Part shown: positions 1 through 48,201 of the stretch, piece by piece
How the letters are laid out: each line of letters opens with the position of its first letter
How positions within the stretch are numbered: position 1 is the stretch's first letter
DNA from: a virus
Taxonomy: Duplodnaviria; Caudoviricetes
Length of the DNA stretch: 48,201 bases
Strand: one strand, 5' to 3'
Virus record (IMG/VR): IMGVR_UViG_3300020138_000007
Span: 1 to 48,201 of that record
Translations under genes and position numbers: made by a program
The notes under the pieces: generated by a model
What the model saw: only the letters and a program-made list of their open reading frames with translations
What the model was told of the DNA's origin: nothing
The model's database searches: none

Positions 1-464
1 TTCATCTTGTTGCCGAGCCTACCGCGACGTTCACGAAGGAATACTTCGGGATGCTTCCGCCGGAAGCCGTCATGCTGGGGTGTACTCCCGACTACGACGC
101 ATACACCGGGAAGCAGAACATTCCACCGGAAACGACCGAACCTTTCCGGACTGGTGCTGGTCATATCCACGTCGGTTGGACGATGGGTGTCGATCCGTTG
201 GAAGAGGATCACTTCAAGATTTGCTGTGAGTTGGTCAAGCAACTCGATGCAGTCCTCTATCCACTTTCCCACACTTGGGATAGCGACACGAAACGTCGGA
301 CGCTCTACGGTAAGCGTGGCTCTTTCCGTCCGAAGTTCTATGGTGTCGAGTGGCGACCACTCTCGAATGCATATCTTCGTGAGGAGCGGACGATCCGGTT
401 GGTCTACCGTGCTGTCTTTGAGGCGACTCGTCTTTATTTCGATGGGGTGAAACTCTATGAATGA
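1..464 (+). CDS. phiEco32-like COOH-NH2 ligase type 2, 3' part
   Basis: LGCTPDYDAY, RTGAGHIHVG, RRTLYGKRGSFRPKFYGVEWRPLSN. In frame with the ORF starting at 47825. Confidence 0.9.
   Translation, partial: HLVAEPTATFTKEYFGMLPPEAVMLGCTPDYDAYTGKQNIPPETTEPFRTGAGHIHVGWTMGVDPLEEDHFKICCELVKQLDAVLYPLSHTWDSDTKRRTLYGKRGSFRPKFYGVEWRPLSNAYLREERTIRLVYRAVFEATRLYFDGVKLYE
2..127. repeat. 126-bp overlap with the window end (circular contig overlap)
   Basis: 2-127 is identical to 48076-48201. It lies inside a CDS, so it is an assembly overlap rather than a biological terminal repeat. Confidence 0.95.
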
Positions 465-639
465 GGAATATTGGGTGATAATCATTTGGCCCACTTTTGA
501 GGAAGCAGAAGTCGACAGTAAACACCCGACACAAACATCAGCCTCCGTGCGAGTGGTTCACTTGCAAGCATTGCATGACAATCAGACAATCAAATATGCA
601 ATCATGAAGAAGATCGAAGAAGGAGTTCTGGAACTTTGA
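457..639 (+). CDS. hypothetical protein (60 aa)
   Basis: Overlaps both neighbours in the operon. Confidence 0.6.
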   Translation: MNEEYWVIIIWPTFEEAEVDSKHPTQTSASVRVVHLQALHDNQTIKYAIMKKIEEGVLEL

Positions 640-1229
640 GCAAGAAAATCTATGTGGTCGGACGGGATACTTCCGTCGAATTTCTTTTTGAAGACAGAGG
701 ACACGAAGTCCACGCGGGCGATCTTCCGAACTGCGAGGTCGATCTTGTCGTCTTCACCGGAGGGTCGGACATCAATCCAGCACTCTATGGTGCACTGAAT
801 ATGGGAAGTTACGTGACAGAGTATTCGAAGCGTCGTGATACCTTCGAAGTCTCCGTCTATAAGAGGATGACCGAACTCGGTATCCCGAAGGCTGGCATCT
901 GCCGTGGCGGACAACTCTTCAATATCTTGAATGGCGGCAGCATGGTTCAAGATATCAAGGGGCACAACGGAGGAAACCATGAAGTATACCTCTACGATAC
1001 TCATGACCCTATAGGGAAGACCAATTCGTGTCATCATCAAATGATGATTCCGACAGAAGGGGTCGAGTTGATCGCATACTCGACCTATTCTGGGGGTAAG
1101 TGTCCAGAGGTCATCTACTACCCGGAGAACAAAGACCTCTGTTTCCAAGCCCATCCTGAATGGGGGCATGAGAACACGACGAGACTCTTCTTTCAATACA
1201 TTGACTCTTGCCTTGGAGTATCACTCTGA
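636..1229 (+). CDS. class I glutamine amidotransferase / peptidase C26-like gamma-glutamyl hydrolase
   Basis: FTGGSDINP, RRDTFE, GICRGGQ (catalytic Cys), NSCHHQ, FQAHPE (His-Glu). TTG start after AAGGAG. Confidence 0.9.
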   Translation: MSKKIYVVGRDTSVEFLFEDRGHEVHAGDLPNCEVDLVVFTGGSDINPALYGALNMGSYVTEYSKRRDTFEVSVYKRMTELGIPKAGICRGGQLFNILNGGSMVQDIKGHNGGNHEVYLYDTHDPIGKTNSCHHQMMIPTEGVELIAYSTYSGGKCPEVIYYPENKDLCFQAHPEWGHENTTRLFFQYIDSCLGVSL

Positions 1230-1702
1230 TGTCCATCCAAATCGCCAATCGCAGTCTGATGTGTTCTACACTCGTCTTCGGGTGCTTCTCTTATAATCCG
1301 AGCTTTGCATACCTCGTCAAAAATCTAAAGGACCAAATCACCGTAGCGAACAATCGTGACACCAAGGTTGTGTATTATAACCCGTACAGTCCCGACCACA
1401 GACAAGAGCGTCACGTCCTTGACGGGTACGACGTCAAGAAGTTCGCGTTCGCCGTCGGGACTGTGAAAAACAAATCTGACTTGAAGTATTTCAAGAAGTT
1501 GGGTTGGACTGTTGTTGGTCCTGACGAAGGGGTGCACAACCAGAAGAACTATACACACGTCTGGTTGGTGCACATCACCGTCCACGATCTCTTGAAAGAA
1601 CTCTCTCGATATGACGACGTGGGTCATCTCATCAAAGATGAAGGGGTCAAGAAAAAGAAAGCCCCCAAGAAAACGATGACCCTCAAGAAGGAAGCCGCAT
1701 GA
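1229..1702 (+). CDS. hypothetical protein, possible degenerate GNAT fold
   Basis: TGATG coupling to the upstream gene. C-terminal KNKSDLKYFKKLGWTVVG resembles GNAT motif B. Confidence 0.7.
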   Translation: MSIQIANRSLMCSTLVFGCFSYNPSFAYLVKNLKDQITVANNRDTKVVYYNPYSPDHRQERHVLDGYDVKKFAFAVGTVKNKSDLKYFKKLGWTVVGPDEGVHNQKNYTHVWLVHITVHDLLKELSRYDDVGHLIKDEGVKKKKAPKKTMTLKKEAA

Positions 1703-1824
1703 ACGTCGATCTACTCTGTCAGAACGACATAGAAGGGAGGAGTAACTACCGTGAACTACTCCGTCGTGTCGTCCTTCGACTCAAGAAAGAAAGGATATCG
1801 ACATGTGTGGTATCTGTGGGCTGA
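1699..1824 (+). CDS. small hypothetical protein (41 aa)
   Basis: ATGA overlap with the upstream stop. MNVDLLCQNDIEGRSNYRELLRRVVLRLKKERISTCVVSVG fills the gap. Confidence 0.45.
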   Translation: MNVDLLCQNDIEGRSNYRELLRRVVLRLKKERISTCVVSVG

Positions 1825-2747
1825 TCGGTCCGGGAATCATAGCTAAAGACCTCGAAGTCTTCACTGACCTCATGTGGGCCAACGGACTTCGGGGACCCCA
1901 TTCGACTGGACTCTTCGTCGTCACTCCCGGTGGACCTTACAAGAAAGAGAAGTTCAGGATGAAGAGGTCTTTGGGTCATTCGGTTGATTTCTTGATGAAT
2001 GACAGCCGAAACAAGATAGAGAATCGGATGATCCGTTCGATGTTTTCTCAACTCTTCATGGCTCATTCGAGGTGGGCGACGAAGGGAGAGATCACTGTCT
2101 CGAATGCCCATCCGTTCGACACGGGAACTCTGGTTTCTTGTCATAACGGAACCCTGACCGACAAGGAATACCAAGACAAGCGGATGACGGACTCTGAACT
2201 GATGTTCCGAGATATGGAAGATCGTGGGATCAAGGCTGTCCTTGAAGATTTGGATTGGGGTTCGGCCTACGCGATCTCGTCTTATAACAAGAGGACGAAC
2301 ATCCTTACTCTTGCAAGGAACTCACAGCGTCCACTCTTCTTCGGTGTCTCCAAGAGTCGAGCCGTCATGTATTATGCGTCGGAGTTGGAGGCTTTGGACT
2401 TCGTCGCGAGTCGAAACGGTATCAGTTTGAATCGATATGAAGTCGACCCCGACACGATGATTCAGTTCGACATCTCGAAAGTCTCTTCGAGTTCGACGTT
2501 CTGGAATACGACGGACATCGATACAAGCAAGCAGGGCTTCTACGAGATATCGAAATCGAACAAGACGAACACCGGAGTGGGTACGGAAGACACCCCTTGG
2601 AATGAAGAATTCTGCCTGTCGTGTGGGTCGATCTTGGTCGGTGATGAAATCAATAGGGCGGACAAGACGACGTTCAGGAATGAGACTTACTACACTTGCA
2701 GGCAGTGTGTCGCAGGCGAGGGTGGTGTGGACTGTACGGCTGTCTGA
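1803..2747 (+). CDS. class II (Ntn) glutamine amidotransferase with C-terminal Zn ribbon
   Basis: MCGICG (Cys2 nucleophile), RGPHSTG, HSRWATKG, NAHPF, HNGTL, TDSE. CLSC...CRQC at the C-terminus. Confidence 0.92.
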   Translation: MCGICGLIGPGIIAKDLEVFTDLMWANGLRGPHSTGLFVVTPGGPYKKEKFRMKRSLGHSVDFLMNDSRNKIENRMIRSMFSQLFMAHSRWATKGEITVSNAHPFDTGTLVSCHNGTLTDKEYQDKRMTDSELMFRDMEDRGIKAVLEDLDWGSAYAISSYNKRTNILTLARNSQRPLFFGVSKSRAVMYYASELEALDFVASRNGISLNRYEVDPDTMIQFDISKVSSSSTFWNTTDIDTSKQGFYEISKSNKTNTGVGTEDTPWNEEFCLSCGSILVGDEINRADKTTFRNETYYTCRQCVAGEGGVDCTAV

Positions 2748-2772
2748 CATAATGGAATGAAAGGAGACAATC

Positions 2773-3435
2773 GTGGCTTATGAAAAAATGCCATGCAAGT
2801 ATGATACCCTGAAAGACCTACAGGATCGTCTTCATGGTACTTACTGTCGGTATGACGGTAAGTTATACTACGTTACTGTCGAGTCGAAGGACGTCATCGT
2901 CCTGTATGATTCGGTATCTCAACGTCCGAAGCTAAACATCAATCCGTCTGATCCGAATTTCGACATCTCTTCTCTTGAGGTCGGTTATATGAACCTCGAC
3001 CAGAAAGAGATGGCACAGTTAGGCGTCGAGTCGAACGGTGGTGTCCTCTACCTCATGAGGTATCCACAACGTCGGTATCGGCAGGGAGTAACTCCAGAAT
3101 GTCTCTCTGCATACCGGATCGAGAACATGGATATCAGTCCGTTCAGGACGGGAAGCCTTCTACGAACGGCAGGATTCAGGAAGTCAATCGAAGGGGATTT
3201 CCCGAGTTTCAACGAAGCCTTGGACGACAAGTCGGCAGAAGTCGCACTCTCTCGTGATCTCGCTATCAAGAAGACAGACTCCGGTCTGGTCCTCGTCTAC
3301 TACAAGATGGTCAACATCGGATGGACTCTCCCCGGAGACAATATCGTGATGTTCAGAGGGACTCCACATGACTGGCTTTTCCAGAAAATTCTGGATGAAC
3401 ATCATATGTCCTATATTTGCAGGAGAGTGCAATGA
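2773..3435 (+). CDS. hypothetical protein in the amidoligase cluster
   Basis: GTG start after AAGGAG, 220 aa, ATGA overlap with the next gene. Confidence 0.8.
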   Translation: MAYEKMPCKYDTLKDLQDRLHGTYCRYDGKLYYVTVESKDVIVLYDSVSQRPKLNINPSDPNFDISSLEVGYMNLDQKEMAQLGVESNGGVLYLMRYPQRRYRQGVTPECLSAYRIENMDISPFRTGSLLRTAGFRKSIEGDFPSFNEALDDKSAEVALSRDLAIKKTDSGLVLVYYKMVNIGWTLPGDNIVMFRGTPHDWLFQKILDEHHMSYICRRVQ

Positions 3436-4493
3436 CTACTCTACGAACAGCCGTCGGTCAGTATTTTACCCTGACCAAACACAAGGGGGACTTCGGAATT
3501 GAGATCGAAACCGAAGTCAAGAAGCTCGAAGACTATCCTGATTCATTCTTCCGATCCAACAAAGACGGGATGACGGTACCTCCGTTCTCTGACTGGATCG
3601 TCCACTCTGATGGCTCTCTTCGTAACGTCGGGTATGAGTTCGTCTTTGACAGACCTAAGACTTTCGAAGAGTCCATCAAGGCTCTGGATGTTTTTGCAGA
3701 GGGGACGAGAGAAATCAAGTTTCTCAAGAATGCTCCGGCGACATCTGTCCATGTGCATGTCAATATGGCGGACGAAGAGTTGATCGTACTTGCGAACTTC
3801 CTGACTCTCTGGTCGATGTTCGAATCGATTCTTGTCAACTACTCTGGCGAGACGAGGAGGAGTAATCTCTTTGCCCTTCCCTTGAGGGTCGCAGAGGGGA
3901 ACCTCGTCTACATGAAGAAGGTGATTGATTGGGCCGGACGAAATCCCATGATGTTTCCTGCATCAGACAACGGAGCCAAGTATTCGGCCTTGAATATCGC
4001 TCGCCTCAGTATATTCGGGTCACTTGAGATCAGATCATTCAGGGGTGAGACGGACATCAACGAGATCAAGCGCTGGTTGTCGATCATCAATCAGGTACGG
4101 ATGTTCGCCAAGATACCCGGAATGACTCCGACAAAGATAATGGAAGAGGTGAAGGAAAATCGGTATGAATTTATCGAGAAGGTATTCGATAAGTTTACGT
4201 CGTCGATCAGGATGACAGTCCCAGAGACAAACTTCCTGTTCGACAAAAATCTCTGGTACGGGATGATTATGGCGACTGTCGTCGAAGATTGGGAAGAGTT
4301 TAATCGAGGCACTGAAATAAAAGAGAAAAAACCAAGAAGGAAATTTCCGGGGAGTCTTACAGTCACAACAATAACGCCTGACCTCCTCGTCGCGCCGATC
4401 AGTGAAGCCACTGTGGCTGAATACGAGAGTGGCTTCACTATAACAGAAACAGAAGAGACAGAAGAGGATAGCTATGATGACTTCGACGACTGA
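3432..4493 (+). CDS. putative amidoligase (Amidoligase_2, glutamine-synthetase-like fold)
   Basis: FGIEIETE, HSDGSLR...YEFV, SVHVHVN, RRSNLFA, KYSALNI, GSLEIRSFRG. Acidic tail; AGGAG RBS. Confidence 0.9.
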   Translation: MTTLRTAVGQYFTLTKHKGDFGIEIETEVKKLEDYPDSFFRSNKDGMTVPPFSDWIVHSDGSLRNVGYEFVFDRPKTFEESIKALDVFAEGTREIKFLKNAPATSVHVHVNMADEELIVLANFLTLWSMFESILVNYSGETRRSNLFALPLRVAEGNLVYMKKVIDWAGRNPMMFPASDNGAKYSALNIARLSIFGSLEIRSFRGETDINEIKRWLSIINQVRMFAKIPGMTPTKIMEEVKENRYEFIEKVFDKFTSSIRMTVPETNFLFDKNLWYGMIMATVVEDWEEFNRGTEIKEKKPRRKFPGSLTVTTITPDLLVAPISEATVAEYESGFTITETEETEEDSYDDFDD

Positions 4494-5364
4494 TCAGACC
4501 AAGAACTACATCCTCCGCAGGAGAGGGGTAGGAGAGAAGATCGGAGCGATGGAGGAATTCTCCGAGAAGGGACTGAAGGTCGTCCGTTCCGACAAGACTC
4601 TTCCACAGAATCCCGACTACGTATTCCGTTGGGGTACGACTGCCACCATCCCGATGGCAGACCAGACTGTCGTGGTAAATCCTGCTTCCGCGATCCATTG
4701 GGCTTATGATAAGAGGTCATCCCGAAAGCAGATGGCTGATCTTGGCCTTTCGATGAGGACTTGGATTGACTTCGCAGACCTCCTGACTTCTATGGAAAAT
4801 GGAGAGACCCCACCTTCGTCCAGTTGCCTCATCGTACGACCAGAACATCACATCCGTTCTCTTGACTTGAATGTCTGTCATTCAATCACAGAGACCTATA
4901 AGTCAACAAAGAAGTACGACAGGTATTATATTTCCGAATACATCAAGAAGGATGCAGAGTGGCGTGTCTTCGTCGTACAGGGTCGTGTCGTCGCTGTCGT
5001 CCAGAAGATTCCTGTCGATCCGAATGAAGTCTCATGGGGTTGTGTCGAGGAAGGACAGTTTCGATATGTCCCATGGAACGAATGGCCTCTCTTTGTCACA
5101 CAGAAGGCCGTACAGGCGTTTCTACTCTCGGGCTTGGACTTTGGTGCTGTCGATGTGATATCGCGTTCTACGGGCCTCCCTGACCCCGTGGCGTACGTCT
5201 TGGAGATCAACACCGCACCGGAATTGACTCCGTACTACATGAAGACGTTCGTCAAGTGCTTCGATTATATCATCGAGAACGGGAAGAATCAGCTTCCTAT
5301 CACGAACAACCAGACTTGGAAGCATTTCATCCACCCCGCCGTGTCGGACATGGCTGTCGTCTAA
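4474..5364 (+). CDS. ATP-grasp peptide ligase (RimK/YheCD-like)
   Basis: FRWG, NP..I....DK, ISEYI....EWRVFV, LDFGAVDVI, VLEINTAP. Confidence 0.9.
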   Translation: MMTSTTDQTKNYILRRRGVGEKIGAMEEFSEKGLKVVRSDKTLPQNPDYVFRWGTTATIPMADQTVVVNPASAIHWAYDKRSSRKQMADLGLSMRTWIDFADLLTSMENGETPPSSSCLIVRPEHHIRSLDLNVCHSITETYKSTKKYDRYYISEYIKKDAEWRVFVVQGRVVAVVQKIPVDPNEVSWGCVEEGQFRYVPWNEWPLFVTQKAVQAFLLSGLDFGAVDVISRSTGLPDPVAYVLEINTAPELTPYYMKTFVKCFDYIIENGKNQLPITNNQTWKHFIHPAVSDMAVV

Positions 5365-5377
5365 GAAGGAATATCAT

Positions 5378-6442
5378 ATGTGTGTCATCATTCACTTCAA
5401 GCCTAAGCAGATGATCGACAAGGAAGCCCTGTTCAACGCATGTGCAAATAACTGGCACTCGTATGGACTCGTGACTCGTGTCGACAAGAAGCTCGATATC
5501 GTCCGTAAAGTCCCGGAGAATGGAGAAGTCGATTCAGAGGAAATCTACAAACTCCTTCAAGACAACTTCAAGTACGACAGGTATCTACACGTCCGTCACA
5601 ACACGGCTGGCGAGACTTCTCTCGAAAATACCCATCCGTTTGACGTCTACTATGATCCCAAGACGGGCAATCAGGTCGTCTTCATGCATAACGGGACACT
5701 CTATGAATACAAGTCCCGGATAACAGAGACGAAGAACGGGGTGACTTCGACGAGAGACGACGATTCCGGACCGTCTGACACAAAGAACTTTGTCGATCAG
5801 GTTCTCATTCCATACACTGCTTCCGATTTCGGTGATGGTGCCGGAAGTATCGACAACATTCTTTATCGCAGAGTGATTTCGAAATTCTGGCCCACGACCG
5901 GAGCAAATCGTGGACTTCTTATCTCGAACAAGGGTGATTATACTCTTGGGTCATGGACGACGTACGGGAGTGACGAGAATCGACTGACCGTCTCTAACGA
6001 CGACTATTTCAGCAAGATCACCCGTGGTCCCGAATTCACTCGGAGGCGGGTTCGGGAAGAAGAAGAGAAGAAGAGGAAAGAGGCGGAGAGGCCGGTGATA
6101 AACACCTCATCCCTCAAGACAGGGGTCGCCCGATTTCGTGACTACGATGTTGAGAAGACTTACGATCTTTTCGAACTGAAAGAGACGATGGCAAACATCT
6201 TGGGAGATTGGGATGTCTGGGATAGGTCTGGCATGACTGCACTCGGATATGCAACGATGGACGAGATCGGTCAACTCTACGCAGACAAGAAGTCTTGCAT
6301 CCAAGTGATGGACCTCGTGTTCACCGAATTCACGAAGATGGCCAAGGAACTGGAAGAACTCGAAGAGAAGAAGGACAGGGGAGAAAAACTCATTGCTTCC
6401 CTGCAATCCACCATCAAGACCCTGAAGGAGAAGGCAGCATGA
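5378..6442 (+). CDS. second class II glutamine amidotransferase with C-terminal coiled coil
   Basis: MCVII (Cys2), NWHSYG, HVRHNTAG, NTHPF, MHNGTL, SDT. Confidence 0.88.
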   Translation: MCVIIHFKPKQMIDKEALFNACANNWHSYGLVTRVDKKLDIVRKVPENGEVDSEEIYKLLQDNFKYDRYLHVRHNTAGETSLENTHPFDVYYDPKTGNQVVFMHNGTLYEYKSRITETKNGVTSTRDDDSGPSDTKNFVDQVLIPYTASDFGDGAGSIDNILYRRVISKFWPTTGANRGLLISNKGDYTLGSWTTYGSDENRLTVSNDDYFSKITRGPEFTRRRVREEEEKKRKEAERPVINTSSLKTGVARFRDYDVEKTYDLFELKETMANILGDWDVWDRSGMTALGYATMDEIGQLYADKKSCIQVMDLVFTEFTKMAKELEELEEKKDRGEKLIASLQSTIKTLKEKAA

Positions 6443-7029
6443 GTCATATGAACACCGCCTACCAGAAGGACTGTTATCTGACTGACGAACTCTTTGAGAG
6501 GGAGAACGAGACATCTCCAGACTTTCTCGACTTCAAGAATCTCCAGAACATTCCGGTATTCGTCTATGACGACTGTATGGTAGGTTACAAAAACCACAAG
6601 CTACTCAAAGACTCTGTCTATCTTGGTGAGTCTTGGACATCGACGCAGTCGTTCGTCATGGAGAGGTCAGACATCGATTCTCCCGTTGTCTTTCACTACA
6701 ACGGACCGGGGGTATCGACAAAGAGGGTCTACGGCGAGGTCTTTCTACTGACACCGAAACAACTCTTGAGTCTCGACTTCCATATGGCGAACAACGAACT
6801 CTACAAGCGAGAGAAGAGGTTCGTCTGTCTTCTTGAACAGAAAATCAAAGACAACGTGAGGATGAAGCCCTCGCTGAAGTGTTGGATGTATTTAGGCAAC
6901 CCTGACTTCTGGGAAGATCGACAGACTGTGAGGATGTCGCCTAAAGAAACCAACAATCAGAGTGTCTGGATGTGGACAAGATCGACATTCGAGGACGAAA
7001 TCCCTAATTTCTTGAAGTCAAGGGGTTGA
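6439..7029 (+). CDS. gamma-glutamylcyclotransferase (GGCT/AIG2)-like protein, divergent active site
   Basis: VFVY....GYKNHKLL, YLGE, VYGEVF, L..LD, LYKR, CWMYL. ATGA overlap and AAGGAG RBS. Confidence 0.8.
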   Translation: MSHMNTAYQKDCYLTDELFERENETSPDFLDFKNLQNIPVFVYDDCMVGYKNHKLLKDSVYLGESWTSTQSFVMERSDIDSPVVFHYNGPGVSTKRVYGEVFLLTPKQLLSLDFHMANNELYKREKRFVCLLEQKIKDNVRMKPSLKCWMYLGNPDFWEDRQTVRMSPKETNNQSVWMWTRSTFEDEIPNFLKSRG

Positions 7030-7060
7030 CAAAGAAAAATTTTGTGGTACTTTATCTAAG
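7026..7060 (+). promoter_or_regulatory. sigma70-type promoter, TTGACA-N16-TACTTT with extended -10
   Basis: TTGACA at 7026-7031, TG at 7045-7046, TACTTTATCT at 7048-7057. Same motif at 10856 (+) and 42773 (-). Confidence 0.8.
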
Positions 7061-7225
7061 AGAGAAGTGACTTAAGGAATACCTTAGGTACAGTACCTTA
7101 AGACACAGAAGATTGAGAAGACAAGAGAAGGAAGAAGAGTAAGGGTGTTTAGCATAAGACACTCTTACTTAATCACTCACACTTAATCAATAATACTTAA
7201 GGTATTATACTTTAGGTATCAGAAG
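7061..7225. repeat. AT-rich non-coding element with ACYTWAG-like repeats; candidate replication origin
   Basis: 14-bp periodic acttaatcactcac/acttaatcaataat/acttaaggtattat/actttaggtatcag and a hairpin at 7139-7168. Paralogous to 42495-42745. Confidence 0.6.
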
Positions 7226-7233
7226 GAAAGTCC

Positions 7234-7491
7234 TTGAGGAAATTTAACAGAGATTACGTCTCACGACCTATGCGACGGTACGAGTATGCCCGTTGTGAAA
7301 TCTGTAATGCGACTGGTTCGTCAGAGATAGCTACACACGACGAAGACATCGGATCGGGTATCTTCTATATGACGGCCACCGGATTTATCTGTTCGGAGTG
7401 CGAACACCACCATAAAGAAATCATGTCTGATTGGGACATCATTGATGAACTCGACGAAGACGACATGATGTATGAGGAGTACGAAGAATGA
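7234..7491 (+). CDS. small Zn-finger protein with acidic tail
   Basis: CEIC...CSEC; first ORF after the promoter. Confidence 0.7.
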   Translation: MRKFNRDYVSRPMRRYEYARCEICNATGSSEIATHDEDIGSGIFYMTATGFICSECEHHHKEIMSDWDIIDELDEDDMMYEEYEE

Positions 7492-7592
7492 GATTTTTAA
7501 TCATGATAATTATCTCTGGAATGATTAATGCATTTCTTTTACTTCCACCATTTTCCATATCATGAACATATAATTTCGATTCTAAAGTTTGG

Positions 7593-7716
7593 TATGAAAG
7601 ATCTCAGTTTTGTAATCTATATGGTTTTAGGGCTTATGACCGTAATGGTGGCATTCCTTTTTGTCCTCCCACCCCTGCAATACTATTTTAGTTTCTGGGC
7701 GGGATTCTGGTCATGA
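7593..7716 (+). CDS. small membrane protein
   Basis: MKDLSFVIYMVLGLMTVMVAFLFVLPPLQYYFSFWAGFWS; hydrophobic, with an ATGA overlap to the next ORF. Start position approximate. Confidence 0.5.
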
Positions 7717-7889
7717 AGGTCGTCTGTCTTATCTTCTCGTTGATCATCCAAAACGGAGAACCCACCATGATTCAGTCAGAGAAGGCCATGGAGAGCCTCC
7801 AAGAGTGTGAGGCATGGAAGCACCAACAACTCTTTCAACCGCCTGTACGGCCTTCTGTGGCCAATTGGTACGTATGTGAGGTGAAATGA
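7713..7889 (+). CDS. small hypothetical protein (58 aa)
   Basis: MKVVCLIFSLIIQNGEP...ECEAWK...WYVCEVK, with ATGA overlaps on both sides. Confidence 0.6.
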   Translation: MKVVCLIFSLIIQNGEPTMIQSEKAMESLQECEAWKHQQLFQPPVRPSVANWYVCEVK

Positions 7890-8272
7890 TTAAAGATATA
7901 GACGGAAACGGGCACGCAGTGGCGTGCAAGGAATGCGACGGCACCGGATTTAAGGACAAGAACGGCGCGCGTCTGACGTTGGCGAGAACTCCATGCGGTG
8001 CATGTGGCGGTAGCGGGAATGTCGCCGCCCTCTCCCAACCCCACCCCGCCGATGAGCGGGTGGTGGAGGCTCTGAATGCTGTCGCAGCGCTTGTCGAACT
8101 TGTATGTGACGAAACTCTTGGTCCTAGTGTTGAAGACGAGCCGGATAACGAAAGCGTCGGCAGCAACATGATGGGTCCCGTGCCCATGACGTTTGGGCAT
8201 GTGCGCGAGGCGCGAGATGCCGTTGCCATTCTTCGCGCCGCCCTCGCGCAGGAGGGCCGGAAGAATGGTTGA
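7886..8272 (+). CDS. protein with DnaJ-type CxxCxGxG zinc finger
   Basis: CKECDGTG...CGACGGSG; GAGGTG RBS; lies in a GC-richer segment. Confidence 0.75.
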   Translation: MIKDIDGNGHAVACKECDGTGFKDKNGARLTLARTPCGACGGSGNVAALSQPHPADERVVEALNAVAALVELVCDETLGPSVEDEPDNESVGSNMMGPVPMTFGHVREARDAVAILRAALAQEGRKNG

Positions 8273-8648
8273 CGCACCAGAGCGGATTTGGGCGTGGCCG
8301 TATAAAGGCGAACCCTACAACGGCAACTGGATGGTTGCCAAATTTGAAAAAGGTATCGAATACATCCGCGCCGACCGCATCGAAGCCCTTGAGCGCCAGC
8401 TTACCGAGGCACGGGCGGACGTTCGACGGCTCACCGAGGAACAGGCGCGCATTGTTGAAATCAACAAACAGCACTGCAAGACGATCAATTCCTACATAGT
8501 AGACAATTCTCGCCAAGAAGACGCCCGCAAAGCCGCCGAAGCCGAGCGCGACTGCCTCACGGCTGACAATGCGCGCCATGGGAGAGAAGAAATGAAGCTG
8601 AGTGATGCGAAAGGAGAGTCAGATGTTTACACACATCCGTCGTTATGA
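8265..8648 (+). CDS. hypothetical coiled-coil protein, temperate-phage-like
   Basis: MVDAPERIW...IEYIRADRIEALERQL; GGAGG RBS. Confidence 0.65.
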   Translation: MVDAPERIWAWPYKGEPYNGNWMVAKFEKGIEYIRADRIEALERQLTEARADVRRLTEEQARIVEINKQHCKTINSYIVDNSRQEDARKAAEAERDCLTADNARHGREEMKLSDAKGESDVYTHPSL

Positions 8649-8841
8649 TAATTTCTATATCATAGCCAGATACTGCCTGTTTGGTATAAAAGTGGCAGGC
8701 CCAAGTTTCGAATATTGGTGGGGTAAAAATCACCAATGTCGCTGGTATATTTACTCTACTGTTGAAGAGGCAAGACAGGCCTACGAAAACCGCAAGCGCA
8801 TGAAGAAAGAGAGTAAGGGGAAGTTCGTTGCATGGCTATGA
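8623..8841 (+). CDS. hypothetical protein
   Basis: AAGGAG RBS before ATG at 8623. Confidence 0.65.
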   Translation: MFTHIRRYDNFYIIARYCLFGIKVAGPSFEYWWGKNHQCRWYIYSTVEEARQAYENRKRMKKESKGKFVAWL

Positions 8842-10369
8842 AGAGAGGCTTCCGAGATTTCTCAAGACCCATCAGGCATGTCCTTGCGGAGACTCTTCTG
8901 ATGCTTACTCTGTCAGATCTGACGGGTCAGGGAAGTGCTTCTCATGCGGAAAGAACTTCTCAAAAGAAGAAGGGATAGATTTGAATAACGTAGTCGTAGA
9001 ATATGACATTGTAGGACACCGAGGTATTTCAAGAAAGACGTTTGAGTTCTATGGAGTAAAGACGAAGTTTCTCGACGGGGAGCCGTCAGAGGTAGGTTTT
9101 CCATACGGCCAACACGGCATGAAGATCAGAGACCTCCATGTCAAGAAAAACATGAAGTGTGTCGGAGGGTTTTCAGAAGCCGGACTCTTTGGACAAGAGA
9201 GATTCGATCCGGGTTCGAAGGATTCAATCACCATCTTCGAGGGAGAGTTCGATGCAATGGCTGGATACGAAATGCTCAAGGGAAAGTCCGCTTGTGTCTC
9301 CATCAAGTCTGGCGCAGGCAGCGCTCTACTCGACTGTCGTAAACAGTGGGATTATATTAACTCGTTCGCCAAGATATACCTCTGCTTCGACAATGATGAG
9401 CAGGGGATCAACGCGACGAAGTCCCTTCAAGGACTGTTTGACTTCCAGAAGGTCTACCATGTAAAGTTCCATTCAAGGAAGGACGCGAATGAGTTCCTCG
9501 AAAATTCCGATTCCGATGCTTTTTGGAAGACGTGGCATTCAGCCAAGAGATTCACTCCGGACAACATCATCTCGTCGTTTTCAGAGATCGAGTCTGCCCT
9601 TGATATATCGACCGAAGATCATCTCGCAGACTATCCATTTCCTGAATTGAACTCGAAGCTTTATGGGCTCCATGCTGGTGAAGTCGTCGTAGTGAAGGCA
9701 CAGGAAGGGGTCGGTAAGACAGAGTTCTTCCGTGCCCTCGAATATTCAATCGTAAAGAATACGAAACACCCGATTGGAGTCATCCACCTTGAAGAAGATA
9801 ACGGAACTACTATCAAGGCTATCGCAGGGTATGAATTGGAAGTCCCGGCAGTATTACCTGATTGTGGACTATCAAAACAAGACATTCTGTCTGCTTACAA
9901 GAAAGCAGTTCAAGACGATGAAGGACGTATTCATATTCACTCGTCGTTTGATGTCGAAGACGAGTCGGCCTTCCTCGGGAACATCCGCTTCTTGGTATCG
10001 GCTGCCGGGTGTCGAATCATCTTTCTCGATCACATTTCTTGGCTCGCCACTGGTCTTGCTGACGAAGACGAGAGAAAAAAGCTGGATCGAGTCTCTCAAA
10101 AACTCAAACTTCTCGCAAAGGAACTCCGATTCTGTCTTGTCATGATCTCTCACGTCAATGACGATGGAAAGACTCGTGGTTCTCGGAATATCAGTAAGGT
10201 CGCCAACACCGTGATCTCGTTAGATCGAGATATCCTGAATGAAGACATGACGACGTATTTCCTGATTGAGAAGGCTCGACTCGGAGGTCGTACAGGCAAG
10301 GCTGGTTCAGGGTATTTTGAGAGAGAAATCGGGAAGCTTATTCCAACAGAAGAAAGGAAGGTCGCATGA
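8828..10369 (+). CDS. DNA primase-helicase (T7 gp4-like)
   Basis: Zn finger CPCG...CFSC, TOPRIM FEGEFDAM and CFDNDEQG, Walker A AQEGVGKT, IFLDHIS, ISHVN, KARLGGRTG. Confidence 0.95.
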   Translation: MHGYEERLPRFLKTHQACPCGDSSDAYSVRSDGSGKCFSCGKNFSKEEGIDLNNVVVEYDIVGHRGISRKTFEFYGVKTKFLDGEPSEVGFPYGQHGMKIRDLHVKKNMKCVGGFSEAGLFGQERFDPGSKDSITIFEGEFDAMAGYEMLKGKSACVSIKSGAGSALLDCRKQWDYINSFAKIYLCFDNDEQGINATKSLQGLFDFQKVYHVKFHSRKDANEFLENSDSDAFWKTWHSAKRFTPDNIISSFSEIESALDISTEDHLADYPFPELNSKLYGLHAGEVVVVKAQEGVGKTEFFRALEYSIVKNTKHPIGVIHLEEDNGTTIKAIAGYELEVPAVLPDCGLSKQDILSAYKKAVQDDEGRIHIHSSFDVEDESAFLGNIRFLVSAAGCRIIFLDHISWLATGLADEDERKKLDRVSQKLKLLAKELRFCLVMISHVNDDGKTRGSRNISKVANTVISLDRDILNEDMTTYFLIEKARLGGRTGKAGSGYFEREIGKLIPTEERKVA

Positions 10370-10515
10370 CTGAAAAAGAGTTGGTTGACATCATATCCGA
10401 GATGATTTGGGAGACTCCTGTCGAAGGGGAGGAGTCTTTTATCTGGCATGCAGACGCAGATGATTGTGCAGTTAGGATTATTGACTTTCTTAGAGAAAAA
10501 GGACTGATGGAATGA
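10366..10515 (+). CDS. small hypothetical protein (49 aa)
   Basis: MTEKELVDIISEMIW...LREKGLME, with ATGA overlaps on both sides. Confidence 0.65.
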   Translation: MTEKELVDIISEMIWETPVEGEESFIWHADADDCAVRIIDFLREKGLME

Positions 10516-10637
10516 AGATAATTCCATTACTATGGCTTGTCGTATCAATCACTGTCATATGTCTAATCCTAGCATCTTGTCAGACTTCAGACGGATTTCA
10601 GCAGGACGAGATCGACTACATCGTGGAGGAATTATGA
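10512..10637 (+). CDS. putative small lipoprotein (41 aa)
   Basis: MKIIPLLWLVVSITVICLILAS-CQTSDG: signal peptide plus LASC lipobox; coupled to both neighbours. Confidence 0.6.
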   Translation: MKIIPLLWLVVSITVICLILASCQTSDGFQQDEIDYIVEEL

Positions 10638-10852
10638 AAGAAAAGATTGATTGGTATGAACGTCGGGGTGAACTCGAACCCGACATGGTGTTTGACTCTA
10701 CCTATGGTATTGTGAAATTAGATCATCGAAAACCCGGAGATGGCACAGATTGGGTCGTTCAGACTTGGTATGCTGGTCACTGGTTCTATGACGAGGACAG
10801 CATACATCCAGCAGATTTGATTGATCGTTTACCTGACGATTTTAATGGGTAG
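10634..10852 (+). CDS. hypothetical protein
   Basis: GGAGG RBS; starts MKEKIDWYERRG. Confidence 0.7.
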   Translation: MKEKIDWYERRGELEPDMVFDSTYGIVKLDHRKPGDGTDWVVQTWYAGHWFYDEDSIHPADLIDRLPDDFNG

Positions 10853-10855
10853 GGG

Positions 10856-10890
10856 TTGACATTCCCACAGGATATGTTACTTTATCTTAA
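10856..10890 (+). promoter_or_regulatory. sigma70-type promoter upstream of the DNA polymerase operon
   Basis: TTGACA at 10856-10861, N16, then TG-T-TACTTTATCTTA. Confidence 0.8.
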
Positions 10891-10939
10891 GAGGTTGACA
10901 CCTAATTGTATACTCGACCAAGAGACGAGGGACGTTCCT

Positions 10940-11119
10940 ATGACCGAGTTCAAGATTACAGTGATGGATGGGGTTCGCGAGCACACCGAGCGCGAGCCGG
11001 TCGAGTTGTGGCTCAACAAAGACGGAAGAGTTGTGATACGCTCCTACAATGAGGGTGGAAATAATGTTACTGATGTCGACCTGCGAGATGTCCTTGACTG
11101 GACGCGAACAGGCCTTTAA
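10940..11119 (+). CDS. hypothetical protein
   Basis: GAGG RBS; starts MTEFKITVMDG. Confidence 0.65.
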   Translation: MTEFKITVMDGVREHTEREPVELWLNKDGRVVIRSYNEGGNNVTDVDLRDVLDWTRTGL

Positions 11120-11170
11120 GAGGATCAGCAGATATATAATTAGGGGTTTGCATAAAAGGGTAAATATGGT

Positions 11171-13057
11171 GTGACTGACAACGACAAAAAGGACAAGTGG
11201 GTAGTCTTCGACTGTGAGGCCGACGGATTTGTTCCTAGTAAATTCCACTGCCTTTCATGGAGAGATCAGGATGACGACAAAGGGACGATTACTGAATATT
11301 CAGAGATCAGGAATTTCTTTCGACGGTACTCCATGTACGTCGGTCATAATATACGACGGTGGGATCTACCTCAACTACGAAGAGTCGTTGGGATCGAATG
11401 GGAAGATTTTCAATCGATTGTGGATACCCTTGGTCTTGCATGGTATCTCGACCCTGACAGACCACGACATAATCTTGAATCTTACGGAGAAGATTTCGAA
11501 GTTGAAAAACCCAAGGTTGACGATTGGGAGAGTCAAGACCTCTCGGTCTACAAATTCAGATGCGAGAGAGACGTCGAGATCAACTTCCGTCTTTGGAAAG
11601 ATCAGACTAGACGTCTGCTAAAGCTCTACTCTGACGAAGACCTTAAGAGGTTTCTGAAGTATATCGATTTCAAAATGTATTCTGCGCACCTCGCAGAAGA
11701 GTCTAGATGGAAGCTTGACGTCGATGCAGTCAAGAACTCAATCCAGAAACTGACAGAAGAGAGGGATCAAAAGCTTGAAACGTTACGGGCAAGTATGCCC
11801 CGAGTCCCGATTAAGTCTACTTACAACCCGCCTAAAAGACGATACCGTGCAGATGGCGAACTTAGCGTACTTGGACAGCGTTGGAAGGACCGCCTTATCG
11901 AAGGGGGATTTCCACCAGAACATGATGGACCTATTGACGTCATCACTGGATATGATGAACCAAATCCACAGTCTACTGATCAAGTCAAAGACTGGCTCTT
12001 CTCGCTCGGATGGCGACCTCGTACTATAAAATACGACAGAAACAAGAAGACAGGAGAGGTCAGGGAAATCCCACAGGTCAATCTCCCGAACGGAGGTGGT
12101 ATCTGTGAGTCAGTCCAAGAACTCTATGAGAAGGAACCTGCCCTCGAAGCACTCGATTCTCTCGGAGTTATTAAACACCGTCTCGGTCTTCTTAATGGCT
12201 ATCTTCGTGACGTTTCTTCTGACGGGTATCTACAGGCTTGTGTCGCTGGTCTGACGAACACCCTCCGTTTCAAACATGCGGAGATCGTCAATCTACCGAA
12301 GGTCGAAAAGCCCTACGGTAAGGATATCCGTGGCCCTTTGATTGCTCCTGAAGGGATGGAGTTGTGTGGTTCTGACATGTCTTCTCTCGAAGATCGTATC
12401 AAGCAACACTTCATCTATCCGTTCGATCCAGAGTACGTCAAGACGATGATGTCAGACGACTTCGATCCTCATCTCGATCTTGCACTTCTCGCAGGTGCCT
12501 TGACGAAAGAAGACGTCAGGAGTTATCATGAAGGAAAGAAAGAGTCGGTCCTCTACGTCAAGCCGATCCGTTCGATCTACAAGAATGGTAACTACGCATG
12601 TCAGTATGGAGCGGGTGTCTCACGTCTGGCCATAACTTGTGCGTGCGACGAAGAGACCGCCCGTCGTGTCCATGAGACTTACTGGAAACGAAATTGGGCG
12701 ATCAAGGCTGTTGCTGAAAAGCAAAAGACTAAGTCTGTCGATGGGCAGATGTGGCTTCTTAATCCAATCTCTAAATTCTGGTATAGTCTTAGGACGAAGA
12801 AGGACGTCTTTTCGACTCTCGTACAGGGGACGGCAGCATTCGTATTCGATACGTGGTTGGCTTTCGTCCTGAAAGAGCGTCCACAAGTCACCGGACAGTT
12901 TCATGACGAATTCATCTTGTGTGTCAGAAAGGGTCATCGTGAAGAGGTAGAGAGATTTCTACGACAGTCAATACAGAAGGTGAATGATTATTTAAAGCTA
13001 AACAGAGAACTAGACATTTCAGTACAATTCGGAGATTGTTATGCCGACATCCACTAA
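11171..13057 (+). CDS. family A DNA polymerase with 3'-5' exonuclease
   Basis: ExoI VFDCEAD, ExoII GHNIRRWD, ExoII/III region RCERDV, motif A GSDMSSLEDR, motif B RSIYKNGNYACQYGAG, motif C QFHDE. Confidence 0.95.
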   Translation: MTDNDKKDKWVVFDCEADGFVPSKFHCLSWRDQDDDKGTITEYSEIRNFFRRYSMYVGHNIRRWDLPQLRRVVGIEWEDFQSIVDTLGLAWYLDPDRPRHNLESYGEDFEVEKPKVDDWESQDLSVYKFRCERDVEINFRLWKDQTRRLLKLYSDEDLKRFLKYIDFKMYSAHLAEESRWKLDVDAVKNSIQKLTEERDQKLETLRASMPRVPIKSTYNPPKRRYRADGELSVLGQRWKDRLIEGGFPPEHDGPIDVITGYDEPNPQSTDQVKDWLFSLGWRPRTIKYDRNKKTGEVREIPQVNLPNGGGICESVQELYEKEPALEALDSLGVIKHRLGLLNGYLRDVSSDGYLQACVAGLTNTLRFKHAEIVNLPKVEKPYGKDIRGPLIAPEGMELCGSDMSSLEDRIKQHFIYPFDPEYVKTMMSDDFDPHLDLALLAGALTKEDVRSYHEGKKESVLYVKPIRSIYKNGNYACQYGAGVSRLAITCACDEETARRVHETYWKRNWAIKAVAEKQKTKSVDGQMWLLNPISKFWYSLRTKKDVFSTLVQGTAAFVFDTWLAFVLKERPQVTGQFHDEFILCVRKGHREEVERFLRQSIQKVNDYLKLNRELDISVQFGDCYADIH

Positions 13058-13226
13058 AGTCCATGTCGTTTTACAAGATGTCTATGGGTATGGACACGAC
13101 AGTATCTTTGGTGTTTACATCGACCAAGCAATAGCGAATAAACATATCGATGAATATATCGAAGTCATGAAGCCACGATATGTACGTGGTGATTTTATAG
13201 TATTAGAAGAAAGGGTTATAATTTAA
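13041..13226 (+). CDS. hypothetical protein (61 aa)
   Basis: GGAG RBS; coupled to its neighbours. Confidence 0.6.
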   Translation: MPTSTKVHVVLQDVYGYGHDSIFGVYIDQAIANKHIDEYIEVMKPRYVRGDFIVLEERVII

Positions 13227-13855
13227 TGGTATCTTGGGGTCGTAGGAATAAAAGCAATACGAAGTTTCACACGATTGCCGGTAAGGCGGTCTATGTCAAG
13301 CCTTACGTGCCTGACGAATACAACGGTGTCGAGAACTGGAAGTGCGGTCTGACCGTCACGAAGGACTCATTCAATGAGTTGAAGTCTTGGGGTTGTCAAC
13401 TCCAGAAGCGTCTGGCAGAAGACGTCCCGAATATCGATGAGAACACTCCATACGTGACGTTCAAACGAAATGTCATGAAAGAGTTCAAGGACAACACCGT
13501 CTACTTCTGTCCTCCTGTAATCTACGACAAGGATGGAAATGAGTTGATCTCTTATGTGAACTCGGAAGGGAAGACCGTCCGACAGTTCAACGAGGGTGAA
13601 GAGCAGCCGACCCGTAAGGGTGAGCCTATCCTGATTGGTAACGGTTCTGACATCGAGGTCACTATCGGGATCTATCCTGCTGGACAGTTCGGTTATGGCA
13701 CTCGTCTTGAGTCTATCAAGATCATCGATCTGATCGAGTTCACTCCAGAGGATGACGAAAAGGACTCACAGTCCGAAAAGAAATCTGAAGAGCGACAGGA
13801 ACGTAAGAAGTCTGTCGACTCGGAAGGCAACACGAAGTCTGATATTGGGTGGTAA
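13226..13855 (+). CDS. probable ssDNA-binding protein (T7 gp2.5-like)
   Basis: LIGNGSDIEV...GTRLESIKIIDLIEF, charged tail ending in Trp, located after the polymerase. Confidence 0.75.
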   Translation: MVSWGRRNKSNTKFHTIAGKAVYVKPYVPDEYNGVENWKCGLTVTKDSFNELKSWGCQLQKRLAEDVPNIDENTPYVTFKRNVMKEFKDNTVYFCPPVIYDKDGNELISYVNSEGKTVRQFNEGEEQPTRKGEPILIGNGSDIEVTIGIYPAGQFGYGTRLESIKIIDLIEFTPEDDEKDSQSEKKSEERQERKKSVDSEGNTKSDIGW

Positions 13856-14736
13856 TGAAGAGTATCGATACACTCGTAGATGATATAAAGGGGCTTCTGG
13901 ATGAGGGTGTCGATTCTGTAAACGAAGAGTCTCTGAAAAATATGGGGGAGGCAATCGCCTCCTCTGTCAAGTTGGCACTCCTCAAATCAGAACGAAAACC
14001 TCGTGGAACACTTCGTACGAGTAACATCGGAAAACCTTGTAATCGACAACTCTACTACGAGGTCAACTCTCCAGAAGAGAAAGAACCACTCCCACCACAA
14101 GCTAGGATGAAGTTCCTCTTCGGTCATATCCTTGAAGAGGTGATGCTCTTTCTCTGCGAAGAAGCAGGACACTCGGTCGAGGGTCGTCAGGATGAGATCG
14201 ATATCGTGGGGATCAAGGGTCATCGTGATGCCGTGATCGATGGTGTCGTCGTAGATGTCAAGTCTGCCTCGACGTACTCGTTCAAGAAGTTCGAAGAGCA
14301 TAATCTAGAGCAGGATGATCCGTTCGGCTACATGGATCAGATACAGTCGTATCTACATGCCGGTCAGGAAGACGACCTCGTGACTGACAAAGAAAGGTGT
14401 GCCTTCCTTGTCGTCGATAAGACACTCGGGAACATCTGTCTCGACGTCTACCCTCGAAGACCATTTCCGATTGAGAAACTCTATGAGTATAAGAAGGATA
14501 TGGTTGCCCGTGAGGACCCACCTAGGAGGGGATTCGATCCAGTACCAGATGGTAAGTCGGGAAATATGAAACTCCCGATGGCATGTTCGTACTGTGACTT
14601 CAAGAACCTTTGTCACCCTAATCTTAGGACATTCCTGTATGCAAGGGGGCCTGTCTTCCTCACGACGGTAAAGAAAGAGCCTGACGTCTCGGAGGTGTTG
14701 AGAGATGGTTCAATCTCTACAAGAGAAAAAGGATAA
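13855..14736 (+). CDS. PD-(D/E)xK exonuclease, Cas4/RecB-like
   Basis: SNIGKPCNRQLYY, GHILEE, GHRDAVIDG..VDVKS, Q..SY, CSYCDFKNLC. Confidence 0.88.
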   Translation: MKSIDTLVDDIKGLLDEGVDSVNEESLKNMGEAIASSVKLALLKSERKPRGTLRTSNIGKPCNRQLYYEVNSPEEKEPLPPQARMKFLFGHILEEVMLFLCEEAGHSVEGRQDEIDIVGIKGHRDAVIDGVVVDVKSASTYSFKKFEEHNLEQDDPFGYMDQIQSYLHAGQEDDLVTDKERCAFLVVDKTLGNICLDVYPRRPFPIEKLYEYKKDMVAREDPPRRGFDPVPDGKSGNMKLPMACSYCDFKNLCHPNLRTFLYARGPVFLTTVKKEPDVSEVLRDGSISTREKG

Positions 14737-15085
14737 AGCCGACGTTGCGAAGCAACTCAAACGCCGTGAAGCGGCTAGGTGGGCCAGAATTAAACGGGTC
14801 TATGGACTTACGAAAGAACAGTATGAGGAATTAGACTATGGACACTGTGTTATCTGTCTACGCGATTGGAGTCAGTCTGTTCGCCCTTGCATTGATCATG
14901 ATCACTCTTCTGGGGAAATCCGTGGACTTCTGTGTTCTTACTGTAATCACCGTGTTGTTGGTAGGCACAGGGATTGGACTCTCTTACAGCGGGTAGCTGA
15001 TTATCTTAAATCCCCTCGAAAGGGGTGGGTAGTCCCACCCAAGAAACGAAAAACAAGGAAGAAAAATGGAAGAACCAAACGATAA
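14705..15085 (+). CDS. recombination endonuclease VII-like
   Basis: YGLT..Y, CVIC, CIDHDHSSGEIRGLLCSYCN. Confidence 0.88.
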   Translation: MVQSLQEKKDKADVAKQLKRREAARWARIKRVYGLTKEQYEELDYGHCVICLRDWSQSVRPCIDHDHSSGEIRGLLCSYCNHRVVGRHRDWTLLQRVADYLKSPRKGWVVPPKKRKTRKKNGRTKR

Positions 15086-15161
15086 ACGAGACATCGTTCT
15101 CGGGATTATTACACTCGCCTTCGTGGCATATCTCGGGTATCTCGTAGGAGTAGCAGTTTGA
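15066..15161 (+). CDS. small single-TM protein (31 aa)
   Basis: MEEPNDKRDIVLGIITLAFVAYLGYLVGVAV; AAGGA RBS. Confidence 0.5.
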   Translation: MEEPNDKRDIVLGIITLAFVAYLGYLVGVAV

Positions 15162-15197
15162 GTAAGATTGAAAATCTAAACAACATGGGGGTGTCTC

Positions 15198-15986
15198 ATG
15201 TCTAAGACATATTTGATCGTACCTGACCCCCATGCACACTTCGAGCATGATAATCTCCGTGCAGACTATCTCGCCAATCTGATTATCGACATCCGTCCAG
15301 ATGTCGTCGTCAATATGGGTGATCAATTCGATATGCCCTCTCTGTCTGACTACGACAAAGGGAAGCGGTCATTCCACGGGAAGTCATACAAGAAAGACAT
15401 CGAAGCAGGATTGGAGTTCCACGACAGGATGTGGGGTCCAGTGAGAGCAACTAAGAAGAAGATGCCCTATAGGGTAGTCTTGGAGGGTAATCATGAACAT
15501 CGCGTTGAAAGGGCTTTGGATCTTTCTCCTGAGTTGGCTGGGACTATCGGCTTCTCTGATTATGGTTTTTCTGAGTTCTACCACGATGTGGTTAGGTATG
15601 ACGGCCAGCTTCCGGGAATATTTAAATCTGATGGTATCCTTTTCTCCCATTACTTTCCTACCGGCGTTAGTGGTCGCCCTATGGGTGGTATCAGTCCGGC
15701 GAGGATGATGGCACAGAAGAACAAAGTGTCGTGTGTCGCAAGTCACATCCATACACTTGACTTCTTCTCTGAAAAGAATATCGACGACAAGGTGATTAAC
15801 TGCCTGATCGCAGGATGTTATCAGGACTATATCAATGATTGGGCTGGTCCGATTGGTAAGTTCTGGCGAGCGGGTGTTGCTGTCCTTCGAAATGTCGAGG
15901 ATGGTAATTTTGACTTCCAGTGGATCTCTCTTGAGAGCCTAAAGAAGGCTTATGGAGATCAGGATTTTAAGAGTATTGAAGTATGA
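15198..15986 (+). CDS. calcineurin-like metallophosphoesterase
   Basis: VPDPH, MGDQFD, LEGNHE, FSHYF, SHIH. Confidence 0.88.
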   Translation: MSKTYLIVPDPHAHFEHDNLRADYLANLIIDIRPDVVVNMGDQFDMPSLSDYDKGKRSFHGKSYKKDIEAGLEFHDRMWGPVRATKKKMPYRVVLEGNHEHRVERALDLSPELAGTIGFSDYGFSEFYHDVVRYDGQLPGIFKSDGILFSHYFPTGVSGRPMGGISPARMMAQKNKVSCVASHIHTLDFFSEKNIDDKVINCLIAGCYQDYINDWAGPIGKFWRAGVAVLRNVEDGNFDFQWISLESLKKAYGDQDFKSIEV

Positions 15987-16159
15987 AAGACTACGAAAAG
16001 CTACTAATCAAGATCGTCAACGAGTTTGCTGACGACTACTCCGTCGAGGAGGTTCTCGACATTCTTTTCCCCGGACAGTCGTTTGGTGAAATCATGAACG
16101 ACGCTTTTAACGCAGGGCTTATCCCCAACGACATCATGGAGAACTTCATTAATGAGTAA
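15983..16159 (+). CDS. small acidic hypothetical protein (58 aa)
   Basis: MKDYEKLLIKIVNEFADD...; ATGA overlap with the upstream gene. Confidence 0.65.
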   Translation: MKDYEKLLIKIVNEFADDYSVEEVLDILFPGQSFGEIMNDAFNAGLIPNDIMENFINE

Positions 16160-16886
16160 GATCGTAGACACACTTTTCTCTTGGTTCACACCAATCGCTG
16201 CGCTTGGACTGGTGGGAGCAGCAGTCGTCATGGCTCCTGCCGGTCCACCGGCTGCGACTGAAAATGACATGATTCTCGCCTCTGTACAGGTGGAGAGGTA
16301 CTGTTCCGGTACAGTGATCGAGGATACTGATCTCTCCGACGGAAAGCAGATGACTGTCCTCTCTGCCAAGCACTGCCTGAATGGGGATCAGGGTGTCGGT
16401 TCCATCGTGATGGTGAATGTCCCACAGACGATGATGAATGAGTACTACAATGATCGGGCAATCAAGATGATCGTCACGAAGGTCTCCGAAGAGTCCGACC
16501 TGATCGAGATGCAGGCGATCAAGAAGGACGAAGGTCTTGATATTCCGTCCGTCCCGATCCATCATGGTATTCCCAAGATCGGTGATGAAGTCTGGTCTAT
16601 CGGGTTTCCTCTCGGTGGCCCGAAGGCGTTTAACGCCGGTTTCCTCTCCTATGTCGTCGATATGAAGGACATCACTCATCTCGACCATTGTATCTGGGAT
16701 TCGACGACCTGTCTTTATCAGCAGGTTGCTGTCCCTGTAGATGGTGGTAATTCCGGTGGTGGACTCTTTGTGAAGTCGAGTGATGGATATCGTCTTATGG
16801 GTGTCCTGACTGGTAAGGATACTCGTTCGTCACAGCTTGCCTATTTCACACCTCTGGATGAGGTCCAGACTTTCTTGGGAGTATAA
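16152..16886 (+). CDS. trypsin-like serine protease with N-terminal signal/anchor
   Basis: CSGTVI, LSAKHC (His), ESDL (Asp), IGFPLG, GGNSGGGLF (Ser); hydrophobic N-terminus. Confidence 0.9.
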   Translation: MSKIVDTLFSWFTPIAALGLVGAAVVMAPAGPPAATENDMILASVQVERYCSGTVIEDTDLSDGKQMTVLSAKHCLNGDQGVGSIVMVNVPQTMMNEYYNDRAIKMIVTKVSEESDLIEMQAIKKDEGLDIPSVPIHHGIPKIGDEVWSIGFPLGGPKAFNAGFLSYVVDMKDITHLDHCIWDSTTCLYQQVAVPVDGGNSGGGLFVKSSDGYRLMGVLTGKDTRSSQLAYFTPLDEVQTFLGV

Positions 16887-17129
16887 ATGGCAGAACGAAA
16901 ACGGGACTATCGTAAAGAGTACGACGAATATCAGGGAAAGCCCGAACAGATACGTCGTCGTGCCCAGAGGAATAAAGCCAGACGTGAACTCGGACTGAAG
17001 AAGGGTGATCCCCGAGAGGCCGGACACGTCGGACGTAATCGGAAGGGGAAGCTCGGATCAAAAGTCCGGGCTATCTCTCGAAAGAGCAATCGAAAGGATC
17101 AGCCTAAGCGAAATGGGAAAGAAGATTAA
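16887..17129 (+). CDS. small basic HNH-like protein (probably degenerate)
   Basis: RDYRKEY...RRAQRNKARR...KGDPREAGH...SRKSNR, a common phage HNH-related pattern. Confidence 0.65.
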   Translation: MAERKRDYRKEYDEYQGKPEQIRRRAQRNKARRELGLKKGDPREAGHVGRNRKGKLGSKVRAISRKSNRKDQPKRNGKED

Positions 17130-17364
17130 ACGACCAATCACATATGTAAAATGGGTCGATTCAGCCTCTTATTCTGACCAACAGTGGTACTCTTTGAGTG
17201 ATCATGACCATGGGATAGCTACTATCGAGGCAGTCGGCATTCTTGTACATGAAGATAAAAACTTCATTTCTCTGGTCATGAATATCTCGAAGCAAGATAG
17301 TGTTGTGGGTGATATGGCGATACCGAAGGTCGCCATCCTGAAAAGGAAGGTGCTTAGTGCCTAG
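17113..17364 (+). CDS. hypothetical protein
   Basis: YVKWVDSA...VGIL...IPKVAI; plausible small beta protein. Confidence 0.7.
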   Translation: MGKKIKRPITYVKWVDSASYSDQQWYSLSDHDHGIATIEAVGILVHEDKNFISLVMNISKQDSVVGDMAIPKVAILKRKVLSA

Positions 17365-17650
17365 AGGTAATACCGAAGGGTTCCGGGCGGAGAATAAGTT
17401 TAAGGTCCCACAGAAGATGTGGGGTTCTTGGACACTCGTCGCCCGGCATGTCTTCAACAAGACCTATGAGAGTATGATCAAGAACCCGGAGTTCTTCCTT
17501 CATACTGATATCATAAGAGCAGGAGAAACTCCTTCTTCTGTTCACTGGAAGGTCACCGCATGGAATGCCGCATTCACGGCAGCATCGATTACTTCTCGTG
17601 GTGAACGACACATCCTTGCCGATCTGACTAACAAAGTAAAGGGACGATGA
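17357..17650 (+). CDS. hypothetical protein
   Basis: Overlapping operon ORF containing HWKVTAWNAAF. Confidence 0.7.
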   Translation: MPRGNTEGFRAENKFKVPQKMWGSWTLVARHVFNKTYESMIKNPEFFLHTDIIRAGETPSSVHWKVTAWNAAFTAASITSRGERHILADLTNKVKGR

Positions 17651-17889
17651 TGAAGAATGAATCCTATGGTGTGATCGAAGTCTTTACCGATTGGGACGAC
17701 GCCGTGATGTGGGCAGAAGCCACGATCCGTGAGAAGGCCAAGGAAGGTTGGGAACTCTCACAGGGTTCTGGTGTCCAATACGTCAACAACCAATGGCGTG
17801 TCGGTCTGGGCTTCGATAAGGAAGGAGGCGTCAATCCTGACCTCGCAGAAGGGATTGAGACTCTGATCGAGGGTGACACGATTGGCTAA
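17647..17889 (+). CDS. hypothetical protein
   Basis: ATGA coupling. Confidence 0.7.
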   Translation: MMKNESYGVIEVFTDWDDAVMWAEATIREKAKEGWELSQGSGVQYVNNQWRVGLGFDKEGGVNPDLAEGIETLIEGDTIG

Positions 17890-17918
17890 GAAGCCTCTTC
17901 ACGTAATCGGAGATTACT

Positions 17919-18101
17919 ATGGCGCGTAAACCGCTTTACGGTAAGATTCTTGTGTCTCGATCATTTCCTACACAGGTCGAGGCACAAGACTTCGCGAAGG
18001 AATACAAGGCACAATATAGACAGGCCGACATGTCAATCAAATATGACATCAATCGGACAGCAGCTTCTGAATGGACAGCGACGGTATATGTCAAAATCTG
18101 A
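17919..18101 (+). CDS. hypothetical protein (60 aa)
   Basis: GGAG RBS. Confidence 0.7.
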   Translation: MARKPLYGKILVSRSFPTQVEAQDFAKEYKAQYRQADMSIKYDINRTAASEWTATVYVKI

Positions 18102-18465
18102 CGTTCCAAAAATTCTAATCTGTGGTGGGCGTGATTACGCTGATTGGTTTAGATTCAGAAATACTCTTGAGAAAATAATCAATGAGAGAGTTTGGGTGTC
18201 TGAGCCAGACGAATTTGGAAATTATCTTCCGAGAGTCGTGATCATTTCTGGAGCAGCAAAGGGTGCTGACCAGATGGCAATTGAATTCGATGAGTATCCA
18301 GCAGATTGGAAGAAATATGGAAAACAAGCTGGTCCAATCAGAAATCAACAGATGTTAGACGAAGGTCAACCTGATTTAGTTGTGGCTTTTCCCGGTGGAA
18401 GTGGGACAAAAGATATGATTCATCGAGCAAAGAAAGCAGGAGTCGAAGTAATTGAAGTCCATTAA
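18088..18465 (+). CDS. YspA/DUF2493-type SLOG protein
   Basis: KILICGGRDY, IISGAAKGAD, YPADWKKYGKQAGPIRNQQML, VAFPGGSGTKDMI. Confidence 0.88.
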   Translation: MSKSDVPKILICGGRDYADWFRFRNTLEKIINERVWVSEPDEFGNYLPRVVIISGAAKGADQMAIEFDEYPADWKKYGKQAGPIRNQQMLDEGQPDLVVAFPGGSGTKDMIHRAKKAGVEVIEVH

Positions 18466-18880
18466 ATCAATTTATCTAATCGGGAGTCTACGGAATGAAG
18501 AAATTCCTGAACATGCTGAAACGCTACGATCCTTGGGTCTTGATGTGTTCGATGACTGGTTTGCAGCCGGACCTGAGGCCGACGATTACTGGAAGAAATA
18601 TGAGACGGGCCGTGGGAATGGGTATAAGGAAGCTCTACGAGGGTATGCGGCTCGCCATGTATTCTCTTTTGACAAGTATCATCTTGATCGTTGCGACGCT
18701 GCTATACTTGCTCTTCCTGCTGGCCGTTCTGGCCACCTTGAGCTTGGCTATGTTGCTGGGTGCGGTAAACCGACCTTTATTCTACTTGATGGACAAGACT
18801 CACGATTTGACGTGATGTACCAGTTCGCGACAGAGGTCTTTTTCGATAAGGAGGAAATAATTGCATACTTTAAGAGTTGA
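18452..18880 (+). CDS. nucleoside 2-deoxyribosyltransferase-like (NDT superfamily) N-glycosidase
   Basis: IYLIGS, D...LDRCDA.IL, GRSGHLELGY...GKP; TTG start after AGGAG. Confidence 0.8.
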   Translation: MKSIKSIYLIGSLRNEEIPEHAETLRSLGLDVFDDWFAAGPEADDYWKKYETGRGNGYKEALRGYAARHVFSFDKYHLDRCDAAILALPAGRSGHLELGYVAGCGKPTFILLDGQDSRFDVMYQFATEVFFDKEEIIAYFKS

Positions 18881-19023
18881 TAATATTAGAATTCATTCTA
18901 TGTATGAATTCATTAACCATCCATATTTCCAAATTACAGATGATAATACTGAATATATCAATATCACTTTCGATCAACTAGAACAATTATACACATGGGC
19001 CGCATCCATCCACGAGGAAAAAA

Positions 19024-19395
19024 GTGATAACAGCAAATGAAGGACAGAAATATAAGGCAGATGCAGGAAAACTCCGAGCAGGACTCGTCTTCGAAGGAAT
19101 GCCTAGATCACTGCTTATGCTCGCAGCAGTCCTCTCTTACGGCGCACAGAAATATGAAGCCAACTCATGGAAGAAAGTCGCAGGAGGGCGATACTTTGAC
19201 GCTAAATTCCGACATCTTTTGGAGTCCTTGGCGGGTCTAGGGGAGTTCGATGACGAGTCGGGCATCCTTCATGAGGCTCATGAGTTGTGTAACTCTATGT
19301 TCATCCTAGAACAAAAGCTTGAAGAACTCTCTCCAGAAGAATTCAAGAAACTCTTGAAGTTTAACAAACCTCCTCAAGATCATAAAGGAAAATAA
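19024..19395 (+). CDS. dATP/dGTP diphosphohydrolase-like (DUF5664)
   Basis: KADAGK.R..L, VLSYGAQKY..NSWK, RY.DA..RH, DDESGILH.AH..CN.MF. Confidence 0.85.
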   Translation: MITANEGQKYKADAGKLRAGLVFEGMPRSLLMLAAVLSYGAQKYEANSWKKVAGGRYFDAKFRHLLESLAGLGEFDDESGILHEAHELCNSMFILEQKLEELSPEEFKKLLKFNKPPQDHKGK

Positions 19396-19397
19396 GA

Positions 19398-19558
19398 TGA
19401 ATCGAGAATTTCGTATCTTTGAAGTCGATAAGTACGACAACAACTTCTTCGTCTGTCGTCATTCGACACTTGAGTCTGCCAAGCATTGGCTTAAGACTGT
19501 CAATCCCGATGGTGAGAAATTCATCATCAAGGATGAGGACGAAAAGGTCTATGAATGA
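19398..19558 (+). CDS. small hypothetical protein
   Basis: MNREFRIFEVDKYD...; AAGGA RBS; overlaps the next start. Coordinates approximate. Confidence 0.55.
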
Positions 19559-19905
19559 AGATAGCTCTTGACTACGATAAGACGTACAACGTCGACAAAG
19601 AATTCTGGAATAAGTTTGTCCAGCTTTGCTTTGAATATGGACATGATGTACGTATAGTCACAGCGAGGAGTCCGACAGACGACCCCCTCTCTGAAGACAA
19701 GGTTCCAGACATTCCAGTCATCTATTGTGACGGAATAGCCAAGAGGTTCTTCTGTCATTGGTTTGTCGATAAGAAGTCTGTCGATGAACGTGGGTGGGAC
19801 CCTGATGTCTGGATCGACGACAAGCCAGAAGGTATCGGTCAGAACTCGACAGCCACCAAGGAAATTCTAGAAGAGTGGCGCAAGAGTGAAGAGTACCAGA
19901 AATAA
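19555..19905 (+). CDS. HAD-superfamily phosphatase
   Basis: MKIALDYDKT (DxD), IVTAR, K, VWIDDKP. Confidence 0.85.
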   Translation: MKIALDYDKTYNVDKEFWNKFVQLCFEYGHDVRIVTARSPTDDPLSEDKVPDIPVIYCDGIAKRFFCHWFVDKKSVDERGWDPDVWIDDKPEGIGQNSTATKEILEEWRKSEEYQK

Positions 19906-19960
19906 ATAAACCCCCGGCTCGATCCTTTCGGAAAGAGTACCGGGGGTTTTCTTTTATTTA
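19902..19960. terminator. bidirectional rho-independent terminator between the two arms
   Basis: AAACCCCCGG...CCGGGGGTTTT, flanked by A- and T-tracts, between convergent stop codons. Confidence 0.9.
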
Positions 19961-19971
19961 AAGTCCAGAGA

Positions 19972-22491
19972 TTAAAGGACTTCTCTGGCCCATTTGGGAA
20001 GAGAGGTGTTGTGGTAATTAGGACCCCAAGATCTCTTCTTTCCTTTGTCGATATGGAGAGAGTTCGGATAGACACCAATCCCGTTGAAACCCATCGCACG
20101 GGCCTTCTTGATCAATTCCTTCCTCTCAGGAATAGAGAGATCACTCACATCAATATCGACGGCATTCCCATGCATGTGCTGTGAACGTTTGGCACCTCCT
20201 GCTTTACGGTTTCTCTCTGGGTCACGATAACCCGAGACAATCGGAAGTTCACGACCCCATGATTTCTGTAGAGCCGTCAATCCTGAGACGACCTCTGGTC
20301 GGAGATTTCCAAGATCAGGAGTGTACCCTCTTTTCCTAGAAGACACCAGTTCTCCAAGACCTAGATTCCTTCGTGTCTCATTACGAGCTTCGTCAGACAT
20401 CAACTCTCCGACAGGACGAAGAAGACTTGGGGTTTGACCGAACGAGTCTTCATCTAAGACATCGTAGTCTTCATTTTCTACGAAGTCGATCTCACCGTTG
20501 TCTTCAGGGATTTCAGGGAGTTCCTGATCGTCTCCTTGGAAGGTCGGACGACGAGCGCCTGTCTCTTCGATTGCCTGTCCAAGAGGCTTAGACAATCCTT
20601 CGTACATCCAAGAGAAGAAGCCCTTCTTTTCCTGAGCGGCAGGACCCTCGGCTGACGGATTGACGCCATCCAGATCGATAGACAACGAACGGACAAACTC
20701 TCTTGCAGCTTCTTCTCGGTCTCCACCCTCGGCATCGATGATAGGAGCCATGACAGAGAAGACCTTATTCATCGCATCGACAGCCCTACCGTAAGGTTTC
20801 CAGACACGAGCGACCTCTTGTGGGTCTAGTCCGGCAGGGGCTACGACAGACACCCTCATAGACTTAGGGTCAAACTGTAGCTGTATCTGTGAGTTCCAGT
20901 CTTTGAGTCCGGCATTCAGAGAGTTGATGTCACCGGCAGCAGCCGAGAAGGCAGGGATAGAACGAGCCTTAGTGAAGGCCCAATCCCGGTAGATACGCTT
21001 GTCTTCGTCTGTACCCTTTTCGTAGATCGCCTTCGTCACACGGGGGTCTAGGAACCTCGTATAGAGGGTTTCCATGTCAGCAGGGTCTACCACCCTACGA
21101 TCAAGCCAATCCTTTGCTTGAGGCCCAAAGGTCGACTGTACGATGTTATGGACAGACTCCGGCGTAACTCTCTGGTCAGTCAGTGCCGAGAACGAAGAAT
21201 TCAATGCCGCCTTCGTCAATCCAGAGTCACCCTGATCAACCGTCTTCGAAAGGATAGAGGTGTCACCATTCATCATACGACCGGCGACCTCGTCAGCAAT
21301 CTGTTGAGACTTACTGTCGTTGACACGACCGAAGATGTCGAGTTTCCTCTGAGGATCGATGAACCATTCTCGTCCGAGGTCTTGGTTGATCTTCGTCAGA
21401 CCGACACCGATCTTGATGTCAGGGTCATTGAAGAGATCATTGACCTGTTTATCTTCGATGACTTTGTTCAGCGTCGCATAACGAGATGCCAACTTGAAGT
21501 CACCTCCGAGGACGGCTTCCTTAGCCTGTGTCAGGGGGTACATCGCGTTATCGATAGCTTTGTTCAAATCGTCATTCGAGAGAATGCCGTGAGACACGTA
21601 ATTGATCTGGCCCCTCTGATAGAGCCTTTGACGAAGGGTCGTCTCTGCCTGACTGATAAGACTGATAAATTGGTCAGTCTCCTGTGGAGTACCACCACCT
21701 CTGGCCGTAAATTCGTTGATACGCTGTTCGAAAGACGGATCGTTGGCGTTCGTCGCAGAAGTCAGAAAAGACTGAGTGATGAACGAGAAGTCCTGATCGA
21801 CAGTCTTCTTAGCCTGTACATCGTTGAACTGGTTCTCCGAAGCCATAAGCTGGAGTTCCTTGGTCCTCATACCGATCTGCTCTTCCTTCGACTTATACTT
21901 CGACACTCCAATCTGGACTTGATCGAAAGAGTATTTGCCGGGGTTCTCGAAGTAGTCAGGGTAGAGGGTGGAGATCACCCCCTCGTTCTCTTTCACATAC
22001 TGTCTTTGGAATTTCTCCTCGTTCGATGCAGCAGATTGTGCCTGACTGATCTGAGAGAGGATGGCATCACGATATGCATTCGCAGGACGAGTCCCCGTGA
22101 CAGACTGGATGGTCGAGTCTACGACAGACTCGTAGCCGGGGTGTCTGGCCCGAAGTTGTTTAGACAACGTAGCCAGACGACCGTAGTAATTGACTTCGGA
22201 GAGTTTCCCCTGTTCGAAGGCATTTTGTAGGACTTGCATCTGATCAAGACCGTCAGTCAGACCAGAAGGGGCATCGACACCGAACTCCTTGTTGACCTGA
22301 CTAAACATCTCGTCAGCCTCGTCCCGGATATCAAGCTGATTAGCCGTATCCTTGACTTGCATGACATTCTGTGCGGTGTCTGTCAGCCCACTAAAGAGGG
22401 TTTCGAAAGTCCTGTTAGCACCGGTCCCCCGAGAGACCGAAGTCAAATCGGGGAGGCCAGTATCCTGAGTTTGTGGATTAAAAGCTGCCAT
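19972..22491 (-). CDS. internal virion (ejection) protein with C-terminal peptidase M15 domain
   Basis: C-terminal SGYRDPERN...SQHMHGNAVDI...GIGVY..SLHID Zn-peptidase motifs; last gene of the structural arm. Confidence 0.85.
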   Translation of the reverse strand: MAAFNPQTQDTGLPDLTSVSRGTGANRTFETLFSGLTDTAQNVMQVKDTANQLDIRDEADEMFSQVNKEFGVDAPSGLTDGLDQMQVLQNAFEQGKLSEVNYYGRLATLSKQLRARHPGYESVVDSTIQSVTGTRPANAYRDAILSQISQAQSAASNEEKFQRQYVKENEGVISTLYPDYFENPGKYSFDQVQIGVSKYKSKEEQIGMRTKELQLMASENQFNDVQAKKTVDQDFSFITQSFLTSATNANDPSFEQRINEFTARGGGTPQETDQFISLISQAETTLRQRLYQRGQINYVSHGILSNDDLNKAIDNAMYPLTQAKEAVLGGDFKLASRYATLNKVIEDKQVNDLFNDPDIKIGVGLTKINQDLGREWFIDPQRKLDIFGRVNDSKSQQIADEVAGRMMNGDTSILSKTVDQGDSGLTKAALNSSFSALTDQRVTPESVHNIVQSTFGPQAKDWLDRRVVDPADMETLYTRFLDPRVTKAIYEKGTDEDKRIYRDWAFTKARSIPAFSAAAGDINSLNAGLKDWNSQIQLQFDPKSMRVSVVAPAGLDPQEVARVWKPYGRAVDAMNKVFSVMAPIIDAEGGDREEAAREFVRSLSIDLDGVNPSAEGPAAQEKKGFFSWMYEGLSKPLGQAIEETGARRPTFQGDDQELPEIPEDNGEIDFVENEDYDVLDEDSFGQTPSLLRPVGELMSDEARNETRRNLGLGELVSSRKRGYTPDLGNLRPEVVSGLTALQKSWGRELPIVSGYRDPERNRKAGGAKRSQHMHGNAVDIDVSDLSIPERKELIKKARAMGFNGIGVYPNSLHIDKGKKRSWGPNYHNTSLPKWAREVL

Positions 22492-22496
22492 ATTTC

Positions 22497-25400
22497 CTAC
22501 TCTTCTGGAGTGACAGAACGAGACTTACGTTCCATCTCTTTGTCATACTGTTCTAGAGAGATGTCTTCAAGCGTTTTGGAGTCAGCCGCATAACGAGATA
22601 TCTGGGCTTTCTCGGAAGGAGTAAATCCCCAGAGTTCCATATCGACTTTGATACCCCTGATGAGGCTCTCACGAGTGGCTGAAGATTCTAGTTTCCTCGC
22701 ATCACGCAATCGATTAATCAGATCTTTCTTGGCCTCTTCTCTCTCGTCTTTCAAAGCACGAGAGGCAGAGAGTTTGGAGTAAGATCTCTCGATTTCTTCT
22801 GGTTGGAGGCCGGTCACGGCAGCCATGATTGCATCAGGCAAATCCATCTTGGTGATGTCGAAGCCATTCTTTGATGCCCACGTACCGAAGTTATAGACGT
22901 GGTAGAGCTTGGCAGCAGAATCGACAGTCGTGATGTTTCTCAACGCCTTGACGAAGTCTTCTTTCGCCAGATTATAGAGTCCACCGTCGAAGTCGTTAGT
23001 CTCGGACAAGAGTGCTGTAGCACCATTCCAAGCACTCGACCAGAGTGACTTACCGGCCTCGAAGCCGATACCACCAGACGCACCCATCAGAAGATCAGAC
23101 AGACCCTTGTCACCTCTGAATAGATCATAGAAGGTCGGAAGACCTCCGGGACCATAGGATGACGAGATGTTCCACTCTTTACCAATCATGAAGTCTGTCA
23201 TCGTAGTGACTAGACCATCCATAAATGGTTGGAGGAGTGGGTCTTGGGGGTCCATTCCCTGTTCATACATCGTATCCATCAACCAATCTCTGACCGGGAA
23301 GACACCGACACCGGCACCTACCGAGACAGGAAGACCATACATCGCAGAGTATCCGAGAAAGAGTCTGGCCCTTTCAGCCCCGGTCAATTGCTTGCCGAGA
23401 AGCTGGTCCATAATACGAGCTTGATACCCAAAGAACTGGGTGATGACGGAAGAGTACCCCTTCTGCCATGCGGCATTTCCTTCACGAGTCATATTACCGA
23501 CGAGTGTCTTAGCCCGATAGAGGATGTCAGCCTCATCACGACGAGTGATCTTGGCCCCCTTCAGGGCAGCCTTCTTTTCGAGATAGGCAGTCCCCCATGC
23601 AGCAAGACGAGACATCCGTTCACCCTCGTAGAAGGGCGTTGCACTGGTCTTCAGAGCCTTTTGGATACCTCGTTTAGTCTTTGACTCTACGAGTTCTGGA
23701 GAACGGAGGTCGTCTAGATAAGCGACGTCACCACCGATCTCATTGAACCCAGACTTCTTGTAGAGATTCATCAACTCTACGAACTCATCCTTCTTCATCA
23801 ATCCAAGGGCTTCTACCTTACGGCCAGAGGCTTCAAGGATTTCCTTCGAGCCGTTCCAGAGTACTCCACGCATGAACGGATAGGCTATCGACGACTTCAG
23901 ACCATTGACGCCACCGACAGAAACGACGTTGACGACAGAGTTAGCCTGCTTGAAATATTGAGTCGGGTTCCAAAATCCCATCTTCGTATGGAAAGCAAGG
24001 GATTTGAAGAACGACGCAGGGTTCTTTGTCTTAGCCAACATGTTCTCTGACAGCCACTCCTCTCCACGAGGACCCATCTTCGGGATAATCGGGGAGACGA
24101 TCTTCTCTTTGATCAGATCGACCTTTCTAGAGACGGCATCAGAGTTATCCATCAAGAGATTGAATGCACGAGAGACATTCCTTGCCCTCTGGACCTTGGC
24201 CGACAATTCAGGAGATTGCTCTGCCTGAAGGGTGAACTTTGGGTCTTGTATGACCGACAATCCTTGAGACTTCAGTTCATTCAAAGAACCATCAAGGACG
24301 TCAGAGAACTCACGAATGAAGTTCTTCATAGACATGATCTTGTAGTCGTTGAAGAGGTGGGTCGAAATCATGTCAGACGAGGCGGACTTCATCGCTTCGA
24401 GGGGGGAGAGGTACGGAGCATCCTCTACGAGGAATTTCACATCACTCTCTGACTTCACGATACCGATATCGGTCTCAGAACGTTCACCACCAAACCTACC
24501 AAGAAGGCGATCACCCGGCTTATGCTCGGACTTCGTCATGTCTCGGAGGTTCAATCCCTTATAGGCTGCCGTATCAATCGTACGAGAGCCAGAACGAGTC
24601 ACTGTAAACGGAACCGTGATGTCGATAGTCTTATCGGTCACGGCTGCCATCAACTCTCTGGTAGAGATCGGGAGGTTATCACGAGCGAACTTCATCGCAT
24701 CAGGTTCGTTGCGAACCATCTTCTGACGCCAGACTTCAAGAGTATCGACGAACTTCTTCGCCTCACCCTCTGTCCTAGCATTGAAGAGTGTCATATCACC
24801 ACGATAGTAAGAACCTTCACCCGAGACCTTTCCTTGTTTGACATACCAAGGGTAGCGGACGATCTTATGTCCACCCGGCTTACGGTCGATATTCTTGACG
24901 CCGACACGACTACGACGGAAATTCTTGGAGACGACATAGTCGTAGTATTTACCGTCGATGTTGAAGTCGGAATTCACCGCATTGATGATCTTATATCCCT
25001 CGTCTAAAAGCTTCTGGATAGACTCACGTCCCTTCTCACCTATGGTGGCAGAGTATTGGGTTCCAGTGACCTTCCCATTCTGGATGATTGCGACTTTGAA
25101 GGGTTCAGGATTTTCGTAAGGAAGACGGTCGACGACCTTTCCTTCGAACGACTGTCGCCAACTCTCTGTAGTCTCAGGAGTCCGGTCGACACGGATGTCG
25201 ATCTCGATGTCCTCGAAACCATTCATCGCTTTCTGCTTGTACCAGTTCAGATCCCGGATAGCCAGATCAAGGTCGGAGACATTTGTATAACCGAAGTAGG
25301 CCTCTACCTGTTTCTCCGACGGCATCTTCTTGAAGCGATCATGGAAGGCTTCTTCGAACTCCGAGACGGTGTCGTAGAACTTCTGACTCTTCTGGTTGAC

Positions 25401-27149
25401 GAACATCAGATCATTGACCTCGGAGAGTTCCCTCTTTGAGAGTTCACCAATCGATCTCGTCATCTCTGAAAAGAGATTGTCGATCTGCTCTTTACTGGAA
25501 GTCAGTACGGCTCTGGCAACCCTCTGTTGGTCAGAGACCTGCTCGATGGGTGAACGGAGCCACGAGAGAGTTTGAGAGATGTCAGAACGAGAGGTAGGAG
25601 TAGTCTGAGTAGTGTCGAGACGAAGATCCCAAGCACGAGATTCGTCAAGAGTCTTGGTGATCTCGACCTGATAAGAGTCTCCCTTCTGTACTACCTTATA
25701 GTCATTCGTCAGAGGTTTGATATAACGAGTCACATAGGCTTTTGCCTGACCCTCAGACTCGAAGAGAGAGCCGTCTCTATGACCTATGATGATCTTGGCG
25801 TTATAGACATTACCAACATCGACCTCTGATTCGACATCTATGACGTTCTTCGCTACATTCGGATGATCCCTCATGAATTGACGAGAGAGATCGTCGCGGA
25901 GAGCAAGGACTTCGTCTGCCGTCAACGTATCGATGCGGTTGGTGTCGAGAATACGACGAGCAAGATCACCGTTCTCAAGAATTGCATCCTTAAGACGGGT
26001 GTATGCAGCCTTACCGAGTTGAGTCCCACCAGACATCGCAGCATCGGGTGCCATGATGTTGGGTATCGAGTTTTCGAGTTCCTTCGCGTTCTTGATGCCA
26101 CCGAAGAATACGTCCTTGACATCCGTACCATTACGGACAGCCTCTGCCATCTCTTCGGCTATCTTACCAGTCCCGGAATCAAGGGTACGTCCGACAGCAC
26201 CAGCTATCTCAGACATCTTGGTCGGATTGGCACGAGAGACCTTCGAAATCGTCTTCATGGCAGACCCGAGCTTACCGACAGGAATCAGACTAGCGAGGTC
26301 CATACCTGCCGTGATCGTATTGAGTGCAGCATCGGAATTGCCGAACGACATCATCCCCTGAAACCACTCACGGAATGCATAGGGGTTTCTGGCAGAAAGA
26401 TCATCCTTGATCCGGTCGATGTAGGATTTAAATTCATCTGGATCAGACAATCCCCAGAGGAAAGCGTATCCTTCGAGTCGATTCTGTCCCGGAAGAGCAG
26501 GGAGATCATCGAGCTCGGCAGAGGAACCGACTTGATTATAAGTCTGGTAATTGCCGACAATCATGTTCTCACCGAGATTATAGACAGTCCCGAGCCAAGA
26601 TTGGTCTTGGACAGACTTCTCAGCCTCGTCCAACATGGTATTTAGATAGTTCTGCTTATAAGCAAAGACCTCTGAACGATCTAGGATCTCATTACTCTTC
26701 TCTGGATCAGTCGCCATCGCTTCATCAAGGATATCATTCTCAAGAAGGGCAGCACCAGTAGTGACATACTTCTTGGCGTATTCTCTTTCAATGATGTCAG
26801 ACAGGTCAGGAGAGCGGAGTTCGCTCATCGACATCCCTTGGACTACAGAGACGACCTCTGGAGTAATCGCAGAAGGATCAGACTGAAGGACCGAATCGAG
26901 GATGTCGTTCTTGACCTGTTGCTGTTGAATGACATTTCTCTGGGCGAGAATACGACGGTAAGACTGATCATTACCCGTCGTGAAAGACGAGGCAAGCTGA
27001 TCTATACCGGGGGACTCTTCGCCCAGAGCGATGTGGAGTTTTGCCGCCTGAGACTCTTGATAATCAGGAGTGTGGGGCGGAGTATTCTGATCGTGTAGAT
27101 CTAGAAGAGGGCGACGGACTACCTGATCTTGATCGAGAGACAGCGGCAT
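22497..27149 (-). CDS. large internal virion (ejection) protein, about 1550 aa
   Basis: Size and position; AAGGAG RBS before ATG at 27149 (MPLSLDQ). Confidence 0.8.
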   Translation of the reverse strand: MPLSLDQDQVVRRPLLDLHDQNTPPHTPDYQESQAAKLHIALGEESPGIDQLASSFTTGNDQSYRRILAQRNVIQQQQVKNDILDSVLQSDPSAITPEVVSVVQGMSMSELRSPDLSDIIEREYAKKYVTTGAALLENDILDEAMATDPEKSNEILDRSEVFAYKQNYLNTMLDEAEKSVQDQSWLGTVYNLGENMIVGNYQTYNQVGSSAELDDLPALPGQNRLEGYAFLWGLSDPDEFKSYIDRIKDDLSARNPYAFREWFQGMMSFGNSDAALNTITAGMDLASLIPVGKLGSAMKTISKVSRANPTKMSEIAGAVGRTLDSGTGKIAEEMAEAVRNGTDVKDVFFGGIKNAKELENSIPNIMAPDAAMSGGTQLGKAAYTRLKDAILENGDLARRILDTNRIDTLTADEVLALRDDLSRQFMRDHPNVAKNVIDVESEVDVGNVYNAKIIIGHRDGSLFESEGQAKAYVTRYIKPLTNDYKVVQKGDSYQVEITKTLDESRAWDLRLDTTQTTPTSRSDISQTLSWLRSPIEQVSDQQRVARAVLTSSKEQIDNLFSEMTRSIGELSKRELSEVNDLMFVNQKSQKFYDTVSEFEEAFHDRFKKMPSEKQVEAYFGYTNVSDLDLAIRDLNWYKQKAMNGFEDIEIDIRVDRTPETTESWRQSFEGKVVDRLPYENPEPFKVAIIQNGKVTGTQYSATIGEKGRESIQKLLDEGYKIINAVNSDFNIDGKYYDYVVSKNFRRSRVGVKNIDRKPGGHKIVRYPWYVKQGKVSGEGSYYRGDMTLFNARTEGEAKKFVDTLEVWRQKMVRNEPDAMKFARDNLPISTRELMAAVTDKTIDITVPFTVTRSGSRTIDTAAYKGLNLRDMTKSEHKPGDRLLGRFGGERSETDIGIVKSESDVKFLVEDAPYLSPLEAMKSASSDMISTHLFNDYKIMSMKNFIREFSDVLDGSLNELKSQGLSVIQDPKFTLQAEQSPELSAKVQRARNVSRAFNLLMDNSDAVSRKVDLIKEKIVSPIIPKMGPRGEEWLSENMLAKTKNPASFFKSLAFHTKMGFWNPTQYFKQANSVVNVVSVGGVNGLKSSIAYPFMRGVLWNGSKEILEASGRKVEALGLMKKDEFVELMNLYKKSGFNEIGGDVAYLDDLRSPELVESKTKRGIQKALKTSATPFYEGERMSRLAAWGTAYLEKKAALKGAKITRRDEADILYRAKTLVGNMTREGNAAWQKGYSSVITQFFGYQARIMDQLLGKQLTGAERARLFLGYSAMYGLPVSVGAGVGVFPVRDWLMDTMYEQGMDPQDPLLQPFMDGLVTTMTDFMIGKEWNISSSYGPGGLPTFYDLFRGDKGLSDLLMGASGGIGFEAGKSLWSSAWNGATALLSETNDFDGGLYNLAKEDFVKALRNITTVDSAAKLYHVYNFGTWASKNGFDITKMDLPDAIMAAVTGLQPEEIERSYSKLSASRALKDEREEAKKDLINRLRDARKLESSATRESLIRGIKVDMELWGFTPSEKAQISRYAADSKTLEDISLEQYDKEMERKSRSVTPEE

Positions 27150-27159
27150 GAGAACTCCT

Positions 27160-27693
27160 TTAGACAGCCGGGAATAGACGTCGGCCAGTCCCGTAGTTAT
27201 TAGAGAGGAAGCTACCAAAGTTAGAGATACCAGAGCCGATAGACTGTAGAGTCTGGCCAGACGAAATCTGTGCGTTAGCCCTGAACATATCTAGACCGAT
27301 GGATTGTCCCTGATTGATTCCTTGAATATTACTTCCGGCCTGTGCAGCGATCTGTGATTGACCACCGGCAGCACCAGAACCTTCGGCAGCATTCTGTCCT
27401 GTAGCGTTAGACAATGCAGTAGCCCTTGCTATGATTGCCTGACGGACAGTCTGTCTTCGGGCACGAGATGCTTCTAGGTTCATCTGTCGCATCCGTAGAG
27501 CTTCTGCTTTCTTAGCTCCTCTGGATTGCTGGATAGCACCATAGGCAGAAATACCTGTACCGATAAGACCGGCAGCAGCCGTCAGACCTGATGCAGAGAT
27601 ACCACCCAATGCTGATCCGATAGCACCAGCGGCAGAGCCAATGGCCGAACCGATTGCGCCGATGGCTCCGGCAATTGCAGTAAAAATAGCCAT
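27160..27693 (-). CDS. small internal virion protein (T7 gp14-like)
   Basis: Gly/Ala-rich hydrophobic N-terminus followed by Q/A-rich helices. Confidence 0.75.
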   Translation of the reverse strand: MAIFTAIAGAIGAIGSAIGSAAGAIGSALGGISASGLTAAAGLIGTGISAYGAIQQSRGAKKAEALRMRQMNLEASRARRQTVRQAIIARATALSNATGQNAAEGSGAAGGQSQIAAQAGSNIQGINQGQSIGLDMFRANAQISSGQTLQSIGSGISNFGSFLSNNYGTGRRLFPAV

Positions 27694-27694
27694 C

Positions 27695-28180
27695 TTAAAA
27701 CTCCAATTCTTGAAACTTCAATGTCTTAATGAAGGAGGACTCGACTTGACGATATCCACGTTTCTTATAGAACTCATCAAGCGGAGGAGATACCCCCGGA
27801 AGATAGGCTCCCTGTACATAATGGCAACCGACACGTCTGGCCCAATCCTCATAGGCGGAGTATATCAGGAGAGAGGCTCTGGAACCACGATGTTCGGGGT
27901 CAACCCACCAGCCCAATTCTGTCGCGATTTTCACCGACGAGAAGACTGGTTCATTGGCTACCCCGACAATAAACCCAACAGGTTTGTCATCATGAAGAGC
28001 GAGAATGATTATACTATCCATCTGGTTCCCGGATATGATATCCCGAAGGACCTTCTCGCCCTTGATTGTGTCGAACTTCATAGTGTTATATGGGGACGCC
28101 CTATGAAAATTTCTGGCGAAACGCATACAGACTGGTATATCTTCGAGTGTCGCGAGACGTAGATACTTCTCTACTGTCAC
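27695..28180 (-). CDS. GNAT acetyltransferase in the virion module
   Basis: LRLATLEDIP, GFIVG, WWVDPEHRG, FYKKRGY. GTG start with AGGAGG RBS overlapping the upstream stop. Confidence 0.85.
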   Translation of the reverse strand: MTVEKYLRLATLEDIPVCMRFARNFHRASPYNTMKFDTIKGEKVLRDIISGNQMDSIIILALHDDKPVGFIVGVANEPVFSSVKIATELGWWVDPEHRGSRASLLIYSAYEDWARRVGCHYVQGAYLPGVSPPLDEFYKKRGYRQVESSFIKTLKFQELEF

Positions 28181-30318
28181 GGTAGCTGACCTCCTGTGTC
28201 GAACGTGCTCCATCCGATTATCTTGAATGGGGAATCACCGTCTGATTCAAAACGAAGCTGGAAGGATCGACCTTTCCCCCTTAGTTTCACACGTCGTATG
28301 ATGTATTCAGAATCTTTCTCTTGTACAGGATAGAGCCATTGAGGGGTCGTAACTCTCAATCCATAATCCCACAATCCTTTAAGGATTACCTGTCCTTCAG
28401 CGATTTTCTGGAGAACGACGGCAATGGGTGTCGAATTGAATGGTCGTAGGATTTCACCCCTGATACGATAACCAGACTCGAAGAACGAGAGGTAACTCGA
28501 CCCACCAATCGTCTCCCAATCTATAGGATTAGTAACCTGATTGGAGTACGTGAGGGACGGAGTATCTCCAGTCACCAGTGTAGTATACTTGAAGAGTTCA
28601 ATGTTGGGTGTATACGAAGCGCTCTCAATCATGACTTCGTCAGACGCATTATTAGTGACGACTATCTCTGAGTTGTCGACGACCTCTTCCAGAAATTCTA
28701 CTCTTTTCTGTCCAGATAACGAGACCAACCCGACTACCCGAGGTGATTTGTCAGTCGAGATCGTGTGGGTGTAGAATGCCCGTGAAGAGACGTTGAACTC
28801 CAAGATTCGATTATACGTAAAGGGGTTTGCATCATCTAGGTCGGAATACAACCACTGGACAATACGATCTTTCTTGTTATAGACACCTTTAATGTAGGGT
28901 CGATTGACAGACGGAACATCATCAATGACAGACTGGATGGTAGTACGACTGGCATTCTGGACCTGATAGTAGACACCAATCTGGTCTTTCGTCAGAGCAT
29001 AGAGAGCATCGTAATTCCACCAGAGGAGTGAGTTGTCGACGTTTACGATAGAGAGATGAGAGACCCCTCCAATCGTCGATACATATTCGACAGAGTAGTC
29101 AGTCGCACGGAACGGACCATTCTCGGTCCCCCTGATTGCAAAGATACCGTTTGTACCGATGACAATCAAGGCGTCATTAATGACTTGGAGTGATACGACT
29201 TTCGATATCAATGGTATTGAAATGATACCGCCATCACTGTCGACCAGATCAAAGATAGACTCCGAGGTCGGGTCATTGACTTGATAACACTTCCCAAACT
29301 GATCGTCAGACTCGATGATCTGGGAGAAATAGATCTTGTCAGAGTACCTAGACGATGAGATACCCGCATAAAATATCCTACCGGCGTAGAAAGCCACACA
29401 AGAGGGGCGAGACGACCCGGCGGACAGACTAGGTAGGTTAGGAATACCTGACTCGGTCGAACGATCTATATTCCAAGCATTGTAGATATAATGGCCATTC
29501 GGAGCAGGAGTATTCCCGAGGGTTATCTGTGAGGGACCGATCTGTCCTTCTTTATAGTCGGCGTCAAATCTAGCGAGTTCATAGCCATTTTTATAGACCC
29601 ACCAGATGTCTGCATTTGATGGAAAGTCGGCTCGAACTTGGTCCCAAGCAGGAAGGACTGGACGGGGTTGTCCACTTCCTGCAACGATAGCACTGACGTA
29701 CCAACCTTGATTATAGAGATTGTACTTGTGGATATCAGTTAGGGTAGATGGGCGCTCATCGATCTTTAGTCCGTCCTCAAGACGTTCAAAGTCCCTGACT
29801 TCAATCGTGATGGTGGAGACCTCAATCGTATCTGTGTCTTTGTGATATTCGACCGCAATCGGATCGCACATCGGATGGCAGATGAAGAGAAAGCCTTTAC
29901 CAAAGGTGAACTGGCAGGGTTGTTGACTGACGAGAGACAGATCAGTCACAGTCTTGTAGTCATCCAGATTGATCGAAAAATTTTTGAGATTAGAAGATAC
30001 CGCTACATCACCGACTTCGAAAAAGACGATGCTTGAACCCACCTGTTGGACAAGGAAAGAAACAGTCCCGTCACCACCTACAGAGTCCCATTTGAATTCA
30101 ACGAAGACTCCCGGACTGTCGGTCAAGTCACCGATTAGGTTTTCCTGATACTCAGGCTCGTAGTCAATACCATTCCGACGAGAAACGACACCTAACTCAG
30201 AGAATACAACGTTATCTCCGTCCGTCACCGCATTCTCAGGGAAATTAAGAGCGGTGTACTCGGTCACAAGACCTTGTATGAACGAATTCTCGACTGTAAT
30301 TACCGCTCCTCTAGCCAT
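28177..30318 (-). CDS. tail tubular protein B / nozzle
   Basis: 713 aa beta-rich protein: NSFIQGLVTE, FYAGRIFYAG, KLRGKGRS.QLRFES; position after the adaptor. Confidence 0.8.
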   Translation of the reverse strand: MARGAVITVENSFIQGLVTEYTALNFPENAVTDGDNVVFSELGVVSRRNGIDYEPEYQENLIGDLTDSPGVFVEFKWDSVGGDGTVSFLVQQVGSSIVFFEVGDVAVSSNLKNFSINLDDYKTVTDLSLVSQQPCQFTFGKGFLFICHPMCDPIAVEYHKDTDTIEVSTITIEVRDFERLEDGLKIDERPSTLTDIHKYNLYNQGWYVSAIVAGSGQPRPVLPAWDQVRADFPSNADIWWVYKNGYELARFDADYKEGQIGPSQITLGNTPAPNGHYIYNAWNIDRSTESGIPNLPSLSAGSSRPSCVAFYAGRIFYAGISSSRYSDKIYFSQIIESDDQFGKCYQVNDPTSESIFDLVDSDGGIISIPLISKVVSLQVINDALIVIGTNGIFAIRGTENGPFRATDYSVEYVSTIGGVSHLSIVNVDNSLLWWNYDALYALTKDQIGVYYQVQNASRTTIQSVIDDVPSVNRPYIKGVYNKKDRIVQWLYSDLDDANPFTYNRILEFNVSSRAFYTHTISTDKSPRVVGLVSLSGQKRVEFLEEVVDNSEIVVTNNASDEVMIESASYTPNIELFKYTTLVTGDTPSLTYSNQVTNPIDWETIGGSSYLSFFESGYRIRGEILRPFNSTPIAVVLQKIAEGQVILKGLWDYGLRVTTPQWLYPVQEKDSEYIIRRVKLRGKGRSFQLRFESDGDSPFKIIGWSTFDTGGQLP

Positions 30319-30330
30319 AGAGACTCCTGA

Positions 30331-30537
30331 TTATTTTGTCTTAGACTTCGAAGAAGTCAGATAGATTTCGATGTAATTGACGGCATCACGTAGGTTAGTG
30401 TACTTCTGATTCAATCCAGAGATTGACTTATTGTCGAAGGTCTTGATTTCCCAGAAACCATAAGGGTCAGTCCTGAATAGGTTGAATCCTTTATACACCC
30501 GGTGATTTTCTTCGATCTTATCAAACGTACCCGACAT
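30331..30537 (-). CDS. hypothetical protein (68 aa)
   Basis: TGATG coupling; starts MSGTFDKIEE. Confidence 0.65.
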   Translation of the reverse strand: MSGTFDKIEENHRVYKGFNLFRTDPYGFWEIKTFDNKSISGLNQKYTNLRDAVNYIEIYLTSSKSKTK

Positions 30538-31337
30538 CAGTGTCCTTCCCTCATTGCACGTTGCATCCAATTCCTCGGATAACCATTACGACCGTTACGA
30601 CCAAAACCGACATGACGTTGATTAGACCACATAGGGTCGTTGTCGTGTTTGTTCTTTTGCGTCAGGATTTGATTCTTACGAGCCTTACGCTCAGCATTAG
30701 GATTGCTTGCCTGCTTGAGTTCCGTGAATGCCTGAGCTTTAGCTTCCTGAAGCAGAAGTTGAAATTGGCGGGGGTCAAGATCAGGAATGAAATCATCCAG
30801 CAGTTCGAAGACAGGAACGAGTTCAGCAAAGATAGTCGTTCTAGACTCAGTCAAAGTATCTTCCTGACCAGAGTCATAGGCATCAAACACGACATCTTTG
30901 TCATTCAAGATTGTGTAGTATGATGGCATACGGTCGGTAAAGAATTTTAGATTGACGTTCTTGCCATTTACACTTACCGTCATCACTCCGACGTTACTGT
31001 CGTCTATATCCATCCCATCTTGAAAATAGAGAAACTCCTCTACCGAAACAAACCTGATGTCCTGTTGTCGTTCTCCAGTGTCGTACTTGATCCACTTGAT
31101 CCGGGAGACACGGGAAGGGATATACATCAGGGTGGGTTTTGTATCGTCGATACTTGCATCGAGTTTATAGAGACCCTCCTGTTCAGACATCGAGAACTGT
31201 CCGACAATATCGAAGTAACATTCTTTGATGATATTAGCGACAGAGAGGCTTTCTGGAGTCTCGCCGATGGTTGAGACTTCGTCTGACTCCATGCTCTCAA
31301 GAATCCGCTGGGTCATGTCTAGAAGGGTGTATCTCAT
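30537..31337 (-). CDS. tail tubular protein A / head-tail adaptor
   Basis: TLLDMTQRILESMESDEVSTIGETPES N-terminus typical of podovirus adaptors; gene position fits. Confidence 0.8.
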   Translation of the reverse strand: MRYTLLDMTQRILESMESDEVSTIGETPESLSVANIIKECYFDIVGQFSMSEQEGLYKLDASIDDTKPTLMYIPSRVSRIKWIKYDTGERQQDIRFVSVEEFLYFQDGMDIDDSNVGVMTVSVNGKNVNLKFFTDRMPSYYTILNDKDVVFDAYDSGQEDTLTESRTTIFAELVPVFELLDDFIPDLDPRQFQLLLQEAKAQAFTELKQASNPNAERKARKNQILTQKNKHDNDPMWSNQRHVGFGRNGRNGYPRNWMQRAMREGH

Positions 31338-31507
31338 CAGCCTTTTCCGTTCTTCAAGAGTTCATAGAAGGAATAGAGCGTCGTAATCGGGACTGCAACA
31401 TAGAGGAATGTCTTGACCCACCCCCAAATAAGTCCGACGGCCTTCTCTCTCTCCACCATTTGTCTTAGGATTTTTACCTCATCAGGATCGAGTTCGTTTT
31501 CATTCAT
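31337..31507 (-). CDS. small membrane protein in the lysis cassette (56 aa)
   Basis: MNENELDPDEVKILRQMVEREKAVGLIWGWVKTFLYVAVPITTLYSFYELLKNGKG; GAGGTG RBS. Confidence 0.65.
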   Translation of the reverse strand: MNENELDPDEVKILRQMVEREKAVGLIWGWVKTFLYVAVPITTLYSFYELLKNGKG

Positions 31508-31538
31508 TTGGCACCTCGTGCCTTCGTATGATCCTTAA

Positions 31539-31916
31539 TCATTTTGACCACCTACCTAAGACAGCCTTTGAGCCGTCAACAATAAAGAGAGCAGAGATGA
31601 TCCATCCAGCCCATTGGTCAAGGGGTGATGGGAGTGAGTATGTCACATGGTTCCACCAATCGAAATATCCTAGGATCGAGTCAAGAATGACCGATGCCCA
31701 CCATATGCCTAGTGGGATGACGAAAAGGAGTTGAAACCACCAAGTCCGACCGACGAGAAGGGAAGCCTGTGCTTTGATCCACGTCTCCGTGACTTCTGCT
31801 TTAAGCTCCTCCTTCTTGACGTCGTTGTCCATCTTGGTATTGATGACATCTAGTATTTTTTCAAGTGAACCCCCCGTAAGAAACGAAATGATCCACTTGC
31901 CTACGAGGGTCCACAT
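31539..31916 (-). CDS. putative holin
   Basis: Multiple hydrophobic segments, directly after the lysin. Confidence 0.65.
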   Translation of the reverse strand: MWTLVGKWIISFLTGGSLEKILDVINTKMDNDVKKEELKAEVTETWIKAQASLLVGRTWWFQLLFVIPLGIWWASVILDSILGYFDWWNHVTYSLPSPLDQWAGWIISALFIVDGSKAVLGRWSK

Positions 31917-31917
31917 A

Positions 31918-32517
31918 TCAGTTCTTCCTAGAAAGAGCGTCGATGATCCAGTCGATGATGATCTCGATCAAAGTCTTTGGTTTAATAGGTTCTGGTTCGG
32001 CCACAGGAGGCACAGGAGCCGGTTTTGGCTTTTCTTTGGGTTCCTCTACTGGAGGAATGACATTCGCGTCCTGATAAGCCTCATAGGCCCGTTTAGCCCA
32101 TACAACTCGGGAATCGAGGTGTTCAATCCCCGGACGAAGGAAGGTCTTCATAAAGACTTTCGTCTTCTCCTCTAAGCCCGGCGTTTTGCGGAGTAGAGGG
32201 AGGACCTTCCCTTCGGGACCCTTGAGTTCAATAAAAAGGAATTTGTAGTTACTTTCCATGTCAGCGGGATCGAGCTTGTTTCTCTTACAATAAGCTTCGT
32301 ACTCCCGACGACGAGGGCCAGTCCACTGCATAATCCCATAACCACCTTTTGAACCCGGTATCAGTGGTTTGATTTCTTGAAGAGATTTGAATCCGTTCGA
32401 TTCATGTCCGGCGTTGCCGATTATGGCACATCCCGACAAGAGGTCAAGATTAAAATCCTTCATCAGTCTCCCAACAAAGATGACAGACCATTTCGAGAAA
32501 AAAGTCGTATTACCCAT
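31918..32517 (-). CDS. endolysin, phage tail lysozyme (lysozyme2) family
   Basis: IIGNAGHES, GGYGIMQWTGPRR, FLRPG; Pro-rich linker and amphipathic C-terminus. Confidence 0.85.
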   Translation of the reverse strand: MGNTTFFSKWSVIFVGRLMKDFNLDLLSGCAIIGNAGHESNGFKSLQEIKPLIPGSKGGYGIMQWTGPRRREYEAYCKRNKLDPADMESNYKFLFIELKGPEGKVLPLLRKTPGLEEKTKVFMKTFLRPGIEHLDSRVVWAKRAYEAYQDANVIPPVEEPKEKPKPAPVPPVAEPEPIKPKTLIEIIIDWIIDALSRKN

Positions 32518-32526
32518 GGGTACTCC

Positions 32527-34848
32527 TTAGAAATTGGCCGTCACACTCTTGTTTGAACCGCTACCATTATCGACGACACCTGCCGTCCCGTTCCCAGATA
32601 CAAGGTTATTAGCGATGATGTACCGGTCTGAAGACCCGGTACTGACGACAATACCGTTATCTTGTGTCCTTGGTAGATCATCGATATTCGTCGCTTGACA
32701 ACCGATAATCGAGAAGTCAGTCGCATTTGCCAAGACAAGACATCCATCACTCTCGTTATTCAAGAACTTGCATCCTTGGACTGTGGTGAACTTCGATGAC
32801 GCGCCGATTTGCAAACCGTGTACCGCATTATTGGCGAACGTCGTTCCCTCGAAACTCGTCCCGCGCGAGTTGGTGACGATGCAGCCAGACCCACCGCTGG
32901 ACGATATCCACCCGCCAACGAAGGTCAGGTCGGTAGTGTAGTTCAGTTGAACGCCTTCTCGGGTGCTGTCGACATACAGGCCCAAAAACCTGATGAAAGC
33001 GGGACGGCGGCGTGGAGAAGTATCGGTGACTTGCGTGAGTATCCCGTAGCGCCCGCCGATGACAGCGACAGCCTCCAGAACATAGCCTTCGCCACGTTCT
33101 GCAAGACGAAGCCCGCCGGAAGCGTGAGGTTCCGCCGTTCGAACCACGACAGCGGTTGCTCCCGATGTAGCGCCCTGAATTGTCTCTCCGACCGTGTACG
33201 GGTTGTGTGGGGCGGAACCGACAGACAGAGTATCGCCAGACCGCTCCTCGAAAATATTGCTCTTGCCAGAGGTCAGCCCGGTTATCGTTTCACCGGGTTC
33301 GAAATCGCCCGAGATATCGGAGACATCGACGTAGGCGCGTGTCGCATAGATATGAACTTGCGAAGCAAAAACGTCAGGATAGCCGTTTCCGAGCGAAAGG
33401 CCGTAGTTCAGTGCGCCGTCGATATCGATGGTGTTCAGCTTTGCATTTGCCCCCGGGTAGCTGATACCCTGCCAGACCCGTTTCATAAAAACGTCTTCGA
33501 TGCGAACGAGCGTTGAGCCGGTGACATTAAGGACCGTGCCGCCGTTTGCCCGGGTAGCGTATGCGAAGTCAGGTCCGTAGTACGAAAAGCCGCTAATTGT
33601 TTTACCGCCGGGAGAGGCAGTATCAAACAGCACCGTCGTTTTCGACGTCCCAAAATAGCGGGTGCTCTCACGACCGAAACCAACGATATCCATCGCCCCG
33701 GGGATGAGGATTGCAGTTCCGTCGACTCGGAGGTCTCCCATCTGAAGATAGATAGTGCCTTGAGATCTGACTGAATTGAATGCCCGTTGCATGTCGGCGT
33801 TAGCCACGGTTGACGACCAGACGAGATTGGTGAACCAGTCTACATAAGAGATGCGCAGTCCTTTGACGTCTCCAGTACCACCAAAGATCTTATAGAGTCC
33901 AGCATCGACCCAACTGTTGTTACCAAAGGTTAGTGTCACACCATTGTCTACCGACAACGAAGACCCTCTTCCTACGACAATAGTTCCTGTAAAGGTTACG
34001 TCACTCCCAATACGACAGACGCCGGTAGGAATCACCACAGGCCGACCAAACGACATAGCAGAAACAATGATACTCGAAGTATCTGTCACCCCATCTACTG
34101 CCGCACCAAACCAAGCAGCATTCACAGGCCCACTAAACTGACGGACCCAAGCACCCGATGAGGCAGGGATGCTAGTCGCTTTTATATAAAGACCTTCTAG
34201 AGCGTCAGAACTGACTTGACTACTGAAATCACCTGCCGTAAAGACAAACGTCCCGTTACGGCCACCGTCAGAAATCGTGGTTGCTACGGTGTCTTTAGTC
34301 GGGTCAAGAGCTTTGAGAGCAGTCCTATTAGTCACGTAGGTCGTGAGGGAGATGTTCTTACGGAGACTGGCTAGGTCGTCAAAGTCCGAACCGTTATTCG
34401 CCGCAAGGACGTCACCAGTACCAGTACCAGTGAATGCGACAACAGGATTGATCGGGTCGGTTGCATCGACCGATGCACTCTGGCCTGCGATGATACTCTG
34501 GATAGCAGTATCAGCCTTGGCCCCTTGTGCAGCAGATGCGAACTGAGACTTCGACTCACCTACGATCAATCCATTATCCGAGACAAGAATTTCATCGTTG
34601 TCAATCGGAAGATGTAACTCCTGAAGTTCTAGTCTATCAAAAATGAGGGAGTCGGTATAGAGCTTCTTGACATTCAGGATGTCGTTATGGTTCATATCGA
34701 GATCAGACTCCATCTGGTTAGGAGTCGTACCGTCGCGGGAGAGTGTTTTTTCTAGGGCCGCTTCGATCTTCTCGGAATTGTTATTTAGAGTCGTCAGACC
34801 AGCGAGATTAAAGTTCCCGACGTCCTCAAGTATTAATTTCGCCATCAC
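32527..34848 (-). CDS. tailspike / receptor-binding protein with pectin-lyase-like beta-helix
   Basis: N-terminal anchor LSRDGTTPNQM..DLDMN, WFGAAVDGVTD, and repeated beta-helix strands. Confidence 0.85.
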   Translation of the reverse strand: MMAKLILEDVGNFNLAGLTTLNNNSEKIEAALEKTLSRDGTTPNQMESDLDMNHNDILNVKKLYTDSLIFDRLELQELHLPIDNDEILVSDNGLIVGESKSQFASAAQGAKADTAIQSIIAGQSASVDATDPINPVVAFTGTGTGDVLAANNGSDFDDLASLRKNISLTTYVTNRTALKALDPTKDTVATTISDGGRNGTFVFTAGDFSSQVSSDALEGLYIKATSIPASSGAWVRQFSGPVNAAWFGAAVDGVTDTSSIIVSAMSFGRPVVIPTGVCRIGSDVTFTGTIVVGRGSSLSVDNGVTLTFGNNSWVDAGLYKIFGGTGDVKGLRISYVDWFTNLVWSSTVANADMQRAFNSVRSQGTIYLQMGDLRVDGTAILIPGAMDIVGFGRESTRYFGTSKTTVLFDTASPGGKTISGFSYYGPDFAYATRANGGTVLNVTGSTLVRIEDVFMKRVWQGISYPGANAKLNTIDIDGALNYGLSLGNGYPDVFASQVHIYATRAYVDVSDISGDFEPGETITGLTSGKSNIFEERSGDTLSVGSAPHNPYTVGETIQGATSGATAVVVRTAEPHASGGLRLAERGEGYVLEAVAVIGGRYGILTQVTDTSPRRRPAFIRFLGLYVDSTREGVQLNYTTDLTFVGGWISSSGGSGCIVTNSRGTSFEGTTFANNAVHGLQIGASSKFTTVQGCKFLNNESDGCLVLANATDFSIIGCQATNIDDLPRTQDNGIVVSTGSSDRYIIANNLVSGNGTAGVVDNGSGSNKSVTANF

Positions 34849-35342
34849 GAAGTCCTAGTGAATTTAAGAGTGATAAAGACCGATGCAACATTGGTAGAGG
34901 CTCCGTCAGTCTCTATCTTGACAAAACCACTAGAAGCAATCGCTTGGTTCGTCGTGGCTGTAAAAGAGAACGAATCTCCTGCTGCCGAACCGGATTCAGG
35001 GATGGTGATTGTCGAACCGAGAGACGACCCGTCTGTCCGTGTGAATGAGAGTGTAGCATCGGAAGAAGTTATAGCTCCACCGAGAACGATAGTGGCAGAG
35101 ACGATAGAAGAGTCATCTACAATCGGTACAAAGACGGAAGACGCCGTAGAGATGTCATCAAGCTTGACCGAGAGGTAAAAGGTATTGACACCCAAAATAG
35201 CAGAAGAAAGATCAGAAAGACCTACCTTTCTCCAAGTTCCTGAACCTGCACCGTCTGAAAAGTAAGTAGTATTGATCGAGGCCGAACTAGCACCTTTCGG
35301 TTCATGGAGGTCAGCCCCCGTCAGATCTTTGTGTAAAGCCAT
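34845..35342 (-). CDS. virion structural protein
   Basis: MALHKDLTGADLHEPKG N-terminus; Ser/Thr-rich beta content. Confidence 0.7.
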   Translation of the reverse strand: MALHKDLTGADLHEPKGASSASINTTYFSDGAGSGTWRKVGLSDLSSAILGVNTFYLSVKLDDISTASSVFVPIVDDSSIVSATIVLGGAITSSDATLSFTRTDGSSLGSTITIPESGSAAGDSFSFTATTNQAIASSGFVKIETDGASTNVASVFITLKFTRTS

Positions 35343-35360
35343 CTCATACCCTTTCGAACC

Positions 35361-35409
35361 GAAAGAAAAGCCCCCGGATCAAGGCTTTTAGTCCAATCTC
35401 CGGGGGCTT
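35361..35409 (-). terminator. rho-independent terminator after the head genes
   Basis: AAGCCCCCGGA / TCCGGGGGCTT inverted repeat, followed on the - strand by TTTTCTTTC. Confidence 0.8.
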
Positions 35410-35413
35410 AGAG

Positions 35414-35665
35414 TTAAAATTCTCCTGCGATTTCGTTGACCTTAGCCTTCAGAGCATTGACGAGAGCCACGACGGCAGCACCGTCATTAGTCCAATCGCC
35501 AGAGTCTGCCGCATCGGCAGTCGAGACTGCATCGATGGAAGGTTTGTTAGTCACATTATCCCAAGAGACGGATGAACCCGGAGAACCTCCTGCCGAGAGG
35601 GTAAACTCATCGGCAATCAGTTCAAGACCACGGAAGTCCATCTGGTGTGATTTGTCTTTGGCCAT
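35414..35665 (-). CDS. putative head fibre / decoration protein
   Basis: VSWDNVTNKP...VVALVNALKAKVNEI. Confidence 0.65.
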   Translation of the reverse strand: MAKDKSHQMDFRGLELIADEFTLSAGGSPGSSVSWDNVTNKPSIDAVSTADAADSGDWTNDGAAVVALVNALKAKVNEIAGEF

Positions 35666-35674
35666 TCTGACCTC

Positions 35675-36175
35675 CTACTCGTTAGTCAGATAATACCAGA
35701 TTCGAAGCCAACCCTTACCGGCCGTCGGGACTGCACCACCCACGGTGGTCGTCACATGAAGGGCCTTAGTGTTGTCGAGTCGAGTCTCGACCTTGGCACC
35801 ATCACAGGCGACCGTATCGCCTACCGCATCCATCGCAGCCTGTGCGATAGCAGCATCGATACCATCTTCGTCGTAGACAGTGCCATCGACATTATCGAGA
35901 CCGATGGTGAGGGTAAAGGCGTCGCCTGCCGAATCAAACGGGGTTTCGACATAGACTTCTGCCTGCTTGAGGAAGCAAGTCTTCCCGTTCGAACCCGGAA
36001 GTCGGACGGCATAGTGGACTTTCTTCTCCACTGCATCGAGTACCTCTGGATTGAGTTCAAGCTGCACGAGGTGCGTCGAACCCGGATCGAAGTCACCATA
36101 TTCACCGATGGCAGCATCGGCTGCCTCTTCAGAGGCAAAGAGGACGCGAAGACCGTCCTTATTAATCCAAGCCAT
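35675..36175 (-). CDS. putative capsid decoration / minor capsid protein
   Basis: Starts MAWINKDGLRV, directly after the MCP, with strong RBS and codon bias. Confidence 0.7.
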   Translation of the reverse strand: MAWINKDGLRVLFASEEAADAAIGEYGDFDPGSTHLVQLELNPEVLDAVEKKVHYAVRLPGSNGKTCFLKQAEVYVETPFDSAGDAFTLTIGLDNVDGTVYDEDGIDAAIAQAAMDAVGDTVACDGAKVETRLDNTKALHVTTTVGGAVPTAGKGWLRIWYYLTNE

Positions 36176-36188
36176 TGTGTTTCCTTTC

Positions 36189-37151
36189 TTAGGCGTAGGT
36201 CGGAGTGATCGTGCCGCCTTCGGAGATCACAGTGACGAGGTTCTCGGGACGGAAGAGAGCGAAGTCATAACGGGCAGTCGTGACATACTCTTCGCGCTGA
36301 TAATCCTTGTTGTATTCCGAATCGACTCGGGGAGCCTGCTTGATCTGACCGACGAACGGCAGGATGTCGGAGGCAGCCGAGAAGAAGAGATTGGCAACAC
36401 CGTTCGTGGCCGACTGGCCGGAAATGGTTTCGGTATAACCCTTCGGGAGGAAGTGGTTGACGTAGACATCAAAACCGTAGATGTTCATGATGAACTTCAT
36501 ACCGGTCGACATGCCGTCTCGGACGATACCTTCCCAACGGGGGTTATTGCTGACGTTGACGAGATTCGTCAGGGTCGAAAGCTGATACTCGACCGAAGGG
36601 TCGACGATAGCCACGAGGTTCGTCATCGGGACAGCAGCCTTCTGGAGCGAATACTTCGCCAGAGCGAAGTCCTGCGGAGAAATGACGTTATTTGGACCCT
36701 GAGCATAGAAACGGTGCGGGGCACCATTAATCAGGTTGTAGTCACTAGCCGTCTGACCAGCCGGACCTACAGACATGACCTTCTCTTCGATACCAGCCAT
36801 GATGGCACGAGCCTGCTTCGGAACGAACTGAGAGACAAGACGATCAAGATAGAAAGTATCCTGCTTCATCTTGTTCGTGATGAACGTACCAGACTGCTTG
36901 TACTCGTTGACCGAGAACTGGAAGTTACCGGTATCCATCGAAGTATACTTGACGGCTTCACCTTCGACGTAGTCGTCAGCCGTGGCCGTACCGATGGACG
37001 GGATGTTAATGACATTACCATCCGTGAACTCCGAGATCATGTCGACATACTTGGTGCCCTGAAGTTCAAATTCAAGGACCTCTTTGATCTGGGTCGACCA
37101 GACTTCGGAACGGATGAGATGTTCGGTATTATAAGTAGCAAAACCGGACAT
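36189..37151 (-). CDS. major capsid protein
   Basis: 320 aa after the scaffold: LIRSEVWS, INIPSIG, IYGFDVYV, TARYDFALFRPENLV; strong codon bias. Confidence 0.9.
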   Translation of the reverse strand: MSGFATYNTEHLIRSEVWSTQIKEVLEFELQGTKYVDMISEFTDGNVINIPSIGTATADDYVEGEAVKYTSMDTGNFQFSVNEYKQSGTFITNKMKQDTFYLDRLVSQFVPKQARAIMAGIEEKVMSVGPAGQTASDYNLINGAPHRFYAQGPNNVISPQDFALAKYSLQKAAVPMTNLVAIVDPSVEYQLSTLTNLVNVSNNPRWEGIVRDGMSTGMKFIMNIYGFDVYVNHFLPKGYTETISGQSATNGVANLFFSAASDILPFVGQIKQAPRVDSEYNKDYQREEYVTTARYDFALFRPENLVTVISEGGTITPTYA

Positions 37152-37163
37152 GTTGACTCCTAA

Positions 37164-37877
37164 TTATTTGAGTTTGATTTTCCCTGCCATCGCATCCTTA
37201 TACCGCTTCATCGTGTTTTCCTGATTGAAGTATTCACGAGGGTTGTTCTTCTTCATGTTAGACCAGTAAGCTTCAAGATCGTTAGAGACGACCGGGGCTG
37301 TCTGGGTCGAACGAGGAGAGGCACCAACCGGAGGTTGGGATACCGATTCCTCAGCGCCTATAAGACGGAAGAAAGCTGTAGGAGAATCGTTGGCTACCTT
37401 AGAGAGGTATTCGAGAGGGAGATTGAGTTCTTTGGCCTTCTGATTGAGAATCATCTGGGCGTCGGTGCCGTACTTGGTACGGAGGACTTCAGTCACTTTT
37501 TCCTGATTGGTCTTTGCACGACGTTCAGACTCCTTCTTTTCGAGAAGGGACGCTACGAGATTTTCTAGATCGGAGTCATTCACCTTAGGGGCAGGCGGGG
37601 TTGCCGGAGGCTGTCCGTTCGGGGTCTGAGGATCTTGAGCAGGCTTGAACTGAGAAGTAATCATGGTCTTGATTTCTTCGAGTGTCATAGCCTTCTGGGT
37701 TGCTTCACGAAGCTCTGCATTCTCGTGTTTGAGTTGTTCGATGAAGGCATCGGACTGGAGCTTTGCCTTGGCAAGCGCTTCGGGGTCCTTGAATTTCTTG
37801 TCTTCACCTACGAGAGTCTCGAAAGCATTCTCCGGGATGGTTTGGTCTACATCGACTGGAGTAAAGAGATTTTCCAT
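37164..37877 (-). CDS. capsid scaffolding protein
   Basis: LVGEDKKFKDPEALAK; charged helical protein between portal and MCP. Confidence 0.8.
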   Translation of the reverse strand: MENLFTPVDVDQTIPENAFETLVGEDKKFKDPEALAKAKLQSDAFIEQLKHENAELREATQKAMTLEEIKTMITSQFKPAQDPQTPNGQPPATPPAPKVNDSDLENLVASLLEKKESERRAKTNQEKVTEVLRTKYGTDAQMILNQKAKELNLPLEYLSKVANDSPTAFFRLIGAEESVSQPPVGASPRSTQTAPVVSNDLEAYWSNMKKNNPREYFNQENTMKRYKDAMAGKIKLK

Positions 37878-37885
37878 ATTATTCC

Positions 37886-38128
37886 TTAGGATTGGTCTAC
37901 CGTCAGTATGGAGGATAAACGTGTTAGAATTTCAGACATACCATTGAGGTGTGCCTGTCTATGAGACCACGATGGATTATCGTAGTCTGATTTATTTATG
38001 ACCAACTCCCGTTCCCAATCTTTGATGATTGACCGGAGTCGATCAGAAAGGACAGAATTGGTGAGTGCGTTCTTGAGGGCCTCTTTGTCTTTGTCATCGA
38101 GGCCCCTAAACCATATTTCCTTAAACAA
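37886..38128 (-). CDS. conserved hypothetical protein after the portal
   Basis: DYDNPSWSHRQAHLNG. Confidence 0.7.
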   Translation of the reverse strand: MFKEIWFRGLDDKDKEALKNALTNSVLSDRLRSIIKDWERELVINKSDYDNPSWSHRQAHLNGMSEILTRLSSILTVDQS

Positions 38129-39923
38129 CCGGCACCTCAGAAAAATCCTCTGGCGTCAGACCCGAGGGGGAGTTCGCCGTCGCGAGGACTTCTTCTTCTT
38201 GAGTCATCGCCTGTTGCTGACCCTCCGCCTGTTCGTGGAGTTTCACGTAGGGCTGGACGAGTTCATAACGTTCGATGTCGAGGAGTTCTTCGATCATCTG
38301 TGCGGTCTTCATTCCAGAGAAGTGGACATTGACAGACGGATCTTGACCTATCGCCGAGCCGTAGAACGACGTCAGATTCTGGACGAGTTCTGCTCTTTCT
38401 GCAAAGGACCTCGCAGCTACCGGTTTGATCTGACCGTTCGCAGAGATCTGATCCCTAGTGATCGAACGGAAGTCGACAGAACGGAATTCATCTTCTAGGA
38501 CACGGATCGTGACGTCATCAAGATGGGATTGAGCGAGGACAAGCATCGCATTGAGAATCGGTTCAATGATTTGCTCTTCGAACTGTGCGATCTTATTCTG
38601 GAAGATTCTCGAAGCAGCGTTCTCCAGTCGCTGTACCTCATATGCAGTCTTCTCACCGGGGGTGCGAAAACCCATGGCTTCTTTAGGCGAGCCAGCCATC
38701 TCTTCCATTCGCTGCTCAATGGCAGCCATCTCGACATTGACTTGGAGAGCTTGGACGTCGGGGGACATCAGTTCGACATCACCGTCAGAGTCGACGAAGA
38801 TCTTCTCCATCGGACCCCACTTGAAGTCGTTGACGATACCTTTGATCTTAAGCGGCGGGAAGGTCACGAGATCGAAGACGTCTGCCTTCATGTTCTCGAT
38901 GTGATCCAGACGGTACTGCATACCGACCAGATTATCTAGGGGACCCATTGCCCAGAGGTTATCCTGCCGTATCCTCCATCCTGCATGGTAGATCGGAATC
39001 TCTGCAAGTGGATAAGGACAAGGTTTGTCATAGACGACCTTGTGACGATCTATGACGATGGTGAGATTGTTCTTCTTGAATTCTCCGGTCTCTCGGTTAT
39101 AAATATCACCGTAGTAAAAGAGGAGTTCAACGACGTCAGAATCGATATACTGACGGAAGGAGGTAAAGCCGTCGACAGCGAAGTAGTGATCTTTCTCGAC
39201 GATCTCGACAGACCCCCATTCAGAAGACGAGGAGCGGAGATTCTTACAGTATTCGAAGACCTTTTCAGCAATCTCTGTATCTGCTTCGTCTGCTGAGAAA
39301 CGGGAGATCATTTCTTTAGCCTCACCCATATTCGTGAGAACTCGGATGATCTTTGGAGACTCGGATACAGAAGGTGCCGTCGGGTTGATGACGACGTCTA
39401 GTGGTGAAATACGGACGAGTCTGGGGCCGACATAGCCTGCCTTCTGGAGGGCCGTGGACGACTTGTAATAAGTCTTGTCTACCCACTCGACAGTCGCGAA
39501 GCAGTTACCGTAATCGATATAGTCGAGGACTAGCTTCTCGATCTCACGCTTGAATTCATTCTGATTGACTGCCCAAGTCATGTAGTCCTTGATTGCTCGG
39601 ACTTTCCGCTTGGTCTCATCCTTCTTGTCAGCACCCTCCCAATTCAACCATCGACGCTTCGGAAACATCGTTGCGATGTAGTTCGCGTAGAGGTTATCCC
39701 TGATCTGAGTGAGCTTCGGGATGGTCGTCTTGTTGGACCACGGAAGTTGAGAGTTACTCGTCTGGGTCGTGTCGGTCGCGTAGATGTATTCTCGGAGTTC
39801 CCTCTTCTGGTTGACCCAGTCTTGACGGAACATATTCCACTGCATCCAGTATTCTGCGATCTTACAGCCGAGTTGGTCACGAGTGATGACCGAATCGATA
39901 TCGAGTGTCTTTCCGACCATCAT
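38121..39923 (-). CDS. portal protein
   Basis: 600 aa: YIYATDT...LPWSNKTTIPKLTQIRDNL, DYIDYGN, MGPLDNLVGMQYR, GFRTPGEKTA. Confidence 0.92.
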   Translation of the reverse strand: MMVGKTLDIDSVITRDQLGCKIAEYWMQWNMFRQDWVNQKRELREYIYATDTTQTSNSQLPWSNKTTIPKLTQIRDNLYANYIATMFPKRRWLNWEGADKKDETKRKVRAIKDYMTWAVNQNEFKREIEKLVLDYIDYGNCFATVEWVDKTYYKSSTALQKAGYVGPRLVRISPLDVVINPTAPSVSESPKIIRVLTNMGEAKEMISRFSADEADTEIAEKVFEYCKNLRSSSSEWGSVEIVEKDHYFAVDGFTSFRQYIDSDVVELLFYYGDIYNRETGEFKKNNLTIVIDRHKVVYDKPCPYPLAEIPIYHAGWRIRQDNLWAMGPLDNLVGMQYRLDHIENMKADVFDLVTFPPLKIKGIVNDFKWGPMEKIFVDSDGDVELMSPDVQALQVNVEMAAIEQRMEEMAGSPKEAMGFRTPGEKTAYEVQRLENAASRIFQNKIAQFEEQIIEPILNAMLVLAQSHLDDVTIRVLEDEFRSVDFRSITRDQISANGQIKPVAARSFAERAELVQNLTSFYGSAIGQDPSVNVHFSGMKTAQMIEELLDIERYELVQPYVKLHEQAEGQQQAMTQEEEVLATANSPSGLTPEDFSEVPVV

Positions 39924-40168
39924 TCTTCCTCTTCAGGACCGGGGAGCGTGATCTCACCCGTCGCTACTTTGTTCTGTATGTCGATGTCTCCGACATAATG
40001 ATAACCTACAGAGTCGGCAAAGGCTTTCCATCTGTCTGACGTGTGAGCCTGTAGGAATCCCTGTTCACCAAGCCATATGTAGACGGCTGTCGGAGTATCT
40101 ATCTCAGACACCCTAGAGATATTGTCGTTGAAGAATTGGTGGACAATATCATTGATGTTTCTTGCCAT
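39920..40168 (-). CDS. hypothetical protein
   Basis: Coupled between terL and the portal gene. Confidence 0.7.
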   Translation of the reverse strand: MARNINDIVHQFFNDNISRVSEIDTPTAVYIWLGEQGFLQAHTSDRWKAFADSVGYHYVGDIDIQNKVATGEITLPGPEEEE

Positions 40169-41721
40169 CAGCCAATCCCCCCGAATCTCTTGTTGTAAAA
40201 ACCATCAAAACCAGACGACTGAGTCATAGCTGCGAATGTAGGTGCCTGACAGATTTGGATGCAGGCGGTCAAGGCGTCCTTGACGTCGTCGTGTGGTGGA
40301 TGCTCTTGGATGAGTTCCTCTTCGAGGATTTGACAGTTACCACCCTTATAGTGCCAGATTTGCTGGTTTTCATATCTTGGATAAAGCGTCGCGGCTATCC
40401 GCTCCTCTTTACTCCCAAGATGTTTGGACGGCGAGTGCCTGTCTATCGAGAGAGCAAGACCATGAGGTTTGATGTAGTTTGCTTTTAGGTCTTCGACGAT
40501 GATCGACTGTGCTGCTGTCGTCTCTGCACGGAGCTTACGGAACCCCCACTTCTGATGAAGACGAAAGATAGAGTCGTAGTAGTCTGAGATCTTGTCAGTC
40601 CTGAAACGGTCGATCTCGATGACATAGTAGTTGTTCTGATGATCGATCCCCACGACGACTACAGCCGAATAGTCGGACCTCTTGCCAAGGGTATAGGCGA
40701 AGTCGACTGCCGCATAGACGTTGAGGCGTACTCCGTTATAGTAAGTGAATCCGTTTTGTCTCTGAAGGAGCGCACGGTTATAGTATTGGAAAAGGTCAGA
40801 ATCGAGAGGAGCAGTCGAACGGTCGTTAGGATCGTTATAATACTGAGCATAGAACTGAGTCTTGTCGAGATACTGCGCATACTTCCTCTCCCGTTCACGA
40901 CGATCAAATCCGAACCATTTACCGTCAGGACGACGAGACTTAGGCCAGAGATATTCGCCTGTGCCATCTCGCTGTGGAGAATCTTCGAGGACTTTCTCGA
41001 ATATCTCATAGAGCTTGATGGTTTCGATGATCTCGCCGTTGTCGTCGTAGTCGGATATCTCCATTTCGAGGAGGTCGTTATAGAGATCGGCAGGGTTGTA
41101 CCGAGTTCCCACGACCCATTCACGGGCACCGGTTCCTTCGATGGACGACAGGAAGGAGTACTGGGTTTTTACCTTGTCTCGACCCTCTATCGTGTTCGCG
41201 TTGTCACCGACGACGACGTCGTCAAGGACAGCGATGTCACAGTGCATCCCGACGATACCGGTAGTCAGACCGGCGGTAAAGATTGTAGGATCGCGGACGG
41301 TCTCGGCACGACGTTTAGGGTGGTCGACAGAGATTTCCGAGTTAGTCCACTTCTCTCGCTTACCCTCGTCTTCGTTGACCATCTCTGGCCAGTAACGACG
41401 ATAGATACGAGAAGTCAGGATGTCCTTGATGAACTTCAACTGCTTCTCGGCGAGGTTTGCGGTAGACGAGATATAGAGAACCCGGACTGCGGGGTTCCTT
41501 GTAATTTCCCAAGCGACACGATATGCTACCATCGCAGACTTGCCGTGGTCACGAGGTAGGAGGACAAGCTGGTGGGACTTCGCGTCTGATCGGGTCCACC
41601 ACGAGATTAACTCTTCGTGGACTGCACCGAGGAGGCGGTGGGGGTGTACGAGTCGGATAAACGTAAGGAGGTCGGCTTCAGCCAGAGAACGGATTTCATC
41701 GATCTTCGTACGGGACATCAC
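40168..41721 (-). CDS. terL: terminase large subunit
   Basis: Walker A LPRDHGKS, Walker B VLDDVV, GTRY, nuclease AAVDFA and HDDVKDAL. Confidence 0.95.
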   Translation of the reverse strand: MMSRTKIDEIRSLAEADLLTFIRLVHPHRLLGAVHEELISWWTRSDAKSHQLVLLPRDHGKSAMVAYRVAWEITRNPAVRVLYISSTANLAEKQLKFIKDILTSRIYRRYWPEMVNEDEGKREKWTNSEISVDHPKRRAETVRDPTIFTAGLTTGIVGMHCDIAVLDDVVVGDNANTIEGRDKVKTQYSFLSSIEGTGAREWVVGTRYNPADLYNDLLEMEISDYDDNGEIIETIKLYEIFEKVLEDSPQRDGTGEYLWPKSRRPDGKWFGFDRRERERKYAQYLDKTQFYAQYYNDPNDRSTAPLDSDLFQYYNRALLQRQNGFTYYNGVRLNVYAAVDFAYTLGKRSDYSAVVVVGIDHQNNYYVIEIDRFRTDKISDYYDSIFRLHQKWGFRKLRAETTAAQSIIVEDLKANYIKPHGLALSIDRHSPSKHLGSKEERIAATLYPRYENQQIWHYKGGNCQILEEELIQEHPPHDDVKDALTACIQICQAPTFAAMTQSSGFDGFYNKRFGGIG

Positions 41722-41960
41722 TACCTCATTCGTCGTCTGCCCCGACCTTGAAGTCTAGAACGGGCAACGGATTTTTCCATGTCGGAGCCGTCGAAGCCCA
41801 AGACTTTCTTGTTTAGAGGGCGGACACGAGTCGCTGACTCCATCGAAGACGCGAGTCTTTTCTGACCTTGCATCGATGTGTAAGACGTCATGTACGTATC
41901 TTTGTTTTTCTTGGATCTGGCGTCGATGACGTTCTTAGATCTACGTCCTGAGAGTTTCAT
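41721..41960 (-). CDS. small basic hypothetical protein
   Basis: Starts MKLSGRRSKNVIDAR; coupled on both sides. Confidence 0.65.
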   Translation of the reverse strand: MKLSGRRSKNVIDARSKKNKDTYMTSYTSMQGQKRLASSMESATRVRPLNKKVLGFDGSDMEKSVARSRLQGRGRRRMR

Positions 41961-42487
41961 CCGAAGACCTCGCGGTTTAGAGAAAGACGAATTCTGTCGA
42001 GATCATCCTCGATCTCTGACTGATCCTTGAACATACGGTCGGCTTCCCGCTTGATCGATTCCTTCGTAGGACGACCCACAGGAGATTTCTCAGGCTTGAG
42101 GGAATCAAGGATGGCACGGTTGGCCTGTAGAGAACCTCTGTCTTTCGGGTCTGCGGCGATCTGATGGAGCCTCCGAGTGGCATCGGCAGAGAGTTTCTGT
42201 CGTAGCTCTTCTCGAATCTCCGAGAGGTAATCGACGAACCAAGAACAGGAGAGGAGACGTTTCCAGTGGGGCCATCCACCGAAATACTTCTCGGCGAAGT
42301 AATACTCCGAGAGGTCGGACTCTTCGAGATAGAGACGACGAAGAGAGGGATAGGTGACTCCGTCGACTTCATGGTCTTCAGGCTTGAGTGTGTAGAGGAC
42401 TCTAGACTTGTCTGAGTCAGACATTTCAAAGAAGATTGCCTTGAGGAGCCAAGTACCTGAGGCATTCTTAAAGACCTTACTATCCAT
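41957..42487 (-). CDS. terS: probable terminase small subunit
   Basis: First gene of the late arm: SLRRLYLE..D..EY.FA..YFGGW.HWKRL, VGRPTK. Confidence 0.75.
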   Translation of the reverse strand: MDSKVFKNASGTWLLKAIFFEMSDSDKSRVLYTLKPEDHEVDGVTYPSLRRLYLEESDLSEYYFAEKYFGGWPHWKRLLSCSWFVDYLSEIREELRQKLSADATRRLHQIAADPKDRGSLQANRAILDSLKPEKSPVGRPTKESIKREADRMFKDQSEIEDDLDRIRLSLNREVFG

Positions 42488-42494
42488 GTTGTGT

Positions 42495-42740
42495 CCTTTC
42501 TTTAAGATACTATACCTTAGGTATTAATACTCTAGGTAAGATAATATTGACTGAGTGATATAGACTTAGAGTTCTTATTACTTAAGTCATTATTACTCTA
42601 GCTAATAGATAAAGAGAATGAATTAATCATATACCTCATGACCGAGTTCTTAAAGACAGATTACTTCTGCTAAACACAACAAGCTTACTACATGATCACT
42701 GTGTCTTAAGGTATAGTATCTTTATCTAACTACCTTTATA
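42495..42740. repeat. AT-rich non-coding element paralogous to 7061-7225
   Basis: Shares TACCTTAAGACACAG, GTGTTTAGCA and ATCACTCA in the same order on the - strand. Confidence 0.6.
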
Positions 42741-42773
42741 AGATAAAGTAACATATTTTTGGTGATTTGTCAA
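42738..42773 (-). promoter_or_regulatory. sigma70-type promoter of the structural arm
   Basis: On the - strand: TTGACA (42773-42768), N17, TACTTTATCTTA, with extended -10 TG. Confidence 0.8.
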
Positions 42774-42779
42774 GTGGTA

Positions 42780-43380
42780 AAATAAAGAAAAGTGAAAATA
42801 GCGATAATTTCTCTGAGAAAATTTCGAGGTGCCATTCCCTTAATCACCACCCCACCCCGATCCCCCTTGGCCGGGGGCCACCCACCCCTAAATATACAGC
42901 ATAGAATCTTTTCACGTCGTCACCATACCTTATGGTCTGATGCATGAAGTATAGCCTTGGTTATATTAGCCCTTTCTTAGATTCAAACTATTGAATGTTT
43001 TGGTCGTACACCACGACGACCTAACATGTGGTAATCTATTACCTCTCTCCCCTTCCCGAACAACACCTTTTCCAGTCACCTTTAGATACCGTCTATCCCT
43101 CTCTTTCGGACATAGATCACTCTAGAAGCGTGCCTCGTTTCCATGATGCCCAATACCAGCGTCGTCTACTCCCTTTCTATGGCCGTCTATGGCCGATCTA
43201 GAGCATATCGTCTTTTCAGACTTTCCAGTTTCCTGCCCAAATGTGGCAGACTTTTCCTGCCCCTGCCACAAAAAGACCTTATTTCATGTCGTTCCTGCCT
43301 CATTCGTGCCACATTTCTAGGGTCTACTCTCCCTTGTCCCGAGCGGCATTCCGTAGGCGTTCCCACGTCGGCGAAGGACT
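42780..43380. other. probable physical genome ends / terminal-repeat region
   Basis: Non-coding, between the divergent arms and upstream of terS; C-rich tract at 42837-42888. Inferred from architecture only. Confidence 0.5.
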
Positions 43381-43389
43381 AGGTGTATA

Positions 43390-43900
43390 CATATTCATGC
43401 ACCGAAAATCGTGCAACTGGCATGGACGGGCAGAGCCGTCAAAGCTAGGGTCAGGCGCGCCGATCCTCTTTTCAATCGCCACTTTATCAGTGGTTAGGGG
43501 ACGGCCAATAAGCTCTAGTGTTCATATGCCGGGCTGGATTGTGAGGGTTAGACGCCATCTAACCCAAGAGACTTTCCGCTTTCCTTTGGGATCGCTTGGC
43601 CACCTTACCGCCGGAATGGTTTGATCTAAACTGTTGATGCTCTAGTCATGAGAATGTGAGACTGTCAGCCTTTTGTCACGACACACTCACACCATGGGAA
43701 TTAACAGGAAGACAGACAAGCCACCCATAGGAACCCGGCAGCCGATAGCGAACCTTGTAAGCTATTTGTCCCGCGCAAGTGGACCGGATTAAAGGCAAGA
43801 CTATTAGTCTAGCGGCTGATCACTGATTACCATATTGGCCGCTATGCTGATTAGTCGAAAGCTAATCAATGCCGCATGGCAAAGTCTAATCGAAAGAAAG
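43390..43900 (+). ncRNA. candidate structured RNA / long structured leader
   Basis: About ten near-contiguous hairpins with G-U pairs and GNRA loops; no ORF with a credible RBS. Confidence 0.45.
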
Positions 43901-43909
43901 GTTACTACC

Positions 43910-44401
43910 ATGAAGACTATCGCTCAACTCAACTCCCGTACCGCTCAACTCTGCTCGTCTTCTAAGAAGTTGGCAGAGAATATCCACCTCCATTGCGTCG
44001 ACATCGCCGAACACTTCAAGGAACATGGCGACACGACTGCGGCAAGCCTGCTTATTCAGGCCCTTCATTCTGCCGTCCGCAAGAATGCACTCAAGAATTG
44101 GTTCGAAGCATTCTCCGGCATGAAGTATGTCGCGGAAAGCAAGAACAAAGACGGTAAGATCAAGCCGGAACACTTCATCCGCAACAAGGATATCCCGTTC
44201 GAACAGATAGACCTCGACGCCGCTCTTGAAACTTCGCCTTGGGATTTCACGCCGGAACCCGTGTTCAAGCCCTTCGATCTCAACGCCGCCATCAAAGCCC
44301 TGATCAAGAAAGCTGAAAAGGCCGGAGAAGATGCCGAGCATCAGGAAGCCCACGTCATTCCTGATGACAAGCTTGCCGCGTTGAAGGCGCTTGCCGCCTG
44401 A
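43910..44401 (+). CDS. conserved early phage protein (163 aa), first gene of the early arm
   Basis: GAAAGG RBS; H..EHGDTT.A..L..AL....RKNAL..WF..F motif seen in podovirus early genes; strong codon bias. Confidence 0.85.
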   Translation: MKTIAQLNSRTAQLCSSSKKLAENIHLHCVDIAEHFKEHGDTTAASLLIQALHSAVRKNALKNWFEAFSGMKYVAESKNKDGKIKPEHFIRNKDIPFEQIDLDAALETSPWDFTPEPVFKPFDLNAAIKALIKKAEKAGEDAEHQEAHVIPDDKLAALKALAA

Positions 44402-44422
44402 ATTCCACTATCTGTCATAAAC

Positions 44423-44459
44423 GAGGGGTCATGTCGAAAGGCATGGCCTCTTTCTTTTT
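44423..44459 (+). terminator. rho-independent terminator
   Basis: GGGGTCATGTC-GAAA-GGCATGGCCTC followed by TTTCTTTTT. Confidence 0.85.
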
Positions 44460-44472
44460 GAAGGGAAAGGAA

Positions 44473-44652
44473 ATGTATTCCTATCATCGTTCCATCAATT
44501 CGAAATCACGCTGGCATCCGGCGGCATCGAAGTTCTATCCGCCCGTCGCTAAGGTAATTGCAGAACAGGCAATCCGTGAGGGCGACGCCATGCGTTCACT
44601 CATTCGGAAGATCGAAAAGTCCGGAAGGCGTATTCTTGAATGCAAGATATAA
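44473..44652 (+). CDS. hypothetical early protein
   Basis: AAAGGA RBS; starts MYSYHRS. Confidence 0.6.
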   Translation: MYSYHRSINSKSRWHPAASKFYPPVAKVIAEQAIREGDAMRSLIRKIEKSGRRILECKI

Positions 44653-44825
44653 CCGTCTGGCCTGAAAAAGATGACGACGGAGAATGTGTCGTAGACCTAT
44701 TGAATGAACTACTATCCAAAGGTGCGTTTGGTGATACAGATGCTTTGCGGATATATGTCCAAGAGGAATTCCCTGACATATGGAAATCATCTCCGTATCT
44801 ACGTCATTTCATCAACTTTATGTAA
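44640..44825 (+). CDS. hypothetical early protein
   Basis: 61 aa overlapping ORF. Confidence 0.6.
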   Translation: MQDITVWPEKDDDGECVVDLLNELLSKGAFGDTDALRIYVQEEFPDIWKSSPYLRHFINFM

Positions 44826-44927
44826 GTAGAACGACTGTCAATTCTTAAGGCTGGCACGTCTGGCCTTAATGATGGATAGCCGCTGGCATCCCGTGTCACA
44901 ATTCCGTGGCACGAATAGGAGAAAACA

Positions 44928-45425
44928 ATGTCTAGTGAAGGCAAGAAAAAGCGTGGCGAAGCTGGTCAGTCGAATGCAAAGAACATCGCTTTCAGGTACG
45001 GCGGATCGGGGTGTGATCTTTCGCAGCGGATCGGATCGACTTCTCATCCCCGTCTTGGCGGATCGAAGTTCCTAAACGCGATGAAGATCGGCGCGATGCT
45101 GAACGGGATGGATTCGTTTTCCGACCGGATGCTCAAGGCCGCCGACGAAAATATGGAACGTTGCCCTTCCGTGACGGAAGAAAAGAAACACGTCCGCTCG
45201 TCGTCCCACCATCGTTCTGGACGGAATGACGGAAGGATCGTTCTTCGTTTCGGCGCTTCCTGCCATGATATTCGGAAGAGCAACGCTGAACCTGTCGATC
45301 TTTCCGCGACACGACAATTCCATGGTCGTCATGGCGTCATCCGTCCGAATAAGGATGCCGACCGTGCGTCGTCCATCGTCATCGCTGCCGTCCAGTCTCA
45401 CGGCCTTTTCGAAAAGGGAGTCTGA
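44928..45425 (+). CDS. hypothetical basic early protein
   Basis: AGGAGA RBS; TGATG coupling to the next ORF. Confidence 0.65.
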   Translation: MSSEGKKKRGEAGQSNAKNIAFRYGGSGCDLSQRIGSTSHPRLGGSKFLNAMKIGAMLNGMDSFSDRMLKAADENMERCPSVTEEKKHVRSSSHHRSGRNDGRIVLRFGASCHDIRKSNAEPVDLSATRQFHGRHGVIRPNKDADRASSIVIAAVQSHGLFEKGV

Positions 45426-45616
45426 TGCTTACAACAAAGGCAATCCTTGTCGTCCTTCTGGTCAAGTCAAATAGCTTCTGGATGTACGAGCAAAAAGACG
45501 TCGAGACTTGCGAATCTTCGGCTCAAGCATTCGTCGATGCTGACATAGGTGAATCACTGGGAGATGTTGTGAGACTTCTATGCATCCCTCTTGACGGACT
45601 AGGGGTCGGAGTGTAG
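45425..45616 (+). CDS. hypothetical protein
   Basis: GGGAG RBS; coupled start. Confidence 0.6.
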   Translation: MLTTKAILVVLLVKSNSFWMYEQKDVETCESSAQAFVDADIGESLGDVVRLLCIPLDGLGVGV

Positions 45617-45639
45617 TGCCAAGAATAGGCGGAACTCCG

Positions 45640-45774
45640 ATGCCGATATGGAAGAGGATTGTATTTCATCCCCTCGGATGGATGCTTGAACTCTTCCTAT
45701 CATGCCTTCTCACCCTTCTGCTGTGGTATCTGATCTACCACGTCCTAGTCTCTATTTTCAGGAGCTTCAAATGA
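45640..45774 (+). CDS. small membrane protein (44 aa)
   Basis: MPIWKRIVFHPLGWMLELFLSCLLTLLLWYLIYHVLVSIFRSFK; ATGA overlap with the next ORF. Confidence 0.55.
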   Translation: MPIWKRIVFHPLGWMLELFLSCLLTLLLWYLIYHVLVSIFRSFK

Positions 45775-45947
45775 AGATTCGTTTCCCACATGCCGCTCTC
45801 CATGTCGTCAAGACGGAGGGCTTCAAGAAAGCCGTTTTCTATGCGGCGAAACTCAATCCTGACGTTCCCGTCAAGGAAATCCCGAAATGGTTGTCCGCCG
45901 TCATCAAGACGAATGGCCAGCCGGATTTGCTGGACCTCTACGAATGA
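45771..45947 (+). CDS. hypothetical protein
   Basis: AGGAG RBS; starts MKIRFPH. Confidence 0.65.
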   Translation: MKIRFPHAALHVVKTEGFKKAVFYAAKLNPDVPVKEIPKWLSAVIKTNGQPDLLDLYE

Positions 45948-45962
45948 TCGTCCATATGGTCT

Positions 45963-46151
45963 ATGATGAGTAAGACCGTCTATCTTGCTTCGAAATACGA
46001 CATGAAGCTCAAGACGTATCGTCCTGCATTCACCACTCTGAATCTCTCGTCACTTCTTGAAAAGGTGAAAGAGAGGGGTGGTCATCTGGCGAGTATTGTC
46101 AAGTACCCGGACGACAGGACATACATCTATGATTGCATAGAAAGGTATTAG
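45963..46151 (+). CDS. hypothetical protein
   Basis: 62 aa ORF in the early run. Confidence 0.6.
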   Translation: MMSKTVYLASKYDMKLKTYRPAFTTLNLSSLLEKVKERGGHLASIVKYPDDRTYIYDCIERY

Positions 46152-46158
46152 TTCGCGG

Positions 46159-46347
46159 ATGAATGATCTCGTAGTCCGTCCGAAGTCTGATCGTGAACTC
46201 CTTCACATGCTGAAAGACAATAAGAGGAAGTTCGTCCAGCAAAAGGTCGTCAGTCTAAGTACATGGCGGCAGTACCAGACATACGAAAGGGAGTTAAATC
46301 TTCGTATCAAGGAGTCTGAAAATGAGAAGCCGCGATCCCCGGCGTGA
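46159..46347 (+). CDS. hypothetical protein
   Basis: 62 aa ORF in the early run. Confidence 0.6.
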   Translation: MNDLVVRPKSDRELLHMLKDNKRKFVQQKVVSLSTWRQYQTYERELNLRIKESENEKPRSPA

Positions 46348-46507
46348 AATCCTCTGTCATCATTCGGAGGTCGATGCCATCGTGGCGGCCCATAGAGGCA
46401 CCGTAGAGAGGCGTTCGCGTATTCGTAGGGAGAATGCCGTAGCCTATGGTATAATCCTCTGTGCGGCCGGATATGTGTCGTTCACAGCCTATTGGCTACT
46501 CTTCTGA
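46322..46507 (+). CDS. hypothetical protein with C-terminal TM segment
   Basis: AAGGAG RBS; AVAYGIILCAAGYVSFTAYWLLF. Confidence 0.6.
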   Translation: MRSRDPRREILCHHSEVDAIVAAHRGTVERRSRIRRENAVAYGIILCAAGYVSFTAYWLLF

Positions 46508-46560
46508 GAGGAAAAGAAATGTGTGGTGGTCCTATACTAAAACGAATGAAGGAGAATAAG

Positions 46561-46809
46561 ATGAATCCAATCAAATCTGCCGTCTCGTGGGTCATGAATG
46601 TCATCGCGAGAGACAACGAATACTGTGACGATCTTGCAATCTACAAGGGTGCAAGAATCAGGACGAAATACGGGATGGGTGAAGTCGTCGGGGGGTCATT
46701 CTCCGTGAAGCTTGACCGTCCGGTGGGAGGTCGTCATGAGAACAACCGCACATGGTCATTTAACATCGATGCAATGCGTCTAGTGGAAAAGGGTGATACG
46801 AATGCTTGA
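46561..46809 (+). CDS. hypothetical protein, SH3-like
   Basis: AAGGAG RBS; KGARIRTKYGMGEVV...SVKLD. Confidence 0.65.
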   Translation: MNPIKSAVSWVMNVIARDNEYCDDLAIYKGARIRTKYGMGEVVGGSFSVKLDRPVGGRHENNRTWSFNIDAMRLVEKGDTNA

Positions 46810-47713
46810 CCTCAACATCGAAGCTGAAAGAAAGGCTTTCGAAGAGGCTTCCTACCACGCAAGGACGATGGCGGGGACGAACTTCTGTCTCGTGATGCGT
46901 CAGGAAGATGGAAGCCTGACTGTGCATCCTCGTCCGAACCAGCCATGTCAGGGTGGAGAGATGAGGAAGTACGAGACGTCCCACCCCGGTGATTGCACTC
47001 GTCCGAACGACCCCCGTCCCAATGATCTGAAATACCCGTTTCCATCGGGAACTCCAGAGGCAGTCTCGATCCACTGGAATTCAAACTACCTTTCAGATGA
47101 GTTCTTCAACGACCTCATCGACTTCTCCCCGTACCGAAAGTTATTCACCCCTAATAGTGTCAGGAATATCTATCGGGGAGATAACTCGGTCCAAGGATCG
47201 ATCTTCCTGAACACAGATGTCGATTCGACGGCCTTCGTGAACTTCTTGCAATTCGTAGGGACTGTAGGAAATCTGAGCCGTGTCGAGAGATACTATGCCC
47301 TGCTGGATTTCGTCGAACCAGAAGAAGCCATGGCTGCACTCTATCTTGACGTGGGACAATTGAGTCAGTCTGTGCAAGGCTACCCGTATTACTTCTCGAC
47401 CTATGTTGACACTCGTCGACTTCTCGAGGGGGATTTCCGTGATCTTACCGGGGGGACACTCAGAAATAGATTCGACTACAACCGTCCAGAGGTCCAAGAC
47501 CTCTTCAAGGTCGAATATCCTACCGGAGTCAAACCCAAACCGGAAGATTCCTTCGTCTACGTCTGCCAGACCAAGGGTCTTGTGAAGACTGAAGCTATTG
47601 AATGGGGTGAAGGGAAGTACAAGACCCAATTCAGTAGACCGAAATACGACGTGAAGGAATATGCTAAAATCCTCCGTGAATTCCTACATAAGCATGAGGG
47701 GAAAAAGGCGTGA
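46802..47713 (+). CDS. hypothetical protein (about 303 aa) just upstream of the ligase cluster
   Basis: Long ORF with genome-typical codon usage. Confidence 0.8.
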   Translation: MLDLNIEAERKAFEEASYHARTMAGTNFCLVMRQEDGSLTVHPRPNQPCQGGEMRKYETSHPGDCTRPNDPRPNDLKYPFPSGTPEAVSIHWNSNYLSDEFFNDLIDFSPYRKLFTPNSVRNIYRGDNSVQGSIFLNTDVDSTAFVNFLQFVGTVGNLSRVERYYALLDFVEPEEAMAALYLDVGQLSQSVQGYPYYFSTYVDTRRLLEGDFRDLTGGTLRNRFDYNRPEVQDLFKVEYPTGVKPKPEDSFVYVCQTKGLVKTEAIEWGEGKYKTQFSRPKYDVKEYAKILREFLHKHEGKKA

Positions 47714-47799
47714 TGTCAACCTTGCAGACTGTGCTTGGGGTGATGGCTGTTTTGTTCATCCTCTCGATGATGGTAGACGGCGACGACTTTTGTGATTGA
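47713..47799 (+). CDS. 28-aa membrane micropeptide
   Basis: MSTLQTVLGVMAVLFILSMMVDGDDFCD; TGATG coupling. Confidence 0.45.
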   Translation: MSTLQTVLGVMAVLFILSMMVDGDDFCD

Positions 47800-47824
47800 T
47801 TCAAACCAAGACGAAAGGTAAAAC

Positions 47825-48201
47825 ATGGATATCTTGATCGGGACTGATCCCGAACTCTTTGTGAAGAACGACAAGGACGAATTCGTCTCTGCACATGATC
47901 TCATCCCCGGAACGAAGGACAATCCCTATCTCGTAGGCGGTGGTGCCGTCCAAGTCGATGGTGTGGCGGCGGAATTCAACACGAATCCGGCGTCGTCGGA
48001 AGATGAATTCCTTGAGAACATCAATCGTGTACGGACACGTCTTAACGAGATGGTTCAGGAAGTAAACCCTTCCTATCATCTTGTTGCCGAGCCTACCGCG
48101 ACGTTCACGAAGGAATACTTCGGGATGCTTCCGCCGGAAGCCGTCATGCTGGGGTGTACTCCCGACTACGACGCATACACCGGGAAGCAGAACATTCCAC
48201 C
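47825..48201 (+). CDS. phiEco32-like COOH-NH2 ligase type 2, 5' part (continues across the junction)
   Basis: ATG at 47825 after GAAAGG. Reads MDILIGTDPELFV...IPGTKDNP...VQVDGVAAEFNTNPA; GxDPE and QxDxVxxEFN are family motifs. Confidence 0.9.
   Translation, partial: MDILIGTDPELFVKNDKDEFVSAHDLIPGTKDNPYLVGGGAVQVDGVAAEFNTNPASSEDEFLENINRVRTRLNEMVQEVNPSYHLVAEPTATFTKEYFGMLPPEAVMLGCTPDYDAYTGKQNIP
48076..48201. repeat. 126-bp overlap with the window start
   Basis: Identical to 2-127. Confidence 0.95.

Follow-up and report, generated by a model that had tools for sequence, protein, structure and literature searches.

A phiM6-type member of the phage amide-bond module and a C26-or-GGCT rule across related loci

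A phage amide-bond module is known from phiEco32, RIO-1, PA11, phiM6 and their relatives. Within the Zobellviridae, the RIO-1/PSA-HP1, PA11/TC6, CW02 and Klyazma versions share a type 2 COOH-NH2 ligase, a protein of phage-only distribution (X), an Amidoligase_2, an ATP-grasp ligase, a class II GATase, and C26 and/or GGCT. A passage of PMC5498523 (Duhaime et al. 2017) calls this version a 'peptidoglycan modification cassette' and already lists PSA-HP1 with both synthesis and degradation genes. Sinorhizobium phage phiM6 (MH700630, genes 80-70) and the phages RHph_N3_13, N3_19 and I3_11 carry C26, two class II GATases, X, both ligases, the ATP-grasp enzyme and a long GGCT; the phiM6 segment is termed 'peptide-bond synthesis' in a passage of PMC6256558. 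Both ligases, an ATP-grasp enzyme and a class II GATase are also present in the phiEco32-like IME267, the LUZ24-like Clew-6, and the Crassvirales phages phi14:2 and cr108_1, with GGCT in the first three and C26 in cr108_1. In the literature searched we found no identified product of the module since its prediction in 2009, in agreement with the initial annotation, which had called the product unproven.

The stretch of DNA analyzed here (the window, 48,201 nucleotides) is a circular phage contig. Its bases 2-127 are identical to 48076-48201, whereas base 1 is not, and the circle measures 48,074 bp. The block of genes lying across the junction is a phiM6-type form of the known module and adds a member to it. 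Both ligases with their motifs, an ATP-grasp ligase and a class II GATase are found in one operon together with a predicted gamma-glutamyl-cleaving gene (C26), just upstream of the primase/helicase gene (at 8828, by profile match) of a podophage-type genome, and the gene set shared with the module's relatives bears out the initial assignment to a phiEco32/LUZ24/PA11-type cluster. The ORF starting at 47825 continues past the junction as far as its stop codon at 464 and encodes 237 aa. The span from 47825 to 7029 covers 7,279 bp, or 15.1% of the circle, matching the share first given (15%), whereas the accompanying length of 7.4 kb counted the overlap twice. Six of its nine gene junctions overlap and the remaining gaps measure 13, 25 and 100 nt. 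The first gene list omitted two ORFs, the 303-aa gene, which is a module member, and a 60-aa ORF; with the former, the eleven-gene block reaches ~8.3 kb (17% of the circle). The features are as follows.

46802..47713, + strand: 303-aa module protein with a predicted remote GS/GCS (Dop/PafA-like) fold and an invariant Cys49
47825..48201, + strand: COOH-NH2 ligase type 2, 5' part (237 aa in total, crosses the junction; phrog_3815, E 8e-36)
128..464, + strand: COOH-NH2 ligase type 2, 3' part (bases 2-127 duplicate the window end; phrog_3815, E 3e-37)
457..639, + strand: 60-aa ORF without known relatives (no Pfam/PHROG match; 0 of 115 loci)
636..1229, + strand: peptidase C26/class I GATase, predicted gamma-glutamyl hydrolase (PF07722, E 4e-18)
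1229..1702, + strand: 157-aa orphan ORF (GNAT label unsupported)
1803..2747, + strand: class II (Ntn) GATase, core type (PF13522, E 8e-12)
2773..3435, + strand: 220-aa core protein X (phrog_11055), with a predicted SH3/Tudor-like N-terminal barrel and conserved G71, R96 and R100
3432..4493, + strand: Amidoligase_2, GS/GCS-type ligase (phrog_7469, E 5e-43)
4474..5364, + strand: ATP-grasp ligase, RimK-like (phrog_2599, E 6e-23)
5378..6442, + strand: second class II GATase, GATase_4-like (PF13230, E 9e-8)
6439..7029, + strand: long GGCT-fold protein (PF06094, E 2e-8)

Searches of the Pfam and PHROG profile databases confirmed both ligases, the ATP-grasp enzyme, C26, the two class II GATases and the GGCT fold from the first gene list, but not its GNAT-like ORF: the product of 1229-1702 matches no Pfam, PHROG or NCBIfam profile, has no homologue in 115 related loci, and resembles GNATs with a TM of 0.35-0.40 from a model of pLDDT 0.38. 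This orphan is probably an insert within the module. Judged by sequence, catalytic motifs are intact in six enzymes, namely the three ligases and three amidotransferase-type enzymes, and in four of the six the catalytic residues are conserved across ~100 homologues each. The type 2 ligase, matching 312 GenBank phage records, conserves the D-P-E and QVDG..E motifs in its 5' part and HxH, R and ExR in its 3' part; Pfam PF14395 stays under cut-off on one half. Amidoligase_2 (305 GenBank phage records; 20.4 bits against PF12224, below the cut-off of 22) retains ExE, D, E, HxH and ExR, motifs present in 100-110 of 110 homologues. In the ATP-grasp ligase (TIGR00768, E 2e-9, below cut-off), R122, E162, D227, E244 and N246 are intact, each kept in 104-109 of 110 homologues.

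We compared 115 loci chosen mainly by similarity to the type 2 ligase (the best 80 of 312 viral matches), which lean to Zobellviridae-like phages; 55 with at least 2.5 kb of upstream and at least 1.5 kb of downstream flank were kept, and the other 60 were dropped for short flanks. The module lies directly upstream of primase/helicase in 52 of the 55. The core class II GATase, found in 54/55 loci, has an N-terminal Cys2 and CxxC..CxxC at its C-terminal end, and R90, N115, G116 and D130 are each present in 105/108 homologues. The second class II GATase is an add-on in a minority of modules (7/55 loci), and a search of 50,697 phage records places it in just four, namely phiM6 and three RHph phages; its N-terminal Cys is present, and a Cys follows the start residue in 15/15 sequences. 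The C26 triad Cys89-His173-Glu175 is intact, with every residue in 95/97 homologues, and the closest NCBIfam profile, gamma-glutamyl-CDP-amidate hydrolase, scores far under its cut-off. After the second GATase in 14/14 loci comes the long GGCT-fold protein. Alignment to 3jub/3jud (E 0.03-0.06) places Met116 at the catalytic Glu of human GGACT and YDD at YGT. We take this Glu to be the catalytic residue of GGACT, consistent with the E-to-Q variant 3jud; it is missing in 9/15 long GGCTs and kept in 32/32 stand-alone ones. With Met116 and YDDC in place of the catalytic Glu and YG(T/S)L of active gamma-glutamyl cyclotransferases, the protein of 6439-7029 is probably inactive.

Among the 55 well-flanked loci, 35 have C26 only, seven an intact GGCT only and 13 both, and none has neither (Fisher p 3.8e-4, unchanged on 52 clusters at 60% identity). 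The seven C26-less loci share 13-34% Amidoligase_2 identity among themselves and occupy about five places in a tree for which branch support was not computed. The window obeys the same rule, having kept C26 and lost the GGCT Glu. This C26-or-GGCT rule is a new result of the present analysis. Since the two enzymes substitute for each other, a required pathway step fits better than a reversible switch, suggesting that removal of the gamma-glutamyl group is no optional eraser but an obligatory stage in a one-way assembly line whose carrier is glutamate. The reversible system first suggested, with C26 and GGCT as possible erasers, is thus disfavored. Nor do writers and erasers together distinguish this version, as had been thought: PSA-HP1 has both, and phiM6, like the 13 loci above, combines C26 with GGCT.

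Our preferred, albeit tentative, reading is that the module forms a one-way cytoplasmic assembly line in which glutamate serves as a temporary carrier. One GS/GCS-type ligase would gamma-glutamylate an amine, the ATP-grasp enzyme would add an amino acid, and the core class II GATase would feed glutamine-derived ammonia to the other ligase, which would cap a carboxylate as an amide. C26 (an intact GGCT in other phages) would then remove the gamma-glutamyl carrier and release the product, while the 303-aa protein and X may select or hold the substrate or pass the product on. The second GATase and its dead GGCT-fold partner could provide optional additional trimming or amidation. What leaves the line would be a small peptide or amine with an amide cap, free or attached to a host acceptor, made early in infection to the phage's benefit. 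Hydropathy fits a cytoplasmic site, as no module protein shows a clear membrane segment (the highest 19-residue value is 1.87, in Amidoligase_2, and the others reach at most 1.4). The order of these steps and the ligase assigned to each are purely conjectural. PuuD (C26) and BtrG (GGCT) both strip a gamma-glutamyl group placed on an amine by a partner ligase, and GGCT requires the free alpha-amine of glutamate. Class II GATases such as EgtC and Dug3 can also act as gamma-glutamyl hydrolases, so C26 and GGCT are possibly less essential than the counts suggest. According to a passage of PMC7082346, the PSA-HP1 copy of the module is expressed immediately upon infection; with writers and remover coupled in one operon and expressed at once, a tag that is added and taken off again would amount to futile cycling. 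A point against the model is that PMC11170926, a multi-omics paper on HP1 virocells, has no terms for gamma-glutamyl or oxoproline metabolites in its main text.

A somewhat unlikely alternative is editing of peptidoglycan stem peptides: acting on cytoplasmic UDP-MurNAc-peptide or on lipid II, the module would amidate them and introduce additional peptide links, thereby blocking superinfection. The hosts of module phages cover Proteobacteria and Bacteroidota, which share the gamma-D-Glu-mDAP stem, and host cells are known both to amidate with a GATase and a ligase and to branch precursors with ATP-grasp enzymes; however, the alpha-amine of the stem D-Glu is acylated, so GGCT could not cyclise this residue. 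By Pfam, NCBIfam and hydropathy, no module protein has a Mur-ligase, membrane or peptidoglycan-binding domain. The idea is a published one (PMC5498523, PMC6256558, PMC10580990), traced in each case to Iyer 2009 and/or Hardies 2013, but the passages concerned report no experiment behind it, and the phiM6 receptors given in PMC6256558 are LPS and the porin RopA1. Peptidoglycan editing and the carrier chemistry would be compatible if the acceptor were the precursor.

It is likewise unlikely that the module reversibly tags a host or phage protein in a manner resembling pupylation or RimK glutamylation, with the 303-aa protein as a Dop/PafA-like adaptor or deamidase and X docking on the target. The two best PDB matches of the 303-aa model are Dop and PafA, the ATP-grasp enzyme is closest to the RimK family, X combines a Tudor/KOW-like barrel with two near-invariant Arg residues, and the 303-aa family diverges fast in sequence, as a target-binding subunit might. 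However, the Dop and PafA matches have weak Z and 5-6% identity, and an alignment of 31 sequences shows none of the metal/ATP motifs ExE, HxH and ExR in its invariant or near-invariant columns, so we do not class the 303-aa protein as an active ligase; no Pup-like gene or proteasome link was found. Independently of any tagging, structural modeling tentatively predicts that the 303-aa protein is a remote relative of the module's ligases; it would then be the fourth GS/GCS-like member, one that carries an invariant Cys, while X likely partners Amidoligase_2. A bolder and rather improbable scenario would make the 303-aa family a new cysteine-dependent enzyme on the Dop/PafA fold that attaches the peptide built by the three ligases to some acceptor, such as a host protein. 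Lytic phages in their hundreds, Zobellviridae and Crassvirales included, would then own a pupylation-like conjugation system.

Auxiliary nitrogen or glutathione metabolism, recycling glutamate and ammonia for the virocell, is quite improbable: sequence searches of Pfam, NCBIfam and PDB did not link the enzymes to host GS, GshA or GshB, which are too distant, the two phage-only core proteins (in 48 and 51 of 55 loci) would be superfluous for simple recycling, and the growth effects from which this role was suggested for Phage-ZRK32 are, in the relevant passage of PMC10945688, those of the whole phage and not of single genes. Synthesis of a modified nucleotide or hypermodification of phage DNA, an option raised initially and favored by the neighboring primase/helicase and further nucleotide-metabolism genes in the window, is highly improbable, as the genome strongly avoids restriction sites (CCWGG 0 vs 70.4 expected, CGATCG 0 vs 22.5, CTGCAG 0 vs 6.3; 6-mer palindromes O/E 0.64 vs 1.01 for other words) and no DNA-binding or base-modifying domain is present in the module by Pfam, PHROG and NCBIfam.

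In a small lytic genome the module occupies 15-17% of the sequence, and more than 300 sequenced phages over distant families and hosts have kept it. Although this copy is of a known kind, the old question becomes easier to test through two results. One is the C26-or-GGCT rule, which shows which one gene to inactivate for trapping an intermediate; the other is the fold predicted for the upstream gene, which suggests the fourth component. Should the product be a peptide or tag made by the phage, it would represent a new route for host takeover or counter-defence.

Among described phages, phiM6 and the RHph phages are closest, with the same set at 25-47% identity, a 303-aa homologue in Rhizobium phage RHph_N3_13 (36%) and primase/helicase next after the module. 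The window differs in that its type 2 ligase comes first, directly behind the 303-aa gene and not after the GATase; its GGCT lacks the Glu that phiM6 and N3_13 retain; two orphan ORFs stand in place of the HNH insert of the phiM6 type; and the genome has 48 kb and a Cobavirus-like terminase (59-62% to roseophages), compared with 68 kb for the phiM6 type. The Zobellviridae versions do not have the pair of second GATase and long GGCT, and their upstream ~300-aa protein, although related to the 303-aa gene (hhalign P 67%, E 5e-5, plus fold matches), belongs to another subfamily with conserved C, R, E and H. The phiEco32-like, LUZ24-like and Crassvirales versions differ from the window in gene order; IME267, Clew-6 and cr108_1 have two upstream proteins in tandem, and the Crassvirales phi14:2 and cr108_1 have no stand-alone X. 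Finally, the pathways of PuuA/PuuD, BtrJ/BtrG and EgtA/EgtC pair a ligase adding gamma-Glu with a C26, GGCT or Ntn remover, as in the assembly-line model; this is a functional analogy only, the module's proteins scoring E 0.007 against PuuD and E 0.002 against EgtC, neither above its family cut-off, and the module having three ligases where gamma-glutamyl carrier pathways of the PuuA/PuuD type have one.

The window is a whole circular phage contig whose start duplicates its end over 126 bases, giving a 48,074-bp circle with a CheckV completeness of 99%. The terminal overlap is exact over 126 bases, and base 1 is T against A at the end (window 1 and 48075), reflecting an assembly edge or a variant. 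Its genes include a T7-like primase/helicase and a family A polymerase, and the structural genes are of podophage type. The terminase shares 59–62% identity with those of roseophages CRP-5, ICBM2, P12053L and SIO1, and the polymerase 51–52% with RHph_N3_19 and PA11-like phages; judged by this kinship, the phage is Zobellviridae-like. A plausible host is an alphaproteobacterium. CCWGG, CGATCG, CTGCAG and GCCGGC are wholly absent and GANTC is depleted (O/E 0.59–0.70), which may point to host restriction and methylation systems; GANTC depletion is linked to CcrM methylation. The end of the replication arm carries the following genes:

16152–19395, trypsin-like serine protease (MarP family, weak match) and phrog_289
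within that stretch, together with these, nucleoside deoxyribosyltransferase-like and dATP/dGTP pyrophosphohydrolase-like genes

The initial annotation described a mostly coupled amide-ligation operon running from 47825 across the contig junction to 7029. All of its genes are there, in the same order on the + strand, with profile matches for six enzymes and the GGCT fold, and the junction-spanning type 2 ligase is confirmed as a 237-aa ORF. The block, however, starts earlier, at 46802, with a 303-aa gene whose modelled product is probably a fourth GS/GCS-fold component. Genes overlap at six of nine junctions. The "GNAT-like" label of the ORF at 1229–1702 is unsupported: it has no profile match, a TM score of 0.35–0.40 at best (from a poor model) and no homologue in 115 related loci. 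An acetyltransferase lies elsewhere, among tail and internal virion genes:

27695–28213, - strand, acetyltransferase (phrog_1249, E 2e-25)

The catalytic residues are intact in the C26 hydrolase (triad kept by 95/97 homologues), Amidoligase_2 (eight, each in 100–110 of 110), the ATP-grasp ligase (five, each in 104–109 of 110) and the core class II GATase (four, kept in 105/108), as are the type 2 ligase motifs; the N-terminal Cys occurs in 15/15 second-type GATases, as read by eye. Downstream, an 85-aa acidic CxxC..CxxC ORF (7234–7491) has homologues in 18 other loci, among them phiM6 and RHph_N3_13, where the position is the same. Intergenic regions 7029–7240 and 42487–42800 share the words cttaggta/cttaaggtat and ctttatctaa (no chance control), a possible phage promoter preceding replication and early genes.

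Among 50,697 phage records, 312 match the type 2 ligase, 305 Amidoligase_2, 62 C26 and only four the second GATase (phiM6 and three RHph phages). We collected 118 related loci, a sample biased toward loci whose type 2 ligase is closely related (best 80 of 312 matches), excluded three (the window's own record twice and VPs20), labelled genes in the remaining 115 with iterated profiles and restricted counts to the 55 with enough flank. Both the type 2 ligase (by construction) and Amidoligase_2 occur in all 55, the ATP-grasp and core GATase in 54 each, the 220-aa core protein X in 51, the 303-aa family and C26 in 48 each, intact GGCT in 20 and the second GATase in seven. The window's exact gene order recurs in L032 and L102, at 29–59% identity. 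All 17 "genome" matches of the type 2 ligase (L102–L118) lie on MAG contigs, ten of them 45–54 kb long, and probably represent phage genomes caught up in binning rather than copies in bacteria. In several loci (L007, L023, L025, L026, L031, L034) the type 2 ligase occurs twice, once paired with a 303-aa-type gene, as though this pair moved as a unit. Where stand-alone X is missing, Amidoligase_2 bears a 190–230-aa N-terminal extension:

L014, 11432–12979, extended Amidoligase_2
L020, 11913–13373, extended Amidoligase_2
L024, 14159–15853, extended Amidoligase_2

The L014 extension is related to the L020 one (E 2e-6); comparing the two with X detected no relationship.

Every well-flanked locus has C26 (35), intact GGCT (7) or both (13), and none lacks both (Fisher p 3.8e-4, unchanged on 52 clusters). 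On a FastTree tree (no branch support), the seven loci lacking C26 occupy about five positions; by our own arithmetic, five independent draws at 20/55 would have a probability of about 0.006. In the window, the GGCT fold proposed initially is supported but its catalytic motif is not kept: against human GGACT, Met replaces Glu and YDD replaces YGT (weak alignment, E 0.03–0.06), and the family alignment also shows the Glu loss. Stand-alone GGCTs keep Glu in 32/32 cases; long GGCTs following a second GATase have lost it in nine of 15, the six retaining it including phiM6 and RHph_N3_13. By sequence, the window's long GGCT is degenerate. In known pathways, C26 and GGCT enzymes do the same job, removing a ligase-placed gamma-glutamyl from an amine (PuuD, BtrG). 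The presence of one or the other in each module, together with GGCT decay alongside a kept C26 here, suggests that gamma-glutamyl release is a required step.

We tentatively favour a one-way assembly line in which glutamate would serve as carrier and C26 or GGCT would release the product; its step order, acceptor and benefit to the phage we infer. Besides the release step, this reading draws on the genes' co-expression from one operon and on the immediate expression of the PSA-HP1 copy (PMC7082346). Editing of a peptidoglycan precursor, as published, is a less probable reading, followed by reversible protein tagging, also unlikely; nitrogen recycling is improbable. A role in nitrogen metabolism was put forward in PMC10945688. 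DNA modification is the least credible: the genome contains no CCWGG site where 70.4 would be expected and no CGATCG site where the expectation is 22.5, and its 6-mer palindrome counts are low.

The system is already known. A seven-ORF peptide-bond segment of phiM6, common to PA11 and RIO-1, was proposed to modify peptidoglycan (PMC6256558). Duhaime et al. list genes for synthesis alongside ones for degradation and mention phiEco32, 7-11, PA11, tf, MR299-2, LUZ24, PaP3 and CW02 (PMC5498523), PMC3890496 gives the LUZ24-like gene order, and PMC10580990 describes the module functions as still to be explored. Full-text searches, which mostly leave out subscription journals, turned up no biochemical or genetic characterisation. 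The window's block is a real, intact and new representative of this system, known yet unsolved, and belongs to the rarer phiM6 type. It adds the probable fourth GS/GCS-fold component, the degenerate GGCT and the C26-or-GGCT rule, which jointly open the system to direct experiment.
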